Below are positions 1-64,000 of a stretch of 64,000 bases of DNA, piece after piece; positions within the stretch are counted from its first letter, which is position 1, and the number at the start of each line of letters is the position of its first letter. Origin of the DNA: Candidatus Latescibacterota bacterium (GTDB taxonomy: Bacteria; Latescibacterota; UBA2968; GCA-2709665); assembly GCA_965116875.1 (NCBI GenBank), contig OZ220733.1, forward strand, positions 1,856,001 through 1,920,000, in the 5' to 3' direction. The notes below the pieces were generated by a model. The model was not told where the DNA came from. It saw nothing but the letters and a program-made list of their open reading frames with translations, and ran no database searches. The translations under genes and the position numbers were made by a program.

Positions 1-1
1 G

Positions 2-3000
2 GATTACCGCAGCCATCCCTTCTCGCCGGGATACATCAACACATACGGAAGGGTATTCAAGCCGGTCATCGTAGGCGATATCGGACTTACGTACAAAAAG
101 GCGCACCGCCGGCACCTGGTCTACGCCCGGGACATCAACAGCGCGGCGCCGATGTCCGGCGTGGCGGTCACGCTGCGTACTTTCCAGAACCAGGTGGCCG
201 GGCGGGGCGTGACCGACAGGAACGGCGCGGTGACGATTCCCGGCGGAGAGCGGGACGTCTTCTACGTCGAAGCCGAAAAAGACGGGCAGAAGAGCATCAT
301 CAAGTGCAACGAAATGGCCTGGAACCTTTCCGCCTTCGACACCGGGGGCGCCTCGTCGCCGCCGGACGGCGTCCGGGCGTTCATTTATACCGAACGGGGC
401 GTGTATCGACCCGGCGACGAGATCCACCTGTCACTGATTGCACGCAATTCGGAGCAGACCTTTCCGGAAAACCACCCGGTTACGCTGAAACTCTTCAACC
501 CCAGAAATCAGCTTGTACTGGAGCGGACCGCCCGAACGGGCAGGGACGGCTTCTATGCATTCAGCTTCAGGACCGAGTCCGACGACCCCACGGGAAACTG
601 GCGGGCGCGCCTGGAGGTGGGAAGCCGGACATTCGACCATACGGTGAAGGTTGAGACGGTGGCCCCCTACCGGCTGAAGGTCCGGATCGAACCCGAAAAG
701 AGGAAGCTGACGCCTGATGACGAGGAACTTCGACTGGTGCTGGCGAGCAGTTATCTTTTCGGAAATCCGGCGGCGGGGCTGGGTGCCGAGGTCACGGTCG
801 ATTTCTCACACGAGGCGCGGCAGTTCGACAGCTATCCGGGTTTCAGCTTCACCAGCGATGCCGTAACGTACAAGCCGAGTCGCACCAGCATCTTCAGGGG
901 CAAACTCGACGCGGAAGGCCGTGCGCAGGTGCACTGGAAGCTTCCCGTATTCGGAACGGAGCCATCGGCCGTTCGTGTCCGGATCGATGCCACGGTGCTC
1001 GAGAAAGGCGGCCGCCCCAATCGCAGCCGTGAAACGCTCTCCCTGGATCCGTACGTTCGCTACGTCGGGGTGCGAAAGCCGCAGTTCGACTACGGATATG
1101 CTCGGCTGGGGTCCTCGCTGGAGATTCCGGTTGTACTGGTGAACCCTCAAGGTGAGGCGGCGCCGGGACTGCCGCTCGAGTATCGCATTTACAGAAGCAA
1201 GATGCACTGGTGGTGGGAATACGAGAGCCGCGATCAGTTTCGCCTCAAGTTTAAAACGGACGAATATACGGAACAGATCGAAAGCGGCACCCTCTTTTCA
1301 AAGACTGCGCCCGTACCACTGGTGTTTACGCCCGAGGAGCGAGGTGAGTATCTGATCGAGGTGACGGATGCGGCCGGCCATACCGCCGCGTTCTTCATGC
1401 GCGCCTATCCCTGGGGCGAAGCGCAGGCCGATCCGAAATCCGCGGGCATGCTCGCGCTCAAAACCGACAGGAAGGCCTACACCGCGGGCGATTCCGCGCT
1501 GGTGACGTTTCCCGCGCCGCGACAGGGCGCGATTCTGGTCTCGGTGGAACAGGACAGTCGCATTCTGCAGACCCGATGGTACGAACCGGACGGTCGCCCG
1601 GACGAGTTTCGGGTAACGGTACCCATCACCGGGGATATGGCGCCCACCGCATACGTCGGCGTCTCCGTCCTCCAGCCGTACACCCAGACGATGAACGATC
1701 GACCGATTCGACTGTACGGCGTGGTTCCGCTCAATGTGAGCGATCCCCGTACCCGCCAGGAGATCACCCTCCGCATGCCGGGTGAACTCAGGCCCGAGAC
1801 CCGGTTTCAAATTCAGGTTGAAACGGGCGATGGTGAGCCGGCGCAGTTCACGCTGGCCGTGGTCGATGAGGGGCTGCTGGCGCTCACCGGGTTCGCCGCG
1901 CCGGACGCGTGGGAGTCGTTTTACAGGAAGCGTCGCCTGGGTGTGGTGACGCACGACCTGTATTCCCACGTGATCGGCGCCAACAAGGGAGACGTCTTCA
2001 GGACCTTTGCGGTGGGCGGCGGATTCGCGTACCGGTCCTCCCAGCTTGAGCCGGAACGCGCGAAGCGATTCAAGGCGGTATCGCTGTTCAGGGGTCCGAT
2101 CGAAACCGACGCAAAGGGACAGGCCACGGTTGACTTCGACATGCCCGACTATACGGGTTCGGTGCGGGTGATGGCCGTTTCCGCCCGCGGCGGACGATAC
2201 GGAAAAGCGGAGACGTCGGTTCCGGTGAAGACCGACCTGATGGTGATGCCCACGCTGCCGCGCGTGCTTGGCCCGGGGGATCGCATTACCGTTCCCGTAA
2301 CCGTATTCGCAATGGTCGACAGCATTGGACCGACCGTCGTTTCGATCACTGCCGAGGGCCCGGTTTCGGTTGACGGACCGGCGCGGCAGGAAATCAACTT
2401 TTCGACGTCAGGGGAGCGGGAACTCTCGTTTACGCTTCAGGCGGCTTCGGCAGTGGGGCAGGCCAGGGTGGTCGTCGCGGCGGAGGCGCCGGATATCGCC
2501 GCTGATCATGAGACAGACCTGAATGTTCGTCCATCGTCGCCCAGAGCGTACGCCGCGCAGGAACAGGACATCCGTCCCGGCCAGACGGTCCGTTTTACGG
2601 TCCCGGCCCGAGGAATGCCCGGTACCAATCGCGCCCGGGTGGTTCTGCGCCGGCATCCCGACTTCGGAATGACCCACAGGCTGCTCCGGCTGGTCCGGTT
2701 TCCGTACGGCTGTATCGAGCAGACGGTTTCGACCGCGTTTCCACTGCTGTACCTGAACACCTTCGTGGAAGGCGTGAAGTATGCCGGAGACGCAACGGTC
2801 CAGATCGACCGGTTTATCAATACGGCGATCCGAAAATTGAGGAAATTCAAGCTCGCCTCCGGCGGTTTCGCCTATTGGCCCGGCGCCAATACCGTCTCGA
2901 CCTGGGGTTCTCTGTACGCGGGCCACTTTCTGATTGAAGCGGCCAAACTGGGATACCACGTGCCGCAGGATCTGATGGCAAACTGGATCCGGTACGAAAA

Positions 3001-4093
3001 GTCGCGTTCGCTTACGGTCAAGGACGGTCTGATGGCGCGGGTCTATCGCGTCTATCTCCTGGCGGTGGCCGGCGAATACCAGATCGGCCCGATGAATCTG
3101 CTGAAGGAGACCGGGATCAAGGACATGAACGATACGCAGAAGTGGCTGCTGGCCGCGGCGTATCACCTGGCCGGCGTGGAGCGCACCGCGGCTCAAATCC
3201 TCATCCCGGCCGGAAAGCGCGTGGAGGAATACAGCGAATCGGGCGGGACCTACGGCTCAGGCATGCGGGATCTGGCGATCATTCTGAATACGCTGGTGAC
3301 GTTTGAACGCTGGTCGGAGGCGGACGAGGTCGCCAAAGAGCTGGGCGCGGCGCTCGCGTCTCAGAAGTGGTACAGTACCCAGACCACCGGGTTCATGCTT
3401 CTGTCCCTGGGAAAATACGTTCGGTCGCTCGACAGCGGGGAGGACGGTCCGCCCGTAATCGCGGGTACGATCCGCCTTCCGGACGGACGGGAGACGCCGT
3501 TTGAGACGGACCGGTCAGCCTACCACGTTGAGATCACAGAGGGCTTTGGCCGGGAGATGGCGGTGACACTGGATTCGACGTCGACCGTCAAGCGGGCGTT
3601 CGCAACCCTGGACTGGGACGGCGTTCCACTTACCGACGACGAGGGAGAGACGTCCGGCAAGCTGGCGCTGACGGTGGCATGGCTCGACGACGAGGGTGCG
3701 CCGGTCGATCCCGCCAGGCTGTCTCAGGGCGAGAACTTCTGGGGTCACTTTCGTGTGCGCAATCTGAGCGTCGTCCGAAACATCGAAGAGCTGGCGCTGG
3801 TCCAGGTGCTTCCGGCCGGATGGGAAATCGACAATCCTCGGCTGTCCGATCGGACGGCGCCGAATTGGACGAAGCGCCTGAATCTGAACCGGGAGGAGTA
3901 TATGGACGCACGCGACGACCGGATGATGTGGTTTTTCGATTTCAGGAGCCGAAGAGATCTGGATTTCGTGGTCCGGTTGAACGCCGTTACGGCAGGGTCA
4001 TTCAGGCTGCCCGCAACCGTTGTGGAAGCGATGTACGACCGATCCTACCGGGCGACGGCAGCCGGAAAGCGGGTTGTGGTAAAACGGAGATAG
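2..4093 (+). CDS. Bacterial alpha-2-macroglobulin family protein (5'-truncated by window edge)
   Basis: Frame is open from position 2. MG-domain motifs (YTERGVYRPGDEI, LAVVDEGLL), thioester motif PYGCIEQT, C-terminal DARDDR...VEAMY; adjacent to pbpC, as is typical for this family. Confidence 0.95.
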   Translation, partial: DYRSHPFSPGYINTYGRVFKPVIVGDIGLTYKKAHRRHLVYARDINSAAPMSGVAVTLRTFQNQVAGRGVTDRNGAVTIPGGERDVFYVEAEKDGQKSIIKCNEMAWNLSAFDTGGASSPPDGVRAFIYTERGVYRPGDEIHLSLIARNSEQTFPENHPVTLKLFNPRNQLVLERTARTGRDGFYAFSFRTESDDPTGNWRARLEVGSRTFDHTVKVETVAPYRLKVRIEPEKRKLTPDDEELRLVLASSYLFGNPAAGLGAEVTVDFSHEARQFDSYPGFSFTSDAVTYKPSRTSIFRGKLDAEGRAQVHWKLPVFGTEPSAVRVRIDATVLEKGGRPNRSRETLSLDPYVRYVGVRKPQFDYGYARLGSSLEIPVVLVNPQGEAAPGLPLEYRIYRSKMHWWWEYESRDQFRLKFKTDEYTEQIESGTLFSKTAPVPLVFTPEERGEYLIEVTDAAGHTAAFFMRAYPWGEAQADPKSAGMLALKTDRKAYTAGDSALVTFPAPRQGAILVSVEQDSRILQTRWYEPDGRPDEFRVTVPITGDMAPTAYVGVSVLQPYTQTMNDRPIRLYGVVPLNVSDPRTRQEITLRMPGELRPETRFQIQVETGDGEPAQFTLAVVDEGLLALTGFAAPDAWESFYRKRRLGVVTHDLYSHVIGANKGDVFRTFAVGGGFAYRSSQLEPERAKRFKAVSLFRGPIETDAKGQATVDFDMPDYTGSVRVMAVSARGGRYGKAETSVPVKTDLMVMPTLPRVLGPGDRITVPVTVFAMVDSIGPTVVSITAEGPVSVDGPARQEINFSTSGERELSFTLQAASAVGQARVVVAAEAPDIAADHETDLNVRPSSPRAYAAQEQDIRPGQTVRFTVPARGMPGTNRARVVLRRHPDFGMTHRLLRLVRFPYGCIEQTVSTAFPLLYLNTFVEGVKYAGDATVQIDRFINTAIRKLRKFKLASGGFAYWPGANTVSTWGSLYAGHFLIEAAKLGYHVPQDLMANWIRYEKSRSLTVKDGLMARVYRVYLLAVAGEYQIGPMNLLKETGIKDMNDTQKWLLAAAYHLAGVERTAAQILIPAGKRVEEYSESGGTYGSGMRDLAIILNTLVTFERWSEADEVAKELGAALASQKWYSTQTTGFMLLSLGKYVRSLDSGEDGPPVIAGTIRLPDGRETPFETDRSAYHVEITEGFGREMAVTLDSTSTVKRAFATLDWDGVPLTDDEGETSGKLALTVAWLDDEGAPVDPARLSQGENFWGHFRVRNLSVVRNIEELALVQVLPAGWEIDNPRLSDRTAPNWTKRLNLNREEYMDARDDRMMWFFDFRSRRDLDFVVRLNAVTAGSFRLPATVVEAMYDRSYRATAAGKRVVVKRR

Positions 4094-4122
4094 AAACCAC
4101 ACGGTTGCCAGCGCCATAATTT

Positions 4123-4226
4123 GGGCGCCCACAAGGGACGCCCCTACAATACCAAAAATCCACGAATGTATCTCTCTGGATTATGCGCCGATGTCGCATG
4201 CGTAGGGGCGTCCCTTGTGGGCGCCC
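4123..4226. repeat. Inverted pair of GTAG-type REP palindromes (REPIN-like)
   Basis: GTAGGGGCGTCCCTTGTGGGCGCCC at 4202-4226 and its reverse complement at 4123-4147; further copies at 10115-10139 and 41861-41885. Confidence 0.85.
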
Positions 4227-4271
4227 GGCGGATCGGATTGCCACCATGAGGCGGCGAGTACGGGACGTAAG

Positions 4272-6710
4272 ATGAACCGACGATCGTTTTCAGGAGTTGC
4301 GAATATGTTTCGGAAGTGGCGGCGGAAACCGTCCGTGGGAGGAGGCCGTCGCGGGACCCTTCCCTCAAACGGCAGACTCGCGAAGTCGGGGGTCTTTCTT
4401 GCGCTGCTTCTCGTCCCCGCGGTGCTCTATATTTCCATACCCCTGCCGGACCCCCTCTTTGAGCCGGACTACAGCACGGTTGTACTCGACGAGCGGGGGC
4501 GGATCCTGCGGATGTTCCTGAATGGCGACGATCAGTGGTGTTTTCCCCACCAGGGGAACGCCGATGTTCCACTCGTCCTGGAGCAGGCGGTGCTCCTTTT
4601 CGAGGACCGTCGCTTTTACAAACATCCAGGTGTGGATCCGCTGGCGCTGTTCCGTGCCGTCTATCAGAATATCCGTTCCTGGAAGGTCGTGAGCGGCGCG
4701 AGCACGCTGTCGATGCAGGTTGCACGGATGGCGTCGCCCAGGAGAAGGACCTATCTCAACAAAGCCCTGGAGACGCTCCAGGCAATGAAGATCGAACTCC
4801 ATTATGACAAGAAGCAGATCCTGAACCTCTACCTGGACCACGCGCCTTATGGCGGCAATATTGTCGGCTACCGTGCGGCTGCCCAACGGTATTTCGGCAA
4901 GTCACCCGAACGGCTGACCTGGGGAGAGGCCGCCACGCTGGCGGTCCTTCCGAACGCGCCCGGGCTGATATCGCCTCTGGCCGACCCGGAAGAACTGCGG
5001 CTCAGGCGCGACCGGCTTCTGAAGCGGCTGCACAACGAGGGAGTGATGGACGCCGAGACCTTCGGCCTTACGAAGCTGGAGAAGGTCCCGGACGGCGCCA
5101 GGGGGTTGCCGATGGACGCCCCGCATCTGGCGCGGCGACTGGAGTCGCGGCATCGGAATACATATTTAAGGACAACCCTTCACAGGGATATTCAAAGGCA
5201 GAGCGCGGAGCTCGTCAATCGACACGTCGCGTTCATGCGGCAACGGGGCGTCCGAAACGGAGCGGCCCTTGTGGTCGATACCCGTTCAGGAAAGGTACGC
5301 GCGTACGTCGGATCCCAGGGATTCTTCGACGACCGGAACCAGGGTCAGGTGGATGGCGTAGCGGCCGCGAGGTCCTCCGGCTCGCTGCTCAAGCCGTTTC
5401 TGTTCGCCCTGGGCATCGACCGTGGCCTCTTGCTGCCCCGGACGCGGCTCCGGGATCTCCCCACCCACTACGGCGCTTTTTCCCCGGGAAACGCCGACGG
5501 GAGCTTCGCGGGTCTGGTGACGGCAAAGGAGGCGCTGGTCCGTTCCCTGAACGTGCCCGCGGTCCGGTTGCTTGACGCGTATGGAATGGACCCGTTTTTC
5601 AGGTTCCTGAAATCCGCCGGGCTGACCACGCTCATCCGGTCCCCCGGAGATTACGGTCTGCCGATGATTCTCGGCGGCGTGGAAGTCAGCCTGTGGGACA
5701 TGGCGCAATCCTACCGCGCGTTGGCCAACGGCGGCCGCTTCAGTCTACTCAAGGTCGTTGGCGGAACGCCCGACCCGGAGGGACCGGCGCTCATCAGTCC
5801 GGGCGCATGTTATCTGACACTCAACATGCTTCGAGACCTCAAGCGGCCAGGCGTGGAAACTTACTGGCATCAGTACCAGAACCAGTGGCCGATCGCGTGG
5901 AAGACGGGTACCAGTTACGGGAAACGGGATGCATGGGCGATCGGGGTGAGCCCCGAGTGGACAGTTGCCGTCTGGATTGGCAATTTCGGCGGCCATGGGA
6001 ACGCGGACCTTACGGGAGCGAGTGCGGCCGCGCCGCTCCTGTTCGACCTGTTCAACCTGCTGCCGAAGCAACGCGAACATGTCTGGATCGAAGCGCCGGT
6101 TGCGGGCCTGCGGGAGCTTCAGCTGTGCGCGCATACCGGATTCCGGGCGGGTATGCACTGCGAACGCCAGATTTCCGTGGAAGCGCCGCTGCATATGAAA
6201 CCCCTGCGGACCTGTCCCTATCACCGGACCCTTCAGGTGACGCTGGATGGAGGCCATCGCGTGTGCTCGCTGTGCTGGGAACCGGGGGACCGCCGTCCCG
6301 TAAGCCGGCTCGTGTTTCCGGCGGACGTCGCGCAGCATCTGCGGGAGCGGGGGCAGGTTCCGGGCATGGTTCCGCCGCACAAACCGGATTGCCCGGCCGG
6401 CGCCGGGTCCGATCCGTTGAAGATCGTCTATCCACATCATAACGCCAGACTGTGGCTGCCGAGAGACTTCGGCGGCGCACGGCAGAAGATCGCGATGCGG
6501 GTGGCCCACAGGGAGAAGAACCGCGTCCTGTATTGGTACCTGGATGACCGGTACCTGGGCAGCAGCCGCGGCAGGCACGTGAAAGCCGTGGATCTCTCGA
6601 AGGGATGGCACACGCTGAACGTCGTGGACGAGAGCGGAAACAGGGACCGGAAACGCTTCTTCGTCGACCTGAAACATCTGCGAATGTCAGCGAATCCTTC
6701 GTCGCCCTGA
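4272..6710 (+). CDS. pbpC: Penicillin-binding protein 1C
   Basis: Transglycosylase motifs EDRRFYKHPGVD and GASTLSMQVAR; transpeptidase motifs SLLK, SLN and KTGT; downstream of A2M. Start codon uncertain (4272 or 4305). Confidence 0.92.
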   Translation: MNRRSFSGVANMFRKWRRKPSVGGGRRGTLPSNGRLAKSGVFLALLLVPAVLYISIPLPDPLFEPDYSTVVLDERGRILRMFLNGDDQWCFPHQGNADVPLVLEQAVLLFEDRRFYKHPGVDPLALFRAVYQNIRSWKVVSGASTLSMQVARMASPRRRTYLNKALETLQAMKIELHYDKKQILNLYLDHAPYGGNIVGYRAAAQRYFGKSPERLTWGEAATLAVLPNAPGLISPLADPEELRLRRDRLLKRLHNEGVMDAETFGLTKLEKVPDGARGLPMDAPHLARRLESRHRNTYLRTTLHRDIQRQSAELVNRHVAFMRQRGVRNGAALVVDTRSGKVRAYVGSQGFFDDRNQGQVDGVAAARSSGSLLKPFLFALGIDRGLLLPRTRLRDLPTHYGAFSPGNADGSFAGLVTAKEALVRSLNVPAVRLLDAYGMDPFFRFLKSAGLTTLIRSPGDYGLPMILGGVEVSLWDMAQSYRALANGGRFSLLKVVGGTPDPEGPALISPGACYLTLNMLRDLKRPGVETYWHQYQNQWPIAWKTGTSYGKRDAWAIGVSPEWTVAVWIGNFGGHGNADLTGASAAAPLLFDLFNLLPKQREHVWIEAPVAGLRELQLCAHTGFRAGMHCERQISVEAPLHMKPLRTCPYHRTLQVTLDGGHRVCSLCWEPGDRRPVSRLVFPADVAQHLRERGQVPGMVPPHKPDCPAGAGSDPLKIVYPHHNARLWLPRDFGGARQKIAMRVAHREKNRVLYWYLDDRYLGSSRGRHVKAVDLSKGWHTLNVVDESGNRDRKRFFVDLKHLRMSANPSSP

Positions 6711-7008
6711 TCCGCAGCATCGCGACGCGGGACTTGAAAACCGGGTCTCTCTTTGCTATCTTGGAAAGCGGCGAGAGAATGGTGGGATATTCCCGGACGA
6801 ACCTTGATTCGTAAGTTTTCGTCGACGTTAAATCGAATATGTGCAAGTCGATAAAGGCGATTCAACTGCTGATTACCAGGATACATCAGGTCACAGGACG
6901 TGAACGGAACAAATGTCAGTTTGGACGACGTTACCACCCCGTTTCGTAGGATTGTATCACGACACCCGGTTGCTGTTTTTTTTGAATTGGGGCTAATCAC
7001 CAGAGACT

Positions 7009-7989
7009 ATGAAACCGCATACCGAACCGCCAGTTGAATCCAAACCTCCGGCCGCGGGCGCCGTCGACGTCTCCATCGTCATACCGCTCCTGAACGAAGC
7101 GGAAAGCCTCCGGCCCCTGATGGAACAGGTCCGGGAGGCCATGGCGGCATCCGGGCGCAGTTTTGAGACGATTTTTATAGACGATGGCAGTACCGATGGC
7201 TCCATCGGGATTCTGGAGGAACTCCACCGCGTCAACGACCAAGTCAAGGTCATTCAGTTCCGCCGTAACTTCGGCAAAGCAGCGGCTTACGTCGCGGGAT
7301 TCGAAATGGCGGCGGGCCGGACGATCATCACGATGGACGCCGACCTTCAGGACGATCCGGCGGAGATCCCCCGCCTGATCGAAAAAGTAGAGGGCGGCGT
7401 CGACCTGGTTTCAGGATGGAAGAAGAAGCGCTTCGACCCCCTCAGCAAAACCATCCCTTCCAGATTCTTCAATTGGGTCACCGGCCGGATTTCAGGCATT
7501 CCGATTCACGATTTCAACTGCGGCCTCAAGGCCTTCCGCGGCGAGGTGGTGCGAGACATCAAGATATACGGAGAACTCCATCGGTACATCCCCGTTCTGG
7601 CCCACATGGAAGGCTACCGCGTCGACGAAATCGTCGTACAGCACCGCCCGCGCCGTTTTGGCGTGACGAAGTACGGGTGGACGCGTCTGCTCAAGGGCTT
7701 CCTCGACCTGCTTACCGTCATGTACCTGGGGCGATACATCGGTCGTCCGCTGCACCTGTTCGGCACGATCGGTATCGTACTGAGCACGCTCGGCGTTGGC
7801 ATAAACGGCTTTATCGCGGCGTTATGGTTCCGTACGGGGACGATTCAGCACCGGCATCCCCTCCTCTTTCTGGGAATTCTTCTGTCCGTGCTGGGGGTTC
7901 AGTTCCTCTGCACCGGCCTCCTGGCGGACATGATTACGCGACAGACGCTTCCGAACGAAAAATACAACGTGCGGAAAATTCTTGGCTAG
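7009..7989 (+). CDS. Glycosyltransferase family 2 (ArnC/DPM1-like polyprenyl-phosphate glycosyltransferase)
   Basis: SIVIPLLNE, IDDGSTD, RNFGKAAA, MDADLQDDP, DFNCGLK; two C-terminal TM helices. Confidence 0.9.
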   Translation: MKPHTEPPVESKPPAAGAVDVSIVIPLLNEAESLRPLMEQVREAMAASGRSFETIFIDDGSTDGSIGILEELHRVNDQVKVIQFRRNFGKAAAYVAGFEMAAGRTIITMDADLQDDPAEIPRLIEKVEGGVDLVSGWKKKRFDPLSKTIPSRFFNWVTGRISGIPIHDFNCGLKAFRGEVVRDIKIYGELHRYIPVLAHMEGYRVDEIVVQHRPRRFGVTKYGWTRLLKGFLDLLTVMYLGRYIGRPLHLFGTIGIVLSTLGVGINGFIAALWFRTGTIQHRHPLLFLGILLSVLGVQFLCTGLLADMITRQTLPNEKYNVRKILG

Positions 7990-8032
7990 CTTTGTTCACG
8001 CCGGAAAAATGAGGCCGGGACGTGGAAACACA

Positions 8033-8064
8033 AAGCGACAGGCCATGACACATGGCCTGTCGCT
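8033..8064. terminator. Strong hairpin between convergent GT2 gene and small ORF
   Basis: aagcgacaggccatg-aca-catggcctgtcgctt perfect inverted repeat. Confidence 0.65.
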
Positions 8065-8095
8065 TGCGATTTGCCGCCGGGTGCCGAGTCCTGGC

Positions 8096-8266
8096 TCAAA
8101 ATGCCAGGGGCATTCCATGGATCTGCGGCCGGCCCATCACGGCCTGATCGTGCCGGCGTACCGCGCGCCGCAGCTCTTCCGATCGCTTCTCGTTACCCTT
8201 GATTGCATAATAGAGTGCCAGAAACGCCAGGCGGTCGCGCGGATTCAGTGCTGTATTGAGAGCCAT
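8096..8266 (-). CDS. Small hypothetical protein, 56 aa (MALNTALNPRDRLAFLALYYAIKGNEKRSEELRRAVRRHDQAVMGRPQIHGMPLAF); not in ORF track
   Basis: ATG at 8266 with upstream GAGG, sigma-54 promoter upstream, hairpin just after the TGA. Confidence 0.6.
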   Translation of the reverse strand: MALNTALNPRDRLAFLALYYAIKGNEKRSEELRRAVRRHDQAVMGRPQIHGMPLAF

Positions 8267-8331
8267 TTCGGGGCCTCGTATGTATAGGGGTGAGAGAAAG
8301 ACATGGGTGTGTGTTCATCAGCTATAGATAT

Positions 8332-8348
8332 AGCGAATATCGTGCCAA
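8332..8348 (-). promoter_or_regulatory. Sigma-54 (-24/-12) promoter
   Basis: Minus strand reads TTGGCACGATATTCGCT: GG-N10-GC with a perfect TGGCACG box. Confidence 0.65.
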
Positions 8349-8520
8349 GCATTGAAATAGAAGCCACGATTTCGTCTTTTCAGCCGGTTATGGGTGTTTT
8401 TCTGATTTTGACTGAAAGCGAGAGCGCGTCGTGCGGGGTAAAAAGTGTTCAATTTCGCCACACAGTGTGAAAAATCTGGCGTAATCCGCCAGTACATTAA
8501 GAGCAGCTATCGGCAAAAAG

Positions 8521-8650
8521 CGGGTAGACGTAAGCCGGTAGACGGGAGAGATTGCCTGCCCCGTGAGTTTTCTTCTCGCGCCGGAGGCAAAGAGGAAGAA
8601 CATACCGGGCACGGATTTCTTCTACCGTCTTCCGTCTCACCTCTCCCGGC
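8521..8650. repeat. ~130-bp heptamer-armed palindromic element, copy 1
   Basis: GGTAGAC/GTAAGCC/GGGAGAG arm pairs with TTCTACC/GTCTTCC/CTCTCCC arm; core cctgcc...gccggaggcaa shared with 51161-51290 and 55536-55664. Confidence 0.8.
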
Positions 8651-8779
8651 TTTTCGAAAACGGCAAGTGAATAGGGGACGTTTGGGGGTGGCGAAGGTTC
8701 CAACTCAAGGTAGCGGAAACGCGGGCGCTTCGACATTTCCACAAGCGCTGCGCAAACAACGCTGGGAGGTGGAGACCAT

Positions 8780-10066
8780 ATGCTGGATCTGAACCGGATT
8801 CGGGAGGACCCCGGGAGCGTCAGACGGGCGCTGTTGAAACGCATGGACGCGGTGGATTTTGCGGACTTGCTCCAGTGGGACCAGGAGCGGAGGGCCCTGA
8901 TCGCCAGAATCGGGGGCCTGCGCGAACGACGAAACAAGGTCTCCGCACGGATTCCACAGATGAAGAAGGCGGGCACGGACACAGCCGATATCCAGAATGA
9001 AATGAAGGCGGTTTCCGGGAACATCCGGACCCTCGAGGCGGAGCTGTCCGAATTCGAACACCGTATCGGGAGCTTTCTGGAGGTACTGCCCAATATTCCG
9101 GCTGAAGACGTCCCTGCGGGCGGAAAGGAAAACAACGAGGTCGTTCGCGTCTGGGGTGAGAGGCCGGAATCGGCGGACGGCGCCAGAGACCACGTCGACC
9201 TGGTTACGTCGCTGGGGCTGATCGACTACGAGCGTGGGGTGAAAATGGGCGGCGCCGGCTTCTGGCTCTACCGGGGCGACGGCGCCCGCCTCGAGTGGGC
9301 GCTCCTGAACTACTTCGTTGAAACGCACCTCGCCGACGGGTACGAATTCGTGCTGCCGCCGCACCTGCTCACCTATGACTGCGGTTACACGGCCGGGCAG
9401 TTTCCAAAATTCGCTGACGACGTGTTTCATCTCACGCGGGAGAGCGAAAAGGAGTCCCGGTTTCTGCTGCCGACGTCGGAGACCGCATTGATTAACTTCC
9501 ATCGGGACGAAATCCTTCCCGAGGCCAATCTGCCGCGGAAGTACTTTTCCTATACACCCTGCTACCGCCGGGAGGCCGGCAGTTATCGCGCCCAGGAGCG
9601 CGGCATGATTCGGGGGCACCAGTTCAACAAGGTCGAAATCTTCCAGTTCACGCGACCTGAAGACTCGGACGGCGCCCTGGAGGAATTGATCGCAAAGGCC
9701 GAAGGCCTGGTCCAGGGCCTGGAGCTGCACCACCGGGTATCCAAACTGGCGGCCCAGGACGCCAGTGCGGCCATGGCAAAGACGTACGACATCGAGATCT
9801 GGATTCCGAGCATGGGAGAATACAAGGAAGTCAGTTCGGCATCCAACGCGCAGGACTATCAGGCCCGGCGGGGCCGCATCCGGTTCAAACGCGCCGAGAC
9901 CGGGCGGAATGAATTCGTACACACGCTCAACGCATCGGGCCTGGCGACCAGCCGTCTGATCCCGGCCATTGTGGAGCAGACCCAGCGACCCGACGGTTCG
10001 GCAGTCATTCCTGAGGTACTCCGCCCGTATATGGGCGGCCAGGAAATCCTGGAGCCTGTCGCATGA
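8780..10066 (+). CDS. serS: Seryl-tRNA synthetase
   Basis: MLDLNRIRE N-terminus, LPTSET, CYRREAGSY...RGHQFNKVE, KTYDIEIWIP, EVSSASN, HTLNASGLA. Confidence 0.97.
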   Translation: MLDLNRIREDPGSVRRALLKRMDAVDFADLLQWDQERRALIARIGGLRERRNKVSARIPQMKKAGTDTADIQNEMKAVSGNIRTLEAELSEFEHRIGSFLEVLPNIPAEDVPAGGKENNEVVRVWGERPESADGARDHVDLVTSLGLIDYERGVKMGGAGFWLYRGDGARLEWALLNYFVETHLADGYEFVLPPHLLTYDCGYTAGQFPKFADDVFHLTRESEKESRFLLPTSETALINFHRDEILPEANLPRKYFSYTPCYRREAGSYRAQERGMIRGHQFNKVEIFQFTRPEDSDGALEELIAKAEGLVQGLELHHRVSKLAAQDASAAMAKTYDIEIWIPSMGEYKEVSSASNAQDYQARRGRIRFKRAETGRNEFVHTLNASGLATSRLIPAIVEQTQRPDGSAVIPEVLRPYMGGQEILEPVA

Positions 10067-10204
10067 ACCTCTCCCCCCTCACCTGTGAGGAGAGGGGGGA
10101 AACCCAAAAAAAGCGGGCGACCACAAGGGTCGCCCCTACAAATGCAACATCGTTATGGATTGCCGCGAGGCATTCCGGACCGCGGTTCCGATGTTCGTCG
10201 CGTA

Positions 10205-11599
10205 TTACAGTCCGAGAATCCGGTCGGCGGTTTCCATCGCCTGTCTGACGCAGTCGGGTACGGAGGAACCCCGATAGGCGCTGCCCGTCAGGTAAAGGCC
10301 CGGATGTTCGCCGGCGAGCGATTCCAATTCCGCAACCCGGTCCAGGTGTCCCACGTCGAACTGGGGCCTACCCTTCCGCCAGCGGTGAACCCGGGCGAAC
10401 AACGGCTCGGCGGTCAGCCCCATCACGTGTTCGAGATCTTCACGCACGGCGCGTACGAGCATCTCGTCGGGCATCTCGACCGCGTCTTCCTGTTCGTCTC
10501 TACCCACGAATCCCCGGATCAGCACCCCGTCATCCGGCGCCCGGTGGTCAAGCTTTGACGACACCCAGGTACATCCCGTGATCCGGCGCCCCTCCGATCC
10601 GGGGACCAGGAAACCGAACCCGTCAAGATCATGCTGGGCCAGGACCTCCGCTTTCCGATAGGCGAGAGACACCGTCCCCGAGGACACGTACCTGATCTGC
10701 CGGAGCCCGGCCGACAGTAGCGGCGCCATACCTTCCAGCAGATCGGCCACCGCAAACGCGGGCGCGGCCAGGACGACGGCGTCGGTTTTCAGCGCGTCCC
10801 CACCCAGGGTAACCTCGAATCCGCGTTCGAGCCTCGCCAGGCCCGTCACGGGACAGTTCGTCCGCAGGTCTCCTCTCAAGCGGTCCACGATCGCCTCAAC
10901 GAGTTCGCCGAGGCCCCCGATCAGGGTCTGGAACATCGGCGGCGCCTGCCCTGCGTCGCCTGCCGACCTGCGCAGGTTCCGGCCGGCCCGCACCGCCTTG
11001 ATCAGGCTGCCGTACTTGCGCTCCATTTCCGCAAACTGCGGAAACGTGGCCAGCAGACTCAACCGCTCCGGATTCGCCCCGTGAATGCCCGCCAGCATCG
11101 GTCCTCCGATCTTGTCCAGGGCTTCCTGTCCCAGGCGTCGGCGGACGAATGACGCGAGGCTCTCGTCGTCCGTGGCGTTGCGGGGCTTGACGAACCGGTC
11201 CATTCCCATCCGCAGCTTGCCGCGAACCGAGAAGAGCGGGGAGCGCGCGATCGGCATGAAGCTTGTGGGCACCAGGGTGAAGTCCTCCGGAAACGGGACC
11301 AGGTTTCGTCCCTGCGCCAGGAAGGTCTTCCGCCGGTCCTCGTTCGGCGCAATCAGGCGATCCTCGAGGCCCAGGTCCGCGCAGAGCCCGATTCCCCAGG
11401 GTTTTCGCGTCAAAAGCAAATCGGGTCCACCCTCGATGGTGAACCCGTCGATCCGCTCGGTCAGAATCTCCCCGCCCCATCGCCCAGAGGCCTCGGCCAG
11501 CGTGTACTCCACGTGGATGCCGTGCGACTCAGCCTTCTCCTGCAGATAAAAGGCGGTTGCCAACCCGGCAATCCCCCCGCCAGCGATGGTCACGTGCAT
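10205..11599 (-). CDS. hemY: Protoporphyrinogen/coproporphyrinogen oxidase (HemY/HemG family)
   Basis: FAD-binding GGGIAGL, EGGPD, PQFDVGH, C-terminal [10 protein letters not shown]; in operon with hemE and hemH. Confidence 0.92.
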
Positions 11600-11612
11600 A
11601 ATGGCACCTTAA

Positions 11613-11667
11613 CAGTCCGTTGAGAAAGTCGCTCTGCGGGCCTGCCATTAAAGTCCTGGCAGGCTGG
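11613..11667. repeat. Partial MITE-like element, near-identical to 47269-47352 in reverse orientation
   Basis: cagtccgttgagaaagtcgctctgcgggcctgccattaaagtcctggcagg matches the reverse complement of 47298-47352. Confidence 0.7.
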
Positions 11668-11710
11668 CGTTGCAGGCAGGCCTCCTGTGGCAACTGTCTT
11701 CAGCCACGGA

Positions 11711-11813
11711 TTTCTCGCGTCTTTCGTATACTCGTAGTCTCGTTTTCTCGCAGTTTCGCATTCTCGTAGTTTCGTATACTTATAGTCTCGTATTCTCGTA
11801 GTCTCGCAGTTTC
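11711..11813. repeat. Degenerate 8-nt tandem repeat (consensus about CTCGTAGT), roughly 12 units
   Basis: ctcgtagt ctcgtttt ctcgcagt ttcgcatt ctcgtagt ttcgtata cttatagt ctcgtatt ctcgtagt ctcgcagt, between hemH and hemY. Confidence 0.85.
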
Positions 11814-12736
11814 TAATTCAGCTTGTCTTCCACAGCGTCCACCACGGCTTCGATGAACGTGGGATCGCTGTTCATGGACGCGATGCGCTTTACGTTCACC
11901 CCACGCGACGCCGCGATTTCCTGAACGCCGATATCGATATCGTACAGGATCTCCACGTGGTCGCATACGAACCCGATGGGCGCCACAAGCACGTGGCGAT
12001 ATCCCCTATCGGCCAGATCCGGAATCACGTCTTCGATCTGGGGACCCAGCCATGGCTCCCCGGTGTGAGCGGCGCTCTGATAGGAGAACATCCAGTCCAC
12101 GTTTCCCAGGCGTTCCGCTATCGCGCTCGCGTTGCCCTTGAGTTCGTCGTCGTAGGGATCGCCCATTTTCAGAAGGCGTTCCGGCAGGCTGTGCGCCGTA
12201 AAGACGATCTTCACCGCATTCCGATCATCCATGGCGAATGACGCCAGCACCGCGCGAACGTGCGCTTCCTGTGCACGCAGCAACGCCGGCTGCCGCCACC
12301 AGGAATCCACGAACGAGAACTGAATCCGGCTTCCCGCGCTTCTCAAGGATTCATCGACCGCCTCGCGGTACCTTCCGATGCTCAAACGGGAGTAGTGCGG
12401 GGCCATGACGATGGCAACCGCTTCGTCCACGCCATCCCGGGACATTTGACCTACCGTGTCCCCGATCCAGGGAGACCAGTGCCGCATGCCCACGTACACG
12501 GGAACGTCATGCCCGCGGGCCCTCAGGGCGCCCTCCGCACGTGCGGCCTGTTCAAACGTATTCTCGTTGAGCGGAGACCTGCCGCCGATCCGGGCATAGC
12601 GTCGCCTGAACTCGGACACGAATTCCGGGGACATGGGACGCCCTCCCCGGATATCGTTGAGGTACGCTTCCATGTCGTCCAGGGAGTCAGGACTGCCGTA
12701 GGCGAGCATCAACACGGCCTTCTTCACCACGGCCAC
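11813..12736 (-). CDS. hemH: Ferrochelatase
   Basis: AYGSP, GGRSPL, GMRHWSP, TAHSLP, EPWLGP, GFVCDHVEILYDID. Confidence 0.95.
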   Translation of the reverse strand: MAVVKKAVLMLAYGSPDSLDDMEAYLNDIRGGRPMSPEFVSEFRRRYARIGGRSPLNENTFEQAARAEGALRARGHDVPVYVGMRHWSPWIGDTVGQMSRDGVDEAVAIVMAPHYSRLSIGRYREAVDESLRSAGSRIQFSFVDSWWRQPALLRAQEAHVRAVLASFAMDDRNAVKIVFTAHSLPERLLKMGDPYDDELKGNASAIAERLGNVDWMFSYQSAAHTGEPWLGPQIEDVIPDLADRGYRHVLVAPIGFVCDHVEILYDIDIGVQEIAASRGVNVKRIASMNSDPTFIEAVVDAVEDKLN

Positions 12737-13768
12737 CTATCCGTATGCGTGTACGAAATCGACCAGCGCGGACACGTGCTCGACCGGCGTGTGCTGCAGG
12801 ATGCCGTGGCCGAGGTTGAAGATGTGTCCCGGCCGCCCGCGGACGCTGTCGAGGATCCGGGCGGCCTGCCTTTCGATCACCGGTACGGGTGCGAACAGCG
12901 CCGTTGGGTCCAGGTTCCCCTGCACAGCCACGTCCGTCCCCAGCCGGTTCCAGGCTTCGTCGAGGTCGATCCGCCAGTCCACGCCGATCACGTCGCCGCC
13001 CGCCCGCTTCATCAGCGGCAGGATACCGGAGGTACCTGTTCCAAAATGGATCACCGGAACGTCGTACGTGTCCGCGACCATCTCAATTGCACGTCGCGTA
13101 TGCGGCAGAACGTACTCTTCGTAGTCACCGGGGCTCAGCGCGCCTGCCCAGCTGTCGAACAGTTGCAGCGCCTGGGCCCCGGCCGCCGCCTGAGACTGCA
13201 GATAGTCCCCCACCGCCGCCGACATCTTTTCCATCAGGCGCCGCCAGGTCTCCGGCTGTTCATACATCAACCCCTTGGCATGCCGGTAGTCACGGGAAGC
13301 GCCGCCTTCCACCGCATAGCAGACCAGCGTAAACGGTGCCCCGGAGAATCCGATCAGTGGAACGCTGCCGTCCAGCGCGCGCCGGAGCTGACGGATGGCA
13401 GCCATGGCGAAATCCATGGCCTCGGCCGCGGGACGAACGGCGAGGGATTCCACGTCCGCCGGCGTCCGGATGGGGTTGTGAATCACGGGCCCCTCACCGC
13501 CAACGTACTCGAGTTTCAGGCCCATCGGCTCCAGGATCGGCAGAATATCCTGAAAGACAATGGCCGCGTCCACGTCGAACGCCTCAACGGGCTGCAACGT
13601 GATTTCGGTGGCGAGTTCCGGCGTCTTCACCATTTCAAGAAAGGCGTATTTTTCCTTCAATCTCCGGTATTCGGGCATGTAACGGCCCGCCTGGCGCATC
13701 AGCCACACCGGCGTGACGTCGACCGCTTCGCGGCGGCATGCGTTGAGAAAACGGCTGGCTCGGGACAT
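12737..13768 (-). CDS. hemE: Uroporphyrinogen decarboxylase
   Basis: PVWLMRQAGRYMPEY, GFSGAPFTL, QLFDSWAG, QGNLDP, FNLGHG. Confidence 0.97.
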   Translation of the reverse strand: MSRASRFLNACRREAVDVTPVWLMRQAGRYMPEYRRLKEKYAFLEMVKTPELATEITLQPVEAFDVDAAIVFQDILPILEPMGLKLEYVGGEGPVIHNPIRTPADVESLAVRPAAEAMDFAMAAIRQLRRALDGSVPLIGFSGAPFTLVCYAVEGGASRDYRHAKGLMYEQPETWRRLMEKMSAAVGDYLQSQAAAGAQALQLFDSWAGALSPGDYEEYVLPHTRRAIEMVADTYDVPVIHFGTGTSGILPLMKRAGGDVIGVDWRIDLDEAWNRLGTDVAVQGNLDPTALFAPVPVIERQAARILDSVRGRPGHIFNLGHGILQHTPVEHVSALVDFVHAYG

Positions 13769-13884
13769 CAGGCGCTCTCAGATCAATGAGGGAAGGGTTG
13801 CGCGGCGCTTTAACTTTGCCCCAATGAAAGACGGCAGGGGCACGACGGTACGTGCCCCTGCCGAATTGCGAAACGATCGCGTCA

Positions 13885-14505
13885 CTACGCGTCAAGCTCG
13901 TTGAAATGCGTGACCACCTTGCTGATCAGGCCGTATTCCACCGCTTCCGGCGCGGACATCCAGTAGTCCCGGTCCGTATCTTCAACCACTTTGTCCAGCG
14001 GCTGTCCGGTCTCCCGGGCATACAGTTCGTTGATGCGCTCCCGAAGCTTGAGTATCTGTTCCGCCGTGCGCTTTACGTCTTCCGCAACCCCCATGTACCG
14101 CATTGAGGGTTGATGGATCATGATTCTTGCGTTCGGAAGCGCGAACCGGCTGCCTTTTTCCGCGGCCAGCATGATCACCGTGGCCGCGCTGGCGGACAAC
14201 CCGACGCTGACGATTCTCACCGGCGGCCGGATGAAACGAATCATATCGTAGATGGCGAAGCCGTCGTCGGCGCTGCCCCCCGGCGAGTTGATCAGGATGG
14301 TGATCGGTTTTTCCGGATCGTCGCTGTCCATCAGCAGCAACTGGGCGATCACCCGCGTTGTGAGCTTGTGGTCGATCGGATCCGAGATCAGGATGGTGCG
14401 CGCCCTGATCAGGCTTCTGACGATGAATTCGCCGCCCTGACCGCCACGCTGCTCTTCCTCCTCTTCTTCTTCGTCAGGATCTTCGCTCAACAGAAACTCG
14501 TACAT
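13885..14505 (-). CDS. clpP: ATP-dependent Clp protease proteolytic subunit
   Basis: INSPGG, GLSASAA (catalytic Ser), IMIHQP (His), DRDYWM (Asp), EAVEYGLI. Confidence 0.93.
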   Translation of the reverse strand: MYEFLLSEDPDEEEEEEEQRGGQGGEFIVRSLIRARTILISDPIDHKLTTRVIAQLLLMDSDDPEKPITILINSPGGSADDGFAIYDMIRFIRPPVRIVSVGLSASAATVIMLAAEKGSRFALPNARIMIHQPSMRYMGVAEDVKRTAEQILKLRERINELYARETGQPLDKVVEDTDRDYWMSAPEAVEYGLISKVVTHFNELDA

Positions 14506-14658
14506 CGCATCCCCTTCTTCCCGCGAATAAACGACTGAAAATACGACCGGTTTGCCAGCATGCTAAGGCCGCGTCAATTTATCCTATACGCCCCCTGTTG
14601 TCAAGGGCATTCCCCAAAATCCGGCGCCGGTATGAACGATGCGGGAGGTCGCGGGGCT

Positions 14659-15918
14659 TCACGTTCCCGCCATCGCCTCGCTCAGAATCCGGGAGGTGCC
14701 GGGCCGCATGATGCGCGGGTCCACCGTCTCCCCGTTCAGCAGCATCTCACGCACCTGTTTTCCGGAAATGAACACGGGCTGCTCGTCGGGATGGTTCTCC
14801 ATCAGATCCACCCGCCCGAGGGACTCGTAGAACGCCGCGAAACCCACGTTGAGCGGTCGGATCTCCAGGTTTCCATTGAGCTGGTTGAACACGTCCTGTG
14901 CGTCGAAATCGCCCCAGATCGGGCTGCCGTCGTGATAGGGAGCATCCGCGTGTTTGCGTCCGATGATAATGTCCGTAAAGCCGAAGTTCTGGCGGTATAT
15001 CGCGTGCATGACCGCCTCTTTGGGGCCGGCGTAGAACATCTTGATGTCCAGTCCGATGAGCATCACCCGGTCCGGCACGGCCTCGCCTCTGGGTTGCCAC
15101 AATTCCGCGTCGCTGTCCCCCTCGCCCAACCCCCTGGACTCGATCAGCGCCTCGTAGGTCCGCATCCGGATTTCCGCGTTGACGTCGTCCGATTTGGTCT
15201 CTCCCACCAGCGGGTTCAGACAGGCGCCGGCGTCAATCCCCTGCCGGATCAGCGCTTCCAGGCCGTAGACCAGGGCGTATTCGTGCGCCCGGTGCAGCGG
15301 GTTCCGGGTCTGAAACGCGACCACGCGCTTCCAGCCCGTTTCCGACAGGAGACGGCGGACTTCCGCGGGGGTGTGCATGTACCGGCCAAACGCGGAATGC
15401 TTCGGCTGCGGCAATACCGTGATTTCCCCTCCCAGAAGGTGGGTCTTGCCGGCATCTCCCTCCAGCACCATATCCGCACCCGGATGGTCGGTCCGCTCCG
15501 TCAGGTATACGCTCTTGAGATAGGCTGGTTTGTCCCAGGGGTAGACGTCGCTGATGTCCACGGCGCCCACGATCTGCCCGGCCTCATCCACCAGCGCAAC
15601 GGTCTGACCGACCTCGAGTTGGCCGGCCAGGTCGCTCGATACGGGAAGCGCCAGCGGAATGGTCCAGGCATACGGCTTCCCGTTGAACTCGATGACGCTC
15701 TTGTCGAGTACCCGGTGCCAGGTCTCCGAGTCCATCGGACCGGTGAGCGGACTCAGCCCGCCGTCTCCGAAACGGTAGACCGTGGACAGATCGGCGTCGC
15801 TGACCGGAACGCGGGTCAGCTTCGATGCACTCTCGCGAAAAGCGTCCTGCGCGTTGTCCGGAACCATCCGGCACACCGGTGAGGACAATCCGCCATGTAG
15901 CGGTATCGAATCGGACAT
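14659..15918 (-). CDS. sat: Sulfate adenylyltransferase (ATP sulfurylase, Sat type)
   Basis: [57 protein letters not shown]. Confidence 0.93.
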
Positions 15919-16755
15919 TTTCGAAACAACCCTCCAATAATGTCAAAGTTCCAGGGTCACCAGCCCCCGGCAAGGGATGATGGCATCGTATCTGTCACTC
16001 GCCCAAACTGACGAGCAGACGCTGCTGTGAAGGTGGGGCGGACATTCCTGTCTGCCCACATTGCCGACTCTGCGCGCCTGAACTGTCATCCAGAGACCCG
16101 CCATACCGACGAAGCGTCTCCATCGATTGGCGCCGGAACCCTGCACCGCTCCCTGAGCTTGTCGAAGGGTCGGGGCAGGGGTGCAGATCAGGAAGCGATA
16201 AATATACCGTAAACTTCCACCCGGAACAAAAAAGTTTCCCGCAACGTGCTGGCGACTTCTCCCTGGCGCGGAGACCGGCTGTGTTGGATGTCAGGTCCGG
16301 ACCAATGGTGTAAACTTAGGAATCATCCAACGCCTTAGCCGAACAAGCCGCGGCACTCGATTTAAGGAGTCCCAGATACAATCTGCCCTCGATCACGACC
16401 TGATCCACCAACATCCGGAGCGAGGGCATCCTGCCCTCGAACTTCGCGTCACCCACCCGTATTCCCGTCGAGACATTGTTGCTACCATCGCATCTGTTCG
16501 GCCCGACGTATGGGACCTCTTGGCAATTGTTGGCGCGATGCAGGTTGCGTTGCATCACCTGGAACATTACATTCATTTGTAGAAGTCGCATTAAAGAAAA
16601 AGGTTCCCCCCGATGACAAGCGCCCATGGGGCTCTCTCCAACGGTGGAGTGGTCGGGGGGGTCGTTTTCTGGTAGCATGCGGTGAAAACCAGCGCTATGA
16701 AGAGCCCGTCCGGTCGGTATGCCATTCTTGCGCCTCGCTGCGAATTTTCCGGAAT

Positions 16756-17706
16756 ATGACCACCATGAATCTGGTTCAGAGTACAGTCAGAATGCTATTG
16801 GTATTCATACTTGTATTCTCTGCAGGATTAGAGACGAGAGCGGAGGATTCAGACGCCGACTCGTCGCTTACGAAGTTTGAGATAAACCAGCGCGGATTGC
16901 TTCACATAAAGTATCTGAAAAACGCGTATATCGAAGGGTCCAGGGAGAAACTCTCAAGCTATCTGAACGCGTGGGTTCATTGGACGCAACCGGTCACCCG
17001 GGAAGAGTTGGATCGCAAATTACCGTTCGACCGACACGCAAATGACATCCACCAGTTACTTTATAGGCCAACGAACCTGAGATGGTTCACAAAGTGGTTC
17101 CAGGGAAAACGCCCCGAACCGCCGTTTTACAAGAAGATCCTGACATATATCGGCGTTCCGGACGACGAGAATTGGGCTGAGAAAATATACGGCGAGGCGC
17201 GATACTCACTCATACAAAATGAGATCAAGATTTACATCGTTGAAACGCTTCCGGAACCCGACGATAGATCCTTTGATACGGAGCGCGGATTAGAAAAGCA
17301 GATGAAACATGCCATTGCTCACCTGCGTATTCTGGATTTCAGACCTCAAGTCAAACCGCATGGGCGCACGCCGGTTTATCTCGTCCCAACTTTGAAAGGC
17401 ATACTCGAAAAGTTCCTGAGATCGAAGAAGATCCTGTCCAACGAAACCGGCCTGCAGTCTACAGACCAGGATTCGCTCACGAACAGACGGCTCGAATTCC
17501 TGAACCAGGAACTGAAGATCTTGCGGAGCCACTGGGAGGGGTGGCACTTCGAAACCCATCCCCGTATCGAAAGAATTGTCTTCAATCACGATCTCTCAAA
17601 GGCCATCGCCGAATACCGGATCAAATACACCGGTGGAAGGGCGTACCTGAACCGGACCGCTGACGGATGGGAACTGGTGAGTGCGGGATTGAGGTGGATA
17701 GAATAG
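16756..17706 (+). CDS. Hypothetical exported protein
   Basis: Long ORF with signal-peptide-like N-terminus (RMLLVFILVFSAGLETRA); no recognised family. Confidence 0.65.
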   Translation: MTTMNLVQSTVRMLLVFILVFSAGLETRAEDSDADSSLTKFEINQRGLLHIKYLKNAYIEGSREKLSSYLNAWVHWTQPVTREELDRKLPFDRHANDIHQLLYRPTNLRWFTKWFQGKRPEPPFYKKILTYIGVPDDENWAEKIYGEARYSLIQNEIKIYIVETLPEPDDRSFDTERGLEKQMKHAIAHLRILDFRPQVKPHGRTPVYLVPTLKGILEKFLRSKKILSNETGLQSTDQDSLTNRRLEFLNQELKILRSHWEGWHFETHPRIERIVFNHDLSKAIAEYRIKYTGGRAYLNRTADGWELVSAGLRWIE

Positions 17707-17782
17707 GTTCAGTGGATTGCGGACGAGAGCGATTGCATTTGTATCCCATTCGTGATACATTTGGATAAGGAAGGAGGTGTCC

Positions 17783-18037
17783 ATGGCAAAGACGGAATTT
17801 ATCCGAGCCCGCGTTGAACCTGAGTTTAAAACCCAGGCCGAAGAGATATTCTCGAAGCTCGGGTTATCCCCTACCGATGCGATCACGCTGTTCTATGTCC
17901 AGGTCATCCTACACGACGGCTTGCCCTTCGCGGTGAGGATTCCCAACAAAGAGACCATTGAGGCAATGCGGCAGGCAGAGAAAGGAGAGGGCCTAAACGA
18001 ATATGACGATCTGCAGGCACTAAAGGCCACTAAATGA
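17783..18037 (+). CDS. RelB/DinJ family antitoxin (orphan)
   Basis: IRARVEPEFKTQAEEIFSKLGLSPTDAITLF...GLPFAVRIPNKETIEAM; strong GGAGG RBS; no YafQ/RelE toxin follows. Confidence 0.88.
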   Translation: MAKTEFIRARVEPEFKTQAEEIFSKLGLSPTDAITLFYVQVILHDGLPFAVRIPNKETIEAMRQAEKGEGLNEYDDLQALKATK

Positions 18038-18071
18038 GTGGTTTTTCTGTTACGGAGGAGCCAGATAAAGA

Positions 18072-18104
18072 ACCCCCGAGAGAAGAATCTCCGGGGGCTT
18101 TTTG
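18072..18104 (+). terminator. Rho-independent terminator after relB/dinJ
   Basis: cccccgagag...ctccggggg followed by cttttt. Confidence 0.6.
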
Positions 18105-18175
18105 TCGTGAGTCTTCTGACTGCAAGCCGTTTCAAGTTCTACGCATCGGTGTATAATAACGTGGGCAAGTACGAA

Positions 18176-19354
18176 TTATAATATAGTTGCTTCGAGGGAT
18201 ACGGTCGCTAGGGCCTCTTTTACCAGCCGAGCCGCGGTTTCGATTTCTTCGTGAGTCGTGAATCGTCCAAAACTGAAGCGGATGGAAGCCTCGCTCTGTG
18301 CGTCCGACAAGCCGAGTGCCCGGAGCACGTGGGACGGTTCCGGAATGCCAGTTGTACATGCCGCGCCGGTAGACGCCGCGAGTCGGGGCTGGAGGACGCC
18401 GAGGATATCTTGCGCATCGCAACCTTCAAAGCCAATATTGGCGTTGCCAGGGTGGCGGCTCCTGCCGGATGGTCCGTTGACGGTGATCGGGAAGTCCCCT
18501 TGTTCGAGCAAGCGAATGAACGAATCCCGCAAGCCAGCTACCCGCGTGCGCTCCTCCTTCGCTTCGTCGCTGACTATAATCTCCGCAGCGGCACCCATAC
18601 CAACGCAAAGCGGCAACGGGACCGTGCCGGAACGAAGCCCCTCCTGCTGTCCGCCGCCATAAATTATCGGCTCGATAGAGTCCTTGAAATCGCGCCGGAT
18701 ATACAATACGCCGATACCCTGTGGGCCGTAAAACTTATGCGCCGAAAGGCTGATCAGATCGGCGTGCCCCGCAAGCCCGCTCACGTCCATCGCACAGGGC
18801 GCTTGTGCCGCGTCACAATGAAACAGGATGCCGTGTAACGTGAGCAGTTCGGCAATCCGAGGAATGTCCTGAATGGTCCCCACCTCATTGTTGACGGCCA
18901 TAACTGAGGCCAACAGGACGCGTTCGTCCACGAGCTTCTGTAATGCATTGAGTTCCACAAACCCTTCGTGGTCCACAGGAATGGTCTCAACGGTGATACC
19001 CTGATTCTCAGATATAGCCCTGGCCGCGGCCAAAACACACTTGTGTTCGATAGCACTGACCAGAATGCGGTCACGACCGCTTGGCGCGCGACGGACAAGA
19101 CCCTGAAGTGCGAGGTTGTTCGCCTCGGTAGCACCGGACGTGAAGACCACCTCATCGGCGTCTGCGCCAATCAGACCCGCAACCGATTCCGCCGCCTCGC
19201 GAACGGCCTCGCCGGCTCTCCAGCCCACAATATGGTCGCTAGAGTGGGGATTGCCGAACGATTCGCCCCAAAACCGGGGCATCTTTTCCTGTATCTGCGG
19301 ATCTACAGGCGTTGTCGCCTGATAGTCGGCATAGATCGTTTTCTGTCTGTTCAT
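18176..19354 (-). CDS. Cysteine desulfurase (IscS/DndA/SspA-like), divergent from the Ssp-like operon
   Basis: YADYQATTP, FTSGATEANN, DAAQA, SAHKFYGP (PLP Lys), RSGT, STGAAC (catalytic Cys). Confidence 0.92.
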   Translation of the reverse strand: MNRQKTIYADYQATTPVDPQIQEKMPRFWGESFGNPHSSDHIVGWRAGEAVREAAESVAGLIGADADEVVFTSGATEANNLALQGLVRRAPSGRDRILVSAIEHKCVLAAARAISENQGITVETIPVDHEGFVELNALQKLVDERVLLASVMAVNNEVGTIQDIPRIAELLTLHGILFHCDAAQAPCAMDVSGLAGHADLISLSAHKFYGPQGIGVLYIRRDFKDSIEPIIYGGGQQEGLRSGTVPLPLCVGMGAAAEIIVSDEAKEERTRVAGLRDSFIRLLEQGDFPITVNGPSGRSRHPGNANIGFEGCDAQDILGVLQPRLAASTGAACTTGIPEPSHVLRALGLSDAQSEASIRFSFGRFTTHEEIETAARLVKEALATVSLEATIL

Positions 19355-19542
19355 GTTGAGTTCGGCGAATAGGATTTTCCGATCAAGATGTCTTCCCCAA
19401 TAAAATCAAATGCTTACTTCGATTTCGGCTGAATTTGGCTTCTGTTTCGTGTAGCTCCTGGAGCCTGCCGCCAGTTCATTCTTGACAATACTCAGTTTTG
19501 TGACTATTGTCAAGCTGGACGTTTCATCCAGTAGGAGAGACG

Positions 19543-20508
19543 ATGGGTCGAGGTCCCCTATACAAAGAAGGCTACCAACCGCAACTGTCTGGGCACGAGA
19601 CGTTTCCCCTTCGTTATGGTTGGCTCAAGAAGGCATATGATGCCGTTCGGGAAACCGAAGGAGACGAGAACAATCTGTCGGTATTTACGGCAGACTATGC
19701 AATCGCACGATTCGGGGTCGGCAAGAACATGGTTGCTTCAATGCGCCATTGGGCCATTGCGTCCGGAGTCATAGAAGAGGTTACTGGCGAACGACGTATC
19801 CGATGTACAGAAATCGGCGATTTGATATTCAGTGAGGGAGGTCTCGACAGATATATGGAAAACCCAGCGACATCGTGGTTCATCCATTGGCGCCTCTGCG
19901 GTCGGAAAGATAAAACGACGTGGTTCTGGGCATTTAATCACTTCCCGGCGCTCTTGTTCGAACGCGATGAGCTAGCCCGAGGCGTAGCCAATCTGACCGA
20001 AGAAATAGGGTGGGCACGGTCGTCCCTGGCTACAATCAGACGCGACGTGTCTTGCTTTGTACGCACATACGTCGCGCAACCGATGTCGCGCCAGGCGAGC
20101 TTTGAAGACGCTCTCGAATCGCCCCTTACGGAACTTGGTCTTATCAGGCCGGTTGGCCGACGTGACGGTTTCAGATTCGTGCGTGGTCCAAAGCCGTCGC
20201 TTGGCGCCGGCGTATTCGCCTATGCTGTGACCGATTTTTGGTCTCGTTATTCTAAGAACGCTAACACCCTGTCCTTTGAAGCACTGTCGCACGAACCTGG
20301 GTCACCGGGCAGGGTATTTCTTCTGGCCGAGAATGATCTTGTCGACCTCTTGGGACTGCTGGATACCACTACGGAGGGTATCTACCGGTGGTCAGAGACT
20401 GCCGGGCTGAAGCAGCTCATCCGGGAACGCGAGCTTACGACCGTGGAAAAATTGAATCTCTTGAAGGTGAATTACAATGGTTCAGTTCGCGAGGAGGGCG
20501 CTGCGTGA
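19543..20508 (+). CDS. sspB: DUF4007 family protein (SspB-like)
   Basis: SGHETFPLRYGWLKK, FGVGKNMVASMRHW, DRYMENPATSWFIHW, ESPLTELGLI, SPGRVF; AGGAG RBS. Confidence 0.85.
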   Translation: MGRGPLYKEGYQPQLSGHETFPLRYGWLKKAYDAVRETEGDENNLSVFTADYAIARFGVGKNMVASMRHWAIASGVIEEVTGERRIRCTEIGDLIFSEGGLDRYMENPATSWFIHWRLCGRKDKTTWFWAFNHFPALLFERDELARGVANLTEEIGWARSSLATIRRDVSCFVRTYVAQPMSRQASFEDALESPLTELGLIRPVGRRDGFRFVRGPKPSLGAGVFAYAVTDFWSRYSKNANTLSFEALSHEPGSPGRVFLLAENDLVDLLGLLDTTTEGIYRWSETAGLKQLIRERELTTVEKLNLLKVNYNGSVREEGAA

Positions 20509-23500
20509 AAGTATTGGCTGATCGCGTGCAGATAAGCCGCCGCTTCCGAAGGTCAATTCGAATCGACACAGACCTTTCCGACCCTACGGCTCTCACGGGT
20601 TTCATCTGTCCGCGGTCCTCCGCTCTCGTACTCGAGACGATGGCACAGCACGTCCAGAAAACCGGACAGGCCGCATTTACTTGGACGGGACCTTATGGCT
20701 CTGGCAAGTCGAGCCTCGTGGTAGCGCTCAGCGCGGTGCTGAATGGTGATGCCGATCTCAGAAACTCGACTGCCCGGATGCTAGGTTTTCAAACAGCCGA
20801 GGCTCTCTGGGCTTCTTTGCCTCCCCAAGCCAAGGGTTGGCGGATCCTGCCCGTCGTGGGAAGGCGCGATCGACCCGCCCAAGTGGTCGGTGAGGCGATT
20901 GAGCGTGCTCGTTTTGTTCGAAATGGCACAACTGGCCAGTGGAGCGACGAGGCCGTCTATGACGTCCTGTTAAGGGTCGCACGAAGGAATCCACGCACGT
21001 ATGGCGGCCTTGTTGTCTTCTTGGACGAAATGGGAAAATTGCTGGAAGGCGCCGCGTACGAGGACACGGACATCTTCTTTTTCCAGCAATTGGCGGAGAT
21101 TGCCTCGCGAAGCAACAATCGGCTGATTGTCGTCGGGATTCTGCACCAGGCGTTTGAAGAGTACGCTAACCGGCTCTCACGTGAGGTGCGGGATGAGTGG
21201 TCAAAGGTTCAAGGTCGATTCATAGACCTGCCGATCAATGTAGGACCTGACGAGCAGCTCGAGCTCTTGGGACGGGCGATAGAGAGCGATCAAGTGCCTC
21301 GAGAGGATACGCCACTCTTCAAGGAGGTCGCCGCACTCGGCCATCACTCGCAAACGTCTGAAGTGTTGCGAAGATGTTGGCCGTTGCACCCAATCGTGGC
21401 TTGTTTGCTCGGACCCATCTCACGGCGGAGTTTCGGCCAGAATCAGCGCAGCATCTTTGGTTTTTTAAACTCCACAGAACCTTTCGGATTCCAGGACTTC
21501 CTGAGAACCGCCACTGAGCGCGATCTGTATATGCCGGAGCTGCTTTGGGACTACCTTCGGGCGAACCTGGAACCTTCCATTATGGCTTCTTCGGACGGTC
21601 ACCGATGGGCGATGGCAGTTGACGCCCTGGAGCGAAGTCACGGGTCAGGCGGCGATGAGCTTGAGTTGCGATTGCTCAAGACGATCGGCCTGGTCGATCT
21701 GTTCCGAGAACGATCGGGCCTCGTGCCGAGTCTGGAACTTTTGATTCTAGCCCTTCGTGATCAAAGTGCTACAGCCATTCAGATGGCGCTGAGCAAACTG
21801 AAGGACTCCTCGCTGGTGATCCACCGGAAATTCAGCAATGGATACAGCATCTTCGAGGGAAGCGACTTTGATATCCGGCGGGCCGTAGATGAGGCGTTTG
21901 GAGAGATTGACCGGATTGACCATATCCGCCTTTCGGATCTCGCTGGGCTTCAGCCCGTGATTGCCAAGCGTCATTACCACGAAACCGGTGCGATCCGATG
22001 GTTCGACACAACTGTCGTTCCGTTGCGTGACCTTGAGGACGTCGCGGGCGCACGTGATATAAGTAACGGCGCAATGGGATCGTTCTTTCTCGCGCTACCC
22101 ACACCGGGCGATTCTCCCGAAACCGTCGAACGGATTGCGGAACGTACGGTTAGAGGAGCAGAGGACGGCGATGTTATTGTGGGCATCCCCAGGCGATCGA
22201 CGTGGACAATTACGACTCTTGCGCGAGAGTTGCTTGCACTCGAGCATGTTCGGGACAATACGCCGGAGCTTCGGGGGGACCGTGTTGGGCGGCGCGAAGT
22301 TGAGGACAGCATTGCGGACCTGCAGAGCAAAATCGAAGTTGAACTGGACCGAGCTATCGAGAATGCCCAATGGCAGGGAAAGGAACTTCGGTCAAAGTGG
22401 CTCGATCATGCCGAAATAAACAGTCTCGTTTCAGATTTTGCGGACGAAAGATTCAAAAAGGCACCTAAACTCAACAATGAGCTATTAAACCGAATCAGAC
22501 CCTCCAGTAACGCAATCGCTGCGCAAAATGCCTTGCTTCGACGGATGGCGCTATATGAAGGCAAGCCGCGGTTGGGTATCGAGGATTTTCCCGCGGAAGG
22601 CGGCTTGTTCGCCTCTCTTCTTAAGGCAAGCGGATTATACCAGAATACGCCAGATGGGTTGCGTTTTGTACCGCCTGAACTTGGAGATGACCCATGCAAC
22701 CTCGTCCCCGCTTGGGAGGCTGCGAAAGAGTTCCTGGAAGCCAAATCCCACAGATCAGTGTCGATTGCGGAGATCTACGATCTTTGGCGACGAGCTCCGT
22801 TCGGCATAAAGGACGGATTGTTGCCTATTTTAGCCCTGGCATTTACACTCTCAAAACGCGACGTGCTCGCATTCTATAGGCAGGGGATCTTCCAAGCATT
22901 TTTTTCGGATTTGGACGCGGAGGTTTTGGCTAAAAACCCGACTGATATCCAGGTGAGATGGATGGACTTATCAGCGGTGTCGCGCCGGCTGCTGGCAGAT
23001 ATGGCAGATATCGTGCGCGATCTGGATTCAGCGAACACCTTGCCGAACCTGGAACCGATTGACGTCGCAAGAGGGCTCGTGGCGATCTACGATCGGCTGG
23101 CACCGTGGGTCGGTCGGACGCAGCGTCTGTCGTCTAACGCCAAGCGTATTCGACAGCTTCTGAAGCAGGCCAACGACCCAAATCGACTGATCTTTGACGA
23201 TTTGCCACAGGTACTAGATGATTCTTCAGTCATACTCGCAGAGATCGACACAGACGAGATTGCTAACCGAATTCGAGCAGGCTTGACGGAGTTATGTCAG
23301 GCCTTTCCCACAATGCTGAATCGGATACGCGAAATGTTGCTTGCGGAGTTGCAAGTGCCAAACGCTTCCACGTCGATGCTGGCCGAGTTGCGTGCGCGTT
23401 CGGCCAACATACGCGACCTCGGCGGGGATCATCGCCTCGAGGCATTTGTCGTTCGCGTAGCGCAGTTTGAAGGCAGTGAAGAGGACGTGGAAGGTTTGGC

Positions 23501-23882
23501 TGGGATGGCTGTCAACAAACCACCTCGAGATTGGGTCGATGCGGACATCGATCGGGCGTCGATCGAGCTTGCTGCTCTAGCCCAACGGTTCATACGTGCG
23601 GAAGCGTTCGCTCGCGTGAAGGGCCGGAAGGACAAGAGACACGCAATGGCAGTCGTTGTCGGTATGGAAGGGCAGCCGAATCTGGTGCATAACGAGTTCG
23701 AGATTACCGACCAGGATCAATCCGCTGTAAGAGAGTTGATTGAACGTCTAGACGGAACATTGAGAGGCAACGGCCAGGAAAGACACAACGTAATTCTCGC
23801 CGCTTTGGCCGAGTTAAGTGCTCGATATCTGGATTCCGGAAACTCCGCGAAACCGGGCGAGGGCAGGAGGTCCAATACGTGA
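20505..23882 (+). CDS. sspC: Large P-loop ATPase (SspC-like)
   Basis: RRSIRIDTD, Walker A GPYGSGKSS, Walker B VFLDEMGK, ILHQAF, WPLHP, FGQNQRSIFGFL, APFGIKDG; GTGA overlap with DUF4007 gene. Confidence 0.82.
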   Translation: MKVLADRVQISRRFRRSIRIDTDLSDPTALTGFICPRSSALVLETMAQHVQKTGQAAFTWTGPYGSGKSSLVVALSAVLNGDADLRNSTARMLGFQTAEALWASLPPQAKGWRILPVVGRRDRPAQVVGEAIERARFVRNGTTGQWSDEAVYDVLLRVARRNPRTYGGLVVFLDEMGKLLEGAAYEDTDIFFFQQLAEIASRSNNRLIVVGILHQAFEEYANRLSREVRDEWSKVQGRFIDLPINVGPDEQLELLGRAIESDQVPREDTPLFKEVAALGHHSQTSEVLRRCWPLHPIVACLLGPISRRSFGQNQRSIFGFLNSTEPFGFQDFLRTATERDLYMPELLWDYLRANLEPSIMASSDGHRWAMAVDALERSHGSGGDELELRLLKTIGLVDLFRERSGLVPSLELLILALRDQSATAIQMALSKLKDSSLVIHRKFSNGYSIFEGSDFDIRRAVDEAFGEIDRIDHIRLSDLAGLQPVIAKRHYHETGAIRWFDTTVVPLRDLEDVAGARDISNGAMGSFFLALPTPGDSPETVERIAERTVRGAEDGDVIVGIPRRSTWTITTLARELLALEHVRDNTPELRGDRVGRREVEDSIADLQSKIEVELDRAIENAQWQGKELRSKWLDHAEINSLVSDFADERFKKAPKLNNELLNRIRPSSNAIAAQNALLRRMALYEGKPRLGIEDFPAEGGLFASLLKASGLYQNTPDGLRFVPPELGDDPCNLVPAWEAAKEFLEAKSHRSVSIAEIYDLWRRAPFGIKDGLLPILALAFTLSKRDVLAFYRQGIFQAFFSDLDAEVLAKNPTDIQVRWMDLSAVSRRLLADMADIVRDLDSANTLPNLEPIDVARGLVAIYDRLAPWVGRTQRLSSNAKRIRQLLKQANDPNRLIFDDLPQVLDDSSVILAEIDTDEIANRIRAGLTELCQAFPTMLNRIREMLLAELQVPNASTSMLAELRARSANIRDLGGDHRLEAFVVRVAQFEGSEEDVEGLAGMAVNKPPRDWVDADIDRASIELAALAQRFIRAEAFARVKGRKDKRHAMAVVVGMEGQPNLVHNEFEITDQDQSAVRELIERLDGTLRGNGQERHNVILAALAELSARYLDSGNSAKPGEGRRSNT

Positions 23883-24721
23883 ATGACGGCAATAGGGAAA
23901 TGCACGTTTTGGGATTGTCAGGTGGCCGCGATAGTGCGGCACTCGCGGTCTACATGCGACAAAACCATCCGGAACTTGACATTCACTACTTCTTTACCGA
24001 TACTGGCAAAGAATTGCCGGAAGTTTACGAGTTTCTGGTCAAGTTAGAAGGATTTCTGGGCAAGCCGATCGAGCGGCTGAATCCGGACCGCGATTTCGAC
24101 TTCTGGCTAAAGCAATACAACAACTATCTACCGTCGGCCCAAAGCCGTTGGTGCACGCGGCAACTCAAGCTGCGGCCTTTCGAGCGGTGGATCCGCCCAA
24201 TTATGGATAGTGGCGTAACGGTGTATAGCTACGTTGCCATCCGTGCGGACGAGGAATACCGGGAAGGCTACACCTCGAAGCGCGATAGCCTTGTGGTAAA
24301 GCTCCCGCTAAAGGATGACGGGATTGACAAGGCCGGTGTGTTGGAGATTCTGGAGGGTGCGGGACTGGGATTGCCGCAATATTACGAATGGCGGACCCGC
24401 AGTGGATGCACGTTTTGTTTTTTCCAACAAAAGATCGAATGGGTGCGATTGATGGAGCGACACCCGGAGTACTTCGAGGAAGCCAAACGCTACGAAAAGA
24501 ACGCCATCGATCACGGCTCTCCCTTCACCTGGAGTCAGGGAGAATCACTCAACGATCTCGCGAAACCCGAGCGCATTGCGCAAATTGAGGATGAACATAC
24601 TAGGCGGCTGAAGAGGATGCGCAACAAACTTCAGGTCAACCCACTTCGTCCGGATGCAGAACCAATCGACATAGATGACCTTTATGGTAAGGCAAAGGTC
24701 TGTCTGGCATGTCACAAATGA
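23879..24721 (+). CDS. sspD: PAPS reductase family PP-loop protein (SspD/DndC-like)
   Basis: PP-loop LSGGRDS, FTDTGKELPE, RWCTRQLK, RSGCTFCFFQ, C-terminal CLACHK; GTGA overlap with the ATPase gene. Confidence 0.85.
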   Translation: MNDGNREMHVLGLSGGRDSAALAVYMRQNHPELDIHYFFTDTGKELPEVYEFLVKLEGFLGKPIERLNPDRDFDFWLKQYNNYLPSAQSRWCTRQLKLRPFERWIRPIMDSGVTVYSYVAIRADEEYREGYTSKRDSLVVKLPLKDDGIDKAGVLEILEGAGLGLPQYYEWRTRSGCTFCFFQQKIEWVRLMERHPEYFEEAKRYEKNAIDHGSPFTWSQGESLNDLAKPERIAQIEDEHTRRLKRMRNKLQVNPLRPDAEPIDIDDLYGKAKVCLACHK

Positions 24722-24883
24722 AAGTAACGACAGAAGACGCGTACGAGTTCTTGGGGTATGTTATTTGGTCGCCCAACCCGCGATGCTAGAGTTGCGAAGA
24801 AAGCAACACACTTCTGATAAGCGAGAAACTCCGAGCGACTGTGGGTCAAGTTGTTGATTATCAAACTTGCGGACAACTCAAAG

Positions 24884-26497
24884 ATGGCAAACACGACTTT
24901 TACAGGATTCGGCCTGACGGTTTCTCAGTTTTTCGACTCGCTTTCGGATCATGAACTGCGAAGGTTTCTGGATTCCGGTGTTTTGTCAGTCTTGGATGCA
25001 ATCTTCGACGGGCGGGTACAAGGCGAAGATCTGCGACGTATTGCTCAAACGCTTGTTGATCTAGAAGTACTCATAGGAGATTCGCGAGGAAGAAGGCTTG
25101 TCCTTCGATTGGTACCGGATGAGAAGAAACCAGAATTGGAAAGTTATGTCGAGCGCAACATCGTCCCAAACGACGCGGACAAATGGTCAGACGCTGAAGT
25201 GAGGCGAATGCGCGACTTTTTCGCATTAGATGAAGAGCGAGTCGTTCCCCCAGCCGTACCGCCAACCGAGCCAATTTCAGCCTGTTATGGATTATTTGAA
25301 CATCAGAGGAACGCCGTTCGAAGATTGAAACCGCTATTGACCGAGGATGAACGCCGTGCGGTTCTACACTTACCTACGGGAGTCGGCAAGACTCGCACGG
25401 CAATGCACATCGTGTGCGATATGTTTCGGACACATGAACCATCAGTCGTCGTTTGGTTGGCATCAGGAAGAGAACTGCTTGAGCAAGCAGTGTTCGCCTT
25501 TAAGGAGGCGTGGAAGCATCTCGGCAATAGACCGCTTCAGATTGGTACTATGTGGGGTGAACGGACGCCGGTTTTAGACAGCTTCTCGGATGGCTTTCTG
25601 GCCGTAGGCCTAGCGAAGGGCTGGACGTTGATTTCCCGTACTGATCCGGATTGGGCGTCACGACTGTCCCAGCGAGTTCGTCTCGTGGTCTTTGATGAAG
25701 CGCACCAGAGTATCGCTAGGACCCATCGGTGGATCACTGACGACCTTACTCTCGACTTCCGATGCGCACTGTTGGGGCTAACTGCCACACCTGGGAGAAC
25801 TTGGGCCGATATTGACACGGATGGCCAACTTGCCGATTTCTTTTGCCGCAATAAGGTCACGCTTGACGTTCCGGGAAGTAACCCAATCAAGTACCTCATA
25901 GAAAACGAATATCTCGCACAACCGATTTTCCGAACACTTCTTTCCGAACCAGGCATCAGTATCAACAATAAAGAGTTGACCCGGATTGCAGGATTGTTGG
26001 ATATCCCACTGGAGATCATATCCTCATTATCGATTACCAAACAGTATATTGCCGCTGTGCTTGGTGCGATTGTGCAACTGCTCCAGGCTGGCCACCGGCG
26101 CGTACTTGTTTTCGCCGCGACTGTCGATCAAGCGCAAATGCTTACCGCGATTCTGGTCGCACGCGACATCCGAAGTGAGGCTGTTACTGGCGTGACGCCC
26201 TTCCGTATACGGGATAGCGCCATCCGATCCTTCAGGGCAGATGACGACACACCAATGGTCTTGGTTAACTACGGAGTGTTGACCACTGGTTTTGACGCGC
26301 CCAAGGCGAGTGCAGCCGTAATTGCCCGCCCGACGAAGTCCTTAGTGCTTTATAGCCAGATGGTCGGACGTGTAATCCGTGGGCCGAAAGCGGGAGGAAC
26401 GAAGACCTGCGAAATCTTAACGGTCGTCGATCCTAGCCTTCCAGGATTCAGCGATGTGGCAAAGGCATTCCTTAATTGGGAGGATGTATGGCAGTGA
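24884..26497 (+). CDS. SF2 DEAD/DEAH-box helicase (ResIII-like + helicase C-terminal domain)
   Basis: LFEHQ, LPTGVGKT, DEAH, GLTATP, VLVFA, VLTTGFD, QMVGRVIR. Confidence 0.9.
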   Translation: MANTTFTGFGLTVSQFFDSLSDHELRRFLDSGVLSVLDAIFDGRVQGEDLRRIAQTLVDLEVLIGDSRGRRLVLRLVPDEKKPELESYVERNIVPNDADKWSDAEVRRMRDFFALDEERVVPPAVPPTEPISACYGLFEHQRNAVRRLKPLLTEDERRAVLHLPTGVGKTRTAMHIVCDMFRTHEPSVVVWLASGRELLEQAVFAFKEAWKHLGNRPLQIGTMWGERTPVLDSFSDGFLAVGLAKGWTLISRTDPDWASRLSQRVRLVVFDEAHQSIARTHRWITDDLTLDFRCALLGLTATPGRTWADIDTDGQLADFFCRNKVTLDVPGSNPIKYLIENEYLAQPIFRTLLSEPGISINNKELTRIAGLLDIPLEIISSLSITKQYIAAVLGAIVQLLQAGHRRVLVFAATVDQAQMLTAILVARDIRSEAVTGVTPFRIRDSAIRSFRADDDTPMVLVNYGVLTTGFDAPKASAAVIARPTKSLVLYSQMVGRVIRGPKAGGTKTCEILTVVDPSLPGFSDVAKAFLNWEDVWQ

Positions 26498-28425
26498 GTG
26501 AATCAGTCGAACAACTGGAATTTTCAATAGTCGATACGAGAATGACAGTCGAGGCAATGCGTGACAGCGGTTATAAATCAACGACTCATGCGCTTGCAGA
26601 GCTTATCGATAACTCCATTGAGAGTGGAGCTACCGCTATCGAACTATTCGGCGTGAGTCGGCGCGATAGCCGCACTGGAAGATTTACACTGAAGGAATTG
26701 GCTGTCCTCGACAACGGCGAGGGTATGGACAAAGACACGCTCCGGGGCAGCCTCCGTTACGGTCATGGGACTCGACAACAGAGAAATGGTATCGGCCGTT
26801 TCGGACTTGGTCTTCCGAATTCGTCAATGTCACAGTCAAGACGTGTAGACGTGTGGTCCTGGAAGTCCGGAGTGACAAACGCGTTGCACGTGCAACTCGC
26901 CATTGACGATGTGGAAGGCGGTGCCCGAGAGATCAGTGAACCCACGCTCCAACGCATCCCAGATGTCTACCGCGACGCAACCCGAATCGTTCTTGGCGAT
27001 TCCGGAACTCTGGTAAGATGGAGCGATCTCGATCGAGTCGAATGGAAGCAGGCGACAACGACTTTCAAGCACACAGAGACCCTGCTTGGACGCATGTATC
27101 GGCGATTCCTTGTAAATCCATCAGAGAGACTGCACCCCAAAGACTTGAGAACCGACGAAATCGGACAGAGGCGCACTATCACGTGTATTCCGATTCACGA
27201 GAAGGAAGGGTTGATCGAAATACAGCACGCCGACATCGTCGAAGTAAGGCCGAATGACCCTTTGTATCTGATGCCAAGCACCTCGTGCCCGGAGGACTAT
27301 GGCCCGGGGCGAATGTTCGTGGAACTTGACACAAGTCCTTTCTCGGTACCGGTGAAATTCAATGGCAGGGAATTTGAGATTCGTGTAAGAGCGAGCTACG
27401 CCCGTAACCATGTTCGTGACCCGCTTGCGCCTGACGCGACATGGCCAGAGGCGTGGAAAGGAAGGGACGCAGGTCATACGCCGTGGGGCAAGCACGCGGA
27501 TCAGAATATGGGAATCTCTCTGATTCGGGCCCACCGTGAAATACAGCTCGACGACTCTTGGGTCAGTGGCGACGATCCGAGAGAGCGCTGGTGGACAGTG
27601 GAGGTCGACTTCCCCACAGCTCTCGACGAGGTCTTTGGCGTCACAAACAACAAGCAGGGCTCGACGACGTTTCAGCGACTCGCACGTTATGACTGGAAGC
27701 GCGAGCAGCTCCCAGGCGAAGTGTCAGTCGGTGACGTTCGTCGCCGGATGGAAGCGGACGGCGATTCACGAGTGCATCTCCTGGATCTCCGTAGACAGAT
27801 CGAAAGGGCAATCACGCTGATGCGGAAACAGGTAAGGCAGACAAAGAAGGCTCGGAAGCGCCATAAATTGGATGAAGATCAGAAGGCTGATGCTAAGGCT
27901 ACGGCCGCAATAATTCGCCGCCTGCTAGAGGGTTATCAGGGAGAGTCTGATCGAGAAGGAAAGCTCGGTACCGAAGAGGAACAACAAGAGAAACAAATCA
28001 AATCTCTGATCGAAAAACATCGACATGACAAAGCCGATGCACTTCAAAGAGTAGCCGAAACAATCGAGGCCAAGAGCCGAGTTCGTTGGATTCAATCGGC
28101 GCAATCGAGCCCAGCATTCTTCGACGTCGAACCACTGCCCAACGTGATTCAAGTCGCGCTAAACACGAACCATCCTGTACACTCACACCTTTTTGACATC
28201 ATGAACCCCGATACAGACGATCTGACCGAGGATGAAGTTCGTGAGAGGCTCGCAAAAGCGTCAGCGGCATTCCGCATTCTCGTGTATTCTTGGGCTCGAT
28301 ATGAGGAGGAGCAGACTGAACGTGCGCGTCGTCAGGTGCGAGATGCGCGTCTGGAGTGGGGAAAGTACGCGGAGGAGTTTCTTGATGAAGACGATGGCTC
28401 AGTTGTCCCAACGGATCTGGTCTAG
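26488..28425 (+). CDS. MORC-type GHKL ATPase
   Basis: RDSGYKSTTHALAELIDNS, DNGEGM, IGRFGLGL, GTLV; coiled-coil region and C-terminal LNTNHP motif; overlaps the helicase stop. Confidence 0.85.
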   Translation: MAVSESVEQLEFSIVDTRMTVEAMRDSGYKSTTHALAELIDNSIESGATAIELFGVSRRDSRTGRFTLKELAVLDNGEGMDKDTLRGSLRYGHGTRQQRNGIGRFGLGLPNSSMSQSRRVDVWSWKSGVTNALHVQLAIDDVEGGAREISEPTLQRIPDVYRDATRIVLGDSGTLVRWSDLDRVEWKQATTTFKHTETLLGRMYRRFLVNPSERLHPKDLRTDEIGQRRTITCIPIHEKEGLIEIQHADIVEVRPNDPLYLMPSTSCPEDYGPGRMFVELDTSPFSVPVKFNGREFEIRVRASYARNHVRDPLAPDATWPEAWKGRDAGHTPWGKHADQNMGISLIRAHREIQLDDSWVSGDDPRERWWTVEVDFPTALDEVFGVTNNKQGSTTFQRLARYDWKREQLPGEVSVGDVRRRMEADGDSRVHLLDLRRQIERAITLMRKQVRQTKKARKRHKLDEDQKADAKATAAIIRRLLEGYQGESDREGKLGTEEEQQEKQIKSLIEKHRHDKADALQRVAETIEAKSRVRWIQSAQSSPAFFDVEPLPNVIQVALNTNHPVHSHLFDIMNPDTDDLTEDEVRERLAKASAAFRILVYSWARYEEEQTERARRQVRDARLEWGKYAEEFLDEDDGSVVPTDLV

Positions 28426-28431
28426 CGCTAT

Positions 28432-29334
28432 ATGCCATTAGAAAATGAAACCCAAGGAGGTCGAATTCGTGATCTCTTCGAAAACGCGGTCCACTCGGTG
28501 TGGGTTATTGCGCCGTTCATCAAGGTCGATGCGCTGAAGTCGTTGCTTGAGGTTATTCCCGCAGGTATGCATCTTCGCTGTGTTACGCGTTGGCTACCTA
28601 AGGACGTGGCGGCGAGTGTATCTGATCCAGATATCTTGAGTCTACTTGATGAACGGGGAGATTTTACGCTTAGCCTCGTAGATAAGTTGCACGCAAAGCT
28701 GTACATCGCCGGCACACGTTGTCTGGCTGGTTCGGCAAATGTGACTCTTGCAGGGCTGGGAGAAGCAGACGAGAGCAATATTGAGGTCCTCGTAGAGACA
28801 ACAACTAATGATCCGGGAGTTTCTGCTACGCTTGACGAAATTTCTCTGGTTGAATACCCTGCAACGGCAGAACTTGCTCAGACGGTTCGTCGCATGGCGG
28901 AAATTGTATCCAGCTCAATATCATCTGCGGTTGACCTTGAAATCCCATGGTTTCCAATAAGCAGACGACCGGAAGATGCGTTTGATTTTTACAAGCGCCC
29001 GCCGGACGGTTCCTTAAAGGCTGTCGACCGCACTTTGCTTGCAGACTTGGCACACTCCAATCTCCAGCCGGGTCTAGACGAAAATGGATTCCGATCAGCG
29101 GTCCGTTCTCTGCTTACGGATATACCAATGTGTAAGGGATTGCTTGGGACTATGGAAGACAGGACGATTACTCGCGCCGACGCTCACGCTTTTCTGGTGG
29201 AATTTTCAGGAGAGGATATTTCGACCCAGGACCTATGGCTTGCATTCGTTAATTGGGTGGCACACTTCTTCCCAGACGAAGTCATGAAACAAGAAATATC
29301 TGAAATCGCTCTTCGGCGTGCTCAAGCAATATGA
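28432..29334 (+). CDS. Phospholipase D-like (HKD) nuclease domain protein
   Basis: IAPFIK, VTRW, LHAKLYI...AGSANVT (single HxK motif, BfiI/Nuc-like), then an unknown C-terminal domain. Confidence 0.82.
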   Translation: MPLENETQGGRIRDLFENAVHSVWVIAPFIKVDALKSLLEVIPAGMHLRCVTRWLPKDVAASVSDPDILSLLDERGDFTLSLVDKLHAKLYIAGTRCLAGSANVTLAGLGEADESNIEVLVETTTNDPGVSATLDEISLVEYPATAELAQTVRRMAEIVSSSISSAVDLEIPWFPISRRPEDAFDFYKRPPDGSLKAVDRTLLADLAHSNLQPGLDENGFRSAVRSLLTDIPMCKGLLGTMEDRTITRADAHAFLVEFSGEDISTQDLWLAFVNWVAHFFPDEVMKQEISEIALRRAQAI

Positions 29335-29582
29335 GTTGAGAGCTAGGCCAAGTTATGGCGCAGTCACGATTGCCCGTGCCCATATTGATTCATTGAATCT
29401 CCCCCAATCTCACCGAAATCGGTAAATGTGCCGAGGATTGTCTCAGTGGGAGATTTGATTACTACCATCATTCTTTGAACACGAACGTGATGCATCGCAT
29501 AACACAAACCCCCGAGAGAGTTATCTCCAGGTGCATTTTGTGTGCTTTCGGTAGATTGATGTGGCAGTCTATTCCCGCCGTG

Positions 29583-29880
29583 TCAAAACGAAGCACCGAG
29601 AAGGAAGTAGGGAACGGCGCCTCTTGGGTCGGAGAACCCATATCCGGCGCCGGCACGGAAGCGGAATGGCCTGTAAGGGAAACCGTATTCGTAGACGAAC
29701 TCGGTGCCTGCGGAAAGGAGGGTCTTAGGCGTCGCCTGCGGGGAGTTGTCCCACCCCCGGGCGTTGCCTGAATCGGTGAACAGCGTGAGAAAGACGCGGC
29801 CGAAGTGCAGCAGCGGAGTTCGGATGGCAGGGTTAACCCCCGCACGGGCCTATAAACGGAACTGCAGGGACGCGTACCAG
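29583..29880 (-). pseudogene. Diverged duplicate of the 3' end of the beta-barrel OMP gene at 34197-37184
   Basis: Translates to NPAIRTPLLHFGRVFLTLFTDSGNARG...RAGAGYGFSDPRGAVPYFLLGASF*, versus NRAIRTPLLHFDRAFLTLFADAGNAWG...RAGAGYGFTDPKGAVPYFLLGASF* in the intact gene; in-frame TAG at 29850-29852; no start. Confidence 0.85.
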
Positions 29881-29941
29881 ACACGCCGACCCGATCACTC
29901 GGGGCTCTCGCAGCGCCTCACCAGGAAAATCAGCGACTCGG

Positions 29942-31153
29942 TTACTTCCACAACCGCACGATGAATCGACTCTGTTCCTCTATGAGATCGGGCTCTGTAC
30001 CATTGTGGGCGCGCATACCGGGAATGATTTTGTTCCGAACACCCATTCCTCGGGCATCCGCGTAACCGTAGTCACGCATTATGTTTACCAGCGTTTGGTT
30101 GCGGGCGTAGCGGGCGCCAACTTTCATCCCCTCGGTAGTCACGGTGTTGGGCAGACGGCCAGGGCTTGTAATCTCCAAACGATCAGAAAAGATCGAGAGC
30201 ATAATATCGGTACCAACGATACTATAGTCCCGGTGAACGAGTGCGTTCACAATGGCTTCACGAACGACACTCTCCGGGTAGTCCCAATGGTCGATCCTCC
30301 GAGCGTTCTCCAATCGGGATCTCGGTATTGTGTTGCGCCGCACAAAGTCCCACGCCTGCTCAACGAGTCCGGATTCTACGACGTTCTCGTGCTGGCCTAA
30401 CGGAACCATTGGGCCGCGGAGGTTCTCGTCGGCGCGGGTTGCGTAATCAGGTTCATTACCGGGGTAACACAGCGCACGGATTCCTGATTGCGGTAGGTAG
30501 CGACTAGGTGCTCCCCCAAAAAGCAGGACACCGTCGATCGTGGCGACTTGGTGGCCCGCGGAAACAGTCATAAGGTCGATATTCCGTAGCAATGTCTCCC
30601 AACCCTCACGATCGTCCTCAGCAGGGTGGGTCCCGCTGAGGACGCGAATCAGGTAATCTCGTAGTCGGCGATGATCGAAAGCGTCGAATCCGGCCCCAGG
30701 TACCGGTTTCAAACCGTAATGCAGCCGGCCTGAAGCCTGAAACATCCGCTCAAGTTCGTCTTGGCTAGCTTCTTGTGAGGTGTTGCCGACGCGGATGAAA
30801 TAGGTCTTGCGTTTATTGTGAACACGTGCATACGGCTTGTCGGGTCCGGTCGTAACGCGAACCGCAAGAACATCTCGTCCTGGTTCTGCATTCCTTACCC
30901 AAGAAAGAAACGGGGTTACCGGGGGGGCGATCTTCACCCTGCAAAGTTCTGCAACCCACTCTTCCAGATTGTCACGGGTGGTCCCCGAAATTGCTCCGTC
31001 GTCTTCGATCCCTAACAGGACAACCCCGCCGTCCAAGTTAAGCAAGGCGACTAGGCCTTTGGCGACTTCATGATTGGCTAAGTCGTCGCGCTTGAACTCG
31101 ACACCTGAATCTTCGTCGTTGGCGATCAGGGCTTGCAGTTCGCTGTGGTTCAC
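29942..31153 (-). CDS. Schlafen/AlbA_2 domain + RecG-C-terminal-like (HATPase_c_4) protein
   Basis: EDSGVEFK, ALLNLDGGVVLLGIEDDG, YFIRVG; REAIVNALVHRDY, DRLEITSPG, RN, GMG. Confidence 0.85.
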   Translation of the reverse strand: MNHSELQALIANDEDSGVEFKRDDLANHEVAKGLVALLNLDGGVVLLGIEDDGAISGTTRDNLEEWVAELCRVKIAPPVTPFLSWVRNAEPGRDVLAVRVTTGPDKPYARVHNKRKTYFIRVGNTSQEASQDELERMFQASGRLHYGLKPVPGAGFDAFDHRRLRDYLIRVLSGTHPAEDDREGWETLLRNIDLMTVSAGHQVATIDGVLLFGGAPSRYLPQSGIRALCYPGNEPDYATRADENLRGPMVPLGQHENVVESGLVEQAWDFVRRNTIPRSRLENARRIDHWDYPESVVREAIVNALVHRDYSIVGTDIMLSIFSDRLEITSPGRLPNTVTTEGMKVGARYARNQTLVNIMRDYGYADARGMGVRNKIIPGMRAHNGTEPDLIEEQSRFIVRLWK

Positions 31154-31162
31154 GGAATCTCC

Positions 31163-33859
31163 TCAGAACCCATACTTCAATCGCCGAGTTTCGAAGGCAT
31201 CCCTGCCACCTTCGAGAATCTCTTCTACTAGCTCTCGCACGGGCTGTACGTCTATCGAGCCCATATGTTCGGGGGCGACGCTAGCGTAGCCGCCCTCCGC
31301 ATCTCCCGAGGCGGTGAGCCCGATGATCAATTCGGCGTCGCCGAGTACCGGAATATTGGCGTTATGGGTCGAGAAAACAAACTGCCGCCGGCGTTTTTCT
31401 TCGCGAATTCGAGGGACCACACCCTCTGTAATAAAACGGTTATCAAGATCGTCTTCCGGCTGGTCTACGATCAAGGGAGCGTCGGACTCCAGCAGCAGCA
31501 AAAGCAAGACGGCCGTCGCCTTTTGGCCGGAAGAGACGAATTCGAGAGCTTGCCAGGACGGCGCTTCACCGGACGGAGCCGTGTTTAGTTGGATAGCAGT
31601 AGTGGGCGGAAGATCGAGTTCTTCAATCCGCATAGGCACTTCAGGCGCGGCTTCGGCAATATTACGGGCTTGCGCTGGAGTAAGGTTGTATCTGGCGCGT
31701 AGTTCCTCAACTCCTTCCCGGCACGCACTCGCTAAGTCGATAAGAGATATCGAAGGTAAGGTCTCAAGTCTTTCTATAGTGTTCGCGAGTTGCCCGCCTA
31801 CCTCGGAACGGAGCAATGCGAACAGGGGCTCGCGGTCGCCAGCAGCTGCAACGTTTACCTGGACGCGGCCCTTGAGTCGTCGGGTGACTTTCTTCGCCGC
31901 CCTATCTAGGAGTCGAAACTCCTCGGCTTTGACATCCTCCCAATCGGCTAGTAGCGACCGTCGGAGCGAGACGTGTTCGTCCTTCAATTTAGTGAGTAGA
32001 GTATGCCGTTCCCGAAGCGGTCGCAGCGCCTCAATCTCCCGCCTCAAGCGAATGAACTCCTCGCCGTCCACTGCCGACTGTTGAAGTTCGCGCAGAATCT
32101 CCTCGTATGCGGCCTGTACGTCGCGTTTTCGCTCGTTCCATCGGGATGCAATATGTGCGATTCTCTTTTCAACTCGCGCAATTTCCTCCTCAAATCTCCC
32201 TACCAACTCTTCGATTTCCCGACTAAATCTTCCCAGCAAATCGTCGGCGTCCCCGAGAATTCGCTTGCCAGGGAGGTCCTCAAGTGCTTTCGGCGATAGG
32301 AACACACGGTCAATTGGTATTTCATTGCGGACACTTGCGACGAGTTCGCGGAAGGGCTCGAGGCGCTGGGAAATCGAATCGATCACTCGCTCTTCGCGAA
32401 CGAGAAGGCTCCGTTCGCGAAGACGGTCTTCGAGACCGGCCTCTTGAAACTGGTTCAGTGTCTCTTCAAGCCCGGGAAGCATGGCCAAGCGTTCTTCGAT
32501 CTGGTGCAACTCCACGCTAACTTCAAGGATGGACCGACGTGTCTTTTCTAAGTCGCGGCGCAGTTTGGCTTTCTTTTGATTAAGCGATGAGTCGCGTTCC
32601 ACAAAACGGTCAAGGAGTCGGGTGCGTTTCTCACTGTTCCTGGCTAGCTCGGAGATCTCGTGTTGACCGTACACTTCGATCCTGGGTATTACATCGTCGG
32701 GCCGCAGGTTCAATACTTCGCCGCTTTCATGGTTGCGAATCACAGGTGGGTTCGGCACCGTCCGTTCGATACGATACTGTCGTTGGACGGGACGATAGGA
32801 GCGTGCAAGCAATGAAATCTTCGTTCCACTTCGCAGCACGTGGCGGATGATTCCTTCGTGCGCCACGCGGGCATCTTCCCCAATGGGCTCCAAGCCAAGT
32901 ACATAACGGAGGCTTTCGACGAGAGTCGATTTCCCGGTACCTCGACCGCCAACCAGGACGTTAAGGTTAGAGTTTAGGTGGACAGCGGCACCATCCAAAA
33001 ATCCACCATCCCAAGCTATTGCGACTAGCTCGACATGTTCGTCCGGCGTCGGGTCACTGTTCAGTCGGACCCGCGACGAAGGGTCGAGAAAAGCTTGGCG
33101 CAAACCTTCAATTGAAACTTCTGACATCTTGATTAGACAGGTGGCTGAAGGATCAGCTAGATCCTCGGGTTTGACGACATCCTTGGCGTTTATCGCAGCG
33201 GTCGCCAGTTCTTGGCTAACAGTGCGAGCGCGTCGGTATTCCGCATTTTTGTTCTCAAGTATTAAACGCACATCTCGGGACAAACCATTCACCGAGTCAG
33301 GAATCTGGATTGCGAGCAAATCCTCATTCTGCCACGCCCGAATACGCGCTTGACCAGAAAGAACCCTGAAAAGACCACCGTCGTTTGTAACGTGAGCTGC
33401 GACAGTTACGCCTCCTTGATAACGAACCATACTCAAGATATCAATGAAGCTCTTGTGCGTAGAGGTTGAAGATGGCTTGGTGAGCGTAATCCCAAACTCT
33501 CCAAGGAACCGGTGCAATTGTTGGTCTGTAGTCTCTTGGGGGTAGATACACAGGATGTGAACCCCTTCACTAGAGGAGAGTTCGAATCCCGGAAATACGT
33601 GAATACCGTGGCTCAAGGCGGCATCTCGAAACACAGGAACACTGCTGGCATCATTGTGGTTGGTGATGGCTAGGACAGAAACGTCCATTTCCGCCGCTTT
33701 TTCGACGATGGCCTTCGCGTGGCTCTCAGGATCAATCGGACTATCCTGCCCGCGGAAGGTTCCGCTATAGTCATGCGGGTTGACCTGAAGTGCGCAACGG
33801 TGAAAATCCGCGCCGGAAGTCAGCGCAAGAGCCCTACTAATCGGGTCGTCGGTGTTCAC
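31163..33859 (-). CDS. PHP-domain + ABC/AAA ATPase fusion (TrlF / Ppl anti-phage-like)
   Basis: N-terminal PHP-like ITNHN, PGFEL, GVHIL, AAHV; Walker A GGRGTGKST, coiled coil, signature SSGQK, Walker B IVDQPEDDLD, STHNAN. Confidence 0.85.
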   Translation of the reverse strand: MNTDDPISRALALTSGADFHRCALQVNPHDYSGTFRGQDSPIDPESHAKAIVEKAAEMDVSVLAITNHNDASSVPVFRDAALSHGIHVFPGFELSSSEGVHILCIYPQETTDQQLHRFLGEFGITLTKPSSTSTHKSFIDILSMVRYQGGVTVAAHVTNDGGLFRVLSGQARIRAWQNEDLLAIQIPDSVNGLSRDVRLILENKNAEYRRARTVSQELATAAINAKDVVKPEDLADPSATCLIKMSEVSIEGLRQAFLDPSSRVRLNSDPTPDEHVELVAIAWDGGFLDGAAVHLNSNLNVLVGGRGTGKSTLVESLRYVLGLEPIGEDARVAHEGIIRHVLRSGTKISLLARSYRPVQRQYRIERTVPNPPVIRNHESGEVLNLRPDDVIPRIEVYGQHEISELARNSEKRTRLLDRFVERDSSLNQKKAKLRRDLEKTRRSILEVSVELHQIEERLAMLPGLEETLNQFQEAGLEDRLRERSLLVREERVIDSISQRLEPFRELVASVRNEIPIDRVFLSPKALEDLPGKRILGDADDLLGRFSREIEELVGRFEEEIARVEKRIAHIASRWNERKRDVQAAYEEILRELQQSAVDGEEFIRLRREIEALRPLRERHTLLTKLKDEHVSLRRSLLADWEDVKAEEFRLLDRAAKKVTRRLKGRVQVNVAAAGDREPLFALLRSEVGGQLANTIERLETLPSISLIDLASACREGVEELRARYNLTPAQARNIAEAAPEVPMRIEELDLPPTTAIQLNTAPSGEAPSWQALEFVSSGQKATAVLLLLLLESDAPLIVDQPEDDLDNRFITEGVVPRIREEKRRRQFVFSTHNANIPVLGDAELIIGLTASGDAEGGYASVAPEHMGSIDVQPVRELVEEILEGGRDAFETRRLKYGF

Positions 33860-34196
33860 TCACCGCCTCCGTATCCTCAAAGGATCTGAGGTGTCCTATC
33901 ACTGGCGTGGTAGCGACTGGGACTTTTTCCACTAAGATAGCCGAAGCTTCTTGGCTGGGCAAGTATGAAAGGTCCCGGAAAGACTTGACTGCCGACTTAT
34001 ACAAAGCGTCTGAGGGTCGATCGCGTACGTAGGGACAGTAGAATTCATCGTGCTCTGTCTCCCCTATTCAGTGCCAGGCTGCGGGTTGGAAGAGTCCGAT
34101 GAAACGTCAGAAGTGACAGGCTTCAGGGAAGGACTACTCCACTATCTGTTTTCTGAGTGTGGTCGTCAGTCTACCCGCCGTTCGTTGCGTATCAGC

Positions 34197-37184
34197 TCAA
34201 AACGAAGCACCAAGCAGGAAATAGGGAACGGCCCCTTTTGGATCGGTGAACCCGTACCCCGCGCCGGCGCGGAAGTGGATTGGAACGTAGAGGATGCCGA
34301 AATAGTAGACGAACTCGGCGCCGGCGGAAAGGAGCGGTCTGGGTGTGTCCTGCAGAGAATTGTCGCGTCCCCAGGCGTTGCCCGCGTCGGCGAAGAGCGT
34401 GAGAAAGGCGCGGTCGAAGTGCAGTAGCGGCGTTCGGATGGCGCGGTTGACCAAAGCGGCCGGCAGGCGTATCTCCAGCGAGGCGGCCCATGCACGCCGC
34501 CCGGATCTTTGCGTCCCTTCATAACCCCGAACGGGAAACAGCCGTCGCCCCGCGCCGCCAACCTTGAAGTAGCCCCTCCCGCTGTCCGGTCCCCGTGCCG
34601 CCCCCGCGCTCGCCCTGAGCGCCACCACGGGCGCCGCGAATCCACCTCCAGGCAGTTTCCCGTAGGTCCTGAAGTCGCCGGAGACGGCATCGACGGACCG
34701 ATCGTCTGAAGCCTCACTGGCCAGGTCGAATCGACGCGTCGCACGGACAGAGAACGTCGCGCCGGCGGCCCCGCCCATCTGAAACGCGTGCGACCTGGCG
34801 GTGGAGGCCGAGAAATCTGCCGCGACTTCTCCCAGGGTGCTGCTCGGGCTGTCGTACTTCGACAGGTCCGCGGGCTGGAGATCAGAATCCAGCGCCTCCC
34901 GGTCCTCCCGCAACAGGCCGCCCGAAAGCGTGAATGAAACCGTACTCCATATCCTGGGGCGCGCAAGGTTCATTGAAACGATCGCACGGCGCGTTCGTTC
35001 CAGAATGAACACCGTGTCGGCAGGCGCGTCGTTCCGCTCCCCCACCCTCACGCGCTCCTCGTCCCAGTTCTGCGACGTCGTCAAACCCAGCGTGGGGTTG
35101 CCCAGGCCGGCGTACCGATACGACAGAACACCCGCGCCTCTTCCTCCCGAATGTCCTCCTGCCGGCAGAAACATCTTGGCCCCGATGCTGTATGCGTGCC
35201 GGCCCACGAGGTCCACACCAGACGTAAAGGCCCCGACGGATGTGCCAAGCACCTTCGTCCGGAGCGTTGTGCCGTTGCCGGCGCCGGAGAGGGACAGAGT
35301 CCCGTATGGGAGCCAGTATCGGGGCCGGAGCGTGGAGGACGGCGAATAGTCGCGTGCCTGCCCGCCGGCGCGTGCGTTCCATTCATCCGCCGCGGATGCG
35401 ACCTCCGAGGCTATCATCCCCGCCGCGGTGTGCGTTGAATCGGCGGTATATCGTGGCGCGGGCGGCGCGGCATGCGGTTCAAATGGCATGCGTTCGATTT
35501 CCCATCCGTCCACGTGATACCCTGAAAAATAGAGCCATTGTCCAGACGGGTCCACGCTGGGCCACGCCGCGCCGGTCCGGACATTGGTGAGCATGACCGG
35601 AGGCGCCGCCCGGCCACTGTCGACCCGTGCCGCGAAGACATTGAGGATCCCCGTTCGGTCGGAGGACCATACCAGCCACCTCCCATTGGCGCTCCAGGAG
35701 GGGGCGAAGTCCATCGCACGGTCATCGGTGACATGGCTGACGAGGCCCCCTTCCGCGTCGAGGATGACGACGTCGTGATTCCCGCCAACCCAACGTGTCG
35801 CCGCGATCCATTTCCCGTTGGGCGACACCGCCGGAAACGCCCAGTGGATGCCGGCTTTCGGGTGAACCAGGGACTCGACGGACCCCGTGCGGGTATCGAC
35901 TCGCGCCAGTCCGGTAGCGCCGTCTCCTTCCGACACCGCGACCGCCCGGTCACCGGGACCGGCCGAAGGCGAGGTCAGACGGGCGCCGCTGGTCAACCAT
36001 TCCATCACGCCGTCCCGGGTCATGCGGTAGATGTCGCTGTACAGCCGGTATCGCCCTGAGAATTCCAATTTCCCGGTGAGGACGTCCCCGCCGGGCGTGA
36101 ACGCGAACCTGCCCCCGCGGATCCGCGTGACAGTCGTTTCGCCGCCGCCGTCCAGCCCGGTCGAAACCAGTACGGGATCCGAACGACCATCCGATCGACG
36201 GTAGGCCAGTGCCGACCCATCCGGGGAGACCCGCGGATAGAGCGCGTAGCGGGCGCCGTCGGTCAGCCTCTCGGGTTCGGAGATCGCGCCGAACCTGGAG
36301 AGGCGGGCGTCCAGCCCCGCTGCCTTCGTTCGCCAGCCGTTCGCCCACGCGGTCCACTCGCTCGACAGGCTGACGCCGAAGGCGCTCCTTCCCGCGGCGT
36401 CGAGACGATAGGGTATCCACTGCCCCTCGACCGCCTCGACAAATGCCGACATCCGGTCCCGGCCGTACTTGCGCATGAGGTGTTCGAAGAACAAAGATCC
36501 GGAAACGTACGCTCGGAGCCCGCCGGGCCATTGCGGCGACCATCCTCCTGCCTGTCCGATGGACTCGAAGCGGCCCTCCAGGGCTGCCGTTCGAAGCACC
36601 ATGTTGTGATAGGTTCCCAGGACGCGGCCCTTGCCGGTCAGCGCCGACTCGTACCAGGTGGCGATGCCCTCGATGACCCACAGGGGCGTTGTAAATGCCG
36701 GAAAACCGAATACGGGGACCGGTATCCTGCCGAACAGTCCCCGAACGCTGTACCGGCCGCGACGATCGAGATGGAAGATATGCGTCAGTTCGTGAACGAT
36801 CAGAAGTTCCATCCAGTCGTCGTAGTAGCCGAGCAGGAAGCTGTCCACAGGCGGCCGCGCGTAGAGGACGATGCGGTTCGAGGGAAACGGGGTCGCGTAG
36901 CCGTTGGAGACGTCCGTGTGGTCGGTGACGACCAGATCGATGGTTCCCTGCGGTCCCTGCACGAACTGATCGGATAGGGTTGCGTGCGCCCACTCCGCGC
37001 GATCGACCGCCCGGCGCGCCAGGTCTTCCAGTCGATCGGGGAAAGTGACGCGGAAGTGTTCCGTCTCGAGCGTGCGCCACGATTCGTCCGGCGGGACCTG
37101 TTGCGCTATCGTCGGCGACGTGCAGATTACGACGAGCGCAGATAGTGCCGGTATCACGATCCATGGAAGTGATATTCTCGTCAT
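34197..37184 (-). CDS. Outer-membrane protein: peptidase MA-like (HExxH) + TolB/PD40 beta-propeller + BamA/Omp85-like barrel
   Basis: Signal peptide, WRTLETEHFRV, HELTH...WVIEGIA, PD40 repeats (PAVSPNGKWIA, PSWSANGRWL), VRGY motif, C-terminal Phe. Confidence 0.8.
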   Translation of the reverse strand: MTRISLPWIVIPALSALVVICTSPTIAQQVPPDESWRTLETEHFRVTFPDRLEDLARRAVDRAEWAHATLSDQFVQGPQGTIDLVVTDHTDVSNGYATPFPSNRIVLYARPPVDSFLLGYYDDWMELLIVHELTHIFHLDRRGRYSVRGLFGRIPVPVFGFPAFTTPLWVIEGIATWYESALTGKGRVLGTYHNMVLRTAALEGRFESIGQAGGWSPQWPGGLRAYVSGSLFFEHLMRKYGRDRMSAFVEAVEGQWIPYRLDAAGRSAFGVSLSSEWTAWANGWRTKAAGLDARLSRFGAISEPERLTDGARYALYPRVSPDGSALAYRRSDGRSDPVLVSTGLDGGGETTVTRIRGGRFAFTPGGDVLTGKLEFSGRYRLYSDIYRMTRDGVMEWLTSGARLTSPSAGPGDRAVAVSEGDGATGLARVDTRTGSVESLVHPKAGIHWAFPAVSPNGKWIAATRWVGGNHDVVILDAEGGLVSHVTDDRAMDFAPSWSANGRWLVWSSDRTGILNVFAARVDSGRAAPPVMLTNVRTGAAWPSVDPSGQWLYFSGYHVDGWEIERMPFEPHAAPPAPRYTADSTHTAAGMIASEVASAADEWNARAGGQARDYSPSSTLRPRYWLPYGTLSLSGAGNGTTLRTKVLGTSVGAFTSGVDLVGRHAYSIGAKMFLPAGGHSGGRGAGVLSYRYAGLGNPTLGLTTSQNWDEERVRVGERNDAPADTVFILERTRRAIVSMNLARPRIWSTVSFTLSGGLLREDREALDSDLQPADLSKYDSPSSTLGEVAADFSASTARSHAFQMGGAAGATFSVRATRRFDLASEASDDRSVDAVSGDFRTYGKLPGGGFAAPVVALRASAGAARGPDSGRGYFKVGGAGRRLFPVRGYEGTQRSGRRAWAASLEIRLPAALVNRAIRTPLLHFDRAFLTLFADAGNAWGRDNSLQDTPRPLLSAGAEFVYYFGILYVPIHFRAGAGYGFTDPKGAVPYFLLGASF

Positions 37185-37254
37185 AGAGATCCATCTACGG
37201 TTGCATATATGGCGTGGCGTCGCGGATCCACGCAGTGTATCGCGAGTGCCGGGT

Positions 37255-38526
37255 TCACATTTTCCCCTTGCCCCGGGCATCCACTTCCTCTTCTTCAGGC
37301 CGTGCTTCGTGGAGCGCGCCGAAGCGACGAAGCCCGGGAACACCGGCTGCCGTGCCGAGAACCACGAACAGGGTGCCGATCCCGCCGCTGACCACCGAAA
37401 CGACCGGTCCGAACCAGTGGGCGACGAGGCCGGATTCCATACCGCCGAGTTCATTTGAAGCCCCGATGAAAACGTAGTTGACGGCCAGCACGCGGCCGCG
37501 CATCCGGTTGGTCGTCAGCAGTTGAACAAGCGTGTGCCGGACGACCATGCTGACGTTGTCGAAGGCGCCGGTGAGGAACAGCATGGCCAGGGAGAGCCAG
37601 AAGGATTGAGAAAAACCGAAGACGATGGTGGCCGCTCCGAACCCCGCCACCGCGAACAGGAGGTTTCGGCCCGCACGCCGCATCGGCGGCAGGTAGGCCA
37701 GGAGGATCGCCATGCAGAAGGCGCCGACGCCCGGCGCGGCCCGAAGCCATCCGAAACCCTGGGGTCCCACCCGGAGAATGTCCTCCGCATAGATGGGCAA
37801 CAGGTAGACGGCGCCGCCCAGAAGCACGGCGAACATATCCAGCGCCATCAGGGAAAGGATCAGGCGGGTGCGCCAGACGTACCGGATGCCCGCCAGCAGG
37901 GTCGAAAGCGAAGCGGGTTCCGCGCTCTCCGGTTCCGCACGGAAGTCCACCCGCGTGAGCAGAACCACAAAAACCAGGGTGCTCGCCGCACTGAGCGCAT
38001 AGGCGGCGGGAACGCTGTACATGATGACAATGCCGCCAAGGGCAGGGCCGACCACCCAGGCCATCTGCATCAGGCTGGTGTTCCAGGTAACGGCGATAGG
38101 GAAGACGTCGCGCGGAACGAGCAGGGGCACGAGTGCGGTTCTGGCCGGCCGACCCAGGCAGGTGGCCGTTGCATCCAGCGCAAGCAGCGCATACATCAGC
38201 AGGACCGGACCCTCGCCGAGCGAGAGCGCCAGGAGTCCGAGCGACGTGAGGGTTGTGCCCAGCATGCTGAGCACGACAACCCTTCTGCGGTCGAATCTGT
38301 CCGCCAGGAAGCCGGCCGGCAGGGCCAGGACGATCGTCGGCACGGCCTGGGCGAGACCAACCAGCCCAAGGGAAAGGGCCTGGCCGGTCCGCTGGTAGAT
38401 CTCCCATCCGATCGCGATGCTCTGGATCTGGTTTCCCACGATGGCGAAGAACCAGCCCAGGATGTATCGCCGGTAGTTCGCAATGCGGAATGCCGCGTAG
38501 GGATCGTGCTTCCTGGGTTCGGGGAT
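37255..38526 (-). CDS. MFS transporter (EntS/DUF894-like); probable non-canonical ATC start
   Basis: HDPYAAFRIANYRRY N-terminus, LADRFDRRR motif A, MRGRV, SNELGGMESG; about 12 TM segments. Confidence 0.85.
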   Translation of the reverse strand: MPEPRKHDPYAAFRIANYRRYILGWFFAIVGNQIQSIAIGWEIYQRTGQALSLGLVGLAQAVPTIVLALPAGFLADRFDRRRVVVLSMLGTTLTSLGLLALSLGEGPVLLMYALLALDATATCLGRPARTALVPLLVPRDVFPIAVTWNTSLMQMAWVVGPALGGIVIMYSVPAAYALSAASTLVFVVLLTRVDFRAEPESAEPASLSTLLAGIRYVWRTRLILSLMALDMFAVLLGGAVYLLPIYAEDILRVGPQGFGWLRAAPGVGAFCMAILLAYLPPMRRAGRNLLFAVAGFGAATIVFGFSQSFWLSLAMLFLTGAFDNVSMVVRHTLVQLLTTNRMRGRVLAVNYVFIGASNELGGMESGLVAHWFGPVVSVVSGGIGTLFVVLGTAAGVPGLRRFGALHEARPEEEEVDARGKGKM

Positions 38527-38529
38527 CGG

Positions 38530-39894
38530 CTATTCCTCCCGTCCCGCGACAGCGTCCCGGATCTCCCGTACGCTTCCTTCCAGCCGGTCCAGCCTCTGAT
38601 TGGTCGCCTCGACGTCTTTCTGGATCTTCGTGACGATCGCAGTCTGCTCGTCGAGCTCCTCGGCCTGTATGGATTCCTCTTCCTTGACCAGAATGCTCGT
38701 CAGCGTCGCCGTGAAGACGCCCACCAGAACCATTCCTGTAATCACCAGAAAAACGGTGAGGATTCTGCCGGATGCGGTTTCGGGGTTGTGGATGTCGGCA
38801 TACCCGCCCGTGACGAGCGTTGTAAAGCTCCACCAGAGGCTCTGCCAGAATCCAGAGCCCGACTCCATGTGCTCCAGGAACATGAAAACGCATGCGCCGA
38901 ACACGAGCGACAGGAGGCCGTAAAGAAGCGACCTTTTGAGCAGACGGACGTCCAGCGTGGTGCTGAGGTGGTCCATGCCTCGCCAGAAGAACAGGCCGAT
39001 GCGCATCAGCCGCAGCGCCCGCAAGATCCGCACGGCACGCAGCAGACGCCCCAGGCGCACGACGCCGAGGTCGCCGGAGGCCGCGATAACCTGCACCGGA
39101 GGGAGCGGAATGGACGTGATGAAGTCAATCCAGTTGTTCTTCCAATACCATTTTTTGGAAGCGGCAAGTTTGTGTTCGAAGACGAAGTTGGCCATGAAAA
39201 TGGCACAGCACACCACGTCGATGATCCAGAAGATCCAGAGCGTACCCACCGGGAAATGCGCGTGCACTTCCACAACGGGGTTCTTGTATTTCGCCCCGCT
39301 GTCCACGATGTCCACCCCGGTCAGTTTTCCTCCGGTGACGTGCCCGGAAACGAGCGCGCCGGACCCGGCGTTGTCCACGATGTGTATGTTCACGCGCTCA
39401 TACCCGGCGCCCTGTTTTTGTATGACGATATTGCTGATCTTTCCCGCTTTGACCTCCGCCGTTGCAGCCGCGCCGCCGCCGTTCGCGCCGATGCCAAGCA
39501 GGTCCACGACAAGAATCGAGATCAGAAACAGAATGAGTAAGAAGATGATGATGTCCTTCAGATGAACGTTCCGGACGCTTCCGAGCTTGTCGGCCTGCCT
39601 GTCCATCAGATGTTTCTTCTGGAAGGCCTGGTCGATGACCCTTGCTTTGTCCTCCAGTGTCTGTTTTTCCTCGTTCAACGTCGAGATTCGCGAATCGGCC
39701 GCGTCCAGGTCCAGTTCGTAGCGGCCGTGCTTTTTCTTCAGGGCGACCGTGTCCGCACTTTCGGCCAGGCGGCTGATGTTTTCTTCTTCCTCGGCCAATT
39801 GCTCGTTAACGCTCTCGATTTCCCTCCCGACCACGTCCTTCATTATCCTGATACGGTCGAGGGAACACGATTCGATTCGCTTCAGATTTGCCAT
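38530..39894 (-). CDS. Voltage-gated-type (6TM) cation/potassium channel family protein
   Basis: NWIDFITSIP, S4 RLGRLLRAVRILRALRLMR, pore helix SLWWSFTTLVTGGYAD, GRIL; N- and C-terminal coiled coils. Confidence 0.82.
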   Translation of the reverse strand: MANLKRIESCSLDRIRIMKDVVGREIESVNEQLAEEEENISRLAESADTVALKKKHGRYELDLDAADSRISTLNEEKQTLEDKARVIDQAFQKKHLMDRQADKLGSVRNVHLKDIIIFLLILFLISILVVDLLGIGANGGGAAATAEVKAGKISNIVIQKQGAGYERVNIHIVDNAGSGALVSGHVTGGKLTGVDIVDSGAKYKNPVVEVHAHFPVGTLWIFWIIDVVCCAIFMANFVFEHKLAASKKWYWKNNWIDFITSIPLPPVQVIAASGDLGVVRLGRLLRAVRILRALRLMRIGLFFWRGMDHLSTTLDVRLLKRSLLYGLLSLVFGACVFMFLEHMESGSGFWQSLWWSFTTLVTGGYADIHNPETASGRILTVFLVITGMVLVGVFTATLTSILVKEEESIQAEELDEQTAIVTKIQKDVEATNQRLDRLEGSVREIRDAVAGREE

Positions 39895-39981
39895 CGCTGT
39901 CCTTGCAAATTCAGGTTGAGTATGAAATCACTGCTGTCCAAGACTGAAACCGACCTGGGAACGGTGGGGTTGGCGTTCCCG

Positions 39982-40008
39982 GGAGCGAGGGCAGGATGCC
40001 CTCGCTCC
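39982..40008. repeat. REP-like palindrome
   Basis: ggagcgagggcaggatgccctcgctcc; related copy at about 16416-16439. Confidence 0.65.
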
Positions 40009-40213
40009 GGAAATTAGTGGATCGTGCCGTGATAGAGTGCAAATTGCCGGCAGTCGGCTGCGGCTTTACGCCGTGCGGTCATCGGTTTGCCCTCTCATCG
40101 ATACCTTCCGCCATAGCCGCGCGTTATCTGCGAAGGTGAAAATAAGAAAGTGGCTTAATAGCGATAAAGGCTAAATCCGCTAATAATGTAATAAAGAAGC
40201 ACGAGCAAGAAAA

Positions 40214-40242
40214 GAACTGGCTTCAAATGTGAAAGCCAGTTC
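40214..40242 (-). terminator. Rho-independent terminator downstream of the antitoxin cluster
   Basis: Minus strand GAACTGGCTTTCACATTTGAAGCCAGTTC followed by TTTT. Confidence 0.6.
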
Positions 40243-40286
40243 CTGGAAAAAGGCATCGCTGGAAGGTGGTTTCCAAAACGTTGACG

Positions 40287-40460
40287 CTATTCGCCCCGCT
40301 GTGCAAGGAACCGCGCCAGGGCGCCCGGTCGTCGCGCCACCGGCTTGAGTGCCTGACCTGGCGCTTCGGATGGCACCAGGATCCCACGCCGTCGAAGATC
40401 ATCCAGCCGCTCTTCAATCGAGTGCTGTTTTTGACGCCGGATTCTGCGGATCTCATCCAC
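40287..40460 (-). CDS. Short Phd/VapB-like antitoxin C-terminal fragment (57 aa)
   Basis: GAGGAGG RBS before GTG; EERLDDLRRRGILVP...RPGALARFLAQR resembles the C-terminal half of Phd/YefM-VapB antitoxins; no PIN toxin follows. Confidence 0.5.
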   Translation of the reverse strand: MDEIRRIRRQKQHSIEERLDDLRRRGILVPSEAPGQALKPVARRPGALARFLAQRGE

Positions 40461-40480
40461 GGATAGTCCTCCTCGTCCTG

Positions 40481-40576
40481 TCAAACGCATCGTGCAATGC
40501 AATCGAATTGTGTAGCCCTGAAGCCCTGCAGAGTTAGGCGGGACCTGCCGACATTGCGGGGCTTTTCACGTGTCAT
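40481..40576 (-). pseudogene. Stub of AbiEii nucleotidyltransferase toxin
   Basis: ATGA overlap with the AbiEi stop; begins MTREKPRNV like AbiEii N-termini, then loses similarity and stops after 31 aa. Confidence 0.5.
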
Positions 40577-41175
40577 ACTTGAAGCGCCTCCAGGTAGCTC
40601 CGCACAACCGTCTGCGCGCGGCAGACTTCAGCGGCTCGCACAATTTCGTCCACTGTGACGGCACGCGATCGCAGGGCATCCTCAAGCGCCTCAAGCGCTA
40701 TATCGAGTCCAATTTTGTTGCGATAGCGGAAACAATCCACGACAGTTCGGGCTGGCGAAGTGATGCGGAACGGCACCCCAAGCACCGATTCGCGGGTTAC
40801 GCCATAGGATAGCATCGCGCCGGAGAAACGGACTACCCGTACCCGGGCGGGCGCACGGGTGGGTTTGCGGGCTTTTCGGTCAAGAGCAATCCAGGTCACG
40901 TGAGGCGACTGTGTACCGATTTCATGGAAGCGTAGCGCCGTCAGAAGGCACATAATGGCGCTCGGTATGGCTACAGCTACCATTGCGATCGTTTCTGACT
41001 CTGTCGCTTCAACCTCGGAGATTCGGTAAAGGCCGTTTCCGAGACTGTCGACCAGTCCATCAGCGACAAGACCCGTGAGTTTCCGATGTGATATCCCAAA
41101 CTGCGCGAGGTCTCTCGGTCTAAAATAGGTACCCAGGCCGACTCTTTGTGGTTGAGCGATATCCATGAGGGTCAA
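40573..41175 (-). CDS. Type IV TA AbiEi family antitoxin / transcriptional regulator
   Basis: wHTH (LVADGLVDSLGNGLY), CLLTALRFHEIGTQ, SPARTVVDCFRYRNKIGLDIALEAL. Confidence 0.88.
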   Translation of the reverse strand: MTLMDIAQPQRVGLGTYFRPRDLAQFGISHRKLTGLVADGLVDSLGNGLYRISEVEATESETIAMVAVAIPSAIMCLLTALRFHEIGTQSPHVTWIALDRKARKPTRAPARVRVVRFSGAMLSYGVTRESVLGVPFRITSPARTVVDCFRYRNKIGLDIALEALEDALRSRAVTVDEIVRAAEVCRAQTVVRSYLEALQV

Positions 41176-41246
41176 TCATCCGCAAATTGATATAAAATGT
41201 CGGCAGTTCGAATTATTAGCCGACGTTTGTTGTCATTTGGCCGCAC

Positions 41247-41558
41247 CTACGTGAGGTCTAACACACGTGGTGAAATCGTCTTCAGTTTCTCTGCCTCAGA
41301 CCGGGTCGCGTGATACAGGTCCCAACGTAGCTGGAGATTCAGCCAGAATGCTGCTGAAACGTTGAAATATCTTCCCAGGCGCAGGGCGGTGCTGGGAGTG
41401 ATACCGCGTCTGCCATTCACCAGTTCGTTGACCCGTTGATAGGGAACATGAATGGCGGTAGCCAATTCGCGCTGCGTTAAACACATTGGGTTCAGAAATT
41501 CCTCCAGTAACATCTCACCCGGATGAGTCGGGACACGATGGGTTGGAATACGTACCAT
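41247..41558 (-). CDS. higA: HigA family antitoxin
   Basis: PTHPGEMLLEEFL, RVNELVNGRRGITPSTALRL, FWLNLQ; GGAGG RBS. Confidence 0.92.
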   Translation of the reverse strand: MVRIPTHRVPTHPGEMLLEEFLNPMCLTQRELATAIHVPYQRVNELVNGRRGITPSTALRLGRYFNVSAAFWLNLQLRWDLYHATRSEAEKLKTISPRVLDLT

Positions 41559-41580
41559 AATCCACACCTCCGATTATTCG

Positions 41581-41601
41581 TTAGTGATAGTCGACGATTT
41601 T
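41581..41601 (-). pseudogene. 3' stub of deleted HigB toxin
   Basis: Encodes KIVDYH*, matching the conserved (E)IVDYH C-terminus of HigB toxins, at the expected position upstream of higA. Confidence 0.6.
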
Positions 41602-41680
41602 AGACAGTTGTGATTACTTACAAAACACCTGGATACAGTGGCAAGTTTGAAACCTGCCATTGCAGTAAGGCGTCGGATTC

Positions 41681-41719
41681 GACAAGACCCCGGCGGAATG
41701 GTTCCGTCGGGGTCTTGTC
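41681..41719 (-). terminator. Hairpin downstream of tRNA-Lys
   Basis: gacaagaccccggcggaa-tgg-ttccgtcggggtcttgtc. Confidence 0.65.
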
Positions 41720-41755
41720 TTCGTCATCGGACCGTCAGTTGAGACGGCCGAAATC

Positions 41756-41831
41756 TGGTGCGCCCACAGGGAATCGAACCCCGAACCTTCTGATTAAGAG
41801 TCAGCTGCTCTGCCTGTTGAGCTATGGGCGC
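41756..41831 (-). tRNA. tRNA-Lys (CTT)
   Basis: GCGCCCATAGCTCAACAGGCAGAGCAGCTGACTCTTAATCAGAAGGTTCGGGGTTCGATTCCCTGTGGGCGCACCA: cloverleaf, GGTTCGA T-loop, encoded CCA. Confidence 0.97.
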
Positions 41832-42045
41832 ATTGTCGTGTCAGGAACGTCGCCGGATGCGGGCGCCCACAAGGGACGCCCCTACACGGAGAGGGGTCGG
41901 CGACGGGCTGTCGTGTGGCATTGAAAGGATAGCGTAACGCGGGCATTTCGACAAGCTTGCTTCGACAGGCTCAGCACGGGCAATGACCACGCAGCGAGAC
42001 GGGACGTTTCGGCGGATGAATGGTGGCAAATTTCCGGGTCAACAC

Positions 42046-42516
42046 CTACGTCCGAACGTAATCCCCGCTGCGGCCGCCGGTTTTTCTCAGGAGGCGGATG
42101 TCCCGGATGGCCATGTCCTTATCCACGGCCTTGCACATGTCGTAGACGGTCAGCAGCGCCGCGCTCACGGCCGTCAGCGCTTCCATCTCCACGCCGGTCC
42201 TGCCCGTCACGCGGACGCTGGCTTCCGCTTCGATCCGATCCTGTCCCACCTCGAAGCGGATCTCAATGCCCGTGGGATCGACCGGATGGCAGAGCGGAAT
42301 CAGTTCCCACGTCCGTTTCGCCGCCATGATTCCGGCGATCCGGGCGGTTTCCAGCACGTTTCCCTTGGGCAATTCCCCACCGGAAACCAGCCGCGCCGTC
42401 TCCGGCGCCATGACGATTTCGCCGCCCGCGACCGCCTCGCGCCCGGTCACGGCTTTCTCCGTGACGTCCACCATCCTCACGGTCCCATCTTCGGCAATGT
42501 GGGTCAGATTCGCCAT
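42046..42516 (-). CDS. moaC: Cyclic pyranopterin monophosphate synthase
   Basis: MVDVTEK, AGIMAAKRT, LIPLCHP, TGVEMEAL, YDMCKAVD, KTGGRSG. Confidence 0.97.
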   Translation of the reverse strand: MANLTHIAEDGTVRMVDVTEKAVTGREAVAGGEIVMAPETARLVSGGELPKGNVLETARIAGIMAAKRTWELIPLCHPVDPTGIEIRFEVGQDRIEAEASVRVTGRTGVEMEALTAVSAALLTVYDMCKAVDKDMAIRDIRLLRKTGGRSGDYVRT

Positions 42517-42590
42517 GTCAAATGTATGAAGGATGCTTGAACCTGCAAGTTATTCAGTCAGATGTCTGATAAAGGAAGGCCCTCTCTTCG

Positions 42591-43817
42591 TTACCATTCT
42601 TCCAGCAGCACGACGTCCACCTCCGTGCCCGCCTCGAGCGCTTCGACCTCGGCCTCCACCACGAAGAGGCTGTTCGCGCGGGAAAGCGAAAACAGGTCCG
42701 CCGATCCGTGGTGGCCCACCCAGTCGCTCTCCCAGCATCCGTTGACCTTCCGGGACCGGGCCGGTACGAACTGCTTGCGCCCGGGCGACTGCCGGAACCC
42801 CTGCGCCAGCCTGCCCCGGACCATCGGCCGATGGACCTCGGACACTCGCTGCATCTTTCGAACGGCCGGGCGGACCAGCAGTTCCAGTCCCACCACCGCC
42901 GACACCGGATTTCCCGGAAGCCCGAAGACAAGCTTGTTCCCTCGCGCGCCGAACGTGAGGGGTTTGCCCGGCTTCATCCGGATTCTGTCGAAATAGATCT
43001 CCACGCCGCAGTCTCGCATCGCACCCTGCACGAGGTCGTAAATCCCGGCCGATACGCCCCCGGAAAGCAGGACCACGTCGCACTCGTCCAGGCCGCGGGA
43101 AATAACGGCTTTCAGGGCGTCTTCGTCGTCTTCAACAATGCCCAGATACCGCGTCTGCGCGCCGGATTTGAGCGCCTGCGCCATCATCGAATATCCGTTG
43201 CTGTTCCGGATCTGCCCCTCCGCCGGGTTGTTTCCGGGCTCCACGATCTCGCTGCCGGTGGCGACCACCCCCACTACGGGACGGCGATACACAGGTACGT
43301 CGACCACCCCCACCGCCGCAAGGATTCCAATCTCGGGAGGACGAATCCACGTTCCGGCTTCAAGTACCACCTGATTGCGCCTCACGTCCTCCCCGAGCGG
43401 CGCGACGTTGCGCCCCGGTTCCGTCGGCGCCAGCACCCGCACGCCCTCCCCGTCCCGTTCCGAAACGGTATCTTCCACCATAACGACCGTGTCCGCGCCA
43501 TCGGGCATCGGCGCGCCCGTCATGATTCGGGCCGCCCGACCGGGAGAAACCGTCTCTTGAGGAACGGACCCGGCAGGGATTTCTTCGATCACGTCGAGAA
43601 CGGCCGGTCTTTCCCGGCATGCGTTCGAGACGTCTCCGCCAACCACCGCGTAGCCGTCCATCGTCGCTTTGTCGAACGGCGGCATGTCAATGTCCGACCG
43701 CACCTCTTCCGCAAGCGTACACCCCAGGGCGTCCATCAGGCCGGCGGTCGTCTTGTCGATCGGAGACGTATGCTGAAGGACGAGGTCAATCGCCTCGTCC
43801 ATGGTGATCATATCCAT
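42591..43817 (-). CDS. moeA: Molybdopterin molybdenumtransferase
   Basis: PPFDKATMDGYAV, IMTGAPMP, TGSE, SGGVSAG, KPGKP, LPGNPVS. Confidence 0.95.
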   Translation of the reverse strand: MDMITMDEAIDLVLQHTSPIDKTTAGLMDALGCTLAEEVRSDIDMPPFDKATMDGYAVVGGDVSNACRERPAVLDVIEEIPAGSVPQETVSPGRAARIMTGAPMPDGADTVVMVEDTVSERDGEGVRVLAPTEPGRNVAPLGEDVRRNQVVLEAGTWIRPPEIGILAAVGVVDVPVYRRPVVGVVATGSEIVEPGNNPAEGQIRNSNGYSMMAQALKSGAQTRYLGIVEDDEDALKAVISRGLDECDVVLLSGGVSAGIYDLVQGAMRDCGVEIYFDRIRMKPGKPLTFGARGNKLVFGLPGNPVSAVVGLELLVRPAVRKMQRVSEVHRPMVRGRLAQGFRQSPGRKQFVPARSRKVNGCWESDWVGHHGSADLFSLSRANSLFVVEAEVEALEAGTEVDVVLLEEW

Positions 43818-44121
43818 CGGTGGTCCCCAACAATGTGTAACATCGGTCAATAAATATATATAAACCCCGCACAAATGTCACTTCCAAATGGAATTCGCCA
43901 ACCGGTTCAACGCCAATCGTGTTCTTCCGGGCCCGTGATTTGACATTACCACGTCGAATGCCTACATTATCATCGGACCGAAGCGCTGAATTCCCGGATT
44001 CCGCACAACCGCCACGCGATCGCCGGACTCAGCCCGCGATGACCCGGAAGAGGAAGCCGGTTCCGACCCCGTTTTCGACGCAGCATCCTCATCTTGACGC
44101 ACCTCCGGGGACAAACACGCC

Positions 44122-44859
44122 ATGAAGGATACGCACGTCAAAACCGCCATTATCACGGGCGCGGGCACCGGCATCGGCCGCGCCATCGCAGTTGCCTTCA
44201 GCAATGCAGGCATGAATTGCATCCTGGCCGGACGCCGCGCCGACGTGCTGGAAGAAACCGCAGGGTCAGTTCGCGATTCCGGGACAGAGACGCTGTGCGT
44301 ACAGGCCGACGTCACCTGCAGGGACTCTGTCAAAGCCCTCTCGGACCGGGCCGTCGAGCGTTTCGGGCGTATCGATATCCTGGTAAACAACGCCGGCATC
44401 AACACCCTGCAGCGCGGCCTCAGGGACATATCCGACGAGGACTGGGACCGTGTCGTCGACATCAATCTCACCGGCGCCTTCAACGCGTTCCGGGCTACGA
44501 TGCCGCACATGGAGAAACAGGGCGACGGACTGGTCATCAATATCTCTTCCATGGCCGGCAAACGGTCCGGCATGATCGCGGGCGTTGCCTATTGCGCGTC
44601 CAAGTTTGGAATGGCCGCCCTGAACCAGTCCATCAACGCGGAGTTCCGTGAGACCGGTATCCGGGCCTGCTGCATCTTTCCCGGAGAGGTCGATACGCCC
44701 ATCCTGGATCTTCGCCCCAACCCCGTCTCCGACCAAAAGCGAGCGGCCGCGCTCGCGCCGGAAGACGTCGCCGCCGCCGCGCTGATGGTCGCACAGTTGC
44801 CCGGCCGCGCGATCGTCGAGGAGATCACGATCTTTCCCAGCCGGGTCGTTGAAAAGTAA
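44122..44859 (+). CDS. SDR family oxidoreductase
   Basis: TGAGTGIG, NNAG, YCASK. Confidence 0.92.
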   Translation: MKDTHVKTAIITGAGTGIGRAIAVAFSNAGMNCILAGRRADVLEETAGSVRDSGTETLCVQADVTCRDSVKALSDRAVERFGRIDILVNNAGINTLQRGLRDISDEDWDRVVDINLTGAFNAFRATMPHMEKQGDGLVINISSMAGKRSGMIAGVAYCASKFGMAALNQSINAEFRETGIRACCIFPGEVDTPILDLRPNPVSDQKRAAALAPEDVAAAALMVAQLPGRAIVEEITIFPSRVVEK

Positions 44860-45007
44860 AGGGTTCGATACGCAGGTCAAACCCACGGACGACGCGCATA
44901 TGTCACTGCGCCGCAACAATCTCCTTGTCTACAGTACGCGTTTTTGTTACATTTGTATAACCTATAATAATATAAGATGTTTATAAGCAACGAAGGGTCA
45001 GGTAAAT

Positions 45008-46549
45008 GTGAAGAGCGAAATCGTAATCAACGTAGGGTCGCACGAATCAAGAATTGCCGTTCTGGAAGATGGAAAGCTGGTGGAAATACTCGTCGAATGC
45101 GCCGAGAACGAGCGCATGGTGGGCGATATCTACAAGGGAACCGTATCCGCGGTGCTTCCCGGAATGCAGGCCGCATTTGTGGATATCGGCCTTGAGAAAA
45201 GCGCTTTTCTGCACGCCTCGGACATGCCTGGTTCGCCCGGATCGATGGTGGGACTGAACGATGAAACCCTCGAGGAAATCGACGCGCGAACCCACGTAAA
45301 CGGCAAATCGGTCATCCCCATAGAACAACTCATCCAGAAGGGCCAGGAGGTCCTCGTTCAGGTCAAGAAAGAACCCATTGGCACGAAGGGTCCCAGGGTT
45401 ACGGCGGTACCCTCGCTGCCGGGCCGGTTCATGGTGCTGGTGCCCAACGGGGAGAAGGTGGGCGTTTCCCGGAAGATCACCAACTTACCCGAGAAACGGA
45501 GGCTGAAGGATCTCGGGCGAGACATACGCCCCGAAGGTTATGGCATCATCGTGCGGACCGAAGCCTCCGGCAAGGGCGACCGGGAGATGGTGCGGGACCT
45601 GAAGCAGTTGATGAACGCCTGGTCGCGCATTCAGAAACAGTTCAGGATCGCCGACCCGGTGAGCATATTGCACAAAGAAATGGGCATGACGTCGAGTCTC
45701 ATACGCGACCTGTTTACCGACGACGTGGACCGTCTGGTGGTTGACGCAAAGCAGGAATACAAGAAGATACTGGCATATCTTAAATCGACTTCGCCTCATC
45801 TCCGGGAACGTGTGGAATACCACAGAGACAGCGCGCCTGTCTTCGACGCATTCGGTGTCGAGAGCGAGATCGAGAAATGCTCTGACCGCAAGGTCTGGCT
45901 GAAGGGAGGCGGATACCTGGTACTGGACCACACCGAGGCCCTGGTCGCCATCGACGTGAACAGCGGCCGCTTCGTGGGCCGTTCGAACCAGGAAGAGAAC
46001 GTTTTGAAAATCAACCTGGAGGCCGCCCGTGAAATCGCGCGCCAGCTTCGCCTGCGCGATATCGGGGGCATCATCGTGATCGATTTCATCGACATGGCCA
46101 TCGCCCAGAACCGCAAGAAGGTCGAGAATGAATTCCGGCAGGCCGTACGCCGCGACCGGTCCAGGCCCCGATTTTCGGAAATCAGCGAGTTCGGTCTCAT
46201 GGAGATGACGAGGCAGCGGGTACGGCCGAGCCTTATGTTCACCTTCAGCGAGACCTGTCCCAACTGCCACGGCAGCGGGCGCGTGCCCAGCCGGGAGTCC
46301 ACACTCGCCCGCATCGAGCGGTGGCTCAAGCGGTCCAGGGCCTCATCCGTGGATCGGAGGCTTACCGTACACGTCAACCCCACGGTGGGTGATTTCATCC
46401 TCGAAAACCGGCGCGAACGTCTCAAGAGGCTGCGACGTTCCACCCGGGTCTGGCTGAACGTGGAGAACGACCCCGACCTGTCCGTTGACGGGTACCGGAT
46501 GGTTTCCCGGAAGCGTAACCTGGACATTACGGACAAATTTAAGACTTGA
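45008..46549 (+). CDS. rng: Ribonuclease E/G family
   Basis: S1 domain GDIYKG...AAFVDIG, KEPIGTKGPR, IDVNSG, RLRDIGGIIVIDFIDM, CPNCHGSG; upstream of rplU. Confidence 0.93.
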   Translation: MKSEIVINVGSHESRIAVLEDGKLVEILVECAENERMVGDIYKGTVSAVLPGMQAAFVDIGLEKSAFLHASDMPGSPGSMVGLNDETLEEIDARTHVNGKSVIPIEQLIQKGQEVLVQVKKEPIGTKGPRVTAVPSLPGRFMVLVPNGEKVGVSRKITNLPEKRRLKDLGRDIRPEGYGIIVRTEASGKGDREMVRDLKQLMNAWSRIQKQFRIADPVSILHKEMGMTSSLIRDLFTDDVDRLVVDAKQEYKKILAYLKSTSPHLRERVEYHRDSAPVFDAFGVESEIEKCSDRKVWLKGGGYLVLDHTEALVAIDVNSGRFVGRSNQEENVLKINLEAAREIARQLRLRDIGGIIVIDFIDMAIAQNRKKVENEFRQAVRRDRSRPRFSEISEFGLMEMTRQRVRPSLMFTFSETCPNCHGSGRVPSRESTLARIERWLKRSRASSVDRRLTVHVNPTVGDFILENRRERLKRLRRSTRVWLNVENDPDLSVDGYRMVSRKRNLDITDKFKT

Positions 46550-46637
46550 CAAAACCTCCCGTCTTTGTTACCGTTTTCGGCCCGTTTCGCGCCTGAAACG
46601 GCCGGATGCGCCAAATCGAAATGTGGAGGTTTTCTTC

Positions 46638-46949
46638 ATGTACGCCGTTGTGGAAATCGCCGGTCAACAGGTCAAGGTTCAGGAAGGAGATCGCATTCGC
46701 GTCTCCCGGCTGAAGGCCGAAGCCGGTGAATCACTCACCCTGGATCGCGTACTGCTGGTGTCCAAAGACGGCGAAACCAGCATTGGCAGGCCGCAGGTCG
46801 ATGGGGCCGCCGTCGAGGCCAGCGTTCTGGGGCACGGAAAGCACGACAAAATCACAATCTTTAAAATGAAACGCCGAAAGGGCTACCGGCGGAAGAACGG
46901 CCACCGGCAGCCCTTTACGGAACTCCGGATCGACGGCATTTCACCGTAA
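46638..46949 (+). CDS. rplU: 50S ribosomal protein L21
   Basis: MYAVVEIAGQQVKV...KRRKGYRRKNGHRQPFT. Confidence 0.97.
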   Translation: MYAVVEIAGQQVKVQEGDRIRVSRLKAEAGESLTLDRVLLVSKDGETSIGRPQVDGAAVEASVLGHGKHDKITIFKMKRRKGYRRKNGHRQPFTELRIDGISP

Positions 46950-47015
46950 ACCGACTCCTGCCGCGGTATCGGGAATTTCACCGATCCGCGCGAGGCAGGG
47001 GAGGAGGGTATCCGT

Positions 47016-47279
47016 ATGGCCCACAAAAAAGGGGTCGGAAGTTCCCGTAACGGTCGCGACAGCCGCGGACAGCGCCTGGGCGTCAAAGTCTTCGGCGGTG
47101 AGTTTGTCACCGCGGGCAGTATCATCGTCCGGCAGCGTGGCACGCGGATCCATCCGGGAAACATGGTACGGCGCGCCAAAGACGATTCGCTTTTTGCCCT
47201 GGTCGACGGCATCGTGACCTTTCAGAATATGTACAAGCACCGGAAGAAGGTCAGCGTCTACCCCTCAGCAGCCCATTGA
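47016..47279 (+). CDS. rpmA: 50S ribosomal protein L27
   Basis: [16 protein letters not shown]...RQRGT. Confidence 0.98.
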
Positions 47280-47352
47280 AAAAGCCCATCCGGGCTACCT
47301 GCCTGCCAGGACTTCACTGGCAGGCCTGCAGAGCGACTTTATCAACGGACTG
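47269..47352. mobile_element. MITE-like element with imperfect terminal inverted repeats
   Basis: Left end cagcccattgaaaaagc, right end (reverse complement) cagtccgttgataaagt; internal palindrome cctgccagg...ctggcagg; second copy at 11613. Confidence 0.55.
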
Positions 47353-47371
47353 ATAGCGGAGTAGCCCGGCA

Positions 47372-48295
47372 TTGAAGATCTCAGTGGTTGGCGCCGGCAA
47401 CGTGGGAGCGACCGCCGCGCAGCATATCGCCGAGCGGGAGTTCGCCCGCGAACTGATTCTGCTCGACGTCGCCGAGGGCATTCCACAGGGTAAGGCCCTG
47501 GACCTTGCCCAGGCGTCGCCGGTGGACCGCTTCGATACCCGGGTTTCGGGTACAAGCGATTCCGACAGCCTGTCCGGTTCGGACATTGTGGTTGTAACCG
47601 CAGGGCTGGCGCGCAAGCCCGGAATGACCCGGGACGACCTGCTGACGACAAACGCCGAAATCGTCGCTTCGGTCTGCGAACGCGTCAAGGAAACAGCGCC
47701 CGATGCCATTGTAATCGTGGTGACGAATCCCCTCGACGCAATGGCGTACGTGGCGCTGAAAGTTACGGAGTTTTCGCCCGCTCGTGTCGTTGGCATGGCG
47801 GGCATTTTGGATTCCGCGCGTTTTCGTTATTTCATCGCCGATGAACTGGACGTTTCCGTGGAAGACGTGACCGCCTTCGTGCTGGGGGGTCACGGCGATT
47901 CCATGGTGCCCCTGCCCCGCTACTCGTCCGTGGCCGGCATTCCGCTTTCCGAATTGCTCGACGAATCCGTCATCGAACGGCTGGTGGAACGCACCCGGAA
48001 CGGCGGCGCCGAAATTGTGGCGCACCTCAAGGCGGGCAGCGCCTTTTACGCGCCCGCTTCCGCCATTGCCGAAATGGTGGCGGCCATCGTCCTGGACAAG
48101 AAGCGCATCCTTCCCTGCGCCGCCTGGCTCACCGGCCAGTACGGCGTCCAGGATCTGTATATGGGCGTTCCCGTGAAGCTGGGTGCTTCCGGCGTAGAGG
48201 AAATCATCGAAATCGGCCTCACGCCGGATGAACGGAATGCGTTTCATTCATCCGCGGAGGCCGTCAGGTCCAGCGTCCACAAACTTGAGCTCTAA
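47372..48295 (+). CDS. mdh: Malate dehydrogenase (LDH-like)
   Basis: [37 protein letters not shown]. Confidence 0.96.
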
Positions 48296-48338
48296 GAAGA
48301 AAAACCTTCGGCCTACCGATCATCAGGATGCAACTACG

Positions 48339-48371
48339 GCCGGCTCCATGAAAGGAGCCGGTTTCTTTTTT
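48339..48371. terminator. Terminator between convergent mdh and acnA
   Basis: ccggctcc-atgaaa-ggagccgg followed by a T-run. Confidence 0.7.
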
Positions 48372-48426
48372 GTGCTCCCCAGGATCGGGCGCCTGTTTCT
48401 CTTTCCCGCAGATTCGAATCCGCGGA

Positions 48427-51126
48427 TCAGGATTCCTTCAGGAAATTCCTGAGAACGGTGTGCAGAATGCCTCCGTTCCGATAGTAGTCGATTTCCACTG
48501 GCGTGTCGATACGCACCGTGGCGCTGAACGTCGTGACGGCGCCGTCTTCCGCAGTAGCCGTCACGGTCGCGTCCTGAAGCGGGCGCAGCTCGTCTCCAAT
48601 GCCCTCGACGTCGAACGTCTCTCTGCCGGTGAGCCCCAGCGACTCCGCGCTTTCACCGGGCTTGTACTGCAGCGGCAGGACGCCCATCCCCACCAGATTG
48701 CTGCGATGGATCCGTTCGTAACTTTCCGCGATCGCGGCCCTCACCCCCTGTAGCGCCGGCCCCTTGGCCGCCCAGTCCCGCGACGACCCCGCGCCGTATT
48801 CCTTGCCGGCCAGGACGACCAGCGGCACACCCTCCTGTGCGTATCGCACCGCCGCGTCGTAGATCGGCATTGGTTCCCCCCCGGGCAGATGAACGGTGAC
48901 GCCGCCCTCGGTCCCAGGCGCCAGGCGGTTGCGGATGCGTATATTCGCGAACGTGCCCCGCACCATCACTTCGTGATTGCCCCGCCGGGACCCGTAGGAG
49001 TTGAAGTCCTTCGGCGCCACGCCGCTTTCGATGAGGTACCTTCCCGCCGGACTGTCCACCGCAATGCTGCCCGCGGGTGAAATATGGTCGGTCGTCACCG
49101 AATCTCCCAGCATCACCAGCACCCGCGCGCCGCGAATCTCCCGAACGGGCGCCGGTTCCTCGGTCAGATCCGTGAAGAAGGGCGGCTCCTGCACGTAGGT
49201 GCTGTCCGCGTTCCATGAATAGAGCGCCGCTTCCTGCCCCGCAATGGCGTTCCATGTCTCATTGCCGTCGAATACGTTGCTGTACTGCGTTGCGAACATT
49301 TCCGGCTTCAATGCCTGCGCAATGGTATCCGAGATTTCCTCCTGCGTGGGCCAGATGTCCCTGAGGGAAACCGGATTTCCGTCGGCATCCGTTCCCAATG
49401 GCTCGTTGGCCAGGTCCACGTCAACCCTGCCCGCGAGCGCGTAGGCCACCACAAGGGGCGGAGACGCGAGATAGTTGGCCTTGACGTGCGGGTTCACCCG
49501 GCCCTCGAAGTTCCGGTTGCCGGAGAGCACCGACGCGGCCACGAGGTCGCCTTCGTCAATAGCAGCCACCACGGGCGCCGGCAATGGACCGCTGTTGCCG
49601 ATGCACGTGGTGCATCCGTATCCTACAGTGTGGAACCCGAGGCGTTCCAGGTAGGGCGTCAGCCCGGCCGCGTTCAGGTATTCCGTGACCACGCGCGACC
49701 CCGGCGCCAGGCTCGTTTTTACGTACGAGGGTACCGTCATACCCCGTTCCACCGCCTTCCTGGCGAGAAGCCCCGCGCCGACCATCACCGAGGGATTGCT
49801 CGTGTTCGTGCAACTGGTAATCGCCGCGATCACCACCGCGCCGTGCCCGATTTCGGCCCGGCCATTGGCCGCCACGGTCAGCTTCTTCCCGCGACCCGCC
49901 TCTTCCACGCCGAAACCGTTGTGACCGACGGGTGACGCCAGCGCTCGCTCGAATCCCCGCTTCATGGCGTCCAGCGGCACCCGGTCCTGCGGCCGTTTCG
50001 GCCCGGCCAGGCTCGGCTCCACTGCGCCCAGGTCCATCTCGAGCGTTTCCGTAAAGGCGGGTTCGGGCGTTTCGTCCGTACGGAAAAGACCCTGCGCCCG
50101 GGTATACCGCGCCACCAGGTCCACCTCCTCTTCCGACCTCGCGGTGCGTTCCAGGTATCGCAACGTTTCCGCGTCTACGGGAAAGAATCCCACGGTCGCG
50201 CCGTATTCAGGCGCCATATTCGCAATGGTTGCGCGGTCGGCGAGGCTGATGCCGGACAGCCCGGTACCGTAGAACTCAACGAACTTGCCCACCACTCCTT
50301 TTGCGCGCAGCATCTGGGTAACCGTCAGCGCGAGGTCCGTAGCGGTCGCGCCGTCCGGCAGACTTCCGTACAGCTTGAAGCCCACCACCTCGGGCGTGGC
50401 CATGTAGATTGGCTGCCCCAACATGACCGCCTCGGCCTCGATTCCGCCGACGCCCCAGCCCAGTACGCCCAGGCCGTTGATCATTGTGGTATGCGAGTCC
50501 GTTCCCACCAGGCTGTCCGGAAACGCCGCGCCCGCCTGGCGCACGATGCCCTTCGCGAGGTATTCCAGGTTCACCTGGTGCACAATCCCCGTGGCGGGCG
50601 GCACAACCTTGAACTTCTCGAACGCATTGGCCCCCCACCTCAGAAACTCATACCGCTCGCGGTTCCGCTCAAATTCGATTTCCGCGTTGATGCGCAGCGC
50701 GTCGTGGCGCGCGAAACGGTCGACCTGCACGGAATGGTCGATCACCAGGTCGGCGGGAATCCGGGGCTCTATGCGGCTCGGGTCCTTTCCCATGCGCGCC
50801 ATGGCCGAACGCAGCGCGGCCAGGTCGACCAGGGAGGGTACGCCGGTGAAATCCTGCAAGACCACCCGCGCAGGCATGAAAGGCACCTCCGCCTGTGTGG
50901 GAGCCGCGGCATTCCATCCGGCCAGCCCCGCCGCATCGTCTTCGGACACCAGATATCCGTCCAGATTCCGCAGCGCGGCTTCCAGCAGCACCTTAATGGT
51001 AAAGGGCAATCGCGAAATCGCGCCGACCCCCGCCGCTTCCAGTCGATCCAGTCGATAGATCCAAACGTCGCCGCCGGCCGCGGGCATCCGGTCGCGCAAT
51101 CCGAAGGGGTCCTTGATATTGGCCAT
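48427..51126 (-). CDS. acnA: Aconitate hydratase A
   Basis: [51 protein letters not shown]. Confidence 0.97.
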
Positions 51127-51160
51127 AGCGAAAATCCTTGAAGAAGCCATCAGCTGAAGG

Positions 51161-51290
51161 CGGGTAGACGTAAGCCGGGAGACGGGAGAGATTTCCTGCC
51201 CTGTAGAGTTTCTTCACGTGCCGGAGGCAAGTCGGAGGTACAAATCGGCAAGGGCTTCTTCTCCCGTCTACCCTCTACCGTCTCACCGCC
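51161..51290. repeat. Heptamer-armed palindromic element, copy 2
   Basis: cgggtagacgtaagccgggagacgggagagatttcctgcc...gccggaggcaa...ctcccgtctaccctctaccgtctcacc. Confidence 0.8.
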
Positions 51291-51299
51291 TTTTTTCGA

Positions 51300-51471
51300 C
51301 CTCTCCCCCCGGCCCCCTCTCCTAAAGGAAAGGGGGAGGAAAACCGGGGATTGCCGGCTCGTCGTCCAAAAACACGCTCATTGACGGGAGAATACCATGC
51401 GGGCACATTCGCAAATCCAAACCTATCGACCCAGGTTCCCCCGTCCTTCAGGAAGGGGGGCAGGGGGTAGG
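51300..51471. repeat. CCTCTCC/GGAGAGG-type REP-like palindromes
   Basis: cctctcccccggccccctctcctaaaggaaagggggag and its inverted partner at about 51437-51471; relatives at 10067-10100 and 55990-56035. Confidence 0.6.
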
Positions 51472-51800
51472 TCCCGTCTCCTCTTCCTGTCAAAGGGATA
51501 CTTAAATAATTTATTATATAATCTTAAGCATGCAAGTGGGAATCGGGCCGGTGGATCAGGCTGCCGGAGTGGTCAACGGAAGGCGTCGTCCGCTTCTGAA
51601 TTCATGGGGTACCCGCTTTACATCGCGAACGAATTTAGTTAAATTCAATACAGTACAAAAGCGAATCATTGTTATAGATTATATTCCCAAAAGGAATAGG
51701 TCGGGACTTCAGGCGCCTGCAGGGATCACAGGGCAGGATCGTGAAACGGTCAGGCAGGCCCCACCCGCACACCGGCTTCCGCAAGCGGGGACGTTGAGAT

Positions 51801-52679
51801 ATGATCGAGAACATTGAAACCCTTGCGGCGCTTTCCGAGGCCGGCACCATGACCAAGGCGGGCACCCGGCTGCGCATCTCCCAGTCGGCCGTCAGCAAGC
51901 GCATCGACGCGCTCGAGAGTGCGCTGGGGCGGAAACTCGTCGAACCGGTGGGCAGGCGCGTCCGGCTCACGGCCGCGGGAATCCAGCTGCTCGAAAAGAC
52001 GGCGCCGTTCATGGCCGCGTTAAAGGAAGCGGTCGCGGACGAGTCCCCCGTTCAGGCCAGCCGCCTTGTCATTGGCATATCGGAATCCATACTCTCCTCC
52101 TGGGGATCGCGCGTTCTGGCCGGCGTCGCACGGGCCATCCCGCAGCTGGAACTCGTCGTCAACGCACACAGAAGCCCGGTTGCCATTGACCATGTACGCT
52201 CGGGAGAATACCTGCTCGCGCTGTGCGCCGATCGTGGGGAATACAGCGCGGATGTAAAGTCGGAGCCCCTCGTGGACGAGCCCATGGTCCTGGTTCCCTC
52301 GGGACTGGAGCCGCTTCGGCTTCGCCGCGATACGACGCTTCCCGTCATCACGATCGAACCCCATGCCGCGACCTGGGTTCACCTGGAACCACGCATCCGG
52401 GCACTCTCAGGCAAATGGAACATCCGCGTCGAGACCGAACAGACCCTGCAATCTTTCGCGGGCATCGCGCAGATGGCCAGGTGCGGGTTCGGTCACGGGC
52501 TGGTGCCGCTGGGTATCGCCAGGGCGCTGGGAATTCCCGATCCGGAACTGGTTCGATTTCCCGAACCCGGGCTCTCCCGGCCGATTGCGCTTGTTGGCCG
52601 CAGTACCACCTTCGCCCGTCCTATCGTAAGGTCATTCCACCGCATTCTGCGAAAAACCATCCCCCCGAACCTCTCCTGA
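51801..52679 (+). CDS. LysR family transcriptional regulator, divergent from acnA
   Basis: GTMTKAGTRLRISQSAVSKRIDALE...RLTAAG HTH. Confidence 0.9.
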   Translation: MIENIETLAALSEAGTMTKAGTRLRISQSAVSKRIDALESALGRKLVEPVGRRVRLTAAGIQLLEKTAPFMAALKEAVADESPVQASRLVIGISESILSSWGSRVLAGVARAIPQLELVVNAHRSPVAIDHVRSGEYLLALCADRGEYSADVKSEPLVDEPMVLVPSGLEPLRLRRDTTLPVITIEPHAATWVHLEPRIRALSGKWNIRVETEQTLQSFAGIAQMARCGFGHGLVPLGIARALGIPDPELVRFPEPGLSRPIALVGRSTTFARPIVRSFHRILRKTIPPNLS

Positions 52680-52743
52680 ACGGGCTGGTTTCGTTCCCGT
52701 TTCAACTTGCCTTCGGTAAACCAAAATCGTATTTTCCGACTCC

Positions 52744-54321
52744 GTGATCTCCAGTCCAGAACGACGTTTTGCCGCCCTGATCGTCCTCGATGGGTGGGGC
52801 CTTTCTTCCAGCGAGGACCACAACGCGGTCGCGATGGCCGATACGCCAACCATGGACCGCATCGGCGCGGCGTACCCGTCCACGACGCTCAGGACATGCG
52901 GACGCAGCGTGGGCCTGCCCGACGGATTGATCGGCAATTCCGAAGTCGGGCATCTCAACCTGGGCGCGGGGCGCGTTGTGATGCAGGCCGTCACCCGGAT
53001 CGACGACAGAGTGAGGGACGGCGGCTTCTCGCAAAACGGTGCGTTGCTCGCGTCGATGGACCGTGTTGCCGGCACCGATCGCCGCCTTCATCTGATCGGA
53101 CTGGTGTCCGACGGCGGGGTACATTCCTGGCCCAACCACTACAACGGTCTGCTCAGAATGGCAGCGGGTCGCCGGTTGAAACCGGACCAGGTCTGCGTAC
53201 ACGCGTGGCTCGACGGGCGCGATACGCCGCCCAAAAGCGGTATTCGCCATCTGGCCGCCTTTCAGGAGATGTGCGCGTCGGCGGGAGTTGGCAGAATCGC
53301 CACGGTTTGCGGCCGCTACTATGCCATGGACCGGGACCGGCGCTGGGACCGCGTCCGCGTGGCCTTCGAAGCCATGACGCTCGGCCGGGGGACGCACGCG
53401 GGGGACGCGCTCGAGGCCATTCAGGACGCGTACGATCGGAACGAGACCGACGAGTTCGTCAAACCGATCGTTGTTGCGGACGGCAACGCGGGATCACCGG
53501 CGACAATCGGGAACGGCGACTCCGTGATCTGCTTCAATTTCCGGGGCGACCGGGGACGGCAGATCACTCGCGCCTTCGTGCTGCGGGATTTCGACGGGTT
53601 CGAGCGGGCGGCCGTTCCCGGCGTACATTATACCTGCCTCACGCGGTACGAAGCCGGCCTGCCCGTGGACGGCGTCGCGTTTTCGCCCGAAGACCTGGCG
53701 CAGGCCATGCCGGACGTGTGCGGGAGGGCGATGAGCGAGGGCGGGCTCCGGCAGTTGCGTATCGCGGAAACCGAGAAATACGCGCACGTCACCTATTTCT
53801 TCAACGGCCAGCGGGAGGAACCCTTCGAAGGCGAGACCCGCATCCTGATCCCATCTCCCAGGGACGTGCCGACTTACGACCACAAGCCCGAGATGAGCGC
53901 GCCGGCCGTCACTCGAGAGTTCGTCGACGCGATACGATCACGACGCTTCGATTCCGCGATCTGTAATTTCGCAAACCCCGATATGGTCGGCCACACCGGT
54001 GTCATGGAAGCTGCGGTCAAGGCGGTGGAGACCGTGGACGGGTGTCTGAAGCGGATCCTGACAGCCATCGCCGATGTCGGAGGCATCGCCATCGTCACCG
54101 CGGACCACGGCAATGCCGAACAGATGATTCACGACGGGACCGGCGAACCCCACACCGCCCATACCGCCAATCCCGTGCCATTGGTACTTGTCGATCCGGA
54201 ATTCCGCGGAAGGCTCAGGAAAAGCGGGCGGCTCTGCGACGTGGCGCCAACCCTTCTGGGCGTACTCGGGCTTCGCAAGCCGGAAGCCATGACGGGAGAA
54301 GACCTGAGAGTGGTACAGTAA
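52744..54321 (+). CDS. gpmI: 2,3-bisphosphoglycerate-independent phosphoglycerate mutase
   Basis: LDGWG, GNSEVGH, SDGGVHS, GRYYAMDRD, AETEKYAHVTYFF, NPDMVGH, ADHGN. Confidence 0.97.
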   Translation: MISSPERRFAALIVLDGWGLSSSEDHNAVAMADTPTMDRIGAAYPSTTLRTCGRSVGLPDGLIGNSEVGHLNLGAGRVVMQAVTRIDDRVRDGGFSQNGALLASMDRVAGTDRRLHLIGLVSDGGVHSWPNHYNGLLRMAAGRRLKPDQVCVHAWLDGRDTPPKSGIRHLAAFQEMCASAGVGRIATVCGRYYAMDRDRRWDRVRVAFEAMTLGRGTHAGDALEAIQDAYDRNETDEFVKPIVVADGNAGSPATIGNGDSVICFNFRGDRGRQITRAFVLRDFDGFERAAVPGVHYTCLTRYEAGLPVDGVAFSPEDLAQAMPDVCGRAMSEGGLRQLRIAETEKYAHVTYFFNGQREEPFEGETRILIPSPRDVPTYDHKPEMSAPAVTREFVDAIRSRRFDSAICNFANPDMVGHTGVMEAAVKAVETVDGCLKRILTAIADVGGIAIVTADHGNAEQMIHDGTGEPHTAHTANPVPLVLVDPEFRGRLRKSGRLCDVAPTLLGVLGLRKPEAMTGEDLRVVQ

Positions 54322-54360
54322 AGCCCGCTCGTGTCCCCGACCCTCGAATGAGGAGACCTT

Positions 54361-55542
54361 ATGAAAATCCACGAATACCAGGCCAAGGAAATCCTCAAGT
54401 CGTATGACGTGCCCGTACCCGAGGGACGTCTGGCCAGAACGGCCGACGAGGCCGGAACCGCGGCGGAAGAGCTCGGCGGCGCCGTTGTCGTAAAGGCCCA
54501 GATCCACGCCGGCGGCCGCGGAAAGGGGGGCGGGATTAAGATCGCCAGCGACCCGGAAGAGGCCTATGGATACGCCAGGGACATGATCGGACGGAACCTG
54601 GTCACGCCGCAGACCGGCCCTGAAGGACAGAACGTCAAGCAGGTGTGGATCGAAAGCGCTACAGATATCGCCCGCGAACTCTACCTGGGCGTGGTACTGG
54701 ACCGGGATCAGTCCAGGCTTGTCATCATGGCTTCCGGCGAGGGCGGCATGGACATCGAGGAAGTGGCCGCCGCGACGCCCGAGAAGATCCTCAGGGAAAC
54801 CGTCGACCCGGCGGTCGGACTTCAACCCTTTCAGGCCCGCCGGCTGGCATTCGGCCTTGGCCTGGAGTCCGGGTCGTTCAAACAGGGGGTGCGGTTCATC
54901 GACCGGCTCTTTGCCGCCTACATCGGTACCGACTGCTCCCTGGCCGAAATCAACCCCCTGGTCGTCACCTCCAACGGCAACCTGGTGGCTCTGGACGCCA
55001 AGATGAATTTCGACGACAATGCGCTCTTCCGCCACAAAGACATTCGGGAACTCCGCGACACCGATGAGGAAGACCCTCTGGAGGTGGATGCCTCCAGGTT
55101 CGACCTCAACTATATCAAGCTTGACGGCGAGGTCGGCTGCATGGTCAACGGCGCCGGTCTGGCCATGGCTACGATGGACATCGTCAAATATGCGGGATCG
55201 TCACCCGCGAACTTTCTGGACGTGGGCGGCGGCGCAAACGTGGAGCGGGTGGAAAACGCATTCCGTATCCTCCTCTCGGACACTGGCGTCAAGGCCGTAC
55301 TCATCAACATTTTCGGTGGAATCGTTCGTTGCGACCGGGTCGCCGAGGGTGTGGTCCAGGCGCTCGGGAGTTTCTCGGCGGACCTCCCTATCGTGGTGCG
55401 CCTGCAGGGTACCAATGCCGAGGAAGGCGCGCGGATTCTGGAGAATTCGGATCTGAAATTCACAGTAGCCCGCGAGTTGAAGGAAGCGGCTGAGGCGGTT
55501 GTGACGGCGGTACATGCAAAAGCCGGTGAGAAAATCGGGTAG
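54361..55542 (+). CDS. sucC: Succinyl-CoA synthetase beta subunit
   Basis: MKIHEYQAK, KAQIHAGGRGKGGG, EINPL, NGAGLAMATMD, NIFGGIVRCD. Confidence 0.97.
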   Translation: MKIHEYQAKEILKSYDVPVPEGRLARTADEAGTAAEELGGAVVVKAQIHAGGRGKGGGIKIASDPEEAYGYARDMIGRNLVTPQTGPEGQNVKQVWIESATDIARELYLGVVLDRDQSRLVIMASGEGGMDIEEVAAATPEKILRETVDPAVGLQPFQARRLAFGLGLESGSFKQGVRFIDRLFAAYIGTDCSLAEINPLVVTSNGNLVALDAKMNFDDNALFRHKDIRELRDTDEEDPLEVDASRFDLNYIKLDGEVGCMVNGAGLAMATMDIVKYAGSSPANFLDVGGGANVERVENAFRILLSDTGVKAVLINIFGGIVRCDRVAEGVVQALGSFSADLPIVVRLQGTNAEEGARILENSDLKFTVARELKEAAEAVVTAVHAKAGEKIG

Positions 55543-55664
55543 ACGGGAGACGTAAGACGGTAGATGAGATCATTGCCGGGTATGGTATTCGTTGTTGCCT
55601 CCGGCACGATTAGAAGCCTCACAAGGCAGGTTATCTCTACCCTCTCCCCTCTTGCTTCTACCCG
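55536..55664. repeat. Heptamer-armed palindromic element, copy 3 (inverted); supplies the sucC stop codon
   Basis: Reverse complement contains cctgcc...gtgag...cgtgccggaggcaa...catacccggca; sucC TAG lies within gggTAGac. Confidence 0.78.
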
Positions 55665-56272
55665 CTCTTAAGGAACACGCCGGAGGCATGATTCTATATA
55701 GAAAAGCAAACTACATATATGTCATTTGCATGCCGGATATATTGCTCATAAAATCATTATTTTTCTTATTTTACGTCCTTTTTCTTATGCGCCGAAGAAA
55801 AAGGACCAAAAAGAAGGGCGCCCTTCGGCAGGGGGCCGGTTTTTCCACGAACACCCCCGGTGGCACAGATTGGCGAACGTGCCCTGCGCACGAATCCGAC
55901 CCCTCCGTGCTTCAATACTGAATGGAATAGCGTGGAAAAACCCCCCGTACCCCCGGTCGCCGGTTGTGATGTGTATTGATAGAGCGAGACCTTCCTCCCT
56001 CTCTCCTGGTAGGAGAGAGGGCCGGGGAGAGAGGTCTGCGGGGCCGGGTGGAGGGGTCGCTTTTGCTTTTCGTTTCTTGCTGACCGTAGACGCCTGACCG
56101 CTGACAGCTTTGGTTGTACACAAGGATGGCTGCAAAGTGTGCAGCCATCCTTTCTGATTTATGCCAAAATGGCATATTACTGCAAAAAAGACAGATTGCG
56201 AGCGGGCCCAGGTTACACGTATGATTCGATAACTGCTTGTTTTTCATATATTTCAGTGTGTAATTGATGCTT

Positions 56273-56288
56273 TGGTACTCATGTTGCT
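56273..56288 (+). promoter_or_regulatory. Sigma-54 promoter upstream of FmdB-dnaK
   Basis: TGGTACTCATGTTGCT (GG-N10-GC, TTGCT); IHF-like taactgcttgttt at about 56230 and palindromes further upstream. Confidence 0.6.
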
Positions 56289-56347
56289 TTAAATGCACTG
56301 TCGGACTCTTTATCGATACCGAAGGACTCAGAAAAAGGAAGCCGATT

Positions 56348-56641
56348 ATGCCAACGTATGACTACGCTTGTGAAGCGTGTAGCCACGAATTCGAGCATTT
56401 TCAGAGCATTACTTCGTCGCCGCTTCGCAAATGTCCGGAGTGTGGCGAACGTAAGCTGAAACGGCTCATCGGCGCCGGCGCGGGACTCATCTTCAAGGGA
56501 TCCGGTTTCTATATTACCGATTACCGGAGCGAAGGATACAAGGAGGCGGCAAAGAAGGACGCGCCTAAAGACAAGAAAAAGGACAAGAAAGAAAAGAGCG
56601 GCAGCGGCGCAAAATCCAAGAGCAAGGAAAAGGCGGCATAA
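56348..56641 (+). CDS. FmdB family zinc-ribbon regulatory protein
   Basis: MPTYDYACEACSHEFE...CPECG...FKGSGFYITDY. Confidence 0.92.
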   Translation: MPTYDYACEACSHEFEHFQSITSSPLRKCPECGERKLKRLIGAGAGLIFKGSGFYITDYRSEGYKEAAKKDAPKDKKKDKKEKSGSGAKSKSKEKAA

Positions 56642-56676
56642 ATCACGCCGTTTTTAAATAGAAAGGAAACCTGCAA

Positions 56677-58596
56677 ATGGGCAAAGTTATCGGAATCGAC
56701 CTGGGAACGACCAACTCCTGCGTGGCTGTAATGGAGGGGGGCGATCCCGTCGTGATTCCCAATGCCGAGGGCGGTCGCACCACCCCGTCGGTGATCGGTT
56801 TCACCAAAGACGACGAACGCCTCGTCGGTCAGGTGGCAAAACGACAGGCCGTGACGAACCCCCAGAATACGGTCTACTCCATCAAACGCTTCATGGGCAG
56901 GCGTTATGAGGAAGTGCCCGGCGAAATTGAGGAAGTCCCGTACGAAGTCCAGAGAGACGGCAACGGTCTTGCTACGGCAAAGCTGGGCGACAAGACGTAT
57001 ACGCCTCCCGAGATCTCGGCGATGGTCCTGCAGAAAATGAAACAGACGGCCGAAGAATACCTCGGCGAGACCGTTACGGACGCCGTCATCACGGTTCCGG
57101 CGTACTTCAACGACGCACAGCGGAAGGCCACCACGGACGCGGGGAAGATCGCAGGCCTGGAAGTAAGGCGCATCGTCAACGAGCCCACGGCCGCGTCCCT
57201 GGCCTATGGCCTCGACAAGAAAGCCGATGAGATCATCGCCGTCTATGACCTGGGCGGTGGTACGTTCGACATTTCCATTCTGGAACTGGGCGACGGCGTA
57301 TTCGAAGTCAAGTCCACCAACGGGGACACTCACCTGGGCGGCGACGACTTCGATCAGCGCATCATCGACTGGCTCGCGGATGAATTTCAGCGGGAGAACA
57401 ACATCGACCTGCGCAACGACCCGATGGCGCTGCAGCGGTTGAAGGAAGCGGCCGAAAAGGCCAAATGCGAGCTATCCAGTTCCCTGCAAACGGACGTCAA
57501 CCTGCCCTTTGTTACAGCCGATGCGTCAGGTCCCAAGCATATGAACCTGACCCTGTCCAGGGCGAAATTCGAGCAACTCGTGGAAGACCTGGTTGAACGT
57601 ACCAAGAGTCCGTGCGTCCAGGCGATCAGGGACGCGGGACTTTCTCCGTCGGAGATCAACGAGGTCATTCTGGTTGGCGGCAGCACACGCATTCCCAAAG
57701 TCCAGGAGGCGGTCAAAGAACTCTTCGGCAAGGATCCGAACCGGGGCGTAAATCCGGACGAGGTGGTCGCGGTGGGCGCGGCGATTCAGGCCGGTGTGCT
57801 TTCGGGCGACGTCAAGGACGTGGTACTGCTGGACGTGACCCCCCTTTCTCTCGGTATCGAGACTCTGGGCGGCGTGATGACAAAGCTCATCGATCGCAAC
57901 ACCACCATCCCCACGAAGAAGTCCCAGGTCTTCACGACCGCCGCCGACAGCCAGCCTTCGGTTGAGGTGCACGTGCTGCAGGGCGAACGGGAAATGTCGG
58001 TTGACAACCGTACGATCGGCCGGTTTCACCTGGACGGCATCCCGCCTGCGCCACGCGGCACCCCCCAGATCGAAGTCAGCTTCGATATTGACGCCAACGG
58101 GATCATGAACGTGTCCGCCAAAGACATGGGCACGAACAAGGAACAGAGCATCCGAATCGAGGCTTCCTCGGGCCTTTCCGACGCGGAAATCGATCGGATG
58201 GTGGGCGACGCCCAGGAAAACGCCGCGGACGACAAGAAACGGCGGGAGGGCATCGAGGTTCGCAACCAGGCGGACCAGCAGGTCTATCAGACCGAAAAAC
58301 AGCTCGAAGAGATGGGCGAAAAGATCAGCGACGACGCCAAAGCCAAGGTGCAGGCCGCGGTGGACCGGGTGAAGGAAACGCTCAAGGGCGAGAATCCGGA
58401 CGAAATCAAATCCGCCACCGAGGCGCTCACCCAGGAGTGGCACCAGGTGGCCAGCGAACTCTATGCGCAGGCCTCGCAGGCGGGACCCGAGGCCGGGACT
58501 CCCGGGGACCCGGGGCAGGCAGCAGGCGAGCAGAAGCAGGACGACGGCGTGGTGGACGCGGAATACGAAGTTGTGGATGACGACAAAAAGAAGTAA
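56677..58596 (+). CDS. dnaK: Chaperone DnaK (Hsp70)
   Basis: [45 protein letters not shown]. Confidence 0.98.
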
Positions 58597-58616
58597 TCCG
58601 GAACAGAAAATGAACG

Positions 58617-58653
58617 GCGGAGGCGATTCCCACGGGAGCGCCTCCGCTTTTTT
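58617..58653 (+). terminator. Rho-independent terminator after dnaK
   Basis: gcggaggcg...cgcctccgc followed by tttttt. Confidence 0.75.
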
Positions 58654-58707
58654 GTGTTAGAAACTCTTTTGTTCCTCCGACCTGCCTGCGGCATGAGAAG
58701 AAATCCC

Positions 58708-58983
58708 TTACTGCATCCGATCTCTCCCGTCTTCCTTCTCACCAGGTGGTGGGGCGGAGTGTGGTCCTCTCCCCTCTCCCGTCTTCCCGGTTTCAAGGTT
58801 CCGCGCTGAAAAGAGTTCCCACGCCCGTTCGCGCGCGGCAGCCTCATCCCGTGGCGCGTTCAGCTTGTACTCAAAGCGAAGGCGCTGCGTACCGTCCGCA
58901 ATCTCAAAGACCTCGACGAGCCAGAAGTCGCCGTCATGTCTGGCAATCAGCCTGAACTCGCGGTTTTCATGGCGAATGACCAT
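58708..58983 (-). CDS. Small hypothetical protein
   Basis: MVIRHENREFRLIARHDGDFWLVEVFE...; the last ~25 aa read through a heptamer repeat remnant. Confidence 0.5.
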   Translation of the reverse strand: MVIRHENREFRLIARHDGDFWLVEVFEIADGTQRLRFEYKLNAPRDEAAARERAWELFSARNLETGKTGEGRGPHSAPPPGEKEDGRDRMQ

Positions 58984-59052
58984 GGTTCGCCCCGTCTTCC
59001 AGGTTCGGCATTGCGCATGCGAACAGAAATGGCAGCGACGGACAACGGTGCG

Positions 59053-59871
59053 CTACCAGCGATTCAGGCCAAGGAGCCGTCGCCCAAGCGGCGTCAACCG
59101 CGCGGTTTCACCTTCCAAATGCTCCTTTTCCTTCTGATTCTTCCCCAATCCCGTGAGGCGTTCGCGCCAGCCCTCAATGCGGCTTTCCCGATGCGACTCG
59201 TCCTCCTCCCTTGCGGGAGTCATCGTGATGTATTGCGCGATACGCGGCCGGTCGGCCGAGTTGGGACTGCTTCCATGCGGCAGCAGGCTGTGCCAGATCA
59301 CGAGATCGCCTTCCCTGCCGGCGATCGGCTTCGCCTGATGTCCGAATTCCTCCTGCATCCGTCGCCTGGGTTCGTCCTCATCCGATAGCGTCTCCAGCCA
59401 GTCCTGAATCCGCCGATGGAAGCCGGGTATACACGTAAACGCGCCCTGGTTCTCCGCCGTATCGGACAGATAGAGGACACCCTGAACCATGAAGCGCGAC
59501 GGATCCTCCAGTGAGACATCCCAATGCAAATACGGACCCTTGAAACTGAATCCAGGCCGTTCCGGCGGATTCAGACTCGTCCTGTCGAAACTCACCCAGA
59601 GTTTTTCGGTTCCCCAGACATCCGCAAATGCACCGTGTACCCTCGGGTACTGCCGGTTGTCCCACAGCGCCTGATGCTGGTACATTTCAACCATGATACC
59701 CGGCCTCGGCGGCTCCGGATACCACGTTTCCGGATCTGTGGAGTCCATGTCCAGGAACGTCCACACGGCCGCCTCGGCCTCGCGGCAGTTTTCCGGCGGC
59801 ACAGCCTCGGGCACCACAACGTATCCGTTCTCTTTCCAGAATTCCATTGCCTGGGCGTCCAGAACAGCCAT
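59053..59871 (-). CDS. Phytanoyl-CoA dioxygenase (PhyH) family Fe(II)/2OG dioxygenase
   Basis: WKENGYVVV, LHWD (HxD), QGVLYL, GDLVIWHSLLPHGS..N...R. Confidence 0.88.
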   Translation of the reverse strand: MAVLDAQAMEFWKENGYVVVPEAVPPENCREAEAAVWTFLDMDSTDPETWYPEPPRPGIMVEMYQHQALWDNRQYPRVHGAFADVWGTEKLWVSFDRTSLNPPERPGFSFKGPYLHWDVSLEDPSRFMVQGVLYLSDTAENQGAFTCIPGFHRRIQDWLETLSDEDEPRRRMQEEFGHQAKPIAGREGDLVIWHSLLPHGSSPNSADRPRIAQYITMTPAREEDESHRESRIEGWRERLTGLGKNQKEKEHLEGETARLTPLGRRLLGLNRW

Positions 59872-60022
59872 GTCGTCCTCCCTTTTTCATCCCGACGGAA
59901 GAGGTAGACTTCCGCCAATTTCGCGTTGGCGCCTTGATATCCCGAATATGGTTCCATAACGTACGCTGTCAAGTCATTTGGACTCTGATTAAGTTCGACT
60001 CGAAAGAAGATAACCGTAAAAT

Positions 60023-60176
60023 TGGCCGCAAAAAGCACAAAAGACACAGAAAGAGTCGATGCGAAACGTCGTATCGAGGTCATCGCAATGGATGAAATTT
60101 CCGTGGGCGTCCGGTAACCCCAGGTATCTTGGAACGGAGGTGCTCGGGAAGGGTGACTTTTTTTGCCTTTTGTGGC
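60023..60176. repeat. Inverted pair of nonamer-type repeats
   Basis: gccgcaaaaagcacaaaagacacagaa at left and ttttttgccttttgtggc at right. Confidence 0.5.
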
Positions 60177-60525
60177 AATTGCCCTTTAACGGCTCACGAA
60201 GCGTCTCCCACTCCTCGCGCCGGGTAGGGGTCGCGATCCCTGACCCGGACCCGGCCGGAACCACGGCGCGAATCGCCGATATACCGCGTAAACGCCATTT
60301 TTGTGTGGATAATGCGGCGTACTTCTTTATATTTCACAGTCGGCCGGCCATCGTCCGGAAGGACGTTTTCTCCGTTCACGTCCAGCGACCTGGTGCATCC
60401 TGCCTGCCTGTCGAACGCAGGCAGACAGGGCAATCCGCCGTCCAATCGGCCTTTTTAACCGGAACACATTCGAACGATCGTCCACGAGAACTTACGAATC
60501 AAGGTTCATTCCCGGAACTCCGACT

Positions 60526-60963
60526 ATGACGGTCCGAAAAGTCAAATTCATCTCGGGATTCGCGGTTATCGTTGCGTGTCTGATGTTCCTGGTGATAAGC
60601 AGTTCTCAGAAAATGGCGATGTACTACCTCACCGTTACCGAACTGGAAGCCCGGGAGACCGAGTTCCTGAATAAGCGCATCAAGCTGGCGGGCAAGGTTA
60701 CGCCCGGCACGATACGGAAACTTCCGGATCGTATCGTCGAGTTCCAGATCTGGGAACCCCTGGAGGGAGACGCTTTTTCGACGAAACGACAGGTGGTCTA
60801 CGCGGGCATCGTGCCTGACACCTTCAGAGACGAAGCCGACGTGGTCCTGGAAGGCGAAGTAGGCGCGAACGGCCTCTTCCGCGCCGACAACCTGCTGGCC
60901 AAATGTCCGTCCAAGTACGAAGGTCAGTCCTACGAAGAAATCAAGGAATCCTACAGCAGGTAA
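60526..60963 (+). CDS. ccmE: Cytochrome c maturation heme chaperone CcmE (Cys variant)
   Basis: N-terminal TM, YYLT, YAGIVPDTF, LLAKCPSKY. Confidence 0.92.
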   Translation: MTVRKVKFISGFAVIVACLMFLVISSSQKMAMYYLTVTELEARETEFLNKRIKLAGKVTPGTIRKLPDRIVEFQIWEPLEGDAFSTKRQVVYAGIVPDTFRDEADVVLEGEVGANGLFRADNLLAKCPSKYEGQSYEEIKESYSR

Positions 60964-61009
60964 CCTTCACCCGGAATGCCGGGTCATCCGATGACCCGCG
61001 GATTTGACG

Positions 61010-62992
61010 ATGGCTGAATTCGGCAACTTCCTCATCTGGTTCTCGGTTGTCACTTCCCTCTACGCGGCGGTGTCCGGCATACTGGCCGGCCGGACCGGCA
61101 GGCTGAATCTCACACTCAGCACGGAACGCGCGGTAACAGCCACTTTTCTGATGGTTATGGCGGCCTTCGGCCTGCTGGAGTCCTTTTTTCTTACCGACCG
61201 CTTCGACCTCCACTACGTGGCCGGCCATTCCAGCCGCGATCTGCCGGCGCCCTACAAGTTCACCGCGGTCTGGTCGGGCATGGAAGGCTCGCTCCTGCTG
61301 TGGGCGTTTATTCTTGCCGCTTTCAATTTCTTCGCCACGCGCAATACCCGCAGGTTCCGGGGGGCGCTCGCCTCCTACGCGACCGTCGTGATGTCGCTTA
61401 CACAGGTCTTCTTCCTCGTCCTGATCGGAAATTACGAGAATCCTTTCCGTGAACTCGGTTTTACGGCGGCCGACGGACAGGGAATGAATCCGCTCCTGGT
61501 CCATCCGGCCATGGCCATCCACCCTCCCATGCTGTACCTCGGTTACGTGGGATTCATCGTACCGTATGCGTTTGCAATGGCCGCGTTGATGAGTCGGCAG
61601 GTGGATGAAGAGTGGATCCGCACGACCCGGCGCTGGACCATCTGGCCCTGGTTTTTCCTGGGGACCGGGCAGCTTCTGGGCGGCAACTGGGCCTACGTGG
61701 TTCTCGGGTGGGGCGGGTACTGGGGTTGGGACCCGGTAGAAAACGCCGCTTTGCTGCCATGGCTAACGGGCACCGCCTTTCTGCACTCGGTCATGATCCA
61801 GGAAAAGAAAGGGATGCTCAAAGTCTGGAACATGGCGCTCATCATTCTCACCTTTACGCTATGCATCTACGGCACTTTTCTAACCCGCAGCGGCCTGGTA
61901 TCCTCCGTACACGCGTTCGCCCAGTCGCCGATCGGCAGCGTGTTCCTGTATTTTCTGGCGGTTATCGTGGTCTTCTCCGCAGGTATCCTGTGGCGGCGGC
62001 GCGCATTGCTGAAAAGCAGGAACGAGTACGAATCTCCCGTCTCCCGGGAAGGGGGATTTCTGCTCAATAATCTGCTTTTCCTGACCGCCGCGTTCGCGGT
62101 GTTCTGGGGCGTGATGTTCCCGGTGCTATCGGAAGCCGTTACCGGTTCCAAAATCACCGTTGGCCCTCCCTTCTTCAGCACGGTGATGACGCCCATCGGT
62201 CTGCTTCTTCTCCTGTTGACGGGCGTTGGACCGCTGCTGGCCTGGAGGAAGACGTCGGCGCGCAGCCTGAAGAGGCACTTCGCCGGACCGGGCATCTTCG
62301 GTCTCGTGTGCGGCGCCGCGGCGTTCGCCCTTGGCGCGCGCGAAGTGTACGCGTTGATCTCCTTTACGCTCTGCGGTTTCGTGACCGGCGCCATCGCCAC
62401 CGAATTCCACAGGGGCGCGAAGGCGCGAGGCAGCAGTTCAAGAGAGCCATATTTCAAAGCGCTGTGGTCGCTTACCGTCCGCAACCGCCGGCGGTACGGC
62501 GGATACATCGTCCACTTCGGCGTCGTCCTGCTCTTCTTCGGCTTCACGGGAAACGCCTTCAACCGGGAAATCGAGGCGGCTCTGAAGCATGGCGAGTCCG
62601 CAACCCTCGGCAAATACCGACTCATTTACGAAGGCTCCTCACAGAGCCAGAATCCGCTCACCATCGTCATTCAGACCCAACTGGGCGTGTACCAGGGAGA
62701 CGAACGCCTGGGTACGATGTGGCCGGAGCAGCACGTCTACTACAAGCGAAGGGACCAGCAGCGAACGACCGAAGTCGCCGTCCGATCCAGCCTGCGTGAG
62801 GACCTCTATGTCCTGTATGAGGGCCCGGACCTCGACGGCGCCGCCATGTTCAGAATCTACGTCAATCCCCTTGTAATGTGGGTGTGGATCGGCGCATGGG
62901 TTCTTACGCTGGGGACCGTGATTGCCATCCTGCCCGATCGCCGGGAACGTCTCAGACGCGCACGCGCCATCGGGTTCCCAGCCGCATCCTGA
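61010..62992 (+). CDS. ccmF: Cytochrome c heme lyase CcmF
   Basis: WSGMEGSLLLW, MNPLL, IHPPMLYLGY, WAYVVLGWGGYWGWDPVENA, LTRSG..SVHAF. Confidence 0.96.
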   Translation: MAEFGNFLIWFSVVTSLYAAVSGILAGRTGRLNLTLSTERAVTATFLMVMAAFGLLESFFLTDRFDLHYVAGHSSRDLPAPYKFTAVWSGMEGSLLLWAFILAAFNFFATRNTRRFRGALASYATVVMSLTQVFFLVLIGNYENPFRELGFTAADGQGMNPLLVHPAMAIHPPMLYLGYVGFIVPYAFAMAALMSRQVDEEWIRTTRRWTIWPWFFLGTGQLLGGNWAYVVLGWGGYWGWDPVENAALLPWLTGTAFLHSVMIQEKKGMLKVWNMALIILTFTLCIYGTFLTRSGLVSSVHAFAQSPIGSVFLYFLAVIVVFSAGILWRRRALLKSRNEYESPVSREGGFLLNNLLFLTAAFAVFWGVMFPVLSEAVTGSKITVGPPFFSTVMTPIGLLLLLLTGVGPLLAWRKTSARSLKRHFAGPGIFGLVCGAAAFALGAREVYALISFTLCGFVTGAIATEFHRGAKARGSSSREPYFKALWSLTVRNRRRYGGYIVHFGVVLLFFGFTGNAFNREIEAALKHGESATLGKYRLIYEGSSQSQNPLTIVIQTQLGVYQGDERLGTMWPEQHVYYKRRDQQRTTEVAVRSSLREDLYVLYEGPDLDGAAMFRIYVNPLVMWVWIGAWVLTLGTVIAILPDRRERLRRARAIGFPAAS

Positions 62993-63117
62993 AAGGGTAC
63001 AGTCTGAAGAAAAACGGAAAATCAATGGCAGACGGGACACGGGATTTTCCCGGCTTGACCGCCGCTTTTTCGCTTGCGCTCGGGAACTCACCGGTAATTT
63101 TCAAACAGCTTCTGAGG

Positions 63118-63576
63118 ATGAGCGTCCCGTTGCTCCTGCTTCTCTCGATCCCGGGCTCCGTAACCGCGGAAGTGACGCAGGAACAGGTGAGAGGGGTGGC
63201 AAAGGGCCTCGCATGTCTCTGCGGCACCTGCCCGCGCCGGCCGCTGGACGAGTGCGCTTGCGGTTGGGCGGATCAAAAGAGAGCGCGCATTGAAGAAGCT
63301 CTGAAAGCGGGTCAGGACAGGGAGGCCATCATCGCGGGCTTTGTTGCGGAATTCGGGATGGAAGCTTATGTGACGCCCCCCGCCTCGGGATTCAACCTTT
63401 CCGCCTGGGTCATGCCCATACTGGTTCTGCTGCTTGGCGCCGTTGTGCTTGCGGCCGTCTTGCGTAGCTGGTCGCGTCAACGGGCTGCTCCCGCAGCCGG
63501 CATTGTCCCGGAGACGGAAACCGACGACCCGTACAGGCTGAGGTTGGAGAGTGAACTCCGGGAGCGGGACCTGTGA
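63118..63576 (+). CDS. ccmH: Cytochrome c biogenesis protein CcmH/CcmL
   Basis: Signal/TM segment, LACLCGTC...ECACG, C-terminal TM (AWVMP); follows ccmF. Start uncertain. Confidence 0.8.
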   Translation: MSVPLLLLLSIPGSVTAEVTQEQVRGVAKGLACLCGTCPRRPLDECACGWADQKRARIEEALKAGQDREAIIAGFVAEFGMEAYVTPPASGFNLSAWVMPILVLLLGAVVLAAVLRSWSRQRAAPAAGIVPETETDDPYRLRLESELRERDL

Positions 63577-64000
63577 GCGTCCTGTTCTGCATCGTCACCG
63601 TCGCCCTGGTCTGCATCTTTGTGTTCCGTCCGCTCCTGACCACGAAGGGCCGGATTGGCGAGAGGGATGCCGGACCCGGCGGTGGTTCCCGGCTCGTTGA
63701 GGAAAGAGAAGCCCTTCTTGACGCCATCCGCGAACTGGACTTCGACTACCGTATGGGGAAGGTCGAGGAGGAAGACTATCGCGAAACCCGCTCACGCTAC
63801 CAGAACCGGGCCGTCGAACTGATGCGGGTGATCGACGAAAACGCCGGTCCAACACCGGGAATCGAGGACCGCATCGAAGAGGAAATCGCCGCGCTCAGGA
63901 ATGAAGACACCGTCGCCTGCGCCGGGTGCGGATGCGCAACCCCGGAGGGGGCTCGCTTCTGTCCACAATGCGGCACGGCCCTCGCGGAATCACGCCCATG
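63573..64000 (+). CDS. CcmI-like membrane protein with C-terminal zinc ribbon (3' end at window edge); not in ORF track
   Basis: GTGA overlap with ccmH; MSVLFCIVTVALVCIFVFRPL, AIRELDFDYRMGKVEEEDY, CAGCG...FCPQCG. Confidence 0.75.
   Translation, partial: MSVLFCIVTVALVCIFVFRPLLTTKGRIGERDAGPGGGSRLVEEREALLDAIRELDFDYRMGKVEEEDYRETRSRYQNRAVELMRVIDENAGPTPGIEDRIEEEIAALRNEDTVACAGCGCATPEGARFCPQCGTALAESRP

Follow-up and report, generated by a model that had tools for sequence, protein, structure and literature searches.

Layout of the locus

The DNA analysed, a stretch of 64,000 nucleotides called the window (all coordinates are positions in it), contains a seven-gene cassette at 18176–29334, consisting of sspA, sspB, sspC, sspD and genes for a helicase, a MORC-like ATPase and a PLD protein. 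When the ORF positions were checked, all seven were found where the initial annotation had placed them. Dozens of genomes have this set of genes, far more than chance would give. The cassette is bounded by two forward-strand copies of a 35-nt direct repeat with a hairpin and T-run, the left one at 18071–18105 and the right one at 29507–29541. The copies are 83% identical, with a spacing of 11,436 nt; they are the only two in the 5.45-Mb genome, and exactly sspA through the PLD gene lies between them. No copy was found at the other loci compared. The alignment of a same-genus genome lacking ssp genes to the window begins at 29510. The cassette sits in a low-G+C island, where its neighbour is a defence pair made up of a Schlafen/AlbA_2 protein and a TrlF/Ppl-like ATPase.

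The sspA gene is transcribed divergently from sspBCD. The GTG start of sspC overlaps the sspB stop in a GTGA at 20505–20508, with GAGGAGGG upstream, and sspC and sspD overlap by 4 nt. The helicase and MORC genes overlap by 10 nt, given a MORC start at ATG 26488, and the PLD gene follows after 6 nt. Between sspD and the helicase gene lies a gap of ≈130–160 nt, in which a sequence scan showed no conspicuous promoter or terminator signal; with this gap, sspD and the helicase gene may or may not be co-transcribed. The earlier description of the genes as tightly linked thus applies within each of the two blocks, but not across this junction. A palindromic promoter-like element, TTGACA-17-TATTGT on both strands, lies between sspA and sspB (19482–19513), but it is a consensus match only, and such sites were no more numerous in the region than in shuffles.

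The SspABCD modification module

The cysteine desulfurase gene sspA (18176–19354, reverse strand) matched the PADLOC SspA model (2.9e-127) and Pfam Aminotran_5 (1.5e-75); the protein is IscS/DndA-like and scores under the NCBIfam equivalog cut-offs. The other genes of the cassette are on the forward strand. The sspB ORF (19507–20508) matched DUF4007 from residue 27 (2.6e-86) and PADLOC SspB (4.6e-103), and its true start is probably ≈70 nt inside the ORF. The large P-loop ATPase gene sspC (20505–23882, in an ORF of 20388–23882) gave a PADLOC SspC score of 1244.9 bits over ORF residues 43–1092, as well as a PADLOC match to BrxC (5.9e-117); judged by sequence, SspC is a BrxC/PglY relative. The sspD gene (23879–24721) encodes a PAPS-reductase-family ATP pyrophosphatase (PADLOC SspD 3.4e-135; PAPS_reduct 3.8e-7) with an SGGRDS PP-loop and four cysteines, C92, C177, C180 and C278, that are invariant in the alignment. 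With four PADLOC matches at E-values of the order of 1e-103 or better, the previous assignment of these genes as SspABCD was borne out.

In the Ssp family, SspA supplies sulfur, while SspB, SspC and SspD write single-strand phosphorothioate (PT) marks. Such marking of the host chromosome is established for the family and, by analogy, would be expected of this module. IscS together with SspBCD is described as sufficient for PT in E. coli (PMC8092258).

The helicase, MORC-like ATPase and PLD protein

The first of the three genes after sspD, here collectively called the triad, encodes an SF2 DEAH helicase of the RadD/XPB-like kind (24851–26497, with an alternative start at ATG 24884; ResIII 6.8e-18, Helicase_C 1.9e-13, DEAD 3.3e-12). 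Among PDB sequences it matched RadD (8.3e-19), SauUSI (2.4e-7) and XPB (≈1e-5). The Walker A segment P175–K180, the residues D282, E283 and H285, and Q503, G506, R507 and R510 were invariant in 25 sequences. At its ends, the protein has an uncharacterised N-terminal domain of ≈145 aa, with no Pfam match, and a conserved C-terminal tail.

The second gene (26488–28425, in an ORF from 26476) matched HATPase_c_3 (3e-20), and all six of its PDB sequence matches were human MORC2. The protein has a GHKL plus transducer module (residues 14–455), then a helical stretch, and ends in a small, conserved domain. Its structure model (pLDDT 80.7) was compared by VIA-align, giving MORC3 (Z 20.1) and MORC4 (19.2) as the top matches by Z, with SMCHD1 (18.9), Hsc82 (17.4) and MutL (16.9) only 1–3 Z units below; the superposition on the MORC3 ATPase covered residues 14–455, with an rmsd of 3.9 Å over 297 residues. 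E38, N42, D75, G79, the G101–G108 segment and K389 were invariant in 27 sequences. The N-box, G1 and G2 motifs in the sequence and the S5-fold transducer in the model place the protein among MORC-like GHKL ATPases; with fold scores this close, it may belong to MORC proper or to a paraMORC, MutL or Hsp90 family.

The third gene (28432–29334) encodes a two-domain PLD/HKD protein. Its PLDc_2 match (1.7e-5) scored 25.1 bits, just below the curated Pfam cut-off of 27 bits. One HxK domain (residues 1–140) is followed by an all-alpha C-terminal domain (146–280). The structure model (pLDDT 92.7) best matched the PLD domain of SauUSI (Z 15.7, rmsd 2.4 Å, 142 residues), followed by Nuc and BfiI (both Z 13.3), and at the level of the model this confirms the PLD fold despite the sub-cut-off Pfam score. 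H87, K89, S101 and N103 were invariant in 75 sequences; the acidic residue of the HxK(x)4D motif is D in the family consensus and G94 in the window's protein. With one HxK…GSxN per chain and this modelled fold, the protein is a predicted PLD/HKD endonuclease of the Nuc, BfiI and SauUSI type. The two-domain form is represented by 641 cluster representatives at E-values of 1e-10 or better.

Comparison with described effectors and systems

None of the triad proteins had a PADLOC match to SspE, SspF, SspG, SspH, PglZ or BrxL, in agreement with the initial annotation, which had recognised none of these and had expected PADLOC to return the Ssp module without SspE or SspFGH. The PADLOC library includes SspE and SspF models. 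Among the 10 island proteins there was likewise no PADLOC match to SspE or SspF/G/H, and no FtsK domain by Pfam. The 5.45-Mb genome gave no match to three SspE models, DUF262 (PF03235) or DndB, nor to one SspF model, which also matched no control genome. An SspE effector was accordingly rejected, as the DUF262 (GmrSD_N) NTPase fused to DUF1524/HNH was found neither among the island proteins nor in the genome profile search. SspFGH, described as SspF with a Walker A motif, SspG, and SspH with an FtsK/SpoIIIE-like C-terminus (PMC8092258), was rejected on the lack of SspF/G/H matches and of an FtsK domain among the island proteins. The SspABCD–SspE and SspABCD–SspFGH systems have the modification half in common with the cassette, where SspA–D are all strong matches, and they also carry their effector module after sspD, but those effectors are unrelated to the SF2 helicase, GHKL ATPase and PLD nuclease found here. 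More than one effector can share a single SspABCD, as follows from an Agrobacterium plasmid where one ssp module adjoins both the triad and a three-gene block with an FtsK domain.

SauUSI and PbeA each carry a PLD nuclease and an SF2 helicase on a single polypeptide. The triad pairs the same two kinds of domain, but on separate proteins, with the MORC ATPase gene between them and an extra helical domain on the PLD protein. PbeA also accompanies a PT system, but its partner is Dnd rather than Ssp (DndCDEA–PbeABCD). PbeABCD is described as comprising PbeA, which joins an HKD nuclease and an SF2 helicase in one protein, and also the small PbeB, the CxC ABC ATPase PbeC and the DndE-like PbeD (PMC10853773). 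The helicase matched PbeA models (1.1e-20) in the helicase core only, the HKD domain is on a separate protein, and no PADLOC match to PbeB, PbeC or PbeD was obtained. BREX type 4, which combines PglZ and BrxL with BrxP and BrxC, was rejected since the 10 island proteins had no PADLOC match to PglZ or BrxL, and SspC and SspD match BrxC and BrxP more weakly. The PADLOC matches of the PLD protein to DISARM DrmC (1.1e-7) and Azaca ZacB (3e-10), and of the ATPase to MzaB (1.2e-15), reflect the shared catalytic core only; against the NCBIfam MzaB model the ATPase reached 67.6 bits, with a cut-off of 850. No DrmA/DrmB, methylase, or other Mza or Zac part was matched, and no DNA methylase family was found among the 10 island proteins with PADLOC, Pfam or NCBIfam profiles. 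Identity of the triad with SspFGH, PbeABCD or DISARM parts, which would have spoken against the initial annotation, was thus not found, as the defining components had no match.

A further precedent is a prediction. Iyer, Abhiman and Aravind (2008) foresaw MORC plus SFII (Rad25-like) helicase plus HKD/REase nuclease as a restriction–modification theme, and proposed ATPase-driven DNA looping or clamping (PMC2292703). In their MORC/paraMORC neighbourhoods, a GHKL+S5 ATPase adjoins an SFII (Rad25/XPB-like) helicase and a nuclease, as in the triad, but the marks described there come from a DNA methylase, whereas the cassette has SspABCD in that place. The terms "PAPS" and "DndB" are absent from PMC2292703. 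We found no description of the helicase–MORC–PLD and SspABCD pairing in the literature searched. The initial annotation's view that no described system has this combination stands to that extent, with the qualifications that its kind was foreseen in 2008 and that the system is common.

The likely explanation, in our judgement, is that the cassette (18071–29541) is a PT-based modification–restriction system, in which the triad would be an ATP-dependent machine replacing SspE or SspFGH.

Linkage of the triad to ssp genes

We assembled a set of 38 close loci from many phyla, with MORC proteins 37–80% identical, after dropping 13 loci with short GHKL matches only. SspB and SspC were found 3.0–10.0 kb from MORC in 36 of them, and the other two were cut off upstream, so that all 36 assessable loci had both genes within 10 kb. 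Twelve plasmid records carried full-length MORC homologues at 33–38% identity. In the 11 inspected, from Cyanobacteriota, Alphaproteobacteria and Bacteroidota, ssp genes always adjoined MORC; a PAPS-reductase-family gene lay within 12 kb in 11/11, and an annotated DUF4007 was present in eight. In the 168 genomes of the window's phylum, MORC homologues of at least 37% identity were found at 14 places: 10 with DUF4007 within 11 kb, three on contigs shorter than 4 kb and one solitary, or 10 of 11 assessable places. The co-occurrence proposed earlier was therefore recovered in all three sets.

These counts weigh against the triad being a self-contained, three-piece ATP-dependent (type IV-like) restriction enzyme that merely shares islands with Ssp. 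Such independence would fit the best fold match, as SauUSI is modification-dependent and has no partner methylase, and also the other defence pair in the island and the one solitary triad (locus L086), full-length and at least ≈1.9 Mb from that genome's two DUF4007 genes. We nevertheless consider it very unlikely, since the adjacency extends over several bacterial phyla, the triad lies inside the ssp operon on cyanobacterial plasmids (in Trichormus variabilis ATCC 29413 and Geminocystis, between sspD and the cysteine desulfurase gene), the pairing survives Ssp-lineage exchanges and orientation changes, and a remote subfamily of 31–36% identity always has an SspD-like gene in front. One relative consists of only four genes, encoding an SspD-like protein, a short helicase, MORC and PLD, without SspB or SspC.

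The four-gene relative would also suit a role for the triad in the marking machinery, in which the helicase and MORC place, spread or renew PT marks and the PLD protein removes or repairs them: with SspB and SspC missing, targeting would fall to the motors. Such a role would explain the partial, shifting PT patterns of these systems, for which partial PT occupancy is reported (PMC8092258, PMC12914056). It appears highly improbable given that IscS–SspBCD alone yields PT in E. coli (PMC8092258), that 46 genomes of the phylum have DUF4007 with the triad beside it in only 10 to 13, that decay affects the triad before the Ssp genes, and that the nearest relatives of the modelled PLD domain are DNA endonucleases.

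Module exchange and decay

Triad and Ssp trees were built by a "quick" LG+G4 procedure from 26 of 39 rows, and some branches are long. SspB plus SspC formed four deep lineages, requiring seven changes on the triad tree, where the minimum is three. Well-supported triad clades mixed these lineages (L003/L006/L033 with L004/L005, SH-aLRT 99; L015 with L016, 98). This conflict between the trees indicates an exchange of modules in which the triad–Ssp pairing was preserved. In a same-family genome, SspA–D are 75–88% identical to those of the window and the triad only 30–44%. Same-genus genomes carry SspABCD at the same chromosomal site (SspD 92–93% identical) with other genes after sspD, indicating that the place after sspD is a variable slot. 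Together with the cross-phylum adjacency, the swapping and the variable slot support the central idea of the initial annotation, namely that the triad stands in the effector position of an Ssp system.

Six of the 38 loci had a damaged triad with SspB/C kept, and only one (L028) had a truncated sspD with an intact triad. Such an asymmetry fits a system whose dispensable half, potentially toxic to its own host, is the triad. The state of L028 itself argues against a restriction role, because a simple PT-protected restriction enzyme would kill the cell there, barring a second sspD. L028 and the solitary L086 pose less of a difficulty if a triad lacking PT does no harm, as for an SspE-like effector, inert alone, that PT in the host DNA switches on so that incoming DNA is nicked or degraded, rather than a classical enzyme that is only blocked by host marks. 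SspE is described as operating so (PMC8092258). We consider PT activation unlikely here: no DUF262-type PT-stimulated NTPase was found in the cassette or genome, the excess of triad over Ssp damage better fits a restriction–modification asymmetry, and SauUSI, the nearest structural relative, cuts by itself.

A working model for the triad

On our best reading, helicase–MORC–PLD is a restriction module of three proteins, driven by ATP, tied to PT marks and not described before, which probably attacks unmarked foreign DNA; both this defence role and its mechanism are inferred. The helicase would translocate on DNA, by analogy with SauUSI, PbeA and type I/III enzymes, and the MORC-like ATPase would dimerise on ATP binding and clamp or loop DNA. 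With a single HxK half-site per chain, two PLD chains would have to pair to make an active centre. Closing of the clamp around unmarked DNA may bring the PLD chains together and license cutting, and PT marks on host DNA would prevent or abort it. The mark may be recognised by the N-terminal domain of the helicase or by the helical C-terminal domain of the PLD protein, both of which are specific to Ssp-linked forms.

A bolder version, possible but doubtful, is that MORC itself reads and enforces the backbone mark, with the three proteins scanning DNA and ATP-driven clamp closure assembling the PLD half-sites only where PT is missing, and that the four-gene cassette is a minimal self-contained sulfur-marking restriction system whose motors also guide the marking enzyme. 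If so, the mark-dependent silencing carried out by eukaryotic MORCs would have a prokaryotic precedent, and part of the ≈85% of ssp loci with no known effector would gain one.

SspE or SspFGH is described at only ≈15% of 2,678 sspBCD loci (PMC8092258). The triad would supply an effector for a sizeable share of the sspBCD loci that have none known; current defence-finder models would call triad-bearing loci orphan Ssp modules. The triad also offers a route to the function of prokaryotic MORC ATPases, a question since 2008. Cultured strains have plasmids with both triad and ssp genes, among them Trichormus variabilis ATCC 29413, Pannonibacter phragmitetus BB, Roseobacter litoralis and Mesorhizobium onobrychidis, which puts the necessary experiments within routine reach.

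A seven-gene cassette within a low-G+C island

Along the window, G+C content falls to 0.51–0.56 in an island at about 16–34 kb, compared with about 0.60–0.65 in the flanks. The seven ORFs named in the initial annotation were all found within this island, at the positions given there: sspA (18176–19354, − strand), then, on the + strand, sspB (19507–20508), sspC (20505–23882), sspD (23879–24721) and the genes for an SF2 DEAH helicase (24851–26497), a MORC-like GHKL ATPase (26488–28425) and a PLD nuclease (28432–29334), the last three being called the triad below. Identification of the first four as SspABCD was borne out by PADLOC (SspA, 2.9e-127; SspB, 4.6e-103; SspC, 1244.9 bits; SspD, 3.4e-135), and the Pfam matches of the Ssp genes (Aminotran_5, DUF4007 and PAPS_reduct) were in accord. 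The sspB and sspC genes share a GTGA overlap at 20505–20508, preceded by a GAGGAGGG box, the sspC/sspD overlap measures 4 nt, and a gap of 130–160 nt leads from sspD to the helicase gene. The tight packing described for the triad was also seen, with a 10-nt overlap between the helicase and MORC genes and a 6-nt gap between the MORC and PLD genes. When the region was scanned for promoters and terminators, the counts were not above those of shuffled sequences.

A 35-nt direct repeat, consisting of a hairpin and a T-run, is present at 18071–18105 and 29507–29541 (29/35 identical) and encloses exactly sspA through the PLD gene, with no copies beyond these two in the 5.45-Mb genome. These repeats suggest that the seven genes came in, or are bounded, as one unit.

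Neither border of the island has a tRNA gene. At the left edge, a 398-aa ORF (orf398, 16510–17706, + strand) is conserved in position in a same-genus genome, where its counterpart is 73% identical; orf398 matched no family in Pfam, NCBIfam or PADLOC, and an integrase identity was therefore not assignable. A 256-nt repeat (29583–29838 and 34197–34452, 80% identical), which is a second copy of the 3′ end of a 1085-aa PD40/Omp85-like gene, encloses a second defence-like pair on the − strand (29942–31153 and 31163–33859). One member of the pair combines Schlafen AlbA_2 and HATPase_c_4 domains; the other, with PHP and AAA ATPase domains, scored 494.7 bits for the TrlF family (cut-off 350; PADLOC Ppl, 9.4e-42).

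Comparison with described systems

The modification half of the window is an ordinary SspABCD. As proposed from the initial annotation, the triad proteins had no matches to SspE, SspF, SspG, SspH, PglZ or BrxL in PADLOC, the library of which includes SspE and SspF models. Their best PADLOC matches were all weak and partial: PbeA for the helicase (1.1e-20), MzaB for the GHKL ATPase (1.2e-15), and ZacB (3e-10) and DrmC (1.1e-7) for the PLD protein. In the whole genome (a single contig of 5.45 Mb, 97.7% complete), neither DUF262 nor DndB was detected, and three SspE models and one SspF model likewise gave no match. Judged by the defining features of each, the triad falls outside SspE, SspFGH, PbeABCD, DISARM, MZA and BREX type 4.

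SauUSI is a PLD–helicase fusion that acts as an ATP-dependent restriction enzyme. PbeA is described in the same terms (PMC10853773). The triad resembles such an enzyme split in two, with the MORC gene placed between the halves. It also fits the MORC–helicase–nuclease theme of 2008 (PMC2292703), but with Ssp standing where the methylase would be. The combination was put forward as undescribed in the initial annotation, and we found no paper that couples Ssp to a MORC/GHKL or helicase + PLD effector in a literature search of openly available main texts; supplementary tables and subscription texts such as the 2020 SspE paper could list such neighbourhoods. We regard the cassette as a probable phosphorothioate (PT)-based defence system, the widespread three-protein effector of which seems not to have been described.

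Anatomy of the triad proteins

The helicase gene matched ResIII, DEAD and Helicase_C in Pfam. Walker A, DEAH, TAT and motif VI were invariant among 25 sequences, and the C-terminal tail (LPGF..AF.NWE..W) was strongly conserved. The closest solved relatives by sequence were RadD, SauUSI and XPB/Rad25, while the N-terminal domain of ≈145 aa corresponded to no Pfam family.

The GHKL ATPase is of the HATPase_c_3 type according to Pfam. Its structural model (pLDDT 80.7) comprises a GHKL and transducer region (residues 14–455), a long run of helices beyond it and, at the C-terminus, a small conserved domain. The C-terminal part gave a single Pfam match, at E 0.076, which is below the cut-off. When the model was compared with known structures by VIA-align, the highest scores were to MORC3 (Z 20.1), MORC4 (19.2) and SMCHD1 (18.9), with Hsc82 (17.4) and MutL (16.9) close behind; all six sequence matches in the PDB were to MORC2. 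The label "MORC-like" is a fair one, and would fit either MORC proper or a paraMORC family.

The PLD gene encodes a single HxK motif and matched PLDc_2 with 25.1 bits, slightly below the Pfam cut-off. In the model (pLDDT 92.7), the PLD domain most resembles the SauUSI nuclease domain (Z 15.7, rmsd 2.4 Å), followed by Nuc, BfiI and NucT, and residues H87, K89, S101 and N103 are invariant among 75 family members. The two-domain family is large, with 641 representatives at E ≤1e-10. The full protein had no meaningful match among PDB sequences, and its all-helical C-terminal domain had no Pfam match and no convincing fold match. The best VIA-align results for this domain (N.BspD6I, Z 4.8; 3bhw, 4.5; BrxA, 4.2) were all weak and, since such scores are below chance level for helical domains, they are taken as a lead only. 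Scores from ESM Atlas stayed below 0.9 for both the PLD C-domain and the helicase N-domain. The idea that either domain is a copy of the SspB DNA-binding module found no sequence support: profile–profile comparison gave no match between the PLD and SspB families (probability 0.1), nor between the helicase family and either of these.

The triad is linked to Ssp across genomes

The neighbourhoods of MORC homologues were examined for ssp genes, a check put forward with the initial annotation. Three samples are described here, and a fourth, of same-genus genomes, is taken up with the variable slot after sspD. All four independent samples agree that the triad is tied to Ssp rather than being a mere neighbour.

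Among the best 120 clusters listed, the close relatives of the MORC protein were 72–100% identical and nearly all 644–647 aa long. Taking one genome per species yielded 51 loci, of which 13 with only a short GHKL match were left out. The 38 loci used (MORC 37–80% identical) have record titles from many phyla. SspB and SspC were located by tblastn 3.0–10.0 kb from MORC in 36/38 loci; the other two end just upstream of the helicase. SspD was present at ≥70% coverage in 33 loci, all three triad proteins were present at ≥80% coverage in 32, and the ssp block was inverted or on the opposite side of the triad in four.

A plasmid sample comprised 12 records with full-length MORC homologues that were only 33–38% identical. 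Eleven were inspected; the twelfth represents a species already covered by another strain. Each of the 11, from cultured bacteria, had a PAPS-reductase-family gene ≤12 kb from the MORC homologue, and eight carried an annotated DUF4007 gene. Gene order in Pannonibacter phragmitetus BB (plasmid p.BB_2) is identical to that of the window. Trichormus variabilis ATCC 29413 (plasmid A) and Geminocystis have the triad inserted with sspD on one side and the desulfurase gene on the other, and the two blocks are convergent on the Roseobacter, Aminobacter and Mesorhizobium plasmids (pOM4 in Mesorhizobium onobrychidis).

Within the window's own phylum, a MORC homologue was found in 24 of 168 genomes (26 places) and DUF4007 in 46 of 168. 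At 14 places the MORC identity was ≥37%: ten had DUF4007 at 5–11 kb, three were on contigs <4 kb, and one (L086) was a solitary triad with an IS and a Septu-like pair as neighbours.

Some loci (L003:6528–8394, L006:6623–8400 and equivalents) have optional gene pairs between sspD and the helicase gene, neither of which occurs in the window. One pair encodes a DUF262/GmrSD_N protein (NsnA-like, 4.9e-29) and a 239-aa protein without family, and the other a small GIY-YIG-like protein and a DndB-like protein. At a further locus (L021:6776–11890), a 1704-aa ORF fuses SspC to MORC, and sspD and the helicase gene are missing. On a plasmid of Agrobacterium tumefaciens CFBP7129 (L055/L056), one SspABCD has two neighbours: a triad of helicase, MORC and a 359-aa protein, and a run of hypothetical genes whose last member is a 1836-aa FtsK/SpoIIIE-domain protein, SspFGH-like by description. 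Here, one modification module may serve two effectors.

Exchange between Ssp and the triad

Ssp proteins were 51–84% identical to those of the window in lineage-A loci and only 24–53% identical in other loci, whereas triad similarity was close in both groups (median helicase/MORC/PLD identity of 64/68/53% in lineage A and 71/74/61% in the others). In a same-family genome, SspA–D were 75–88% identical to the window's and the triad only 30–44%. Trees were built from the 26 of 39 rows with full-length ORF calls for all five proteins. The SspB + C tree has four deep lineages, which require 7 changes on the triad tree (minimum 3), and well-supported clades mix lineages; the trees come from a quick LG+G4 analysis and include some long branches, so that single nodes should not be over-read. 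The tree conflict and mixed pairings indicate that Ssp and the triad have recombined repeatedly, yet stay together. Going by these sequence comparisons, such persistent pairing would be predicted by functional dependence, not by chance co-location in islands.

Loci L002–L038, with record titles from many bacterial phyla, have MORC proteins 57–80% identical, and their triads are far more alike than the accompanying SspB + SspC. This high identity across phyla suggests that the effector half has recently spread by horizontal transfer.

A four-gene relative lacking SspB and SspC

Within the window's phylum, 11 genomes carry a MORC subfamily of 31–36% identity, at 12 places in all (L087–L098, e.g., L087:7703–12501). 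It is part of a four-gene cassette that encodes an SspD-like protein, a short helicase, MORC and PLD, without SspB or SspC, and often adjoins the chromosomal SMC gene. DUF4007 was never near at the 12 places, and seven of the 11 genomes were without any DUF4007. The short helicase has no N-domain, and the C-terminal half of the PLD protein is different. An ORF of 289–308 aa lies directly upstream at 12/12 places and was SspD-like by tblastn in 10/12; the single one scanned with PADLOC matched SspD at 2.1e-13. In seven aligned sequences, all four conserved cysteines are kept, and GAGxQS replaces the SGGxDS PP-loop. The SspD-like gene in the four-gene cassette indicates that the link of the triad to PAPS-reductase-family enzymes is older than its link to SspB/SspC.

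Proposed mode of action

PT marks are written by IscS–SspBCD and read by separate effectors (PMC8092258). The 2008 paper predicted that MORC + helicase + nuclease neighbourhoods are restriction–modification systems and that their ATPase acts by looping or clamping DNA (PMC2292703). The triad proteins belong to recognizable enzyme classes, have intact catalytic motifs and are tightly coupled to Ssp. We propose that the triad is the restriction half, in which the helicase would translocate and a MORC dimer would clamp DNA. The PLD chains have a single site each, and two would have to pair to cut, so that clamp closure could be the natural licensing step.

PT might act on this machine in either of two ways. 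It might block it, as in restriction–modification and SspFGH; the 38 close loci lean this way, in that six have a damaged triad with Ssp kept, against one with a truncated sspD and an intact triad. Alternatively, PT might be needed to arm the effector, as in SspE, and the evidence leaning in this direction is the solitary triad at L086 and the intact triad beside a truncated sspD at L028.

A variable slot after sspD

Three same-genus genomes have the window's chromosomal site and SspABCD in common, with different genes after sspD; a fourth has no ssp genes at this site. DNA over sspA–sspD in G054, a same-genus genome, is 89% identical to the window, and SspD is 92–93% identical. The genes found after sspD encode a small protein and a DndB-like protein, unrelated proteins of 811–817 aa, or a T5orf172 protein. 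The presence of these other genes on the downstream side of sspD shows that this place behaves as a variable slot.

The 811–817-aa proteins (L120, L121 and L122) were considered as SspE and rejected, having no PADLOC match at E ≤1e-5. Pfam gave GHKL only, in three of four, two of the matches being weak (about 2–3e-4) and one clear (HATPase_c_3, 6.9e-15); similarity of the protein with the clear match to the window's MORC was not detectable. These proteins may be further Ssp partners.
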